This document shows, piece by piece, positions 1-64,000 of a stretch of DNA of 64,000 nucleotides. Position 1 is the stretch's first letter. Each line of letters starts with the position of its first letter. This DNA is from Podarcis cretensis. Its lineage: Eukaryota. The position numbers were made by a program, and so were the translations under genes. The stretch spans positions 40,610,001-40,674,000 of the forward strand of contig OX638156.1 in assembly GCA_951804945.1 (NCBI GenBank), in the 5' to 3' direction. The notes beneath the pieces were generated by a model. The model saw only the letters and a program-made list of their open reading frames with translations. It ran no database searches and was not told where the DNA came from.

Positions 1-2636
1 GATGAGGAAACAAGGGTAGACCTCCATATTTACTTGCACAGGCTTTCTGCACCTACTACTCAAACCCATGTAGAGATTTGCGTTTGCTGCTGAGATGATG
101 TTTTGGGAAGATGTGGTGACGCCAGTGACCCGTGCCAGGCCAGGAGTGTATGCCTAGCAAACACATGCTCATCGGTTTGGTTATAAATCATGAGAGGGAG
201 TTTCCCTTTTAATGCATAACAGACCACATGGCATGTGGGAAATGTCTTAAAGAAGTAGGGAAAGGGAGCAAGGTTCAAACCTACCTACCCTTGTGTGCTT
301 GCTTTTAGTTTTAGAAGTAACCCCCCTCTTCCAAACCAGTGAGCAACACATGTTTAATGAACAGGTCCATGCCTGGCTTAGCCCAGCCTGCCACCCCCCC
401 CCCCCCCAAGTCTACAGAATTCCCTGTTCTTTAGGTCTAGGGAATTAAGGGAAGCCTTAGTGGACAGATGTGCAGGGTGATTACTAAAGGAGGGAGCCAC
501 AGGTAATAGAAAATTCAGCCACGGCTGTGATTTGGAAAGGAGGTCAGGGGAGAGGAAAGGGAGTCCTTTAGGAGGAGGGGCTTCTGGGCTGCCTGGTAGC
601 TTGCAGTGTGTGGCCCTTTGGAGAATTCCACAAGAGGGGAGACTGAGGCATAGATCATGCAAATGGAAAATGAGGTGGTAATACTTTTTCATCTGCGCCA
701 TTTCAGATCACAAGTGGGAAACAGTTGCATGCTTCTCAATAGTAGTAGTAGTAATTATAATTATAATTTATATTCTGTCATCTGAGCAGCTTCCAGCAAA
801 TTAAATATTAGCATGTTATTAGCATATGAGCATATACAACTATTCCTTACCCCACCCCCACCCCCAGCTTTCTATATGTGAGTCTCAGGCTGTGAATGAG
901 AGTTGCTTAGCTCTGTAATTCTTTTTGACATCCTTGTTGCCTGCCTAGCCTGTGGGCTGCACTGCTGACTCAGACCATAGTGAATGTCCCATCTGATGCA
1001 TCTGGATCTATCTTGGGAACATGGCTTCTATGCTTGAACCACATGCCTAGGACATCACCCAGTTCCATACTCTCAATTTTTCCTGCAGACTAGAACTGCC
1101 AATTCACCCATAGCTGTTTACTGAAAGAATGGCTGAATCCAATTTTTCACCATCCAGGTATTTTGTGTGGGTGGGCAGTTTCTGCCTCTGGAGGTTAGAT
1201 GTCTTGGTTATGGCATGAAACTAAAAGGAACCGAATTATATAGAGGGGGACATGATAGGTAATCACCCAGAGCCTGTTGGCAGCTAGATATCATCTTCTC
1301 TTTGGGTTTCCTTCTGTCCAGCTGTTCAGCAGAGAGCAGCTGAGAGGGAAGACTTTGATGATGTGCAAAGTGTGCAGTTGTGGTTCTTTCCTCTGTAGGA
1401 AGATCAAAGCGGAGGCAGGGATGTCTCAGGTGGTAGACTTATGTTCTGTACAAATGTGCAAAAACTCATTCATGCATTTCTTTAATTGCGTACATGCAGT
1501 TTTGAGGTTGCCATTGCAATTTGAAGTTTGAGACTTTGAATAGTTGTAAGGCATACTTGCAGCTCAGCTGTTATTTGCATTCTGCTGCTGCTATGATTGA
1601 GTTTATTTTGCCTTTTGCGCATTCAGGACAGAAAGGGACGTTGAGAGCTTTTTTACGAAGTAAAGAAACCATCTAGAGAGAAAATAGAAGGTGAAACAAT
1701 TTTAAATACACCCCTTTTCTTGTAGCGTTTGCTCTTTAACTCACAATGCCTTGCCCTGCTCACTGTGTTAGGCCGCTAGTGAAAACACTTCAATGGCGAC
1801 AGCTTTTTTGATTCTAAAGGCAGCAGATATGTCCAGGATATTTGCTTGTGGGTCCTTGGTTCACCATAATTTGATATTTGGGGAAGTCATGGTTGTCTCT
1901 GTTGGATGTCCAGCTCCCTTTACAGGTTCCCTGTTTCAGAGACTCTTAATTTCATGTGCTTGACCGCCTGGTGCATGTGCTTGTACCACTTGGCTGTCCT
2001 TAATCAAGGCTGGCTTCATTGCCCCAAGTTTCCTGGAGTAAACAAGCAGCTAGTCCATGGGAAGGAAGCCATTGTGCCCACAAGCCTGCATCATCTTGGT
2101 ATTCTAAAGCTGTCTAATGCTTCAACGTGGCAGGAAATTTGCCAAGGAAATTTACATGCAGAGTTAAAACGGTCAACAATGCAATAAAGTAGTCTGTGGC
2201 TCAAGAGTGACTTTTACTAGCACTGTGGGCTTGTCTGAAAAAATAATAATTTTGCCACATTTTCTCATGCCTTAGTAATATCTAGGGCAATGTTATATGT
2301 TATAAAAAGTGTTATAAATGTTATAAAAAGTGTTGAGAAACTTCAGTGCAGTAGATTCAAAGTGTGGTAGACATGCATATGGACTACTATCTGCTGTGCT
2401 GATAATATTTGACCAGTGGTTGAAAGACGTTCACTGGCTTCTCCAGTTCTCTACCAGGCTCAGCTCATGTTGTTTGTTTGTTTTCTACCTATAATGCCCC
2501 AAGTGGCTTGGAATCATGGCTTTTGAAGGGCTGTCTATCCTAGCGTTCCCCAACTTGGTGCCCTCTAACATAATTGGAGACAGGGCTGGACAACTCCCAT
2601 ATGAACTTGCCTGTATATGGAGTTGCTAAGCTCTCG

Positions 2637-2639
<3 letters not shown>

Positions 2640-2676
<37 letters not shown>
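2640..2676. repeat. (CA)n microsatellite
   Basis: Run of ~18 CA units. Confidence 0.95.
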
Positions 2677-2679
<3 letters not shown>

Positions 2680-5380
2680 TCTCTCTCCACTCCACTCCAC
2701 TCCCATTGCAGGGTAGCGATAGGACCTTTGCTGCAGTGGGGGATCATGCACTGCCCAATTTTTTCTCCTTCAGGGCCAAGTGAAAGCTGCCCTATTATGC
2801 TAGTGGGACACCATTAAGGACAGGTTTTTGGCTTTAACTGGTTATTAGTGCTGATTATGTTTTGCTTTTAGTTGCGTTTGTGGGCTCATTTGCTTATGAC
2901 TGTGTTTTATGGCTTTTATTATGTCAACCACTCTGGGGTGCACAAATGAAGGAAATGAAGCTATTTGCTTGTTGCAGTTTAGCCTGTTTTAGTTCGTATT
3001 TTGTCCTCAGTGCTGTTTTAACAGATGTGTATAAGCTCCCTTGGAAAGGCAAGGTATAAATAATTGCAAACATAAGGTGTCCCGGAGCTTGAAGTGATCA
3101 CAATATTATTCAGCTCACAATTCAAAGGCAGGCGAAAACACTGAAGTGCAAAACAATCACAGGTGGGGGATGAACCTTCCCACCAAGGGATGTGGGAAGG
3201 GAGCAGGCAGTTCTTCAGGTACCAGCTTCTAAGCAGAGCAAGGCTTTACATGTCAGCACCAGGTCTCAGAAACACACCACAGCTACTGAAACTCCAAGCT
3301 TCCAGCCCCAGTAAGTAGCCAATTTGAGCTCAGTAATTGAAGGAGAGAAAAAAATCAACTTGGCCTGGCCTTCCCATCTTGACACTGATGACTTTTGAAT
3401 GCATTGACTCCCCTCCCCCACCCCATTTTAAATTTTCTTGTCTGTCTTTCCTCTTTAATGTTTCGCTGTTGTCCAAGAAGGTTGATGGGTGGGTGAGTAG
3501 GAGGTGCTGCGTCATTTTAACTTTTGTGTTTATGGCAACAAAATTCCCCAGGCGGTCTCTGAAAAGAGACAGAAGGACCTCTGGGACTGCACAGTTTTAT
3601 CCACTAAGTTGTTAGTGGGGTGGTGGAAGAGGACAAGGGAAACTGGGGGGTTGCTCTGATTGCACATGTGTGGACATTGCTCGGGGGGGGGTGTTGCTAG
3701 TGAAGTTGCCAAGTGTGATTCAGAATGTGGACCACAAGAGCTCAACGTTTGCAGAAAATGCTGGGAATTTTTTTTTCTGAAAGAGATGCTAAGGATGTAT
3801 TTTGTGTCAGGTGATTACAGCCATAGGGTTGGGGGCTAGGGGCAAAATGTCTTGGCAACTCTAAGAGGAAGCAGCACTCCTGGTCAGAACCGGGAAAGGG
3901 GGAACAGGAGGAAATGATTTCTCCCTGTCAATGGCTGTGATCTGCAGCAGAAGCCCCGTTCAGCAAGCTAAGGAAACAAGCAAAGGAAGTGAGTCATCCT
4001 CCTCTGTCTATTGCTGCAGCTGCACAGCGGTGGCTCTGGAGCCAGGATGACCCCCCACCCCCAGTAAGAAGGGGTGTGTGAAGTGCACCACTGTTATGGA
4101 GGTAGTGCTGGTGTCTTTCCATCCTCCATGGTTGGGAGCAAATTCCAAAAAGCAACAGAGGGTCAATCACAACAGTGTCACCTTCTGATGCCCCAACACT
4201 AAAGAGTGTTGCTCTGGAAGGTCAGGCTCAACAGACTGCAGGACCAGAACCATAAGCACAAGCAGACTTGCGGAGAATTAGCTGGCCTCATCTGAGGTCA
4301 AGAAGGAAATGGTCTTGGGCTCTTGGAATGTACGAGAGAGATGACTAAAGCGCAGTGATCGTGCTTAGCATTGAGCAAGGCCACTTGGCAAATCATTGCC
4401 TAGTAATCCAAGACTAGTAAAAGGAACTGGGTCACTGGTAGGACACCTGGCCCTCACAGGTACCCTACCTTTAAGAGCACCTTTTTGATCAAAAGTTTGA
4501 AATTGATTAATCTCTGTTTGATTAAAAACTTTGCAGCTCGTCCCATTCGCTCCCCCCCAGTTGATAGCTGACAGGTCAGGCCAACTCATGGACTGAATGA
4601 GCATCAGGTGCCTCACCCAGAGCTGGATGAAAGATGTCTTTCCAAACAGTGTGGTGGCTGGCCTGCTTTAAAGGGCTGTTTTAAGGAGTAGGGTTAGAGA
4701 ATGCATGTCAAGTGCTCTGGGGCAGCCTCCAAAGATCCCTTCCTAAAGGCTGTGTCTTGGAGACTCCCTGCAACTTTTGCCACTTCCTGGCCAGCTCAGG
4801 CTGGCCAGCAGAAGGTGAACTGTTTTGCAGTGCCTTATATCCTGCTTTGAAGAGGGGCAAATTTCTCTCTGCAGCTCACGCAGTGCTGCATACTGGTGTG
4901 CGTGCAGATCCCTCATTAACCTGGATTCATCATGCTGGCTGAGTTGATCATGGTCTGTTGCATCCACTCTTAACTTCCTCCCTCCCAGTACCTTTGAGGG
5001 GTGGATCTGCCATTCCCAGGTGACACTGGGTTCCTCTGATGTGTGATTTCTGTGCATTCGTCTTTCCTGGCACAATTGCGTGCCTTTGCCTCATTAATCT
5101 TTCACAATCATTCTGCTTCGGTGTTGTGGGAGTACGCAATGTGTTCTTCCTAGGAAGTGCTTAAAAGGAAGGATTGAGAGGAAGACACATCCTTCGGGGG
5201 CACTTTTTATGTATATCTCAAGGAAAACAGAAGGTAGTCTAGATCCTGGAGCCACCTTTGCCAAGTTGGTGCCATTCATGTTTTGGGAAGTAACTCCTAA
5301 CAGCTCCAGTCAGCACAGGTATTGTAGTCCAAAGCATATGGGGAGCAACAGATTGGCGAAGGCTCCTATAGAGCAGCAAT

Positions 5381-5652
5381 TCTTCTTCTTTGGCGATCAC
5401 TCATAGCCAAGTAAGATTGTCTTCCATGACCACGGTCTTAACAGTGAGTCCGTAAGTGGCTGTGGAGGCCAATTCTGGATCCACACGTCCTTCCATAGTG
5501 GGGACGTAGGTTTCTGGGCGGGAGTTGATCATGGTGAGGATTTGTCAAAGCTGCCTTCCTCTTAGCTCATTTCTCCCTTTCGTCCTGACTTCGTGCTTCT
5601 TTAAGGTCAATGACACCTTTAGTAGAGGCTGTTCTCCAATTGGAGCACTCAT
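5381..5652 (-). mobile_element. RTE-clade LINE, 3' fragment
   Basis: Minus-strand translation ...WRTASTKGV...KRK...PHYGRTCGSRIGLHSHLRTHC* (degenerate C-terminal zinc finger, one internal stop), followed by a (GAA)n tail. Confidence 0.8.
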
Positions 5653-7226
5653 AGCAATTACAGCACATGTGACCAGGAGCAAGCTGAAATGGAAATGAGC
5701 AGAAAGAGACAGAAATCACCTCTGGCTGTTAGTTTCTGGCACTATCAAGGGCATTTAGCTGCGACCCACAGGGTGCCATCTCATCTTGCGTAAAGGCCCC
5801 TAAAAATGCATGTTCATGGTCATTTTAATGAGGCTTGCACTAGATAACTTCTCATTGGATTGGGCTCCCATGTGAATTAGTGTATGTGAGCATTTTTCTC
5901 TCCATCAAGCAGCAGAATGCCCCATAATCCATGCTTTGTGAGGGATGCAGTTTGATGGGCGGTTCCTATGAAAGACTGTTCCATCCATTCATATCCTCAT
6001 GTTCAAGGCTCAGAGAGAGAGAAAGAGAGGGGTCAGTGTCAGTGTGGTTATTGCTACCCCCAATGGACAAAATCTGAATTGCTCTGTTCTCCATCAGGCA
6101 GGGCCCTCAATCTAGACTTGGAGCCAATTGTTAGCCTTTGATAGTGATAGCCTTTAACTCAAAGGATATTCTAGAGCTGGGAGGGAAAGGCAGAAAGGAG
6201 CAACCAAAATTATCAAAGGGGCCGGACTAATCAACCCCATTTGCAGAAAGGTTGCAACATTACAATGCAGCTCAGACCTCACCATGGTGTATTTATGGGT
6301 GAAGTTAGGGGGTGTGCCCCAAATGCATTCCCCTCCACACACCTTCTTAACATCAAAATGCATTTGTTTCCTAATCTCCCAGTTTAGAAAGATCCTTCTG
6401 ATGCTCTTTAAGTTGCAAACACAGCCTCTAGCTCCACTGTGTAAGAGGAAAAAACCCTTTCTTTTTAATTGAAACTCTTGTGAACATTTTACTAATTTGT
6501 GTAAGATAGGCTATTGCCAAGTAAGTCACTCTAGCATGAATGGAATCCTGGAACAACCTTTGGCAAGGGGAAGAAGTGTTTGTGAGATGAATTGGGTGGG
6601 GGGAGTGTTACAAGCCCACTGGAGAGTCCATTTTCACCTGTGAAATCCTGAAGGGGAAGATGTTGCCCCAAAGTAATGTTTCATAAGAGCTTCTATTATT
6701 CTGACTTTTCAGTACCATGTAATGCCTGGAGATAATAGGGGCTTCTGAGGAGACTAGAGAGAAAGCCAGATCTGGGACAGTGTTCAGGAGATCCATTTTC
6801 CCTCAGAGAAGGTGGCGGCAGAGCAGGGATGTCCAGAGAGGAGGAACTGAGTCTCAAGTAGAGGCTGAAGAAACAGCTTGCAGGGCTCTTGTGAGAGTAA
6901 CATATGATGCCTTTCTGTATGCCCCCTCAGGAGGAAAGTCAGGAGAGAGCCCTGATAGCTCTGCTTTGCTACTTCTGAAACAAGGTGCTCCTTCCTCAGA
7001 CTCTTAGGCAACTCGGTTTCCCAGCCCATGTGATCTCACTCACTCACCCAGCCCCAATGTCAGGCGTTCCTTCAGCCTGTGCTGACATCTCAATTCCTTG
7101 CCTCTCCATTTTCTTTCTCTCTGACTGAACAAGAGAGAAGGAAAGAAAAGAAATTCCGTACTTGAATTTTTCTGCAGTGCCTCTTGACTGTTCTCCATTA
7201 ACATGAGGGCTGGTTTTTCACCTCAG

Positions 7227-7311
7227 GAGCCACAAGGGACATCGGCTCCGCACTAACCCGGATGTGTATGCGGCACCGCAGTATTGAGACCAAGCTGAGG
7301 CAGTTTACCAA
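7227..7311 (+). CDS. MTSS2: MTSS2 exon 4 (IMD)
   Basis: cctcag|GAGCC...ACCAA|gtaagt; (G)ATRDIGSALTRMCMRHRSIETKLRQFT. Confidence 0.95.
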
Positions 7312-10300
7312 GTAAGTGCCTTTCGTTAGATAGACTCGCGTGCTTGTCATGTGTGTGGGCCAGCCCCAGGCTCCCTTTCCGAAAAAGAGGGAGAGGCTCA
7401 GTGGCCTTGAAAACGGGATTGGGGAGGTTCTGAAATAGGCAAGACATGCAGAAGGAGCTCAGGGTTTTAGAAACTCGAGCCACTTCCATACTCTAGTCCA
7501 GAGAATGAGTAATTGAGCCATTTGGATCACGACACATTTATGGGGATTTCGTTGCAAAACTCTTCTCCACATCCCTTGGCCCTTCTAACCCGCCTCTCTC
7601 TGGGTGCCTTCCCCCCTCCTGCAGCGCCCTGATGGAGAGCCTGATTAACCCCCTGCAGGATCGGATAGAGGACTGGAAGAAGACTGCTAACCAGCTTGAC
7701 AAAGATCACGCGAAAGGTAAAAGGGCAGGAGGCACCCTGGCTGCCCCATAGCCTGTGAGACAGTGTCTGATGCTCAGAGGAAAGCAGTGGCAAGGATGTG
7801 ACTGTGGGGCTTAGGGTGGGAGGAGATGAAAGCCAGGAGTCTGGGCCCCATAGAGAGCAGTGGCCTCCCTTGTCTGCTCACGCCATGTGGGGGACCTCGG
7901 GGTCCACCTGCCAAGCTGTTTGCCTTCTGGTCACTTGGAATCAGGCCTCGTGTTTCCCGATTCCTGTCTCCTTAGAATACAAACGAGCCCGCCATGAGAT
8001 AAAGAAGAAGTCCTCTGACACACTGAAGCTTCAGAAGAAAGCCCGCAAAGGTAAGATCTGCCAGGGTGTTTCTGGCCAAAGGGCAGCTCAGTTTGGCTAG
8101 TGATGTTGGCCTCCAACCCCTGATTGAAGAGGGGGGCTGGATTTGCTGGGCTGCCCTTGGATAAACTAAATTGCTTCTGCCTTAGCAGTGAACGTTTCCC
8201 TGCACAGGTAATGGCATGGATGGAGCAAGGACCTTGGTTTAATTCTTCAGTTAAATGCATTGCAGTGTAAGATCCTGGTTAAAGTAGGGTGGAGGCCTCC
8301 TTGCGGCATAATGTCCTGGGGCCCAGAGGCTCTCCCTTTGTGGGCTGTTTGCTTTGCAGGTGAGACAGAGCTTTGTGTTAGGCAGTGACAGAAAAGGGAA
8401 TTCAGCTTCCTGAATTTATTGGGGGGGGGGGGTGTTAAAGCAAGTTTCTGGCCCCTGTGGCTTGACAGTGTGGGTGGGCAATGCTGGCTGAGGCCTCAGA
8501 AACCGGAGGAGATTAGGCTCACAGCATTCACCTTTGCTCAGTTCAGGAATCTTGGATTTATTTGTTTTAAGTGCAGAAGAAAACACATGCCTCTCAGCTA
8601 TCGATCCTCTTCAAAGCTGTGAGGCATTTTAACCCCCAAGGAGAAAGAAGGCCCAGCTGTCTTCAGAGTTGTGGTAGCAGATTCCTAGGGGAGAAGGAAG
8701 CTTGCCTGCCTCTGGTTCGCTTGTGTGTCTGAATGGGTCTGGACCAGAGTGGCAGTTTCTGCAGGGGGCGTTGTACAGCCGGTGCTTTAAGTTTCCGCAC
8801 TTTTGGTTTGCCCTCCCATCTTGTGAACACGTGATTGCCAGGGGAGGGCTGCTTTCAGAGCCTTGCTAAGTTCTCACTGCCCTAAAATCAGGCCAGTGTG
8901 TTGATCCAGGTTGTTGCTCCTTGAAGTTACCATGTGTGTATGCAAAGGGGGGGGGCCTCGGGGATAATTGCCTATCAAAGTGCCTCTCCCTCCCCTTTAT
9001 GCACACACTCTGTCATGGGAAGAGAACTGTGTTGGTGTTCTCAGTGTAGCGTCTCATACCATTCTCAGTCCTTCTAGGTATTGAGAGGGATCTTCCTGGC
9101 TCCTGCAGCAGACCCTCTGAGGTCCAAACCAGATGTTGTGTGTGCACGTGGCCACCAATGACTCCTTGGGGAGATAAGGTGCAGGGTGCAAATGTCTCTG
9201 TGCCTTCCTCCTCCTGTTTGGCTGCTCCATGCAAGGTGGATTGGGGACCTGTGGCATTTGGCTTGGGTCTGGGGTATTTGCATTCTGCCTTGGGGAATCC
9301 CCACCCCATCCCTGGACCTGCCATTGCCCCCCACCTGGGGGAGGTTACCAGAGTCCTGTGGCTCCCACTTTTGCTCCTTGTGCCAGTGGAGAAGACCTGA
9401 CCAGATGCAGCTGTCCCCTGCTGTCATTTTATGGCGGGAGGGCAGTTGTGTACCTGGTGATGTGGCTGAGTTGGGTGGTGGTTCTGTGGGGTCCTGTTCC
9501 GGGTGAGAAGATGGCTCTATACATCAGCCTGTCTTTCACACATTCTTCTTTCTCTCTTCCTCCCTCTCTCTTTTCTCTTCCCTCCTTTCCACATCCTTCC
9601 TGTAGAGCTACTTGGTAAGTCAAATGTTGCCATCTCAGCTTCTTCCAGGCATCCCTCACCCTTCCTCCACGCTCTTGGCTTCACTACATGTAATCCTTTC
9701 CTCCCTCCCTCCCTCCCTCCACTCTGTTTCGGTTGGGCTTGAAATGAAATGAAACCCCCAGAGGCCATGCTGACGCAAGTGGTGCATTGAGGGTTGGGAG
9801 CAACTTAAGCTGATGGGGCCGACTGAGGCTCAGCCCAGCTTTGCTGGGGGCAGAGAGGAGGTGGTTCTTGCTCTGTGATGAACGCAGGAACCTGAGGTGT
9901 AAGGTGCTGACAGACCACATGGCAAGAACAGAAATGCTAAGTTCAAAGTTGCTTCATTATTCTCAGTGAACCTTGCAATGACCCTGTAAGGCAGGCCAGC
10001 ATCACTGCCCCCCATGTTGCAGGTGGCCAGGCTGAGGCTGAAGAAGAGCAGCTTACCTCAGGCCAAATTGGAGACTTGCGAGATTGTTCCAAAGCCATCT
10101 TATTTTGGCCTGCTGGCATTCAAGACTCCATGGGAAATGGGTGTGCGCCTCCCCTACTACGCCAACCCCCAGACTAGCCCATCCACAAACTAGCTAAGCA
10201 CCTGAGATGCCAAAATCCATGGGGCTCTTGCCTTGCCTCTGTTTAGAGTAATCTCCCCCCCCCCCACGCTCCCCACTTACCTGGTGCCTCCCAGATGTTG

Positions 10301-13300
10301 GTGGAATAGAACTCCTACCCCTAACCCTTGGCCTTGATGGCCGAGGCTTATGAGACCTTTTAGGTCAAAATATGTGGTGTGTGCCGGGTTTATTTACAGT
10401 GGTGCCCCACAAGATGAATGCCTCGCAAGACGAAAAACTCGCTAGATGAAAGGGTTTTCCGTTTTTCGAGGTGCTTCGCAAGACGAATTTCCCTATGGAG
10501 TTTGCTTCCTTTTTCGTAAAACCGTTAATACCCAGGCAATCCGCGCTCCGCAAGACGAAAAAATAGCAAGACGAAGCAACTCGCGGAACGAATTAATTTT
10601 GTCTTGCGAGGCACCACTGTATCTATAGTTTGACCATTCCAACCTTGGGCCTTTCCTGGCCTTGGAATGTCCCTACCTTTCAGCCTAAGCTCCCTTACAA
10701 GGTTGTTGTGAAGCTGTTTTCTAAAGACAGTGCTCTGTGTGTCTTAAAAGAACTAGCATACATGAAAACCCTTAGTTTGATTTGGAAGAGTTGCATTCAG
10801 GCCCCACCTTCCTGGGGCTGCAAAAAACTGGGTTATTTTACAGAATGTATTGCAGGCATAGGCAAACTCAGCCCTCCAGATGTTTTGGGACTACAACTCC
10901 CACCATCCCTAGCTAACAGGACCAGTGGTCAGGGATGATGAGAATTGCAGTCTCAAAACATCTGGAGGGTCGAGTTTGCCTGTGCCTGATGTATTGGGTT
11001 CAATCCCAGTTTAAAGAATTGGGTAGCAGCAAGCAATGTGAAGGAGGAAGAAGGGGTCCTACCCTCTCCACCTGCCTGAGACCCTGCAGAGCCACTCCTC
11101 TGGGCAGGCGTCTGCCTCAGCGCAAGGCTGCTTCATATGCCCTACTGCCACTTTGAAAAGGGGGAAATCAAAGGGCACATTCAAAGCACATACCCTTTGG
11201 TTTCATCAGTTGAACACACAATGTAAAAACAGCTTGAATTCTCACAGATCCAGACTGGCTCAGTCTCTCACTCTGGGGCCATCTTCTCCAACCTGGTGTT
11301 TTGGACCACAACTCCCATCAGCCTCAGCCTTCTCTGGAGGAAATCCTCCTTGGTATTGCTTATGGCAGGCATGTCCAAAGTCCATTTTGGGGGCCTAATG
11401 TGGCCCGCCGGCCGGTTTAATCCAGCCCCTGTGACAGTTTATTTCCTGGGGTAAAAGCCTAAAAAAAACCCTCAACAACTTCAATCCTAAAAAAAGGTCA
11501 ACAACATTGCTTGGCCCTTTGGTCAGCCCCCTTGGCCCTTCACTTCATCAAATCTGGCCCTCTTTTTAAAAAGTTTGGATACCACTGGCTTATGGGATGG
11601 CTTATGTAACCCAAAACAACTGGAGGGCACCGGCTTCAGGGAAGGCTGTTCTGGAAGATGGCTAGGTCTCCTTCAGAGGGAGACCACATTTTCCACCTGC
11701 AGCAGAGTGCCACCATTTTGTCTGGGCACTTAAGGGCCCCAGGTGCTTTCAGTTAGGGACCAAAGGCCTGGTTAAAATGATTGGTGCAGCTTGGAATAAC
11801 CATTCCTTCCCCCTTAGGCCAAAGCAAAGAGGAGGCCTTCTTGTCTTGTGCTGTGAGACACTCACAAGAGCGTCCCTATGATCCCTCTTAGCATCCTCAC
11901 CCTCGTGAACCACAAAGGCATAAGCAACAAGACATAGTCAGTGGGCGCTTTTTAAGTTGGCTTTCATTTCAGGCCTTATCAGCATCACCACAGGGCTTCA
12001 TTATTCCCATCTGGACACTCCTCTTTCTCTGGCTCTGCTGCACCGCTCCAGAATGGCTCTGGGGCAAATGCTGAGATCCACCCACCTTGGGCCCAGATCC
12101 ACCCCAGAGAGTGACAGCCTTGAGATTAGGGATGGGGGAAGAGCCACTTTAAAAAGTGGAATTGGACAGGGAATGCACCCTTCAGCAACAGCTAATCAGA
12201 AGGGTGGGTTGGTGCCTTGGCTTCCATTTTCAAAAGGCCAGTTCTGGCTTTCCCCAAGCATTATTAAATTCAGCAAGCGTTGTATAGGTCTCGCAGGTCC
12301 CCCTCAACTTTATAGCTCCTTTTCCCTGGGTCTTTTGGCTGCCAAGCCCAAGCATCAGGATCTCAGCTTTAGCCCTCCAATATCCTGGGGCCCACTGCCT
12401 CAACAGCTTGGCTGTTTCTTGACTTTTTCTCAGCAATCAGCCATTCTTCCAGTCTTCCCCGTTCCTCCCCACACTGGTTTTCCACCCGCCTGGCTGCTCC
12501 GTCATCTTGCTTTACCTTCTTTGCATGTGGGCTGGTGGTGGTGGTGGTGGTGGGAGGCAACATATCTGAGTGACAGCAGGGCTGCGGTTGCACAAGGGTG
12601 GTCTTCATTGCTGTCCATCAAGCCAAGCATTTCATGGTTGGTTCTGCACACATTGTGAATTGCTTGCTGGCACCTCTGTTTTGCATAGCTTGTGATCAGT
12701 GGGTGGTTGTGAGCATGGACAGCTCCAGGGGAGCCTTGATCCTAAGGACTCTCTTGGTGTCTGTGCTTCCGACGAGCTTTTGAAGTCCATGTGTCTGTGT
12801 CTCCCTTTGTGTGTCCTTGAGTATTTGTATGAGTAGCAATACCCATCCACTCCACCCCAGACTGCTCACAGTGCAGCCTTTCAAGGAAGTGAGTCACACA
12901 AATTTCAGCACCGCTGTGACACTACGGTCTGAACTTGGAATGAATTTGAACTTCTGCTTTTGAATTACAGTGTTGGAATTGTGAATGGGTTTGTGTGGGA
13001 AGGAGAGAGTGATGAATCCAGCACAAACTGGGATGGAGGAGGGAAAGGCAAGGTGCATCATGGGAGCAGGGCAGCCCTCTCCATGACTCTAGGAGTGCCA
13101 AAGAACCACTGTGCTCTGTATCTGGCTAGTGATACACAGATCCACTGCTGGGACTCCTCTTGCCATTGGGCAATTGGGAAAAGCCTGTGGGGTGAATTCA
13201 AAGAAGCAGAAAAGGATGGATCTAGACACACCTGCCCACCTTTGGAGAGTTGAAGAGCCAGAAGCCAACATGGGCCTCTTGTTGTTTTGGCCCAATTTTG

Positions 13301-16300
13301 CTGCTACACCCAGAAAATGAAAATGCTGCATAGCACGAGAAGGCCTCCCACTGCTTTGACCATGACCCCTTCAGACTTGCGTGGGCCAATGGGGCTTTCT
13401 TCTCCCTGCAACCCTATATGAGAAGGACAACCTGCATCTCATGTACCATCTAGTTATTGCTAGCAGTACGATGGCTCCTCTCCCAGTCTAGAGAGTCAGG
13501 CTAGAGAGTAGAGGCTTGGCAAAGGACTTGTGTGAATCATGGAGGTGGAGGGAGTGGTAACAGGAGGAGCAGGAATGGTGGAGCGATTGTGCTTTGCAGA
13601 GGTCACGATGGGCCAGAAGGTAGAAAGGTGACTTCACAGATTGAAAGCGAGGAGGCTGCTGTTCCAGATGCTGTAGAATGGCATAGTCAAAGGTGCAAAG
13701 GCAGAGTAGAGAGAAGAAGGCAGAGGTAAAGGAGAACTTGCTTCAGACTAAGAGGTCAAAAAGAGAAATATTTCATAGGAAGTGAAGAGGGTGGAGAGCT
13801 TGCATCCTTGGTGGGAGCTGACACAGGTGCTTAAGGAGAGGAGCGAGGTGCTCCTTGGAGTGGAGATGGGGACAGTTGTGACATCCTCCACTCCCTTTAT
13901 TGCCTCATATGTCTTCATGAATTGGTAGCAGTTGGGGACTGTGGGGTAAAATAAGGCTTGGTTCCATGATGACATCTGCGAAATCAAATGAAGTCAGTTG
14001 AGGGAGAAGGCAGGGGAGGGCAGTACAAAGAGATGGGGGGGGGAGTATTTTTGCAAGCAATATTGAAATAGCATGGTGGGCATTTTCAGTTATGCAGAAG
14101 ATGTTCCTGAAAAACAATGAAGGTTTTGGCTTAGCCCTGTTTACAAATATAGTTATTATTGATAGATTGAGTTTAAATTACTTGTAAGCTGCTTAATATT
14201 TAAAAAATCCAAAGCGGTATACAAAGTATAAGGCAGTCAGTGCACAACATGCAGCCTAGAAAAGACATAAATACAGTTTGTTGCTTTCCACAGTGACCAG
14301 TGATATGACATATCTGGCCAATATCACTCCTTTCGGGATGCAGACATGGACAGAAATGTCGCCAGGGCTGATGTGGGCCAGGAGCCCAGTGCCTCCTGGA
14401 GGGCCAGCTACAGATATTAACAGTGGCCCTCACACTTTTATAGACCTTTGTAATATATGCAGTCATGATGCTACTTGTCTGAAATCATCAATTTTATCAC
14501 ATGTGAACATCCATAAAAATTAGATGAAGGTGATGGACTATATGGAACTGGCGGAAATGACTGGCAGAATCCGAGACCAGGGAGAAGAGTCGGTGGAGGA
14601 AGATTGGAGGAAATTTAAAGACTATTTACAGAAGCACTGTAAAATTAATATCTGTTAGAAGGATGTTGGAACAATATTATATGATTTTAGCAGGAAGGAT
14701 AAAAAAGATTTGGGAATAACTGACTGTTAATTGGTGAAAGGAGGAAAAGTAAAGCTACATTATATTAAGACAATTTACAGGACAAAAATTTTAAAAGGGG
14801 GAAAGGATTTGCTGAAATAGATATTAGACCTAGAATACGAAAAAGGGAGGTGTGAGGAGGTCAAGGAAATAAGCTAATGAAAGAATGGTAATGAGGAGAT
14901 CTGATGCATTTTCTTTTTTGCATTTTTGTTTTTGTTTAATAGGCTTTATTTCTCTGTTTTTGTTGTTGTTTTGTTTTTGTTGTTGTTTTTTTTCCTCCTC
15001 TTTTTTATATTGTGGTGTATTGTTTTGTTTTTGTTTAATGTGGTATGTTTATTTTTTCTTTCTGTAATTGTTGAAACTTTAATAAATATTATTTTTTTAA
15101 AAAAAGAACATCCATAAAAATTAAGCAAGCATGAAACTGAGCTTCCCTCTATCATAACAATAGGGACTGAGAGCAACAGAGCCAACATCATAGTTCATCA
15201 GAATGACAAATCCTGGACAACAGGGTCAAAGACCAGTGTTTACTTATTTAAAAAGTCATTTAACCTGCTCTTCAGGCAAAAAGGCTCCAAAAATAGCTTA
15301 TAAATTGAACAAAAAGAATACTGTTTGGCAAACCAACTTGGGTGTGTTTCTTCACAACACTCTTGAGTATTTTAAACATCTCTAGTACAGACGTACTAGA
15401 CAGGTGGCGCTGTGGGTTAAAGCCTCAGCGCCTAGGGCTTGCCGATCGAAAGGTCGGCGGTTCGAATCCCTGCGGCGGGGTGCGCTCCCGCTGCTCGGTC
15501 CCAGCGCCTGCCAACCTAGCAGTTCGAAAGCACCTCCGGGTGCAAGTAGATAAATAGGGACCGCTTACCAGCGGGAAGGTAAACGGCGTTTCCGTGTGCA
15601 GCTCTGGCTCGCCAGATGCAGCTTTGTCACGCTGGCCACGTGACCTGGAAGTGTCTCCGGACAGCGCTGGCCCCATGCCTCTTAAGTGAGATGGGTGCAC
15701 AACCCCAGAGTCTGTCAAGACTGGCCCGTACGGGCAGGGGTACCTTTACCTTTACCTTTAGTACAAGTCAGAGGACTCACAAAATGGTTGCTTTTGCTTC
15801 TTGGGAGCTATTCAGTAAGTCTGGATACGGGTGCATTATGCTATAATCAAACTGGTTTAAACAGAATTTAATTTCGTGTCTGAACAATGGAAGATGAGGA
15901 ATTGCCATTTATTGAGGACACGAAAGGCTTTTTGACAGAAATCTGTGACACCAGGTTGGAGTCTGCTCTATGCCCAGGTAGTGTTTATTCAGCAGAGACC
16001 ACCAGTCACTGAAGATATCAGGAGACATCACTTGCAGCAGTAAAATCTAGGAAGGTTTGCTTGTTTCTAGACTGGCATTTTCCCTACCTAGATGACCTCT
16101 CGGTGCTCCAGTTTAGGTTACCCAATTTCACCATAGTCAGGAAATAGATTTGAGACGCCACATCTGTTCAGGGGCTACCTCCAGAAGTAGGCCAGAGCTT
16201 TGAGGCTGGACCTGGGGGCTGGTGGGTGAAGAGGAGGTGATGCCTCTGTCTCCCTGTCCTCCTTTCAGGTAAAGGGGACCTGCAGCCTCAACTGGACAAT

Positions 16301-19300
16301 GCACTCCAAGATGTCAATGACATGTACCTTCTTTTGGAAGAAACGGAGAAACAGGCTGTCCGCAAGGCACTCATTGAGGAGCGAGGGCGGTTCTGCACCT
16401 TCATTGCTTATTTGCAACCTGTGGTGGTAGGTGCCCCCCCCACCCCTACCTTACCCAATATTCAGCTGCCCACATTTGTTTCATGGGTTGAGTAAACTGA
16501 GAAAACAAGTCCCTTATTTATAGTGTATTTTAATTTGCAAACAAAATTCTAGCAGCCACCCCCACCCCTCCCATAGTGACATTATACATCTCTGGGTATT
16601 GGTAGGTAATTAAAATATTTGGTGCACGGGCCCATTGGAGAAAAACGTGCCTCAATTTTGTATGTGGTGATTTATGCATATAGATGCAAATTTAGGCAAC
16701 TTGCAGAGAAAAACAAACTCCGGCTCCTCCTAGACTTACTCTGAGCTATGGGGTGTCAACAGGGTTAGATTGCACCCAACACTGTCTGTCACACCTGCAC
16801 ACACCTCTGCTCCCACCTGAAGCAATGCTTTAAAAGGACTTGCCCCGTTTATATTGCTAATCTACATCCTGTCTTTATCTATCCATTCCTTTCCAAGGCT
16901 TCAGCCCTGTGCATGGGAGCCAGTCCTATTGTGGATTTAGGTGGACTTGCCAAGTTAAGGTTAAGGAGGCTGTGTGCGCCAACAATTAATGAAACTTTGG
17001 TCGAGCCCTTCCCTTGAGATGCTGTTGATTTATTTATTTATTGCATTTATATCTCATCTTTTCCTCCCAGGAGCTCAAGGTCGTGTATGTGGTTCTTGAT
17101 GACTACATATTAGATCAGCCTTTCTCAACCTGGTGCCTTCTAGTTATTTTGGACTACAACTCCCATCAGCCCCAGAGGTGGGCTGTGCTTGTGGTAGTAT
17201 CGCCCAGGCTGAACTGCTAAGTTGCCTTTGACTCTTCATCCAAAAATCCATACTTCTATCTCCAGGGCTAGGGAACCATATGGCTGGGCCCTGCCCAGGT
17301 TAAGCCACATAACCTTCATCAGACAGAACCAGCACTTGCAAAGGGTCCATTTGTAATGCAAGGATACTTATCATAGAATCGGAAGGGACCATAAGGGCCA
17401 TCTAGTCCAGCCCCCTGCAATGCAGGAATATTGAGTTGTCTTTCTCCAGAACACAGCAAATGCTTGATTCTCTCTTGTCTCTTTTGCAGAATGGAGAGAT
17501 CACCATGCTGGGAGAGATCACCCACCTGCAGGGCATCATTGACGACCTGGTGGTCCTGACAGCTGACCCCCACAAATTGCCATCGGCCAGTGAACAGGTG
17601 GGAGAGCCAAAAGGATGGAGTGCTGGGGAGCTTTTAGAAAAGGATGTGTAGCTATGTGGATGTTATTTGGATTTATATACCAAATCTGTATGTGATTCTT
17701 CAAGTCAAATTCTCAGACTGGCTTCCAGTACAAAAGATAAAACATTAACAATTTAAAAGCGACAATAATGATAACACAGTAGCAGCTTCACTAAATCAGA
17801 ACAAATCCTAGAAGGCCCTTGATTAAATTCTCAGTTAATTTATTGCATCATGCAGTTTGGGAAATATGGAACTAGTCCAGCCCAAGCTCCAGCTTTCAGA
17901 ATTTAATTGTGACAGGTGCCCAGATAGCCCAGCGTCAAACTTCTAGCAGTGGCAGAGTCTCTAACTGAAACCAGGGAGGAGATAATCCGAAAGGAAGGAA
18001 TTGGAAAATACTTCCTAGGTTCAAAATACCTTTATATAACAGAAACTAATTATTCCTTCACACCCACAGTGATGGATACAGGAGCTTAGCCAAACCAAGT
18101 AATGACTTATGGGCCTTATATGCAAACATATGTCTTTTGAGAATTAAACAAAGAAAAGAAGTGCAGACTTATAAGGTGGAATTGAAGGGTTAGATGGACC
18201 AGTGGTCTCGAGGCAGCGAAAGGTGGTCTTAATGGGGCATTGTCAGAATGTGTGCCTGCCTGTGTGGGATTGTTGAGTGGCCACTGGTGGCATTTCCTCC
18301 TTTTCTGAGAAAGTAGAGTAACCCCCTGGACTCTGCTCCAATTGGGAGGACAAATGAGACACAGTTGGAAGAACGTTTTGCACCCTGAGAAGTGTCACGG
18401 AGCTACCTTTTAATGCCAAATATTTTGCAGGTGATCAAAGATTTGAAGGGCTCTGATTATAGCTGGTCTTACCAGACCCCGCCGTCCTCTCCCAGCAGCT
18501 CTGGGTCCCGCAAATCCAGCATGTGCAGGTAGGTGTGTTTGGCGCAGCTGGAGGAATCTCCAAGCTCAAGGGCATGACTGCCAAGGGGAGCATAGCATGA
18601 CCTGCCTTTCTCTAAATGGGCCTGTCGCCACTCGTATGATCCCATGGAGGTAGCCAGTGAGGTGCTATAATTCTTGAGTGACTCTTTTCTTTTTTTAATA
18701 GTTCTTTTTGTGGTATTTTGTTTAAAAAATCCCAAGTTCAAATAACTAATGCAAACCTCTCCCCATCACTGTGGGAAGAGAAACTAGCAATTCAAAGCTC
18801 TGTTGACCAACAGTCCCCTAGTTTGGATCAACAGAAAGCAATGGAGTCAGTCACCTGAACTTGCAAAGGAGACATGTTTAAAGGCACAGGAGCCCTGAGG
18901 TGCTTTAGGCACATGTTGCCTGCTGATGCTGCGACTGTGTGTCGGGCTCCCTCAGGAAACTGACATGCCATGTGGACTAAGAAGTGGGGGAACATGGCAC
19001 TTCCAGAGCAGTGAGCCTAGTGCAGAAACACCCTGGGATTGTGTGTGTATATTTGTGTGTGTGTGATCATTGTCAGGCCCTCAGCACCACTGCAGTCTCT
19101 TAGCTGGGAGAGAAGTGTGTCACTTTCCCCAATACGCTCCTTTCCTGTCTGTAATGCCACTTAATTCCTCACAGTTTGTGTGGGTTGGACTGGTTTTTTG
19201 TTTTTTTAATAAATGAAAACAAAACTCTCTCTTCCTTCCTTTGCACCCCCTGCTATTCTCACTCCTACCCCATCAATGCACTTTGATGATGGCGCTTTGT

Positions 19301-22300
19301 CTCTCCTGCGCGCCTCGTCCTGCCCCCTTCCTGCCGTCTCATCCTGCCACCCTTTAGCGGCGCTAGCAGTGCTCAGGGTGGCCCCCCATGGCTCACGGGT
19401 TCTCAAACATACTCACCAACTTCCATATGTCGCTACCGCAGCCTGGCACAGCCCGTCAATGCCAACACCCGCCTGTCCAGCGTCTCATCGCATGACTCTG
19501 GCTTCATCTCCCAGGACGCCATGTTCTCCAAGCCACCTTCGCCAATGCCCTCGGACCTCACCAGTCAGGTAAGCTCAGCGGGGCAGCCGCCAAAGGCCAC
19601 AGAATGAAAAGGGGAAGCCCTGGGCAAACATGGCAGCTATCAACACTCTTCTTGCTGTTACTCTGCTGCAGGCAGGCCCAATCCGGTTGTGCATGCACAG
19701 TCTCTTAGGGGAAGTCAAGGGTACTGGTGGCCACAGGACAGACCCCTTGAATGAGCTACCATCCCCCACCCCCTCCAGTTTAATCAGATTCCTCTGCCCT
19801 CATTCCTTCATTTTATAAACCAGGCTGGTTGACTATTTAGGTGGGGTAGGTTCCCAGCACTACATGGGCTGTGCAGCGGATGGGTGTGCCAGTCCCCCCC
19901 ATTTTAGTTGGCTCCAGGTGAGTTGTTGGCAGCCACGTCTCTCTTTTGCCTGGGAGTAGGCCCAGAAATCTGTGAGGAAAAGAAGCCTGCTTCTCTCCTT
20001 GGCCACCTGGTGGTTGCAGAGTCCCAGGAACTGACAGCCTCAACTCTCCAGGGGTGATGAAGAACTCCTACATAGGTGTCAAGGCTTCAGATTTGGGGGA
20101 CCTGCAGCTCGGAGCCTCCCTTGAAGGGCAAAAAGATCTCTCTCATCCCTCCAGCTGAATAGCCAGGTGCACATAATGGCTTACTTCTCTGTGACTGGGA
20201 AAGGGGCTTAGTGCTGCAGGGACTGTAACAAGTCCCCTCACCCACTCAAGTAGCTTTTGCCAGCCTGCTGCCTATTAAGATGCCTGCCCCAGTGTGGCCG
20301 TTCCAGTGCAAATTAAGAGCCCAGAACATCTGGAGGGCTCCAGGCCTGTGAAGGCGGCACTAAAGCATGGGTTTCTGAATCCCACAGCCGTGGAGGGTTA
20401 CAGCCACTCAAAGGTTCTCACGTCCCCATTTCTTTTAAGTGTAAAGAGCCAGCAGCTCTTTCTCTGGGGCTTCTGCAACAGATGGTCCAGAGGGATTTTA
20501 TCCAAGACTTGCAGAGCGAGGGTTTATCAAGCTGCCCTGAGCTGAGGGTGGCTCCAAGAAAAGCAAGTTAAGATATTTGTGAATAATGTGTTTTTGTAAA
20601 GTGTCTCATGGAGGTGCAAACAGAATGTCTGGCCTGCGGGCAGGAAGAGGGCAGCTGCCGAGTGCACCTGTGAGGAAGGTGCAGGAAGTTTGGGACGTCC
20701 CTCTGGCCTCCTGTGTGCCTTGTTTCCACACCCTGGGCGAGAGGAGGCTTTCCCCTCCTGCCTCTCTGCTTCCTGAAGCTAGTCCTTTCCTGTTGCCCTT
20801 GCAGAGGGAGGAGGCCTTCCTTTCCTCGGCTCCTTCCTCATCGCTTTCCCTGCTGAAGAGTTATTGCAGAGGGCCTGGAAGTGCCTGTGCAAAATCCATG
20901 TGAGGCCCCTCATGGGCTTCCCGTGAGCGTGTGTGGCTCCTCCGGTGTTTGCACTGCCTGCTGTGATCTAACATCTGGCTCTTAAGTGTCAAGGCTGGCT
21001 GCCCTGCGCTTGCATCTGCCTCCTCAGGTCTCTCTCTGTCTCTCTCTCTCTCTGCCTGCTGCTTTCCCTCCACCAGCTGCTTAACCAGGTCTCTTCTCTC
21101 CCTTCTCTCCCATATGTCTGTTTTGCTCCTGCTGACCTTTGGACTTTGGGCATGGCAGAAGTCCTCCAGCTCCGCATCGTCCGAGGCCTCAGAAACCTGC
21201 CAGTCTGTTAGCGAATGCAACTCCCCGACCTCGGTCAGTTCTAGCTCTGCCCCCGGGGCATGGTCAGGCGGCCGGAAGGTGACGCGCAAATCGGCAACAT
21301 CCTTCCCACCCACCCACCAACCCACCCATCACACACCCAGGATCCAGGGATACGCACCCCACCCAGTGGCTGATGCACTGCAGGGCTTTAGCATGTCACA
21401 AACCTTTGGGGAAATGGACACCTCCTCCTACTCCTCTAGTTGCCGTCTCCCTCTCCTCTTCTTCATCCACCATTTCTGTTCCCGGTCCCACCTTGTTGGC
21501 TGGCTTTTGGCTCTTGGCTTTTTGATGGTTGTTGTTTTTTTGGTCCTGGCTTGATGATTCCGGTGTGATTCTGGCTTCCTCTGCAGCTCTGCCCAGCCGG
21601 TTGCCACGGGCCGCCCCCTTCCCACCCCCTGCAGGTTGGCTGGGTGTGCAGCGGTCATGCATGTGCTCTGGGTTCTCTTCACCGTGGTTTCTTACTGTGT
21701 TTCAGTGGAAACCCCTGAATGTAGCTCATGTGGCCAGGACTGAAGGAAGCTCCAGAAGAAGCCTTAGCCTGGTGTGTATATTGTGGTGTGTCCGTTTCCG
21801 AGATCTTGACCAGGGGAGTCAGCTGCTCCAGAGCTGGAACAGGAGCCTTCTGTGGCTCTGTTGGCTCTGGAAACATGTAGCTCCAAGCCTAATCTTCCAG
21901 CAGCAGCCTAGGGATTCCCCTCTGGAAAGCAATGGAGGTGATGCTGCAGAGGTCACTCAGGAGCAAGAGCCTCTGCTCTGCACAAGTTCCGTTCTGTTTG
22001 GGGGGTTTTCTGCATCATTTAATATGCTCAATGGTTGAACCCAGCCAGGCTCCCACCCCAGCATTTTTAGGTGCAGGTAGCAAAGGCTCCCATGTGGCCC
22101 CAGATCAAACCCATCAGGCTGTCTGAAGCAGTCGTTCTTTCCTCTTGCACACTGGCATTGTGAGCACATCAAAGTGCTCTGGAAACAGGAAGTGCTGCTT
22201 CCTTCTTCCTGAACACAGGAAGCTTGCATCAGGACAGCTTTGGGATGGCAGAATATGAACTATTTCCCCTCAGCTGACCCACCTGCCCCCCCCCCCAGTC

Positions 22301-25300
22301 TCTGCAATGTCCCTGTGCTGCCATCTCTGAGTCGGGGCAGGAACTGCTTCCCATAAACAAACACCATGTAGGGTTTGGTGTGAGTGGAGTGAAGTGGTGT
22401 GGTGTGGGGGGGGGGGGGCTGAGAACAGCCCCTGCCTGGAAGTCCTTCCATTCTCAGATCAGCCATGAGCTCACTGAGTGCTTTTAGACAGCAGTCTGCC
22501 TTTCAGGACCATTGTATGGATCATGCAGAACTGAATGTGCTGTGTTTTGAACACTCAGTATTTATATAGCACTTTCTGTAAGAGGGAAGATGCATTCACC
22601 TGACTTTCCAGAAAATGTGTTTGAGGAGAGTGAGAGAATTGGGATTCCAGTGGGATGGGGGACACATATTGTTGGAGGTATCATGACTGTCAGCTTCTTC
22701 AAGCTCTTGGGGAAGCAGCCCACACTTTTAAAAGGAAGCAGGCACCCTCCTGGCCTGGCGCCTCCACCTTTCCTGTCTTTGTTGAAACCCTTTTTAAGCC
22801 AAGAGGGGATTTCTCCGTCACCAGCCCAACAGAGCAAAATGGTGGCAGAGCCATTTTGTGATTGCCACAACCCCTGCTCTTTGCCCTGGGGTGGCCCTTT
22901 TGCCAATTCCTCTCTCCCCACCCCCTTGCCCAATCCCTCTCCATCCAGTCTCATCTCCCATTTCTGCCCTATTCCATACCCACCTGACTTTGCACTGCTG
23001 TGCCCGATGTTGGGGCCCCAGCTGTGCCGTCCTACCCATCTCCTCTTGGATTTTGCAGGATTGGTCCAAGGCTAGCCTCTATGAACAGCCGGTGGCAAGC
23101 ACACTGCAGCGAAGGAAGGACCGCGTAGAGCATCTCCGTGAAGCTGAGCTGGGCTCCACCAGCCTGGTATACCCAGGAATCAGCTTGGAGGAAGGCTCCA
23201 GGCCCCGCATGTCCCCGGCCTCCATTGCTGCCAAGGTATAGCCAGCTTCAGTGTCAAAATGGGAGACCGGGGGGACAGGAATTTGGAATAGGTTTGGTAC
23301 CCAGGTGATGGAGCACTTACTTGTCCCAGACCTTAGCTAGGAGGCAACTCCCTGGAGGAGAAGACCCAGGCCTCCTCTGTATATCTTGTTCCAGAAGGAG
23401 ATTTACCCAAATAGCAACTGGCATCCTTGAGCTAGTGCAGAAGGGAATTTCAGGGCAGCAGAGGAAGTTCTCTCAGAGAAGTGTTTTGCAGTTGATGGGT
23501 TTTGCTTATATAAATCGTGAAAAGTTGCCACCCCCAGCATGCCATCGCATGCCAGCAGCTTCCTGTGTAGCCCTTTGCCCTGATGGGGCTGTGGAGCCCT
23601 GGAGGAATTGAATGATGCATGTCTGTTGCTTATACTTCATATGTTTGATGAGGGACCTGCTTGAGTGACCCTGGCAGACATGATGCCTACTCTCACCAGC
23701 TGCTGTATGTGAGTCACTGGGGAATAGCCATGGGAGGGAGGGAGGGCTGGCCACTGCCTTTAGGCGCCACTTTCCTCCTCCTACTTCCACCTTGCCTCTG
23801 CCCCACAAAGCCCCCTCACTTCAGCCCCCCCCCCCCCCAGTACACACAAAAGAAATGGGCATTATTTGCACATCCTGTCTTGAGCAGAGCTGCAATGATG
23901 AGGGGCTCATGGGGTGCATGTGGAATTGGGGCACACAAGTTAGCCTGGGAGAGATCCAGGCTAACCACCCTCATGTCAGCAGCTGCTTGCCCACTAGGGG
24001 TGTTGTGTTCACGGCCAACATAGTTTTGGGGAATGAGATAACTTGATCATTCTCCTATCTCCCCATCTCCACTTGCTTTCCATTAATGTTTTCTGACCTT
24101 TGGGTGCAGGTGGCCTGGCCCAGGCACACACATGGTGCCATCTCCTACAGCTCAGGGTGCCATTTGCTTTGAGACCAGCTCATCACACCTCTCACTCCCC
24201 ACCCCATTTTGTTTCTCCACCAGCATGGGGAGGAGGTGTCCCCAGCCGCAAGTGACCTGGCCATGGTGCTGACCCGAGGCCTGAGTCTTGAGCACCAGAA
24301 GAGTAGCCGGGACTCCCTGCAGTACTCCAGTGGCTACAGCACACAAACCACCACTCCTTCCTGCTCTGAGGACACCATCCCCTCGCAAGGTATCTCTGCC
24401 AATGGGCTTCTTGGCACCCAGGGAAGGGGTGGGGTGGCGTTTTACTTAATGTGGTTGCCCAGTTTAACGATAAATTTTTTTAGGGTGGCATACATGGTTA
24501 TTACATTTATCTATATCTTGCCTCCCCCCCACACCCATGGGATTCAAGGCAGCTTACAACTAAAATAGACACAGGTTATATATATTAACAAAATCAAAAT
24601 ATATACGTATGAAAGATCTCATATAGTGGAGAGTGTTGCGCATGGAGTCCAGCAGTGGCTGCTTGGCTGTGCTGCACCTGCCAGCTGAGAATGCTGACAC
24701 CCACCCTGTCCATCTGTCGCCTCCACAGGCTCAGATTACGACTGCTATTCCGTGAATGGCGACATGGAAGGGGAGAGCCAGAGCGAATTCGACAAATCCT
24801 CGACTATCCCTCGCAACAGCAACATCGCCCAGAATTACCGGCGCATGATCCAGACCAAGCGGCCTGCTTCTACTGCTGGCCTGCCCACCGGCACTGCCCT
24901 GCCCACCGGCGCCACGCCAGGGGTGGCCACCATCCGCCGCACACCTTCCACCAAGCCCACAGTACGCCGAACCCTCTCCAACGCCGGCCCCATTCCCATC
25001 AGACCCCCCATCGTCCCTGTCAAGACGCCAACAGTGCCTGACTCCCCTGGGTACACCGGCCCCACCCGGGTGGGCAGCGAGGAATGTGTGTTCTACACTG
25101 ATGATGCCTCACCAAGCGCCATGGACTTTGCCAAAGCCTCGCCCAAGAGGCTGAGCCTGCCAAACACCGCCTGGGGCAGCAACGTGATGGAGATCTCTGT
25201 ATATGCCGGGAAGCACCTCTCCACAGAGGAGGAGGAGCAGCAGCTGGCAGCCAACCGGCACAGCCTGGTGGAGAAGATTGGGGAGCTGGTAGCCAGTGCC

Positions 25301-25492
25301 CATGCCCTTGGCGAGGGCCAGTTTCCCTTCCCCACGGGGGTCTCTGCCCTCGGCCCCGGGGAAGAGACACCCACTCCTCCCCCGGCGGCCTCCAGCGACC
25401 CTCCGGCGGAAGACATGCTGGTGGCCATCCGGCGTGGGGTGCGCCTTCGCAGGACCATCACCAATGACAGGTCGGCGCCCCGGTTTTTGTGA
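7227..25492 (+). CDS. MTSS2: MTSS2 (MTSS1-like/ABBA), I-BAR/IMD plus WH2 protein; 5'-partial multi-exon CDS join(7227-7311,7625-7716,7976-8050,9606-9614,16269-16426,17490-17597,18431-18528,19358-19568,21159-21233,23059-23235,24224-24389,24729-25492)
   Basis: Manually spliced GT-AG exons give one continuous frame, GATRDIGSALTRMCMRHRSIETKLRQFT...KKARKELLGKGDLQPQLD...DMLVAIRRGVRLRRTITNDRSAPRFL*, which matches recalled MTSS2. Exons 1-3 are not in the window. Confidence 0.96.
7625..7716 (+). CDS. MTSS2: MTSS2 exon 5
   Basis: ctgcag|CGCC...AAAG|gtaaaa; ALMESLINPLQDRIEDWKKTANQLDKDHAK. Confidence 0.95.
7976..8050 (+). CDS. MTSS2: MTSS2 exon 6
   Basis: ccttag|AATAC...AAAG|gtaaga; EYKRARHEIKKKSSDTLKLQKKARK. 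Confidence 0.95.
9606..9614 (+). CDS. MTSS2: MTSS2 9-nt microexon (ELL)
   Basis: Long polypyrimidine tract, then ctgtag|AGCTACTTG|gtaagt; restores KARK-ELL-GKGD. Confidence 0.9.
10397..10619. mobile_element. Tc1/mariner-type MITE
   Basis: TIRs CAGTGGTGCCccaCAAGA / TCTTGcgaGGCACCACTG flanked by TA on both sides; internal GCAAGACGAA repeats. Confidence 0.85.
10853..10988. mobile_element. hAT-type foldback MITE
   Basis: TIR CAGGCATAGGCAAACTC; perfect 8-bp TSD ATGTATTG (10845-10852 and 10989-10996); second family copy at 55507. Confidence 0.9.
11366..11587. mobile_element. hAT-type MITE nested in an older degenerate MITE (~11280-11650)
   Basis: Ends CAGGCATGTCCAAA...TTTGGATACCACTG; perfect 8-bp TSD GCTTATGG. 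Confidence 0.85.
14523..15105 (+). mobile_element. 5'-truncated L1-clade LINE (ORF2 C-terminus plus 3'UTR)
   Basis: [19 protein letters not shown]..., as at 47989-48114; AATAAA and A-tail; 18-bp TSD GAACATCCATAAAAATTA (14505-14522 and 15106-15123). Confidence 0.92.
15401..15760 (+). mobile_element. Sauria SINE
   Basis: tRNA-like head with A box (GGTGGCGCTGTGG) and B box (GGTTCGAATCC), typical body, (ACCTTT)n tail. Confidence 0.9.
16269..16426 (+). CDS. MTSS2: MTSS2 exon 8
   Basis: tttcag|GTAAAGGG...GTGGTG|gtaggt; GKGDLQPQLDNALQDVNDMYLLLEETEKQAVRKALIEERGRFCTFIAYLQPVV. Confidence 0.95.
17371..17429 (-). mobile_element. CR1-type LINE 3' end fragment
   Basis: catagaat...ggaagggacc...catctagtcca motif; related copies at ~27930-27997, 41408-41475 and 53895-53995. 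Confidence 0.6.
17490..17597 (+). CDS. MTSS2: MTSS2 exon 9
   Basis: ttgcag|AAT...CAG|gtggga; NGEITMLGEITHLQGIIDDLVVLTADPHKLPSASEQ. Confidence 0.95.
18431..18528 (+). CDS. MTSS2: MTSS2 exon 10
   Basis: ttgcag|GTG...TGCAG|gtaggt; VIKDLKGSDYSWSYQTPPSSPSSSGSRKSSMC. Confidence 0.95.
19358..19568 (+). CDS. MTSS2: MTSS2 exon 11
   Basis: ctttag|CGGC...CAG|gtaagc; ...QTYSPTSICRYRSLAQPVNANTRLSSVSSHDSGFISQDAMFSKPPSPMPSDLTSQ. Confidence 0.92.
21159..21233 (+). CDS. MTSS2: MTSS2 exon 12 (possible longer form to 21278)
   Basis: tggcag|AAG...TCG|gtcagt; KSSSSASSEASETCQSVSECNSPTS. Confidence 0.9.
23059..23235 (+). CDS. MTSS2: MTSS2 exon 13
   Basis: ttgcag|GAT...AAG|gtatag; DWSKASLYEQPVASTLQRRKDRVEHLRE...RPRMSPASIAAK. 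Confidence 0.95.
24224..24389 (+). CDS. MTSS2: MTSS2 exon 14
   Basis: caccag|CAT...CAAG|gtatct; HGEEVSPAASDLAMVLTRGLSLEHQKSSRDSLQYSSGYSTQTTTPSCSEDTIPSQ. Confidence 0.95.
24729..25492 (+). CDS. MTSS2: MTSS2 last coding exon (Pro-rich region plus WH2)
   Basis: ccacag|GCTCAGAT...; GSDYDCYSVNGD...EDMLVAIRRGVRLRRTITNDRSAPRFL, stop TGA at 25490-25492. Confidence 0.96.
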
Positions 25493-26048
25493 TGGACTCT
25501 TCCCCAGCGCCTGCTCAGTGCCCACCCGGTGGCTGGAGAGCAACCAGAGTCAGGACTAAACCAGGGGAAATGGAAGAGAAGTAAACGAACCACAAAAGGC
25601 AAAGCCACTTTATGGAGATTGTGTCAGAGTCTAGATATAAAGGAGACTAATCTATACGCCTTTGCTAACAAACCTGCACAGGCACAGCCTGGCACTGAAC
25701 TGGTTTTGGAGCCTCTTTTATACACATTGTTTTTCCATCTGCTGCCCTGCCCAGGTTTCCTTTCCCCTCCTGCACCTTCCTTCATCCTGGCCTGCAGAGA
25801 GACCGGTTGTTGCTGCTGCTGCCGCCACAAGGAGGGAGGCCATTCCCTTGCTCCATGATTTTCAGGGAGGAGTGAAAACCTGAACTGGATCTAGCAACTA
25901 CAGTGTTCTTAGTATAAGCTACACACACACGCCCCAACACACTTGCACATGGCAAAGAAATGGAGGCTGCCGTTCCTAGAGAGCACCCACCTCCTCCGGA
26001 CAAAAAAAATGCACTGTTAGTCCTGTGCTGAATCCTCCCTTCACAGCT

Positions 26049-26049
26049 C

Positions 26050-26083
<34 letters not shown>
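26049..26083. repeat. (TCTG)n microsatellite in the MTSS2 3'UTR
   Basis: About 8 TCTG units. Confidence 0.9.
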
Positions 26084-26084
<1 letters not shown>

Positions 26085-26748
26085 TTCCAGTTATTTTCTG
26101 TTTGCCATCTGTTTGTATCAGCTACTTCAAGAAAGACTTTACAAGCAGCAGTTAACACCCCCGTGAACAATCCCGGAAGCCTCTCGTGTTCCCAGGTGGA
26201 TCCCAAATGCGCAGCTGGAGGAGAGGGTGCAAGGGGCAGGGAGTGGACAACCTGCAGGCATGTCACCAGGCAGGAGGGCCCAATCCCCCCCAACAAGAGG
26301 TTGAGTCACAGCCACAGACTTATTGGCCTCCGTGGCTCTACTGGGAGCAGAGTGGGCAGGTTGGTTATATTCAGGAAGAGGATTGTGCTCTCGTCCCAAG
26401 TGGGGTAGGAGCTCTGTAATCTGAGAGGCCGAGGGTTGGGCTGCTGTTGATCTGCCCTCAGTGCCACTTCAGGACTGGGCTTGAACCTTTTGATAAGAAT
26501 TGGTAGTGATGGAAAGGTGAAGGTGGATGGCTGTTGCTCTGGAATAGCTGTAGCTAAGTGGATATAGGGGCAAAGGAAGTCTTTCTGTGGATGGTAGGGA
26601 GGACTTTGGTAATTGAGGACCTTAGAGGGTTTTGAAAGCAGGGTGTGTGCAAAGACCAAGGGTGTCTGCTCTTGGAATTCTCCTACAACCATCTGACAAG
26701 GCCAAAGGTTGTTAAACTGATGCTCACAGGTTCTGGTGTCACTGGAAA

Positions 26749-26880
26749 GGCTGTAGCAGAGTGGTAGAGCACCTGCTTGGCATGCAGAAGGTCCCAGGTT
26801 CAACTGTTGGCATCTCCAGATAAGAATAGGAAAGATCTTTGTTGTGGGAGGCTGCTGCCAAGCAGTGTTAGGCGGAGTGC
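26749..26880 (+). mobile_element. Degenerate tRNA-derived SINE in the MTSS2 3'UTR
   Basis: GGCTGTAGCAGAGTGGTAGAGCACCTGCTTGGCATGCAGAAGGTCCCAGGTTCAA; A/B-box remnants, no intact cloverleaf. Confidence 0.7.
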
Positions 26881-29111
26881 TGGGTCTGGGACAGTGTCCT
26901 CTGCCTTTTCCAATGTGAGCCTGTTTTGGCCAAGTATGGGTATGGTTATGACTAAGCCTGTGAGTGTGTGGCAGGGTGCCTCTTCTAACAGCATCAAAAG
27001 GGGCCCAAATTTGTCAATATTGGGTGGATACTTTGAAAGGGGTTAAAAGTATCTGCAGAGAGGGAAATAGCTGAACCAACCCTCTTGGTTGGTTCGTTTA
27101 CCTTTGGCGATGTTGCTGCTGCTTAGCCAGATCTGCTATACGGTCCACCATATCGCATGAAATTAGAGTCCCAGCAGAAAGTGAGGAAAGAATTACCACA
27201 AGCATTTAAAAATGGGGGCAGAGGGGATTTACAGAAACAGACCAGCTCCCTTGTTCTGGTTTTGGCCTCCAGATCTATAACCAAATGAATATTCAGCACA
27301 GCTTCTTCCTTTGTGCTTGGAGCTGAAGGAGCATGAGTTGGATTGCAGCTCCCAGCCAGAAACTCCAGCTTGGGCCATGCAGCTGCTGTAAGAATATCCA
27401 CATTTCTCACTGTTTTAGACACTGTTTTCACCTTCCAATGTTATTAAGACTCCCATCAATGCTAACCATGGGCTAGGCCGGTTTCTGGGCCTGATGGGAG
27501 TTAAGAGTTCAGCAGGGCTGGAATTTAGGGCACGCAAGCCAGGTAGTCAGAAGGAACATAAATACAAATAGTGCCTATCAACTTTTTAAGCTGTTTTGCT
27601 TACTTCCACCTGCCCCCCCCCCCAATTTGGAACAGAAGAATTTGCCCCGCAGAAACAACTTAAGGGTTTGGATAAATTCATTGAGTTTATTTATATTAGT
27701 TACGTAATCTTATACCCAGATCTGGAGAGTGCAAGAGACTTGGATCTACCTTGTGCTCACCCTGATATTGTCCCAGAAAGTCTAGAAATCGGCTCTGTTG
27801 GCAAATGGAAAGTGATGTTGGGAAAGGGGACAGTCTTGAAAGAAAGAGAAAGTGATGGGGAAAGTCAGTGGCTGGGAATTAAGGTGGTCTAAAGTGAGGG
27901 GGAAAGAGGGAGACGCCTTTCCCTGGAAGGAATCAGAGAATTGTAGAGTTGGAAGGAACAATGAGGGTCATCCAGTCCAACCCTTTGCAATACAGAAATC
28001 TTTTGTCCAACATGGGGCCTGGCCCTGGGTTAAGAGTCTCATGCTTTACAGATCAAGCTTCCTCAACAAATGAGGGTCCATTAAACGGCCCCTGCTGCAT
28101 AACCTCCACCTTTTGTGTTTGTTGGGCTCAAGAATGAGCATGTCTTGCTTTCCTCTCCTGGGATTGTTGAGTATCCAAGGATCACTGAACAGCACAGATG
28201 TAGCACATATGGGGTGGCTAAGTGGGGGAGGCAGAGCCCATGCTAGACATTAGGGGCTTCCTTTGTCCTTGGACTGGCCAGGCATTCGAGTACAGAGCTT
28301 ACCCATGCAAAGAAAAAAATGAAAGATGGGCTTGTGACAATTATTCCAAGAGAGATGCCACCACATTTCTCATAGCAGCAGCATGGTGGTCAACAACCCT
28401 TTCTAAAGTAGAGAGAGAGCACAGCTGTGGACAGCGTTGAGTGCTGTGTGGTGAGGCACAAGCAAAGCACAGCGGTGGTGAATACAAACCAGTCAACTCA
28501 AGGCCCCTTGCAAGGGCTGGGGAGCCTAGAAGCCTCTGAGAAAGCACAACTGCGCCTGCTCCCTCTTGCTGGATCCTCCCCGTCTCCCCATCCTTAGTTC
28601 CTGCAAGGCACAGCAGGGCCTGGTGTTGTCGTTGTTGTACATAGAGCCACAGCAGTCCCCTCCACCCTCCCCACAGCCCAGACGTCTTATGTGCGCTTGC
28701 GTGGGTGTCACGTTGTAGCCTCCTTAACTCTTATACTGTCGTAGTAATAACAGTTTAGTTTCTAACCAACCAACCTTCCTGTGGGTGCCCCCCTCCTCCC
28801 TGTCATGGCCAGAAATGACAACAGTGACAATGCGTGAGAAATGTTTGCATTTTGCTTTTTATTTTTATTTTATTTTTTTGTACAGAGGAAAAAAAACCCT
28901 TTAAAATGTCTCTCTCAACTGATGTTAACTATTCTGGTGCTGTTAACTTGTTCTTTTTTTCTAATTTATTTTCCCTACCCCCCCCCCCTTTTGCTAGCAG
29001 CCCTGGCCTTACCCACCCACCCTCTTTCATTCTTAAAGTTAATTATCCTCTCCCTTCATTTAAAATAGTCACTGCTACAAGTAACGAATGCACTGTGAAG
29101 ATTCCAGTATT

Positions 29112-29117
29112 AATAAA
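29112..29117 (+). terminator. MTSS2 polyadenylation signal AATAAA
   Basis: ccagtattAATAAAagttgtactgtaattaa at the end of an AU-rich block. Confidence 0.75.
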
Positions 29118-29424
29118 AGTTGTACTGTAATTAACGCAAATTGGTTCCTCCCACCCCATGGGGATACCCATTCTTACTCTCCTACGCATAAGAGGAAGAA
29201 AGCAGTTGTTTCTTCAGGCCAAGCACACAACATCCACAGGTGGTTTTCCTACCTGTAACCCTCCTGGAATCACAACACAAACGCTAACACACATTTGTCC
29301 CAGCCATTCCAATTCTGAATTTATGGTTACAGAAATCGAAAGGTAAGTGTATTTTTTAAAAACAAAGCACCAGCTTCTATAGTTCTAGGCTAGTAGGGGT
29401 TCTTAAGAGAGATGTCTTAAGGTG

Positions 29425-29600
29425 TATTTCAGACGAGCATAAGAGCCTGCTGGATTGTAGCAAAGACCCCATCCCGCTCTGGCAGAGACAAACCAGATGC
29501 CTGTAGGAAACTCAAAGGCAGAGCACAACAGAAACTCCTCATGTGATTCCCAGCAACTGGTATTCAGAAGCACACGGCCTCCAACAGTGGAAGTAGCAAT
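29425..29600 (-). mobile_element. Old CR1-like 3' fragment in the intergenic gap
   Basis: taagagcctgctggat...cagatgcct...cccagcaactggtattcaga; similar copy at ~39438-39695. Confidence 0.55.
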
Positions 29601-31385
29601 CAATAGCTGCGTCTCTCTGTATCTTCTCACATGGAAAGCAATAAGCATGTGTTGTTGTTTTTTAGCCTTCTGGGGCCTGCCTTTTTCTAATGATGCTGCT
29701 CTAAAGCCCCAGCCCCTGGACTACGGGAAAGGAGCTGGGCCTTGCTGATTTCAGTACCAGCCAGTGCATCAATCCCCAACCCTCTTCTCACAGCCATTTG
29801 CATATTTCCAACACCTTGTAGCAAGAATCATTTCCATGCCCATAGAATCTAAAGAGCTGCTTAGTATCCAAGTGTGCCTGCTTGTGTATGTGGAGAAGTA
29901 ACAGGGGTGAAGTCTGAGGGGTATTATTTCTGTAGCTTCCACAAGCTTTACCACAGTCTTTGTCACGGACAGTTGCCCTTCACATCAATCCCCACCCCTA
30001 ATCACTGAACCATTTCAAGGGTGGGCTGTGTTAGGCCTCTCCACCAGCCCCAACCTTAGTGAGGCAGCTGGGCAGCAGCAGTCCTCAAAGGCTACAACTG
30101 GTCCACTCTGGCCTTGTCTAAGAGGGCAAGAGACTTCCCAACCAGACACAGATTACTCCCTTTTCCGCAATCCCTCACTGGCTACTGGCTCCCTTATGAT
30201 GGGATGGGCTCTCCTTTTCTTGGAGCCAGAGAAGGTCCAGTGTGGCAGTTTGACATAGCATGTCAGAGCCTAGCCGAAAGAGAGATTTTCAGCTGACAAG
30301 AGAATTTGCTTAGTTCTACTTCTGAAATGGATGATATCCAATCCAGAACTCCCACATCCATACATGGAAGGAGAAATAGTCCTTTAAAGTAATTGTTCAG
30401 TGAAGACATTTGAAACAAAAGCAACCCGAAGCACCAGGAAACTTTTGAAAAAGGCCCAGAAAGCCTAGCCCAATTTCTAGATCTGAAATCACCTGGCTTT
30501 GGGCTTAAATAAAATACTGCTCATAAGTTCTCTGTAGCCTGATCCGGCAAGTGCCCATTCCACCAAGGGGCAGTGCTGCCAGTTCCACTGTATTTCTAAC
30601 TGGACCTCAACTAAAGGTGAGCTCATGACTATTAAAACCAGACACTGATCTCTCAGCAGCCAGCACATTTTGAAATAAACATCTGGTCCCCATAATATCT
30701 GAAGGGCATTTGTATCTCTGCAAGCAAGTATCTGTGTTTAGGAGCTGCAGCCAGTCACAAGTTCCATAGACATCTGCACTGTCCTCCAGAGGTCAGGAAC
30801 CTGTGCCCTCCAAATATTTGCAAACAGCTACCATTATCCCTGACTATTGGGCCAGGCTGACTCGGATGAATCAAACCCCTATATTACATTTAAAACAAGT
30901 AGTCAGCCCACCATAGAAACAAAGAGATCTGTCATTCACATGTAATGCAGCCCGAAGAATGGCTCGGAGGGAGGGAGTGCAAAAGGTTTGCTTTTGAGGA
31001 AAGTAAACCTAACAGCAACCTTATCTTCTCTGAAGGGGTAGGGTAGGGTAGGTTGGGAGACAATTCCAGAACTTAAGTATAAACCTCCTTAGGACAGCTG
31101 AGAGGGCTGAACAAGTCTTCCACAGCAGAGTAAATGGAGAGTAAGATCTCTAGAGAAATACAGAGCCTAATACTAGACACTCCAAGTGCAGGGAAACGTG
31201 GCTTTCCTCTGCAGCCAAAAGGGCAAGAAGTGCATTTTAAAATGAATGACAAGATTGATCCTCCCATGAATTTAATGTGCCATTGGCAGAGCTCCTCCCT
31301 AGCTCATGTCCCCAGAAGCAGGTAAAATTCATGAGAGAAGTCACCAAACAGGTTTGTCAGCCAACCTTTAATCCAGATGCTGGGT

Positions 31386-31391
31386 TTTATT
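31386..31391 (-). terminator. SF3B3 polyadenylation signal AATAAA
   Basis: + strand TTTATT, about 535 nt past the SF3B3 stop. Confidence 0.65.
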
Positions 31392-31925
31392 AAAGAAAAA
31401 TCTATGGCCAGAATCACACAGGCCATCTCTTCAGCAGACAAAAGGCTAACTTGGTACAAGACTCTATTTACAAACACAGAGATAAAAACTGCAGGATGGA
31501 AAAATTACACCAGCCACGCCCACAAGGCTTCCCAGACACTGGCCAATGGAAGAGGAGGAGCCCTAACGTCCCTGTGCTCATATCTTACCAACTCAGAAAA
31601 GGTGACTTCATCTAGCTAGCTCACTTGACAAGGAAAGGGCACCAGGGCCTTGTCCAAGGGCAGGTTGGTAGTGGGTGCAGCACCCAAACTGTCTGTAAAA
31701 AGGGTGGAGCCAGAAACACACCTGAAAGTGGAGGCCTCGCCACTTGAGAGAACCTGACTGACTCCTGGAACAGCATGGACAGAACAGGTTGATGACATGG
31801 TTGGGCTTTCAAGTCGCTGGAAGAAAACAAGAGTACCAAAGTGGGAGGAACTGGCCAAAAAAGCTCATACCCTTCAAAACATCTTTGGAACAGGAATCCC
31901 AGCCACGTCCCTGAAAAGGCGCCTC

Positions 31926-32066
31926 TCAGAAAGCATAGCGGGTGCGGATGTCCTCCAGCTTCTTGGACACCTCTGGTGGGGTCCTGTCCAGCTCTTCAGA
32001 CACGTTCTTCTGCTTGTTGGGCTCCATGGAGTTGAACTGCTCACACAGATCCCCATCAATGACATT
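31926..32066 (-). CDS. SF3B3: SF3B3 last coding exon
   Basis: [49 protein letters not shown] at 31928-31926. Confidence 0.96.
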   Translation of the reverse strand, partial: NVIDGDLCEQFNSMEPNKQKNVSEELDRTPPEVSKKLEDIRTRYAF

Positions 32067-35000
32067 CTAGCAAGAGAAAGAAAGGGTGGGGGGCTATTTT
32101 AGAAGCTGCAGCCCATGGAACGAAGGAGGGAATGGGCTCAAGCACAGAAAGCAGACCCAAAGCACAGAGAACAAGAGGCTTGTCTAAGAGGCCCAAAGAT
32201 TCTCCACAAGAGTCAGAATGAATAAAAGCAAATTCTCTCTTTAAAAAAGTACAGGTATTCAGCAGACATTTGCCTAAAAGTGAAAAATGAAGGTGTCCAC
32301 AAGTCCATGGAATGGGGGGGGGGGGGCACAAAAAACGAGAAAACTCCAGCAAAAAAACCAAACTCGAACTATCTTGCTCAAGATCACCCCAGGGCTTGGC
32401 ATGTGGTGAACTTGCAGCTTTAGAGCTACACTGTTAATGCTGCAAGTCTGGAAATGAAGACTTAACCGTGCTAATGCAAAAATAACCTGCTGCATGACTC
32501 CTCATTGTCACAGAAGCATTTCCTGAAATGCAGATTCATATGGGGGGGCCAGAAACCGAATTCTGACACAATGGACAGTGCTGCCCTATCCATGATGTAC
32601 AGGTGACCCAAGAGAAACACATGGTTTCCAAAGAAAAAAGTAGACCCACCTTGATACCTAGGTCAGTTCTAACAGGATGCTACCATCACCAGGGAGAACT
32701 GCAATAGGGAATTGGGGCTTGAAATCTATACATATCACTTAGAAAAGATAAACGTCCATTCAGACAAATCACCCAGATGGTGAAAAAGAAAAAGTCAGAG
32801 AATCACATAGACACATAGGCCCCATTGCTGATTACCCTTCTTAGCAAGCAGAATCCTGTCCTGGAAAAGCCATTCCAGCAACCTCAGCAGATGCTCTGAC
32901 CAAGCATAAAATGCAGGGGGAAATTTGGCCTTCACATTGGCAACTTTTACCCATGAGCAGAGCTCAAGTGCTTACTAGCATATGATGGACACGTAGCAGA
33001 GACCCACAAACTCAGCCTACCTTCACTGGGAAGTAATAGGAGCGGAAGCTGAGGTGGTCTCGTCCACAGAGAGGAGGGTGTTCAGACCTCAGATGCATCT
33101 CAACATGTTGGAAGAAGTCATGATCCTGAAAAGAGAGAGCGCCATCAAAGGGAAAGGAAAACAGCTGGAAGCAGCAGTGTCAGGCCACACCCGGGGCCAG
33201 CACTGAAAAGAGGAGCAGCTGTGATTGGTAAACTGGTTGACAACACACCACCTGAACAAACCTCCTAGAGCAGGGGGAGGCAACCTCAGGCCCAGCGGTT
33301 GGATGCTGACCAATCGTCTTCTCAATCTGGCCTGTGGACGGTCTGGGAATCAGAGTGTTTTTACATGAGTAGAATGTCTCCTGTTATTTAAAATGCCTCT
33401 CTGGGTTATTTGTGGGGCATAGGAATTGGTTCAGGGTTTTTTTCAAAATATAGTCCAGCCCACCACATGGTCTGAGGGACGGTGAACCGGCCCACAGCTA
33501 AAAAATATTGCTGACCCCTGTCCTAGATAGAGTGAGCCCTCTGCAGGCTGGCATACATCATTTTGGGGAAGGAATTTACATAGCAGAAAGTTCATCACAA
33601 AGCACTGGTCCAATGTGGATTTCCCTCTTCGGAAACCGGCCTGGACTTCAGATATCACCTTATTTGTATCTGCCCATTCATCCAGTCTCCCAAGAAGGAG
33701 CCTGGCATATAGTTTAGAGGCTACATCTAACAAACTAATGGGTCTATAACTGGTAGGATTTTTCTAATCACCCTTTTTGTATATTGGGGCAATTATACTC
33801 AGCTTCCACCCTTCCGGTATGTAACCTGAGCTGTTAATATATGAAAACTGTTTTGCAAAAATGGGCAACCAGAAATCCGGTCTTATAAATCTCCATTGGG
33901 ATCATGTCTTCTCCTAGAGCTTTATTGGTTAATTGGCTTATGATTGGGCGTGATGTCTGGCCATTCTGGCAGTTATAACAACTGAGTATAGTAAACTTGT
34001 GAGGGTGAGTCAGAGCGGGGGCCATATATTCCTGTAAAATATGTCACCCAGTCCTTTCCTTGGACAGATGCTTCTAACGAGTAGCCCAGCCCATTTGTAC
34101 CTTGGGCAACCAAATGCCTAAATTTCCGTGAGTCCTTTTTAGCTCTGCTTCATTCTGTCATGCAATAAAATTTCAGTCATGCCTCATGGGCAGAGCCAAC
34201 TGGCAAATGTGGGCGTCACCTGTGCCAGCAACGGTTTTCAGGGTACATTATATTGCCAGATATCAGTGTATGCACTGGGGGAGGGGGGAGACATACAGAG
34301 AGCAAAGAGAGCCATAGGCAGCTCAGGAGATCCAACAGCAGCCAAGCTCAGTATGTGCATTAAAGCAGATCCATTTCTGATCCACACAAGGAAGAGCCAA
34401 GAGGCCAACTGTGGGCAGGGAGTGGCATAGCCTCCCCACCCTTTCAGCTTTGTCTTCCATCCTCCCATAACTCACTGTCACTACTGCAGGGCATTAAGTG
34501 CTCCTGCTGCACTATGTAGATGAACAACTCTTAATATTTCCATCATACAAGAACTTCCTACCTCATGTGATGTAAACGGGACCAGAATGCCAATGCCCCC
34601 AGATAAGGTCGTATAGACAAGAGATTCAGAGCCTCCGGGGATTAGAGTTGTCTTCTGCAGGGACAGGACTGTTTCCCCTACATGGTAGTTCATAATCACC
34701 TCTGCCTGAAAGTAAGACAAGCAAGACTTCAGCAGGTGACCTAAGATAATGCATTAAATCAAGACAATCTCATTTTCATCAAAGAAAACCTACATTTATC
34801 ACTTCCAGTGGTTGGTGAGGACATTTCTAAACACACTTATAATGCAAACTTGCAACAGTGATTTCCTATGTGTAATGCTTGGGGAGGGAGGTGCTATTAG
34901 GCTACTGGAGTACATTGGACCCCTTCCATTATGAGCACAGTATTTCATTAGGACAGTATTTCACATTTCTAAAATGCAGTGTCAATTAAATTATCCCCCC

Positions 35001-38000
35001 CCCCTAAAACAGGAGGACTGTTGAAATATGTCTTAAAATTTGCTACGAACCTCAGAAGGGGTGCTATGAACCTCAGAAGGCATTTCAAATATTTGCAAAA
35101 ATAAATAAATAAATTAAGCAAACCTGAATCACTTCATACTCCCTATACTGGCTCAACAATTGCATGGGGTCAGTTGTCCTGGGTTGTTTCTCCCCCATTC
35201 TGTTTCAAGTTTCATTTAACTAACAGGGGTCCAATGTTCCCCTATTGGAAAGGGAAACTGTCCCTCCTCTCCCCAGGAACTTCTCAAAGCAGAGTAGGGG
35301 GAAATCACAAAAGTTTTGCCTGTATCATGTTACAGCATTTCAAGAACACGGAAGAGATTTTTCTGTGAACTTTTTAAAAATCTCCATTCTTTGTGCACGA
35401 AAAACAACCCTAATTACAAAGCTCCAAAGGCATCTGCTTGACCACATGAGTACAATTTCACTCTAGGCAGGGGTTTAACTCTGCTCCACACTGCATTTAC
35501 ATAGACACAGAAGTTAATTTCAAAAGCCGTTTCAGGTTCCAACAGGCAGACAGTCATGTTATTAATTCCATAGGGATACTCTGGCTTAAAAAAAAAAATC
35601 ACTCTTAACATGTTTTTTATCAGTAGATTTATATATTCTTAAAAAGGAAGTTGCCAGTTCCAGAAATAAGCAGGTAATGAAGTTAATAAATAACCAGAAA
35701 ACTAGAAAGAGCCTTCAGTTTCTCACCTGAGGAAGCACCCCCTTCCCTACACCAAAGTTACCTTTTGAGAAGCCCCATTAAGAAGGCCTCTATCCCACAA
35801 CGCCTTGTTTCCAGTTGGGTCCTCGTCTACCTCATCATTTGTGTTGGGCGGCAGCCGCACCTACAGGAGGAGGCATCAGAAGAGTCAAACTCACGCATGG
35901 CCTCAATGGCAAATGGGAATAACTAGAAGGTGTTGTAAGCATGAATTCAGAAAAGCCCAAACAAGCCAACACTCTGCATGTCACATAAAACCACAGTGAG
36001 TGCCCCAACCTGGGTTCACAGCATGTTTCTCCCCCAACAAACCATGAGAGTTAGCCAAGGTTTGTTCTTGACTCATTGCTTGTGCTTGTTGGAAGCAAAC
36101 AAACCAACAGGATGAGGTCTGGAAGTCACAACAAGCCGTCGCAGCAGCAGTAGTAGGAGAGGAGCAAAGCAAGAACTTTTCAGCAGCATGCACCAACACA
36201 ACCACATAAATCCACAGTCTGTTTTTAGCTGTGGGCTGACTGTGATGTGTGATCCAAGCCACAAAAGGAGAGCAACCAAGCATATGTCTCCATTAACAGA
36301 ACAGTCACAAGGTGTGCACTTTGGCAGAAGAGTGTCCAGAGGAAGTTGCCACCGCCCATGACAGCAGCGTGTGAGTGTAGGAGAAAGGTCTCAGGCCACC
36401 AGCTAAATGGTGCTTAGCAAAAGGCTGGGGTTTCACTGGCATCTCCCACATCAGGGAATCAAAACGACAGCAGGACAGTTCTCAAATGAGCCCCAGGAGT
36501 TTCCTGGCTGCCTTCAGGCTGACTCACCACACAGATGTTGCCAAACTTGTCAGCCCCAGCCACTGTGTCATAGTCGAGGAGGCAGGCAGTGGTGACCCAG
36601 CGGGGGTGGGTGTCATCTGCAAAAATGATCAGCTGGTTCTCATTCCTCTTGTAGCGCACCCAGATGAAGCTCTCCTGGACATCTGAGACGATCACTCGGT
36701 GCCCAATGGTCTGGATCCCACAGATGTAGTTGGCAATGTGCTGGGAAGTGACAGCAATTCAGAAAAGCAGTTCAAAAAGCAGAAAAGGGAGGCTGTTCAA
36801 GGCAAGCCCTAAAATCCCTTCCTGAGCCTTCATGAAATCTGAACATCACAGGCATCTCTCTGCAAGGCTATGATCATTTATAGTGCAACAGCTGTAGCCT
36901 TCTAAGAGAGAAAAGGGGAGTTGGGACATTGCTTATCTGTGATCACTTTCTATATCTGAATGTGCACCGAGAACCAGTGCTAACATCATTCTAGGTAGCT
37001 CTCCTGATTCTAGAATACTCAGAAGGCCAAACAAACAAGGGAAAAGCAAATATGTGAAATATGAAAATCTTCCTATTTCTACTTTCTATAACCCAGCACC
37101 CGCCAGATGTTTGGGACTACAAATCCCATCATCCTTGACCATTGGCTACGCTGAAAGCTGATGCGAGTTGTAGTCCAAAACATTTGGAGGGCTCCAGGCT
37201 GCTCTGTGCACTTTTGTGCAGACTGTTCACTACACCATTATAAAGTTGGTGTCAGGAATGACAAAAAAAAATCCAAAACTTTCAACTATCACCTTATGTG
37301 AATCATAGGCCATGGCTTCAGAAACACAAGACCACACCTTTGAGCCTCAGATTCTCAATTCTATTCAAAAGGGAAAGAAAATGATTATCTATCCAGTGAA
37401 ATGTAATAAGTTACAGAGAGGGTGGAAACAGCCCTGAAGACTTGCCCCTTAAGCAATTTAGGAATTGCTTAATTCCTAATTTTTTTAAGGAAGCCAAAGT
37501 TCTGGGCAAGAGAACGTTTCCCTGGAGCTTGAAAAAAGCTCAAAGGTTTCAACCAAATTTGTTAAAAGCGATAGGGAATGTCTGCCTTAGGAAATGCAGC
37601 ATCCAGGAGATCTGCGCACACAAAGACACACAACACATTCTAAATACCTTATTCTCACACTTCCGGAGCAGCTTCTTCTTGCCCAAGTCATATACCCGCA
37701 AGAGTTTCCCCACGCCAATGAGCACTCTGCCTTGGAAGGGGGCAATAGCAGCTGGTACCTCCTCTACTGGGGTCTGAACAGAAATGAAATGAAAGAGAAG
37801 TAGCCTTTGTCAAGCAGACAAAACAAAGATCATTAATAGTACCCTCACTGCATAGATGAAGCCCTGCCACTGCAAGGATGGGCAAGTTTCAGCCCTGACA
37901 AAGGATGCAGATCCACCACCACTGAGTTTTGGGGCCCACTTGAATCAAGTACCCATTGCATCCACTGGGGAAGAGATGGACATTGCAAGCCCACAAAGAC

Positions 38001-41000
38001 AAACTGCCTCTAGGAAGGGGCCTCCTAGTCCAGTTCCTGCCCAACAAAAGAACCTGCCTCCTCACAGGTCCAGGCTGCTAGGTATCAACAAGGAGGAAGA
38101 ATTCAACTTTTGCAGTGCTCTGTACATTGTTGGCTTTCTCCACGTCAACAGAAGCCAAAGTATTCAGCAACCACCATCAGATGCTGCAAAAGCTCAAGTC
38201 AGATCACCTATAAATGACCCATTCACAGGTCTATGCTTGTTTTGCTTCAAATGTCCATTAGATAACTGCAACTGTCACACCATTACTATAATTGCTCAAA
38301 TTTCCCTGGCAGCAAGCAATGTGCATACATTTTGCATGGCAAACACTGGCAAAATCCAATGTGATTTTTGATATGGCTGCTGTTTTGTGGACAGAAGGAA
38401 AACCATTTGTGGAGTACTTACTAACAGTGATGGTCCTCTGTTCCCAACCAAGAGATTTCCGTCCCAAAGAGTTGGGTCTCATCAGTACATTTTAGCAACC
38501 TCTTGGCAAGCCCCATCCATGTTCATCTTCCCAGATTCCTCCCCCTCCAACCCACTAGTGGAGGAAATTCTCACCTTGTGCAAGAACTCAAGCTTCTCCC
38601 CACTGTTTATCAACTTATAGGTGTAGACAAAGCCTCCAGCCACAGAGCGTGGGTTCAGGATGAGGTCCTTGGCTACGCCCACTAGAACATGCCAGTCGTC
38701 ACCACCATTGGCAAATCTGCACACTGCCACACTGTAGAGAGCCAGAACGATAATGTTACTTGACAAGACAAGGGAAGACTGGGAAGGCAAAAGAAGCAGT
38801 TGCTTCACAGCAACGAAGAGCAAGAGAGAACACTTTGGGGGAAGGCAGCAGCGAAGAGTATGTTGTACCATTTGCTTGTGACTAAGGAAGCATAGAAATG
38901 CAATACACAAACTGAATGAGACTTAATTAGGGCTGTTGTCAGCTGAGATCATGGTAAATGACTGCCATGTATCAGCCCCAAGACCCCAAACAACTTCAGG
39001 TAGACCACATTTTTGCTTTATTTAATTAGATTCTAGACTCATCTAGCTACAATAGCACAAGTAAATATTTGGTTTGACTGGTGTACTTCAAGTATGACCA
39101 AAGTAAGTATACAAAAGTATAAAGAGTATTTCCATTGTTTAGCAGAAAGGGCAGCATTCAAAAGGGTAACTTGCTTCAGAGGTGCAGAAACTGTTCCTTA
39201 CCTGAAGGCAGCTTCATTTTGCTCCAGCTGGACTAGATCTAAAGTGTTTCCTTGGATGGGGTTCATCACCCGGACAACAGACGCCCATTGTCCATTTCCT
39301 GCCTTTGGGGCACCAAAGATGGACTCGGGAAGGTTCTCGTTCAGAAACGCTGCGGCCATCTCTGCAGCTAGTTCCCTCTCATCTTCCCCTGCGGCTTCCA
39401 CCATTTCCTGCAACGCACAAAGGGGCAAAAAAAGGACTGTAAGAGCTGCCTGCTGGTTCAGGCCAAAGACCTATCTCTAGTGCAGCATCCTGTTCTCACA
39501 GTGGCCAAAGCAGATGCCTCTTGGAAGCCCAAGCAGGACCTAATTCATTCCCAAGAACTGGCATTTAGAGGCATGCTGCTTTTGGCAATGGAGACAGAAT
39601 ATAGTCATCATGGTTAGTAGGCAACTGATAATATACTTCTCCGTGAAGTTGTTTAATGCTCTTTTAAAGCCATCCAAGTTGGTGGCCATCACTGCTTCTT
39701 GTGATTATGATGATTAGGCAGTCCTAACTGAGGTGCAGAAAGTACGTGAGCTTTTCCATGGGTTACAAAAGCAGACATGCCTCCTCTCTAGAAAGAAAAG
39801 TGGTCACTGCTCTGCACTGTGTTGCGACAACTTCCCCACCAAGTGCAGCAGCAACAAAAGAAGCTCCAGCTCACAGAATCCTGTCCCTGCCCTTTTTTGG
39901 TGAGAGCTGGGCCTGAGGCAGAAGCCAGGCATGTTACCTCCGCCATCTGCTGCTTCCTTTGGGCTTTAGTGGCCTCAGTATAAGCATTGTGGTCCGTCTC
40001 AATGATGATTAGGTTGTTGCTCTCAGGGTGGATGACGAACTTCCTAGGAGTGTACTGCAACGGGAAGGCAACCTGGTTGAAGACAGCTCCAAGCTTCTCC
40101 AGGGCCAAAATCCTGTAGGAGCCAAAAAAGTTGCAGACATTAAGCTTATTCCAGTGAGCCACCTTAAAGGAACTAAAAGGACATCCAGGCCAAACAATGG
40201 AGCCTCCCTTGTGGGCAAGCATCTGTGGCATGAACCACCTTCCATCAAGCAGAAGTGGGACCTTTTCAACCTGAAAACTAACAACTTGCCTGGTAGCCAT
40301 CAGTGATGGGGAGCTCCATGAGTGTGTGAGTGAAAGGCAGAGGAGGAAACGGTCCTTGCGTCCCTCCTCCTTCAGTCTGCTTAGTGGAAGGAAGAGCGCT
40401 ATACCTGCACTTGCATGATGGCTAAAGACCAGTTACTTTTGCAGGCTTATTTACAATGACCACCCCTGACAGCCAATTCACAGTACTTTGTATTCTATGG
40501 AGCTTCATGCAGGAAAGCCTATGGGTGTCAGCATGCCAGGCAACCTCCTTTAATATTCAATATCAGGAGAGACAGCTGCCTCCTGCCCCTGAAGAGAGAT
40601 CAAGTAGACCTTCAACAAAACCAACAAGGCTGCTTTTTCAGAACCACCCGATGCTTTGTGAAAAAGTAGAGCAGCCTCTGGTGTACACTCCACAGACTGA
40701 CTACCACCAAGGAATAATCTCCTCCCAACAACCAGTCATGCTTCGGGTGGGATGCAGTGGGTGGGTGGCTGCCATGTACAGCTCTCCTTCCCATCTTGAG
40801 CAACTAGGAAGGAGGCCAGATCAAGCTACTCAATGCAGAGTGGGTAAGCTACCTTACCCATGCAAGGTCATGTAGAAAGGAGGCATTCAGGGCAACCTTT
40901 TTGGGCACCAGATGCCCCTGCTTTGCTCAGGAAGGAGCTTGGGACAGACAAGCAAGACAGACAGACAGTCCTGTGTGCCAAGAGAGAAGGCAAACAGGCT

Positions 41001-44000
41001 CCATTATTTGTTTCCTTTCCCACCGCTGGCATTTTGATACGAACCTCAGTGTGTTTGTTGAGATGGCTACTATGCCCTCTGGACACTGCTCTGAAGCAAA
41101 GCCAGAGGCAAACTCCAACGTTTCATATGAGAGGGGTGTTAAGTGGAAGCGGGACTGATAGGAGTAACTCAGCCAAGAACGGCTTGACATGGCCAGCACC
41201 TGGAGCAGGAGGAAAAGAAGAGAGAGAAAACTCAGGGAGAGAACAGCAAATGGGACAGAGCAGCTCACACCTCTGGGAACCAAGCTGGCTGCCTTCTTCT
41301 CCTAGCAGTCTATAATCAAAGGCTCTGTTGGCAGGGCAGAACTAATTACAGGCTCCAGGAGTCCCCAAGCCAGCAGCATAAGAGAAGTTGTGAGGGGGCC
41401 AAATTGAGATTCCTGCATTGCATGGTGTTGGACTAGATGACCCACAGGGTCCCTTCCAGCTCCACAACAATATGATCCTGAAGGCCACAAGCCTGGCTAC
41501 TTTATCACCAACTTTCAAAAACACCTTGCACTCTGTAAATCAGGTGCAATGACTACAGCAGCAAGAGCCAGGCAAACAAACTATATTGAGTACTTCCTCC
41601 TCCTTTAATGCCCCCCTCCCTTTCCCACAAGCAGCTAAAATGAGCAGGATCCAGAAGCAGGCCAAGGTATTTCCTTTCCCCTGGCCTGATCAACACTCTT
41701 GTTTTCTCCCTCACTCACACCCCCATCCAATAGCATGTATTTTCCCTCTGTACTAGACGGTAAACAAGGAATTTAGATGTGAACTCATCCCGCCCCAAAT
41801 TTCTAAAAGATCTTAGTCACCAGATTCACAGTCCTCCTGAAGTTTTTGCTCCTCCCCCTCCAGCTTTTCATGAGTGCACTCCTCTGATTCCCCGCTCACT
41901 CACCGCTTCTTGGCCTTGCATCCGGACTCGGAAGAGCTTCACAGGGCGCGAGCCCAGATACCTGGTCCTTGTGTCAGAGAGGTCACCAGTAACTGGATCA
42001 AGGACAGTTCGGAGAAGCACACCGTTCTGGGTTACAAGGGAAGATGAGCAAAGCAAGGTGTGGGGAGAGGGACAAGGGCAGGCATAGAGAAAAAGAGCAC
42101 CAGATGAACTCAGAATACCAATGTATCTTCAGCTCCTGACTCTGGAAGTCTTACTATTTCCAGGTTCTCTCTGGCATGTACAAAATTAAGCACAACACTG
42201 CTACAAAGCTGCTGTTTCCTCCTTTAACAAACTAAGAAAAGGTTTTTTTGTGAAGCAGCTTAAAGTGTAGGCTACTGCCACTTCCCACCTAAATACAAAG
42301 ACCCCTGACCTGCTGGAAGATGAGCTCTAACACTTCCACCCTCCTCCCTGGCAGACAAAAGGTATCCTTCACAATGGGATTAGAGTCTGCCTTAATAAAG
42401 CGGGAGAGGGCTCCATTGCTCGGGAGCTCTGGAAGAGTGAAGAAGGTGGCAGGAGGGACGCAGTGTTCCATTCTGGCAGGCCTTCTGGGAGGGTATGTGG
42501 AACGGGTCTCTATAGGGTTGTACAAACTCAAGAGTATGGCTTCCCACACAGTCCAGTCAAATGCAGCAAGACCTGGTCCAATCCCATATATCGAGGATCC
42601 AGCAAAGGTTCTGGGCAGTAATTGCTCACCTGCAAGCCAATGTTCAGGTACAAGAAGCCAATCGAGCCCCGCTCTCCCAGCTCATCCTGCTTCTCAGCTC
42701 CACCCATTTCCACAATACACAGTGATTCTGGCTGGGCAGGGAGAGCTTGCATACTCAGCGGCTGAAGACAGTCCTAAGGGATGGAGAAGGAAGACACCAT
42801 TACTAAAGCAGAGAGAAAGAACAAAGCATAACACATAAGGTCTTTGTTGCTACCCTGAACCACTTCAGACATCAGCTGAGGAACTGTAAATGGCTGGATT
42901 CTCCTTTGTACAAAAATGCCTGGCACATTTGAAGGAGAAGACTAGGCTGACCTGCCAGTTTTCTATGTAGGAGGGCATTCAACCACATCCCCCAGCAGTC
43001 TGAAGAGACAGATTGAAGAAGCACATGGCAATGTTGATTATGCCAACCAGCTCAAAGTGTTTCTCCATTTGGAGCAATCTGTGGGAAGATTCATTTCATC
43101 TGAGGAAGTCTTTGAAGAATCATTTTTAGCTCTGGCCTTCTTTCAGGCAACCCACTATCTTCCAAAAGTTTGGAATACAACTCCCATAATCCTCAGCCAA
43201 ACTGGCTAGGGCTGGGGTGAGTTGTAGTTCAAACCATCTGAAAGTCACCAGGTTGGAGAAAGCTCATGTACAACATACACCTTGATTATTGTGAATTGAC
43301 CTATTATACGCATGACCAGAGGCTTGGATGCGCCTTGCTGGCATCAAGCCCTTTGGAATGCCTGAACCTTCAAATTAAGAGGCAGGGTATCAAAAAAAGA
43401 AGGGGAGGGGAGAGAAAGCAACTGCAGTTTGGGTTGGGAAAAGAGCATGCTAGAGTTCAGCTGGAGTCAGCTAAAATTGGAAGACATATTGGGGTACTGG
43501 AGGAGTAAGCCATGCCTTTGGGGTTTCTGACGAAGCACCAGCAGTTGTATTGCCCACTTTATGAGTCTGCTTGCTTCCAATATGCTCTCCTTTCTTATTA
43601 GATAACAAACCAAAGTCAGTCTAGTGCATTCTCACATCCAAAGAAAGGAAAGCCCTGCTAACCACCCCTGGAACTTCCTCTCACTCAGTTTTTTTTTTGG
43701 GGGGGGGGTAGTTTTGGTTACAATACTTTAATTCGACTCTCAGGAAGCACTTACAGAGGGGTCGAGGGAAATGATGCGCACAGTGTTGTCCACCAGCCCA
43801 ACAGCAAGGAACCGGGAGCGCTGCTCTCCTGGGGGAACGTTGGCCAAGCTCATGCACACCACGTCAGCAGACATCTCCTTCCTCTCTGTGTATTCATTCA
43901 GCTGCCCTGACTGGTGTGGAAAAAAGGCACAATGGAGGAAGGAAGTCACACCTGGATTAGCAGAACCAGACTCATTTCAGATCAAGAGCTGTGCAATAAA

Positions 44001-47000
44001 TTCTTTAAACCATGTATGATGACAGGTGACCTTGCTTGTTTGACCTTTTGAGGTAGGAAGCCTGGAGCACTTTGAAGAACACCAAGTTTATCAGAGATAA
44101 GCTGGTCTTAAAAAATATGCCAGTCTCTGCAATGGCCCACCAAAGCAACCCTCAAACACCCACCCCATCCAAATAGCACAAATTACCTGAATGTTATTCT
44201 GCACAAGAACCCCTGAAATGAAGGAATGCAACATAAGGAGCCCAATAATGCTGTGATGCAGTTCTCATTTGTTTCCACTGCAAGCCTAGTCTGCAAACCC
44301 TCATGAAAGTCACATCTCCCTCCAGCTAAGCTCACGTACCGGGTCCATCTCAAAGTAGACCAGCTCTCCCCCTGTCAGTGCGATCACCACTTGTCTCTGA
44401 TTCACAGCACATTTGACGATGGTTTTCTTCCCTGGTGTTTTCCACTCATTAACTCTTTTATCTGCTCTGATGTGCCGGATGCCATCAGGATAAACCTAAA
44501 CAAATACAGAAATAAGATGCTGAGTCAGTCCATCTGACAGGAAGTGCCTTTGCTGTTCTTTCCATTATTAGGCTAGCCTTGCAAGTCAGTTCACAGAAGT
44601 TATCAGCCTAGCCTTTTTTTAAAAAAAAAAATTCCTAAACTGCTTGCTCACATACAGTTTTTTTACTGTCATTTGGATACACCACAGGTCAACAAGGGAA
44701 GCAGAAGAACCAGCATCTCTTATCTGGTTTACAAAAGTTTACTCAGAATGCTCATCTCTAGCCCATTTGCCACAAGCACATGGCAAGATTTCCATGCCTA
44801 CCTATACAGCTTTTTAGTTTACAAAATGATCTATAATCTTTATCTCATTCACACAACTAATTTCTGCCATTCACCATCAAGTGCTCTCATTATATCTAGC
44901 TGAGAGAGGGCAAGGTCAACAAACAGCAACTTGAAAAGTGCTACCAAGGTAAATGATCAAAGCCTTTGACAATATTTCTTGGAGTTTTATGAAGAAGAAT
45001 TTACAGGGGATGGGGGTAGGTCAAGGTTTTGAAAATGGTATAGGTGCAATTTATTCAGAACAAAAGGCAAAATTAATTGTGAACAATGTAGTGACAGAAG
45101 AGTTCAAGATTGAGAAAGGGACACAACAAGGTTGCCCAATCTCTCCATTACTTTTTATATCGGTCCTGGAGGTTCTGCTAAATATGATTAGAAAGGACCA
45201 ATTGGTTAAAGGTATACAAGTGGGAGCTAAACAGTACAAACTGAAAGCTTTTGCTGACGATTTGGTATTGACTTTACAAGAGCCAGAATCTAGTACTAAA
45301 AGGGTATTGGAATTGATTCAAGAATTTCATCAGGTAGCAGGTTTAAGTTGAACAAGATGAAAACTAAGGTTTTAGAGAAAAATCTAACTGTGATTGAGAG
45401 AGATGAGTTTCAGAAAGAGACAGGATTAACATTGGTTAAGAAAGTGAAATACTTAGGGGTAAACATGACTGCCAAGAATGTGAATCTATTTAAGGATAAC
45501 TATAAAAAATGTTGGACTGAAGTGAAAAAGGATTTAGAAATATGGTCAAATTTGAAACTATCACTGTTAGGCCAAATTGCAGTGATAAAAATGAATGTAT
45601 TGCCAAGGATGCTGTTTTTGTTTCAAACATTGCAAATTCTAGACAAAATGGACTGTTTCAAGAGGTGGCAGAGAGATATTTCTAGATTTGTCTGGCAGGG
45701 CAAGAAGCCTCGAATAAAATTTAAGATATTAACTGATGCTAAAGAAAGAGGTGGATTTGCCCTGCCAGACCTTAAACTTTATTATGAATCAGCTGCATTT
45801 TGCTGGCTGAAAGAATGGCTGCTTCTTGAAAACACTGATGTGCTGGATCTGGAAGGTTTTAACAATGTATTTGGTTGGCATGCATATTTGTGGTACGACA
45901 AGGTCAAAGCACACAAAGCGTTTAAAAACCATATTGTTAGACAGAATCCGGGTGGAGGATTAGACCATATGAAGAAATAAAAAATAAGTTGACTGGTTGG
46001 ATTCAATATCATCAAATAAATTCAATGTGGACGGAAGACAAAAAGATTGGAATAAATGAGAAAAAATCTAGATTCCAGATTGAAATAATAGAAAGTAAAA
46101 CAAAATTATTATCAAAAATGTATAACCAGTTGCTTGAGTGGGACACCAAGGATGAGGAAGTAAAGGAGGTGATGGTGAGGTGGGCGGTAGATCTAGGGTA
46201 TAATATAGAGTTTGATAAATGGAAGGCTTTATGGTGTAAAGATATGAACTTTTCAGCATGCACGACACTTAAGGAAAATATGTACAAGATGATGTACAGA
46301 TGGTACATAACGCCGATAAAATTGCATAAAATTTATAGAACAGGCGACAAACTGTGTTGGAAATGTAAGAGTAAAGAGGGCGAATTTATTCACATGTGGT
46401 GGACATGCGAGATTCTCAAAAAATTCTGGGAATCTATCTATAATGAATTAAAAAAAATTCTCAAATATACGTTTGTTAAAAAACCTGAAACCTTCCTGCT
46501 GGGGATAATTGGCAAAGATATTAAAGAAGAAGATAGAACCCTTCTTCAATACGCAACAGCGGCCGCTAGAACCCTCATAGCACAGTACTGGAAAACAGCA
46601 AAAACCCCAACATTAAAGGAGTGGCAATTTAAATTAATGGATTACTTAGAATTGGCAAAACTGACACAGAAAATAAGAAATCAAAAAAGTACAAAATTTA
46701 GTAATGAATGGGATAAATTTAGAATATATATGGAAATAGAGACAAGGGGAAAATCAAAATGTTAATCAGAAATATAGATGTATTTAAAAAAAAAAAATCA
46801 CAGTAGGCATGAGATAACGCTTACTACGTTATAAATTTTATTTTGGAATAGATACAGCAGAAAGATAATTAAGATAACATTATCCGAAATCGAGATAAAG
46901 GGAAGTCGATCAATGTTGTTGTAAAATTAATGTTGTGTTGTTTAAGTTGTAAAATTAATGTTGTGTTGTTAAAGTTGTGTTGTTTATGTTGTACGTATTT

Positions 47001-50000
47001 TATGTTCTTTTTCTTTTCTTTTTTTTCTTTTCTTTTTAAGTTTATTTCATTTACTTTTGTCTGTTGTATGTCTGTGAAATATAGTTATGCAAAACTTAAT
47101 AAAAATATTAAAAATAATAATAATAATAATAAAAACCATATTGTTAGAAAAGCACTGTTTAATGTTTGGATGAGATACAAGGATCTGTTAGAAAGTAAAA
47201 CCCCAAGATGGTTGTCACCAATGGAAGCGAAGGCTCAGAAAAAACTCAATATGGAGGCCAAATGGCTGAAATATTGGGAAATTTTGGAACAAGATGGAGA
47301 CAGAATAAAATTGCAGAGTTTTGAAAAATTAAAAAATAGAGTGTGAGATTGGCTCCATTACTACCAAATAATGGAGGTATATAACACAGACAAAAAACTG
47401 GGCTTCCAGGTGGAAAAATCAAAATTGGAAACAGAATTGTTAGATCCCAAAACTAACAACTTGTCAAGAATGTATAACTTGCTGTTGAAATGGAACACTC
47501 AGGATGAAATGGTGAAATCTGCTATGATTAAATGGGCACAAGATGTTGGACATAACATTATGATGGCTGACTGGGAACAGTTATGGACCACAGGTATGAA
47601 ATTTACGGCATGTAATGCCCTAAGAGAGAATTTAATGAAAATGATTTACAGGTGGTACATGACACCAGTCAAGCTTGCAAAAATTTATCATTTGCCCAAA
47701 AACAAATGTTGGAAATGTAATGAGACTGAAGTTACATTCTTTCACCTTTGGTGGACATGCCCAAGGATTAAGACATTCTGGGAGATGATTTATAATGAAA
47801 TGAAAAAGGTATTTAAATATACCTTCCTGAAGAAACCAGAGGCCTTTCTCCTGGGCATGGTCGGCCAATTGGTGCCAAAGAAGGATAGAACATTTTTTAT
47901 GTATGCAACAACAGCAGCAAGAATACTCATTGCAAAGTATTGGAAGACTCAAGATTTACCCACCCGGGAAGAGTGGCAGTTGAAGTTGATGGACTACATG
48001 GAATTGGCGGAAATGACTGGCAGAATCCGAGACCAGGGAGAAGAGATGGTGGAAGAAGATTGGAAGAAATTTAAAGATTATCTACAGAAATATTGTAAAA
48101 TTAAGGAATGTTAGAAAGATGTTGGAATGAAGTTACATGGCTTTAGCAGAAATGTTATAAAGAATTAAGTACAATAGATTATAAATGGATTAAAGGAAAA
48201 AATAATGTTAGAATTTGTCAAGTTAAATGATAGGACAGAAAATTGAGGAAGATGGAAAGGATTTGCTGAAACAATTAATCGAAGTGGAATACAAAAAAAG
48301 GGAGGTGTCAGGAGGTCGCTGAAACAAGTAAAAGAAAGTTAATAACATTGAAAGTATTGGATGTGTTTTTTTTAAATTGTTTTTGTTTTATTTTTGTTAT
48401 GTATATGTAGTATTTTTGTTACAGATAGGTAGCCGTGTTGGTCTGCCATAGTCAAAACAAAATAAAAAAAAATTCTTCCAGTAGCACCTTAAAGACCAAC
48501 TAGGTTAGTACTTGGTATGAGCTTTCGTGTGCATGCACACTTCTTCAGAAGAATCTGAAGAAGTGTATCTGAAGAAGTGTGCATGCACACGAAAGCTCAT
48601 ACCAAGTACTAACCTAGTTGGTCTTTAAGGTGCTACTGGAAGAATTTTTTTTTAATTTTGTTTTTAGTATTTTTGTCTTTGTATTGTATGGTTTTGTTAT
48701 GTTTAATTCTTTTTCTTTTTTTCTGTAACTTTCAAAACTTTAATAAATATTATTTAAAAGAAAATAAAAATAAATGATCAAGATTCCACAAGCTCCTATC
48801 TACCTTTAAAAACAAAACAAAACAAAAATCACAGGGAATATTAGTCTATGCAACCAGTTAAATAATGCAGTAGAAGACTAAACGTTTTTTAGTAAGAGCG
48901 GAACACCAAGGGAATCTTACTTTGAAAGGCTCTGGAAACAGTCCTTTCCCAACCTTAAAGGTGACCTTATTCTCTAGCCAGTTTGCAGGTCACAACTATT
49001 AAATAAGCTACCACCACCCCATCCATGCCAGGAGAGCACCACAACCAAACCTTCTCCTTGCATCTCTTGAGAAGGCCAACGGGCCTGGCTGCAAAAGGCA
49101 AGCAGAACACTAAGAGGTAAAAGGCCCCTTACCTGCACCAAAGCATCATCTCCCAACAATGAGCAAGACAAGGTGGGCGTAGTACCAAGGAATCCCGAGT
49201 CTGTAACCTCCTCTACAGTTTCTCCGATAGACAGTACCAGGGTGGCATTGACGAAGGACACAATGATATAGGCATCAAATTCATCTAATTACAGAAGAAA
49301 GAAGACGGGTGCCAATATTTAGAAGGTCAAGAAAGAGGTTTGTAGAACAAATATGGACAACAGAAACTCTTCACAAAGGCTACTACAGTTATTTCCATCA
49401 TCACCATCACACACAAGTTCATGACAAAGAGGCAGCATGGCCTTCAGACACTTGGACTGTGGTAAAAGGAGAAGAATACTCAAGGCACAAGGAAGCTACA
49501 GCAAGAAGTGTGGACCTTCTTTGTGAGCCTCTCCCCCCCCCCCCCATTTATATAATAATCACATCTGGGTCAGAATACAACTGAAGTGAAAACAGTTTCT
49601 TGCTCTCCTCCTAACCACAAGAAAATGATCAGACAAGACGTTGCAGCCAACAGAACAGTTTATTCTCATTTGCTCTCTCTAAATAACACACACAAACACA
49701 GAGTATCTGTCAAACAAAAATTGTGATGTAGATCAAAATAAATCCCACAGGTTAATAAAAATACACCAACCCAGACAATGTAACTTAACTAAAACATATG
49801 AGATGCAGCTAATTTAGTTCTTTTTTAAAAAATGATGGAGTTGGCAGGAGGGATAACAAAACACTATTACAAAAACAATGAACTAATGAAGCAGATGGAA
49901 GCTCAGAGAACAAATGGTTAGCAACCTCTCACAGATTTTAGATCTTTCCATAGTTAATAGTAAGAATCCACACACCACCTTTCCACATTCCAGAAAGGAA

Positions 50001-53000
50001 AAAACCCCCAGAATGCCACTGAACTATTAAGCACCAGATTGAGGAATCTGAGTCAGAGCAGGCTTTTGCAGAGCTAGAGAAACTTCTATGGTTTCACAGG
50101 TATAAATTGCATTGAACCATCAAAATGCAAGATTAGAAGCCACTAGAAAGAGATATGCCCATGGTGGCAAGATCTGCACTTCTGCATCAAGATGCTCTTC
50201 TCTTTGCATCTTCCCACAATGGAGCCCTACAGGAACTCCAGGTCAAGCAGTTGTCCTCCCTAGAGTTCAGGCTTCCACAGTAGATGCTAAGTGGCAAGTC
50301 CGGTTTAGTTACCACCAAAAAGACCAAGGGGATTTCTTGTTCAAGGAGCAGAAGGGAAAGAATTTGGCTGCAGTTTTATGGAAATAAATGGGGGCAAAAA
50401 GGAAGAATTAAACAGCAATACTGCCAAGGATGGAGATACCAGGGGGGCAACATGGATTCAATTGAAGTAAAAAAAAAAGTGGGGCTGAAGAAGAGACTGT
50501 AATGTTAACTAACATGGTGTCCACTCAGCTTGGAGATGGATACATGAACACTTTCCAGTTGTCCTCTATCCATAGAAACAAAATAGCTTATTCACATGTT
50601 TTAAATATAGTGCCAGAGATTACACAGGATTTAGACAATGCATAGATATGTTAATATGAATTTTAATTGGCTGTAACTTGCTTTGGGTTGCCTTGGGAAA
50701 TATAAAGTGACTAACAAATTTAATAATAAACAAATAAATATGTAACATTTTAACAGACATGTCACTGTTCAGTTTCCTCACATTCATTCTGCCAATGAAA
50801 CCATTTAGAAATTACCACTATAGCAGAAAACATTTCCCCTGCTGGTGCAATCCCTAGTAGCGCTGCTAATACCTCCCAAAAGAAAGCCCTGCAGGGACAC
50901 GGCCAGTTAGGGTAGAGAATACTGAGCCAATGGCCCAATGGTCTGAATAGATACAAGGCTGCTTCCATGTTCCTGTCACCTATGCTTGTGTAGCTGCTTT
51001 CCATGTTAAGCACTCTCCAGCTTGGCCTTTTACAGGGGCAGCACACAATTCAGGATCTTAGGCTGTATATTTATTTTCATCTGTAGACCACCAGCTTCAA
51101 AGAACTCAGATATGGAAAACAGCCATTCTAAAGAGTTAAATACCAACAGCGGATTGGCCCACCAAGCTCACAGCCAATCCTGTGGAGGCACCAGGCAAAG
51201 GAGCAAGCAACTGAGCAACTCATATAGGAGGACTCTAATTAGTTCAGCTTCAGAAACTAGATACAGTAACCTTGTAACTTAAATATATTTAATTTGTGCG
51301 AATTCAGCTTTTTGTGCTTGGCAAATAAATTAAAAGGGGGGCAGGCATCTGAGGGGGAGGGCGACTTTCACAATATCCTCCAATGTGTTTTGGCCATATG
51401 TGATTTTGGCTTTTGGTGCTTTCCCCATAATATACCCCCCCCCTAAATTTCAGGCTTACTGTATAGCCTTCACCAAACTCATGCCTATTCAGCTGTTTTG
51501 GGTTGCAGCTCCCATCGGCTGTGCTGGGGAAAGCTGATAGTCCAAAACAGATGAGAGGGCCCTAAGGTGGCAAAAGCAAAGCCATTCACACTTTTACTTG
51601 CTGACCTGAGTGGAACTCACTCCCACCTCAGTGCAGAGGTCCATGACATGTGCTCCTCTCTGTCACAATAAAGGCTAAAGCCGCCACCCAAGTCCTCCAC
51701 AGACTCCTAACACAGTTCCAAATCGAGGCACTCAGGTGTTCAGATTCACCCATGTCATAAGCATTCGACTGTAATGGATGCACAAGGTTCAGCAACACCG
51801 GCAGCAAGGCTTCCTTATTCACAAAGCACCCCCACTGTCCTCAGTCTGCTGGCACCCAACAGCTGCCAGAACTAGCTTTTGGGGGAGGGGGCGCTCCTGG
51901 ACAACTATCGGGGTTCCCATGCAGCTTCATCCCTCATTTTATCTACACAATTGACTTTACCCCTTTTAAACACAAGAAGCAAATCAATTATTTGGAAAAT
52001 CATGGTGTCCGAGTAGTCAGAAGTTCATCATGGACTAGATTGTTAACAGTATCATTAGCACTGGGAATTCATTCACAAACATTAATTTTTGTTGAGATTC
52101 CTTTCTTGTGGTCACAGAAGTAACCTGTTAGCTCTAATGACAGTGCATACATGGCTTTCCTAGCCCAAACTCTCTTGGAAAAATTAAATGAAACTTATGC
52201 CCAATGTCTGCCTGCTCCATAAAAGACAGCATCGGCAAAGTTTTGAGTGAGGGAGGGAGTGATCACAGAAGTACTTGAAATATCACTGTTTAAAAGTTGC
52301 AGATATGCCCGTGATCTCATGCCTCTTAACTTTGCACATGGATTTTAACTGCTGCATAAGCTATGCTGTATTTAAATAGTCTTGTAAGTCATTTTGTGAG
52401 CAGCAGTGAAATGGTACCACCACCACCAACTTCCTGTGAAAGGCAGGAGAAAGAAGTCAAGCCAGAGAGGAATCAAGACAGGCAAGCAGCACCTCTTTTC
52501 TCCTTCTCAGCACAGAGCAAGGTGAGGCCAACAGGGTGAGTGAGCAGACAAGGTCCATCATATGTCAACAGCGCATCAGACAGCTGCCTGTATTGTTCAT
52601 TTTGTACCCAGAGTGGGAACTCTGGTAAGGAACAACAGTCACTAAACCCAGAACTCTGGGGTGTAGAAGAATATGGTATAATGAATATCTAGACTTTAAC
52701 ATCTCTAAACGTGAACTTGGTCTCACCACCCCCATTAAAATACTGGAATGCCCAGGACCAGTGGGCAAGAAAAGATGGCAGTTCCTTATAGTTACAGGCA
52801 TGTGAAGCTTAACTTTATCTTGAGAAAGACCCCAAGGATGTGGAAAGCAATTGGACAGTAAAAGCCAGTTCTTATCCCAGCTCAGGAGAGGGCTGAGGAC
52901 TCAGATGGTACTTGGATACTGACTTCTTACATAGTTTGCTGAAAGAGGTGTTTGCAAGAAAAGTAATTTAAAAAGAGCCTCAAGGTTGTGCCTCTTCCTC

Positions 53001-56000
53001 CCCCCCCTCCAGTTACAGCCCCTGGCTGTAGGTACACACCTGTGGGAGGGGATCAGCACCTCCACCACCAGCCACCTGTGGAAGAAAAAAGAAGGCTTGG
53101 TATTGGTAGTAGCAGGGACCACATACCAGCCAAGGTTAGTTTTTGCTTGGAAGGGGTTCATATGGTACACATGTAACATGAGAGAATGCAGAACTTCAGA
53201 AGCACAAGCCAGACACAGGCAGGATTACCACAATATGACCAAGTCAGTTTTGTACTACTGGCCTGGTTTGCACACAAAGTGAAGTCATTGTTTGTTTGAC
53301 CATGTATATGGCACAAGTTGTACCACAGATAACAAAACAAACCATGGCTTTCTTTTCCGAAGTTTGGTTTCTTTTCAAGCTGATCTTGCCACATGTCTTT
53401 GTAGCTTGGTAGCTTTGTAGCTTAGTGAGGAGGTGGTGAGATGGCCAAAGAAATAGTGATTGAGGAAATGTGGTGGATTCATACATAATAGCAAGCCGTA
53501 ATTAAAAACTAAACAAGGTTCCAAAGCCAACAAGAACCCATGGCTTCAAATTGTGGTTTGTTGGCAGTAAACAAACCATAGTTAAGCCACTGGGCAGGGT
53601 ACAACCCAACCATGGTTTAAGAAACCATGGCTTAGCATTTTTTAGACACCAAGCCATTGCATTAACACATTACATGGCGAAAACTGGCACACACCTGGTT
53701 AGAGGGAGCCATTAATAAATACTAAGTGCATCAAACAACCTTGTGCATGATGCAAAACTGAACCAGTAAAGCTATCCTCCTGACCAATGTATTCTACTCA
53801 ATCACACTGTAACGTGAGAGCTGGGACTCACTTGGGTCACCCAAACATTTATGAGGCACTGAAGTCCACATATAATAAATTTATTTTCACACATGGAACA
53901 AGTTGGATGGCCATCTGTGATGGATGCTTTAGCTGAGATTGCAGGGGGTTAGACTAGATGGCCCTTGGGTCCCTTCCAACTCTAATTCCACTCCATGAAA
54001 AACCAGCTGCTGTCTGGGAAAAGTCTCACAGGGGCATTTTTTCCCCCTGACCCCCAGCCATGTGAATGACAAGCAACCCTTGCAGGTCAGGAAAGCATTT
54101 TCAGAGCAAATCTTGAACTGCTGAAAATACAGAAAGGCTGATCAAAACAGGTCCTGGCTTTCCAAAGTTCTGTGCTAGCTAGACAGCTGAGAACAGCACG
54201 GATGTCCTGCCTGAAGATCATACACACTTTTGACTCCATCACAGAGGACAGATTAATATATGAAGAAAAACAACAACACCACACACACACACACACACAC
54301 ACACAATGAGGAGCAAGAGCCTTCAGCAAATGGCAAATGCAAGTCAGGAGGGGTACCTGGTTATTTCTCAGAGATGCCTTCAGGGAAGGGCATTACAACT
54401 TCCCCTAATTCCAAAAAAGCACAATACTCTTTCATGATTAAGCAAATGATGAAGAGTCATAATTGTGCTGTCCATGGAGCTTTTGAGCGAAACAATCATG
54501 TTACCACCATAAGCCTAGGATTGTGCATTAAGGCCTCTTCTTCTTCCACAGACAGGTCAGGTTCTATTGCAATAATACACCCCAAGACAGAATGTCCCAG
54601 GACAGCCGCCCAGTTTCACTGCGCCAGCAGAGATTCCAGAAACACACAGAAGGTGTAGTAGCACATAAGATACCAAAGGCTGTATGGCAAAGACAATTCC
54701 AGTGAAAGGCGGGGGTGGAGGCTGAAGGAACACCATGAGTGGTAAAGATCATAATCATATACTAAGAGACACCAAGAAAGGCCACAGCAGTGAGCTTAAA
54801 GGCAACACTGCCAAGAGATCACTGAACAGAATGCACTACATCCATAGCAAGAGGGGCAACAGCATTGTCAGTGCTCCTGCTCTCAGCAGGGAGGGACTCC
54901 TAAAAACCTACAAACAGGCAGATTTTCTCTCCGAGTTGGTATGTGCAATTTTCACACAACATTTGTGCTTACTCCAGTTTAAGAATGAAAGTCATAATCC
55001 TGAGGTAGGTAGATGCTCTCCAGGCAAAGACAGCTGAACCAAGTAAGGTGACTTGTAGATGAACAATGAAATTCAACGTGCCATTTACCACTGCATTTGC
55101 ATCACAGAAGACCTCCTACCTTCAACATGCCTCCTCACTGTCCATACAGCATTGGGGTTACCAGGCAACTCTGAGACGGCCATTTCAGATACCTAGAGAA
55201 AGACATATTTTATTAATGCTAAAAAGCTTAAAACAGAGCTTTTCTCCACCAAATAAAAAGGACCTAATTATTACTATTACACAGGAGAAAACAAAAGAAT
55301 TATTCTGTCCTTCAACTACTATAAAAATGTTTTACACTGAACCCAACCACTGGAAAATCTAGCTCAGTATATTTCTCCAAAATCCCCAATGCACATGCTA
55401 TTTATGACTTCTTATGACATTCTCACACAGTGCAGCAAATGTGATTCACCCACCTGGCTCTAAAATCTAACCAAACTGTGAGATCAGTTAGGCTGACATT
55501 CTAGCCCAGGCATAGGCAAACTCGGCCCTCCAGATGTTTTGGGACTACAACTCCCATTGTACCTAGCTAACAGGACCAGTGGTCAGGGATGATGGGAATT
55601 GTGGTCTCCAAAACACCTGGAGGGCAGTGTTTGCCTATGCCTGTTCTAGCTCTACTCAGCTTCAGAATACACCAGTGAATCCATTCTCATCTAACAAAAA
55701 AGGTTTCACCCAAGAGGAAGATCCAGAATGGCTTTGCTCTTCATGTCCTGCCCTTCTTACCTCAAGTCCATGTCTAAGGACCCTCAGTGACGACCGAGGC
55801 CCCCTCCCACAGGCCACATATAACTGAGGGGTGTCTTCATTAGCCAGATCAGCTATCTGCACAGAAAGCAGCCAAGATGCAGGAATAAGAGAGGAAAGGT
55901 GACAGGTTGTTCGATTAAGATGGTTATCATTTTCGAAGCATCATAAATAGAGCTACAACATTTTACTCCCATTTACATATGTGATTGCGGCAAAGGTTCT

Positions 56001-57942
56001 CACATTTGCCACTTGATAAATCAGGTGCCGCAAGTGGCTCCCCCAAAGGGTTTTTGTTTCCACTCAATACCTCCAATATTTTAGGCCTTTTTTAAAAAAA
56101 ACAACTGCTTCCATAGATCCCCCACTGTCATGCAGGATTGGCAAAAAAAATGTGGCCTTCAAGCCATCCCTCTCCCAAATTTCACCTTTAAAAAAAAATT
56201 AAAAAATTCTGACTGCTCCCACTGGGAGTGGGCTCTCTCCTGACAGAATTCCCTCCCTTCAGATAGTCACTTCTGTAAAAATGCTGCACAATGACCTACA
56301 GCTGGCTCAACTTAAGAAAATATTATGCTAGCCCACTTTGCAAACTATTGGGGGTGCATAAAGTGTTAAGTCCTGGGCCCCTAACAAATCCCGTGCAAAA
56401 TTAAAAGTGGCAAAATTCAGAAGAGTGCAGTGCACTGGATACAACTTCCACCAAGTCAGACACTCTCTCATAGGGGTATCACCTCCTAACCTACAACCCA
56501 AAGTAGCAGCTGTGAAAATAAATGGTGGGAAGAGGAGGGACAGGCATGTTGCGCTAAGCAACTCTGTGGAAAAGTGAAATACAAACATGACAAAGAACTA
56601 ACTCACCTGCTTTGCGTTTCTGATCTAAAGGAGTTTTGGAAACTTATACCATTTTTGGAATTATTCTCAAGGTCTAGAGGGCTATGCAATGTCCAGCATC
56701 AGAGGTCAACACAGAATCCAGCAGCTTGTCACAAGCTATGGGACAAAGCACACAGCATACCTGACAACACAAGATGGGAGACAGACTGTCCAGTTCATCC
56801 ACCAGGACCAAGTTCTTGAGAGGCCGAGGCTGGAAAAAGAATGTGTCTCCTTCCTCCAAGGGCATGGCAGAGGAGAACTCTGGCTCCTCATCATCATCCC
56901 CCAGATGAGCAATCTGATAGAGGTAGCTGCAAAGAGAAGAGGGAGACACTAGGAGGGCCACTTCTGATGAAACTGGACCGTTTCCCCCCCACCCCAGGAT
57001 TTGCTATTTCAATTATGTCCAAGATGTAGGGCTGCTTGCTGAAGAAAACACTTTGAGGACAAAGGAGAGTAGCTGAGGGGCCAAGTTTAAGACACATCTT
57101 CACATCCTTATTTGTCTATCTCAGGAGTTGTGAACCTGGTCCCTACTGCCCACTAGTGGGCGTTTCAAGGTTCTAGGTGAGCGATAGGGGGTTCTAGGGA
57201 ACGAGCTGAATCCTCCTTCCATCGAGCACTGGTGGGCGGTGAGGAAATTTTACCATCAAGAAAGATGCATTAGTGGGCGGTAGGTATAAAAAGGTTGACT
57301 ACCCCTGGTCTATCTGTAGAAAAGGCAAACAATACGATACGCTCTCTGCCCCAGATCCTTTCTCTCTTCCTGTGAATGAAATATCACACCATGAGCTATA
57401 TGTGTATAGATGTGTTTGGGCCTCACTGGCTAAACAAATCCAAAATTTTATCCTGACATAATAACCCACAACACCCATGCTTGCTGTAAGATTCTGAAAA
57501 CAGGACACTGACACACTCCTTGATGAAATTGGCAAGATGAAACCAAGCAGGCAGGCCATACCTGTGGTTGGTTGCAAGGGTCTGAGATTCAGCCACAACC
57601 TGAACAATTTCCAAATTTGGAGAAGGAAAGGTAGCCAAAACTGCATGTGTGCTTTGCAGAACATCAACAGCAGTATCAAGCATAAAAATTCAGCAACCCT
57701 TCAGAAAGAAGTCAGAGATTTTACTTACTGGTTTCCAAACTCAGAAGCCACAAAGAGGAACCCAGTTTTCAGAACACACATGGCAGCAGCGACAGGAACT
57801 GTATCAAAGTACTTGAGTCGAATTTCTGTTACCTGAAACCACCACCACAAATGAGTTACTGCTTGAGCTAGATGTGAAAGTTCACACATCACCCATTCTT
57901 CCTCCCTCTCTCCCCCTCACACACAAGCAAACATTTCCCCCG

Positions 57943-58003
<61 letters not shown>

Positions 58004-61000
58004 AGCAAACAGTCATGAATACAGCAGGAGACGTACCATATCCTCATCAGTCTCCAAGGTGATTTTGAAGATGTCACCCTGCTCAGTCTGAGCCAAGAAG
58101 AAGAACATAGACTTGGTCTTGTGTGTAGCAGAGCAGACAAAAATCATGCCTCTTTCAGGGTCATCCAAGTCATTCTGCCAGAAGGAAGAGCAAGTCAGAC
58201 TCAAAGGCAGAAGCTGCCCTAATGGAATCATAGCTAGAAATCACCTGTTAATGGCTTCCCTCCTACTGCAAATATCACCCCTCTTTATAGCAGCTTTGCC
58301 AGGCTCCCTCACTGCTTCCTTCCATTCTGGTAAAGTTCTTCTCCTGCTAGTCCTCCTTCCTGGGCCCTTCTGGGATGCTGCTCCAGAGCCCTCTATCAAG
58401 CCCTCGCTTCTTTCGCTGGGCCTTGCAGGAGCTAGACACCTCACAATCCCTGGGTCCAGCTCTCCCCCCCCCCCACCATCAAATATCAATTTCCAACATG
58501 ATCTATTTATTAAATTAATTCTATCTCCCAACTCTTGTCAAAGCACCTCAAGAGACCTTACAAGTAAACATTAAAACATAAAATTAAACTACCAACAAAA
58601 AGAACAGACAAAGCAATGGTTTGCAGTGGAACAAAAACATGAACCTTAAAACTGCAGCTCAAGGGTCTCAAACACCCTCTGAAAGAGGACCATTGGTAGT
58701 TGCTGCCTGAAGGCTAAAGCAACAAAGGAGACTGTACCCCAACTCCACCAGATGGGAGGTACAGCCCTCTCTCAGTAATGTCTCTGACTGTCTAATATAG
58801 ATTTGCAATTTAAAAACTTCTAGACAGTGTCTTCTGTGTCCTGCACAGCACCAAGTACGTAATCACCAACAATGCTTGATCAGAAAGAAATGCCATCTCC
58901 ACAATAAGCATCAGAGAAGAGACATCAACTCATCACATCAAGCCACAACAGCGTTTTCACTTTCAGTTTACAATTAGCAGTACTTCCATACTTAAGTAAT
59001 AATTTCTATCATAATGGTTTCAGCTACTAGGAAATTAATATTTTTGTGGCTGATCCTATAATGAGCCACTCTACACCACATAACTCAGGCTGAAGACTAG
59101 GCACCGCTACCCTCAAATGACCTGCCTCCATCACCAGCTGCCACTACTGCTAGCCATCCAACTGGGTCCTTCCTCCCATAAAGCAAGGATAACCCAAATG
59201 CTCTCCTTGGTGCCGATCTCAAACCTTGCTCAGAATAAGGCACAGTGGGCAAGATCACCCTGCAAAGTGCTTGCATAGCTGCCATTTTGCTGTGATGAAA
59301 GCAAATACTGTTTAAGAGTATTTTCCACAGTTATGACAAAGTGGTGATGGAGCATGCACTTTCTAGAGCAACCTCATCCACAATTATTGCAAAGTCTACC
59401 AGCACAGCTGCTGGAGGTGGCAATGGTGGCCTGCCTGCCTAGCTCAGGCAGCACAGTCCCTTGTGGACTCTTCAGATATATTGTTACATAGATTCAAATT
59501 CCTAACGGTCCCTAAAAGTCTTAGCAAGATAATGAGCATTGAGAGAATTTTGGGAATTTTGCAAAATCGTAAGTCAACCTTTTGCTGCCAGCTCTTTCTA
59601 GCTGATATGGAAAAGGAGTTAACAAGTAAGGTGTGGCATGGAAAGACCCACTCCCCACTCCATGGAAGTCCAAGTTCACTAAGGACCTCAATGGAGCCTA
59701 CACAGCTTTGTTAATAATGCATTCATCTTCATACAAATGCTGCGTTTTTTGGCCAAACCTGAAAGGTGAACCATTTTTTCAGCTGCCCAGAGAATGCTAC
59801 TGGGATATTCCTTTAGGGTGAAAAAGGCTACAAGATCCTTACCCTTCTCCTGGGAATGGGACATCGGATATCTGGTTGGTCACCAAAATTTTTGTAGGTG
59901 ATGTAGTTTTCAGAACAAATCAGCACTCCACTGGGACCATCAGAACCTCCAGGGACTGACGAATAAAAGAAACATGTTGTAAGAAGCTGAAGAAGAGCAG
60001 CTCCATCTATAGTTTCGTCTGGTTCTTGTGGAACTGGTTTACCCAAGGTACACTTGAGAAAAAACTGCACATGTTTGCCACCATTTTCAGGCTGAAGAGG
60101 GGTCTGTGTTCAGGCAGAGGAAGTGAAAGCAAGAAGGGACTTGCAAATATCCAGTGTTACCCAACTGGTTGGCAAGCCAGCTTTCCTACTCTGGCTGCCC
60201 CTCCAGGCAATCCTGCCCTGTCCAGTATTGGCCTGGCTGCCAGACTACTTGGTAGTAATGTATTCGTGCTTGAATCTCTGCTGCAATAAGACAATGTCAT
60301 GGTTTGGGCTAAGGTGCAGACAATCATCAGGGTAGCAAAGAAAAGCACAGGAGTGAGAGGGTTACATATGGTGAGCTTTCATGAATCTGATGGTTTCTGC
60401 CTACTAACAGAGGTCTCCACTTTTTAACCTACTTTAGGTTTCCAATGTAGCGCATAGAGTGGAAATACTTGTTGCACTTTTGTAAAGCATGGCACAAAAG
60501 CAACTATCAAGGATAGTTGTAATGCTGTTGTACTTTTCATTCATCTAGTATGGCTTGAGCCTACAGAAAATGTGCATTTGTCTCAAGCAGTTCTCTTTCT
60601 GACATCTTAGGATAAAGCCTTTTCCCTAAAAGGACTGGAAATGGTAGCAGTACCTGTAATAAGGAAGTTGCCATGTTCTTCCAAGGGTTCACTGTATTTC
60701 CTGACAACATGGTTCAAACCCAGATCTAACTCATAAAATGTCAAGGTTTGCTGGGTGTTGGCTGCCGCTTCTCCTGTGGGGTCATTGTCAGCTTCCTGTG
60801 GAAAACAATACATGTACCAACAATAAATTAGTGTCATACTCTGCCTCGTAAGAGAACATACATTTGGATGCATTTTTAACGTAAGCTGTCCTGGAAATAT
60901 CAACTGAAGAATACTATATAAATGTTCATAATAAAATGAAAAAATTAAGAGTAATAAAGCAGACTGAAAAGGTTTGCCTGCACTGTAAGTGAAGGACCCG

Positions 61001-63823
61001 AAAGAAAAACCGCCATGAATAAAAAATTTAAATATCCAATAGTTCAGAAACGGATTATTCAGTCTGCCACCTGCCTGTTTATCTGGTGCAGTAACTGACC
61101 CTATTGCCACAAAATCAATGGAACATACTTCCGGGTTGGCGCCATCGCCGAATGGCGGACTCCCTCCGAGCTCCGGAGGGAGCCTGCTCGGCAGGGGTTG
61201 GGTCCCACCGCGCCGGCGACGCGGGGACCCTCAAAAACCATGGGCGCAGAAGCCCATGGACTTGGTGACTTGGCGGGCACCGTTTGCGCCCCCCGACCCG
61301 CGAAGAAGCCTTTTTAAAGGCTTCGGAGCGGGGGATGGGGGGTGGTGTGGTGCTATGAGTCCTCCGCTTCCCCTGCCGAGCGAAGCCGCATGCCATTCGA
61401 CGAAGAGCGCTGACTTCTTCTATTGAAAATTTGGACTGAAAATAATAAGACCTCTAATATAAACTTATAATCAAACTAACCAATAGAAACACCGCAAAGC
61501 ACTTCAAGAGACATCCATGCAACTCCTCTCTTACAGTGCCTGTCCCACATGTATCCAGAGCTGACATAAATAACAAACACACATTCTTCACTCCCCAATT
61601 CCTCTACTGTTTCCCTGTGTCTGTTTTAGAATAGAAATCTCTTAGGTTACAGGAATATATCCATACCGGTGCATAAATGATACTATATACACAACAAATA
61701 GTAATACTGTTGTTGCTATTAATATGCCACTAAGAACAAAATACTAGTACACATTCAGGTGAGGTGCCCTCTGATAGTAAGCTGTGTTCTAAGCCCAAAG
61801 TCAAGGACTTGGGCACCTTTGGAGAGCATTTGCTCTCTGCAATTGCTTGCTTGCCCACCAAGGCCTGTTTCCCTCCTTGCCCTTCTGATCTGTTTATGTA
61901 CTCAGTCATATGACTTGCCTAACTCGGATAGTGGGGACCTAACCCATGGTTGCACTGGAGGCCTCCTCCACGCCATCCAGAGAAATCTCTATTTTGCTGT
62001 ATTATGGAGAATACGATGAAAGACAGCTTATTTATAAAAAGGGCATACTAAGCATATTGGAGAACTTGAAGATGGACAGTTGACTTTGTTGACAAAGGAG
62101 TCAACAAGGTGTTAGTTGCATTTTTTTAAAAGAGACACACTGTTGAGCAGGGAAGTCACCAGAGAGACGAATTCCTCATTACCTCATAATCCATTTCCAG
62201 ACAGGCAAACATGGGATTTTCAAACCCCACATCTACTCCAACTACATGGTAAACCAAGGTGTTGGCTTTATGCGCTTCTAATGGGGAAGAAATTGTGAGT
62301 CGGGCTGCAGCATCCCTGTTCAGAATGTACACTAGCTTCTGCTTCTCAATGGCACCTATGAAGAGATAGACAGAGAGAACATTAGGAATACAGAAGCAGA
62401 AGATGTCTGCACTTTAATGCTTAAGGTGCCCAATCCCTACTCTTGCATAAGCAGGCCTTGCAGCCCTCTCAAGACACAGCAGTTTTCCCCTGCTACTTTC
62501 CTGTTGGAAGAACCAGTAGTTGCATTCAGATGTAAGACTAAACCAGTTTAACATTAGAAGTTGAACCACAGCAGGATTGGGTTTCGCACACCCATCCTCT
62601 TCTGGACTACAAGAGCCATAACTGCCATTGTCATAGTGCAGCCCCATATAAAGGAAAGGTGGCATTAAGGTAGCTGCATATGATCTTATAACCATGTCAG
62701 TGGAGGCTCACCTGAAGACACCTTTTTTCCCATCACAGGATGGTAAACAATTAGAAAACCATGTTCAACATTCAATGTTTTTACAGATCCACTTTAGCTA
62801 CTAAGATTTGTATCAAACCCCAAAATTACATTTCAGCTTTAAAAATATGGCATGATGCATGCATAAGAAAATGGGCATTTATGATGAGAACCTGATCAGA
62901 ATTGGATCCAAATGTCTCCACGTCTTATGTCAGAGAAGAGACATGAATTCCTAATCATCACTTCAGGGAAGAGAAAACTGTTGCACCAGTTATATGGGGC
63001 TTAAGTGCTTTTCTTCAAACTGACACCCACAGAAGGCTCCACTTACATCCCATTAAGCAAACTTAGCTCTATTTCTAGTTCAGTTTTCAGCAGTCATACA
63101 CATAACCACATCAAGTACCAAATGCGTAGAAGGGAAGTATTTTGAATTATGCTGCATTCCAACAAATTCTTCGTAACATGGAATCACCCTGATGGGCTGA
63201 GAGTAAATCTAGCTGGAGTGGCTAAGAGTATAAACTGGGAAACCCTGGTCTAAATATCAACTCAACCACAAACTCATTTAGATGGCCTAAGGAAACTCAC
63301 AACTTCTCAGTTCCCATTTGCAACACAGATCTAGTTGCACTGGGATCGCCAATAAAAGCACTTTTGATTGGAGCGGTTTCAAAACCTAGACCAAGGATAG
63401 AAAAACCAACCAATGTTTCTTATCCAAATCATTTCTCCCATTCAGTTACTCAACAGTATTATACAGCTACCACTGAAAACAACCATCCCAACTTACTGAT
63501 CATGACAGCTCGCCCCTTAGGATCCACAGCCAAATACTGTCCAGGAACAATTCTGCGACAGCCACTCTTGCCAAAGGTTTCCTGGTGTATCTTCTCAAAC
63601 ACATTTTTTGAGGGCTGATATTCCAAGATAACAATGCGACCTGAATCACTGCCCACCACAATGTAGTCTTTGGTTCCACCAGTTAATCTGAAGGCCATGA
63701 GAGAGCGAATGATTCCAAAGACTTCCACTGTCAGCAAAGTATGAACTTTTCCTGTGTTCGGATCAGGACGAAGCAACTCCAAGATTTTGCCTCGAGAAAC
63801 AACAATTTCTTGTTGTTTGGTAC
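31926..63823 (-). CDS. SF3B3: SF3B3, splicing factor 3B subunit 3 (SAP130); 5'-partial multi-exon CDS, 24 exons (human-equivalent exons 3-26)
   Basis: All exons have GT-AG boundaries with consistent phases. Translation runs [21 protein letters not shown]...[15 protein letters not shown], nearly identical to recalled vertebrate SF3B3. Confidence 0.98.
33021..33125 (-). CDS. SF3B3: SF3B3 exon 25
   Basis: [35 protein letters not shown]. Confidence 0.96.
33271..33520. mobile_element. hAT-type MITE
   Basis: Ends CAGGGGGAGGCAAC / TTGCTGACCCCTG; 8-bp TSD TCCTAGAG/TCCTAGAT. Confidence 0.8.
33575..33950 (-). mobile_element. Decayed LINE reverse-transcriptase fragment
   Basis: [14 protein letters not shown]...[18 protein letters not shown]...[18 protein letters not shown]...[15 protein letters not shown], with stops and frameshifts. 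Confidence 0.85.
34562..34705 (-). CDS. SF3B3: SF3B3 exon 24
   Basis: [48 protein letters not shown]. Confidence 0.96.
35762..35860 (-). CDS. SF3B3: SF3B3 exon 23
   Basis: [33 protein letters not shown]. Confidence 0.96.
36528..36740 (-). CDS. SF3B3: SF3B3 exon 22
   Basis: [48 protein letters not shown]...DKFGNICV. Confidence 0.96.
37085..37200. mobile_element. Degenerate hAT-like foldback MITE
   Basis: cagatgtttgggactaca...tgtagtccaaaacatttggaggg; related copies at ~17116, 43133-43265 and 51465-51575. Confidence 0.65.
37648..37773 (-). CDS. SF3B3: SF3B3 exon 21
   Basis: [42 protein letters not shown]. Confidence 0.96.
38575..38731 (-). CDS. SF3B3: SF3B3 exon 20
   Basis: [52 protein letters not shown]. 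Confidence 0.96.
39202..39407 (-). CDS. SF3B3: SF3B3 exon 19
   Basis: [43 protein letters not shown]...QNEAAF. Confidence 0.96.
39938..40112 (-). CDS. SF3B3: SF3B3 exon 18
   Basis: [58 protein letters not shown]. Confidence 0.96.
41045..41199 (-). CDS. SF3B3: SF3B3 exon 17
   Basis: [51 protein letters not shown]. Confidence 0.96.
41904..42026 (-). CDS. SF3B3: SF3B3 exon 16
   Basis: [41 protein letters not shown]. Confidence 0.96.
42630..42773 (-). CDS. SF3B3: SF3B3 exon 15
   Basis: [48 protein letters not shown]. Confidence 0.96.
43755..43910 (-). CDS. SF3B3: SF3B3 exon 14
   Basis: [52 protein letters not shown]. Confidence 0.96.
44340..44495 (-). CDS. SF3B3: SF3B3 exon 13
   Basis: [52 protein letters not shown]. 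Confidence 0.96.
45942..47130 (+). mobile_element. Second 5'-truncated L1-clade LINE nested inside the outer L1
   Basis: Open ORF2 C-terminus (45989-46765, [18 protein letters not shown]), own 3'UTR and (AAT)n tail; 18-bp TSD AAAAACCATATTGTTAGA (45924-45941 and 47131-47148). Confidence 0.93.
48420..48664. mobile_element. Penelope-like element remnant (inverted pseudo-LTR foldback) inside the L1 3'UTR
   Basis: ~96-bp inverted arms at 48454-48549 and 48568-48664; 12-bp TSD TAGTATTTTTGT (48408-48419 and 48665-48676). Confidence 0.85.
48565..48602 (+). ncRNA. Minimal type I hammerhead ribozyme motif (Penelope-associated)
   Basis: GUAU-CUGAAGA-A-GUGUGC AU GCACAC-GAAA-GC-UC^AUAC: both catalytic boxes, helix II, palindromic AGCU helix III and a 4-bp helix I. 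Confidence 0.7.
49133..49284 (-). CDS. SF3B3: SF3B3 exon 12
   Basis: [51 protein letters not shown]. Confidence 0.96.
54280..54305. repeat. (AC)n microsatellite
   Basis: About 12 units. Confidence 0.9.
55120..55192 (-). CDS. SF3B3: SF3B3 exon 11
   Basis: [24 protein letters not shown]. Confidence 0.96.
55507..55643. mobile_element. hAT-type foldback MITE (same family as 10853)
   Basis: TIR CAGGCATAGGCAAAC; TSD TTCTAGCC/TTCTAGCT. Confidence 0.9.
55761..55856 (-). CDS. SF3B3: SF3B3 exon 10
   Basis: [32 protein letters not shown]. Confidence 0.96.
56761..56926 (-). CDS. SF3B3: SF3B3 exon 9
   Basis: [55 protein letters not shown]. Confidence 0.96.
57122..57307. mobile_element. hAT-type MITE
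   Basis: Ends CAGGAGTTGTGAACCT / AGGTTGACTACCCCTG; perfect 8-bp TSD GTCTATCT. Confidence 0.88.
57729..57832 (-). CDS. SF3B3: SF3B3 exon 8
   Basis: [34 protein letters not shown]. Confidence 0.96.
57946..58002. repeat. Compound (TC)n(AC)n microsatellite
   Basis: Seen directly, ~35 nt from the SF3B3 exon 7 donor. Confidence 0.95.
58037..58174 (-). CDS. SF3B3: SF3B3 exon 7
   Basis: [46 protein letters not shown]. Confidence 0.96.
58874..58943 (-). ncRNA. SNORD111: C/D box snoRNA, SNORD111 family (intron 6 copy)
   Basis: Minus strand GCTTGAtGTGATGA...ATGTCTCTTCT-CTGA...TGGAGA...CTGA-TCAAGC; same guide, terminal stem GCTTGA/TCAAGC. Confidence 0.9.
59843..59955 (-). CDS. SF3B3: SF3B3 exon 6
   Basis: [38 protein letters not shown]. 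Confidence 0.96.
60654..60795 (-). CDS. SF3B3: SF3B3 exon 5
   Basis: [47 protein letters not shown]. Confidence 0.96.
61127..61425 (+). mobile_element. CpG-rich structured element, probably a detached LINE (L1) 5'UTR/internal promoter
   Basis: Abrupt GC/CpG-rich block in an AT-rich intron, beginning ACTTCCGG and with CGCCAT/ATGGCG (ETS- and YY1-like) motifs and many inverted repeats. Family assignment is from memory and is unverified. Confidence 0.5.
62183..62355 (-). CDS. SF3B3: SF3B3 exon 4
   Basis: [58 protein letters not shown]. Confidence 0.96.
62891..62967 (-). ncRNA. SNORD111B: C/D box snoRNA, SNORD111 family (intron 3 copy, SNORD111B-like)
   Basis: Minus strand CCTGAaGTGATGA(C box)...TTCATGTCTCTTCT-CTGA(D')...TGGAGA(C')...CTGA(D)TCAGG with a terminal stem. 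The guide is complementary to 28S rRNA GAAGAGACAUGA. SF3B3 is the known SNORD111 host gene. Confidence 0.9.
63497..63823 (-). CDS. SF3B3: SF3B3 exon 3
   Basis: GTKQQEIVV...DPKGRAVMI; 327 nt, ttttag / gtaagt. Confidence 0.96.
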
Positions 63824-64000
63824 CTAAAAAGAAAAGAAAAACCTGATCATCAGCCAAAGAGGAAGATGGCCAAAGCATCAGCACTTCTCTATCAAACCTC
63901 CCATTGCTGCTTACAAGTTCAAAAGTGCCTTGTAGGTTTGTTTTCCCTACCTGAGTTGTGACCACTTTTTACAGAGAGAACACATAAGTAGTTGTCCTGA

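Follow-up and report, generated by a model that had tools for sequence, protein, structure and literature searches.

The slot held by IL34 between SF3B3 and MTSS2 is empty in a lacertid genome, likely reflecting the published loss of the gene in squamates

The window, i.e., the whole 64 kb stretch of DNA that was analysed, holds MTSS2 on the forward strand followed by SF3B3 on the reverse strand. The two genes lie tail to tail, and their stop codons are about 6.4 kb apart. The features that matter for the argument are given below.

7220..25492, + strand: coding exons of MTSS2, corresponding to residues 67-687 of the Podarcis muralis isoform
About 24701-25492, + strand: last coding exon of MTSS2, with a WH2 motif (E 7.9e-06) and the stop codon at 25490-25492
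25493..29135, + strand: likely 3' UTR of MTSS2, taken as the interval from the stop to the AATAAA hexamer
26745..26830, + strand: high-copy short interspersed repeat, with a summed depth of 107,550 in the bin 26575-26789 and loose ends at 26760-26803
27930..28018, no strand assigned: high-copy repeat with a summed depth of 214,447 and a second copy at 41407-41467 (80% over 61 nt)
29112..29117, + strand: candidate poly(A) signal of MTSS2, AATAAA, called from the sequence
29135..31380, no strand assigned: the slot that IL34 occupies in human, chicken and tuatara, here free of gaps and with no IL34 sequence detected
29430..29591, - strand: high-copy repeat fragment at which short-read contigs break, with loose ends at 29591
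31386..31391, - strand: candidate proximal poly(A) signal of SF3B3, AATAAA, called from the sequence
31926..32066, - strand: last coding exon and stop of SF3B3, matching the C-terminus of SF3B3 in the PDB
31926..64000, - strand: gene body of SF3B3, with CPSF_A and RSE1 beta-propeller Pfam matches; its 5' end lies outside the window

Both the identity and the orientation of the flanking genes were observed directly. MTSS2 of Podarcis muralis (P0003), compared with the window by tblastn, aligns in 10 collinear pieces over 7220-25489. On the other side, the stretch 32066-31929 (-) is identical at 46 of 46 positions to residues 1172-1217 of SF3B3 from the PDB (E 2.6e-25) and is followed by a TGA stop at 31928-31926 (-); a second stretch, 63462-63968 (-), matches residues 22-135. 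An Rfam scan of the window returned the C/D box snoRNA SNORD111 and nothing besides. It lies at 62888-62970 (-) in an intron of SF3B3, which we take to be its host gene, and scores 46.6 bits (gathering score 46).

The lacertid affinity of the window is likewise a direct observation. The last exon of MTSS2 is 97-98% identical to that of Podarcis lilfordi and P. muralis (3 of the 120 matches listed), versus 87-91% for the other 117, which are from geckos, skinks, crocodilians, turtles and ostrich, in a list drawn from the 8000 best word-sharing candidates, with close relatives hidden in clusters. Thus, we conclude that the window is from a lacertid close to Podarcis. By taxonomy, Podarcis belongs to the Lacertidae and to the Squamata; that is, the host is a squamate.

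The candidate AATAAA signals of the two genes (29112 on the forward strand; 31391-31386 on the reverse strand) are separated by 2268 nt, in agreement with the distance of about 2.25 kb in the preliminary description. Further AATAAA or ATTAAA hexamers are found at 30508, 30631 and 30674 (+) and at 31372, 31276 and 28970 (-). The place between the two genes is taken in most other land vertebrates by IL34, an immune cytokine gene. The synteny given in the preliminary description, namely SF3B3 followed by IL34 on the same strand and then by a convergent MTSS2, in birds as well as in human, is borne out for human and chicken by Table S4 of PMC13005343; the window shows the same arrangement in reverse order. 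In the window, the MTSS2 and SF3B3 orthologs are adjacent and convergent, as in the published squamate IL34 deletion. The interval between them is short and free of gaps, and would be compatible in size with a compact gene, the chicken IL34 coding sequence being 534 nt long (Table S9 of PMC13005343).

The span between the two stop codons, 25490-31930, was scanned with the Pfam model of IL34 (PF15036.11, 158 positions). None of the six frames translated with read-through of stops was matched, nor was any of the 187 stop-free segments of at least 26 amino acids (72 + 115). The likely MTSS2 3' UTR (25493..29135) gave no IL34 match and no other Pfam match over cut-off. The claim that IL34 is missing from this slot thus holds, with the flanks identified, no motif found and no profile match in any frame or segment. 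Weak matches, such as those to Agd3_C, EGF_4, EpoR_lig-bind, Toxin_9 and HVO_2753_ZBP, were rejected as chance, the best having an E-value of 0.0099 and all falling far short of the cut-offs. The same IL34 model had no match in a phage and 14 prokaryotes used as controls, a result that is uninformative. Outside 25490-31930 the window was covered by a motif scan rather than by the IL34 model. A search of the whole 64 kb in six frames found none of the four full motifs KLQY, YFPINY, HPSWKY and RPKALLDNC, for which the preliminary description had reported no occurrence in the interval; motifs taken from that description make for a weak test. A shortened version of the last, RPKA, occurs once, at 32153 (+), inside an intron of SF3B3.

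The sensitivity of the Pfam scan bears on the route by which the gene was lost. Among five exon pieces of the flanking genes, three were recognised and two were missed, there was no true IL34 as a positive control, and the HMMER filters discard most matches above E 0.1. A badly decayed IL34 remnant could therefore escape the scan, and one may ask whether the gene became a pseudogene and wore away at its original position through many small deletions, with faint remnants that may persist in the interval. Given a long time, either route leaves a short and empty interval. Against such erosion, no IL34 signal was seen even in frames that tolerate stops, and the exon alignment in Table S9 of PMC13005343 lists essentially no aligned bases in 14 squamate rows: of the 534 nt of the chicken IL34 exons, 0 are aligned in 13 of them and 6 in the other. 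We regard decay in place as rather unlikely. It is the main alternative route to the present state, and would still be a loss; the route alone differs.

We then considered the continuity of the assembly across the slot, where the preliminary description had noted no gap; the window indeed contains no N. Contigs were compared from 4 of the 24 sequencing runs listed (X3, X5, X8 and X16), all of them contigs of short-read type. Left out were X15 and X17-X20, guessed to be RNA (shares 0.30-0.33), and X21-X24 (shares 0.00-0.04). None of the listed runs is recorded as RNA. X3 comes from the same study as the possible source of the window and was not counted as independent. The remaining three, X5 (study P2), X8 (P3) and X16 (P7), are from three other studies with three other organism labels, and their contigs are collinear with the window over 2.27 kb. 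In X5, record 22 spans 27943-29571 and record 23 spans 29561-31920 and on; in X8, record 27 spans 29548-31920 with two indels; in X16, record 3 spans 29199-29600. Among the listed pieces, none covers the entire 2.27 kb. A position was considered bridged when a contig extended 31 letters on each side of it. By this rule, and with the contigs listed, the only unbridged positions between the two signals are 29571-29578 (29571-29576 when X3 is included), and these lie inside the high-copy repeat fragment. The intervals 25500-25900 and 28500-29200 are uncovered in some runs, which is uninformative given that the record filter drops records. Many short joints between contigs were also seen; these were set aside as cross-matches that link repeat copies, with 20-44 letters on the shorter side.

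These data speak to the possibility that an assembly collapse between similar repeat copies, at about 29540-29590, removed a real segment that carries IL34. Each of the DNA-size runs, X3, X5 and X8, does break inside the repeat, and on these alone 29542-29576 is unbridged. However, record 3 of X16 passes through the break. In addition, records 14 and 15 of X3 share 26 nt at this point, as contigs split at a repeat typically would, and the depth beside the repeat is flat on both sides, at 95-112 in X3 and 13-14 in X5. In Podarcis muralis, long reads cross the locus according to PMC13005343. A collapse at the slot is therefore unlikely, and to our judgment extremely so.

The same contigs reveal small differences in length. 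At 29942, 33 extra letters are present in X5, X8 and X16; at 27156, 35 extra letters are present in X8 and in one contig of X3; and about 88 nt at 31047-31136 are skipped in X8. Small indel turnover is thus ongoing in the interval between SF3B3 and MTSS2.

Three high-copy repeats lie between the stop codons, near 26760-26803, 27930-28018 and 29430-29591. The first presumably belongs with the tRNA-derived SINEs of squamates, which it resembles, and we take the second to be a CR1-like 3' end. The third, at 29430-29591, has a summed contig depth of 55,102, versus about 110 alongside in X3 (approximately 500-fold, at 85% likeness), and its depth is likewise raised in X5 and X8. It too is presumably a CR1-like 3' end, of the kind found in lizards. 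Near 29445-29430 (-) it has what looks like a decayed octamer-like end; CR1 3' ends carry a hairpin and an octamer microsatellite (PMC4316615). Segments over 29430-29591 have no Pfam match to a reverse-transcriptase family. The preliminary description had called part of the interval a CR1 fragment. That a high-copy repeat is present stands, while the name CR1 is putative, given for the likeness to lizard CR1 3' ends and for the decayed octamer-like tail. We also considered this fragment as the junction of a deletion. This is unlikely, since the fragment retains a likeness of at least 85% to many copies and would thus be far younger than an event on the squamate stem. The repeats now seen in the interval are probably later insertions and not the cause of its shortening.

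The preliminary description had asked whether an absence of IL34 from this position had been reported before. It has, twice. Pinheiro et al. (eLife 2020; PMC7717901) describe IL34 as lost in Squamata, with CSF1R, CSF1, CSF3R and CSF3 largely present in reptiles. That work drew on gene databases for 59 species, and its available passages hold no locus-level analysis of squamates. Salve, Sonal and Vijay (BMC Biol 2026; bioRxiv 10.1101/2025.07.03.663111; PMC13005343) devote a results section to the SF3B3-MTSS2 interval, which they find significantly contracted within conserved synteny and crossed by long reads in Naja naja as well as in Podarcis muralis, and they rank IL34 as their strongest case. 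In their Table S2, all 30 annotated squamates, including four lacertids (Podarcis muralis, P. raffonei, Zootoca and Lacerta), have IL34 as 'Missing', and all 5 outgroups have it as 'Intact'. Table S4 lists SF3B3-IL34-MTSS2 synteny for tuatara and others besides human and chicken; IL-34 stands in its squamate rows as well, where any mark of the loss is presumably a matter of formatting.

The deletion described in PMC13005343 and the state of the window have in common the gene, the flanks SF3B3 and MTSS2, a contracted interval free of gaps, and the clade. There is no difference of substance from what that source reports, and the window adds at most one lacertid genome, which may already be among the 261 assemblies searched there. 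In the viper Crotalus tigris the slot is also without IL34, but an intrachromosomal rearrangement has placed CNOT1 next after SF3B3, whereas in the window SF3B3 and MTSS2 remain neighbours. The ghost shark slot also lacks IL34, which would be an independent loss.

The preliminary description had left it between deletion and relocation in this lineage. As for relocation, a gene that moved and diverged beyond nucleotide-level detection would have been missed by BLASTn and by whole-genome alignment, and the published claim of loss would be overturned. IL34 does diverge fast (57 +/- 18% identity to human), the published searches of assemblies used BLASTn with queries from human and chicken, and turtle, alligator and vipers have a rearrangement on one side of the locus (PMC13005343). 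Moreover, the exon alignment of Table S9 also recovers 0 of 534 nt in coelacanth, which is listed with IL34 in both PMC7717901 and PMC13005343. However, for tuatara, whose IL34 is ENSSPUG00000006291 (Table S8), 377 of the 534 nt are aligned by that same method; the gene is unannotated in all 30 squamates; it could not be assembled from any of 6 read sets (Table S7); and the workflow of PMC13005343 included a protein-level step with OrthoFinder and DIAMOND. We therefore give a relocated, surviving IL34 only a very slim chance. The deletion half of the earlier suggestion is supported, and relocation is unlikely; the change is not confined to this lineage, as both sources describe it across squamates.

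Our preferred reading is therefore that IL34 was removed by deletion on the squamate stem, leaving MTSS2 and SF3B3 tail to tail, to which we assign a probability of about 0.93. The date follows from the literature, in which IL34 is absent across squamates and kept in tuatara. A single segmental event in the common ancestor of lizards and snakes would account for the empty slot. The window likely presents the already published squamate loss as seen in a lacertid genome, and is a confirmation and not a discovery.

According to a review (PMC12660708), IL-34 is the second ligand of CSF1R; neurons make it, and in mice it maintains the microglia of cortex and hippocampus. Reptiles, too, are believed to have microglia. 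Loss of IL34 would leave CSF1 as the only known CSF1R ligand, so that CSF1-only signalling through CSF1R, which the preliminary description had proposed, is a reasonable inference for squamates. Microglia and Langerhans-type cells would then depend on CSF1, which would have to take the role that IL-34 has in cortex and hippocampus. Squamates would thus be natural IL34 knockouts, in which one could ask whether CSF1 took over in brain and skin; this value is already in print, and the window confirms its basis. The published evidence from the receptor is weak. Table S10 of PMC13005343 reports 'relaxation' of CSF1R, put forward there as indirect evidence, in 3 of 5 squamates, with no lacertid among the species tested, and also in 3 of 27 other species, namely tuatara (k 0.57), zebra finch and dog. 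Because tuatara keeps IL34, and because zebra finch and dog show the same signal, the argument of that paper for co-evolution of the receptor is weakened.

One run hints at transcription through the slot. The listed contigs of X16, which is guessed to be RNA and differs from the window by about 3.7% substitutions, cover at least 1996 nt of the 2246-nt slot, with a depth of 46-137. Its depth at the proximal piece of the SF3B3 3' UTR is 118, close to that in the slot (window 29199-31812). If X16 is RNA, either SF3B3 or MTSS2 may have a long 3' UTR that takes in the slot, or may be read through into it, a weak hint from this one run, and the ends of MTSS2 and SF3B3 would then be closer than 2.27 kb.

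Elsewhere in the window, other repeats were noted. An intron of SF3B3 contains, at 44953-48338 (+), LINE-like reverse-transcriptase and C-terminal fragments, which we take to be L1/Tx1-like; two related pieces within it, 46036-46665 and 47388-48017, are 66% identical, and another related piece lies at 14522-14883. A decayed stretch resembling a LINE reverse transcriptase is present at 33446-33763 (-), also in an SF3B3 intron. Lastly, a 137-nt repeat at 10853-10988 and 55507-55643 has two copies that match each other in either orientation (90% and 80%), and a third copy lies around 37098-37193; this pattern is like that of a palindromic, MITE-like element.
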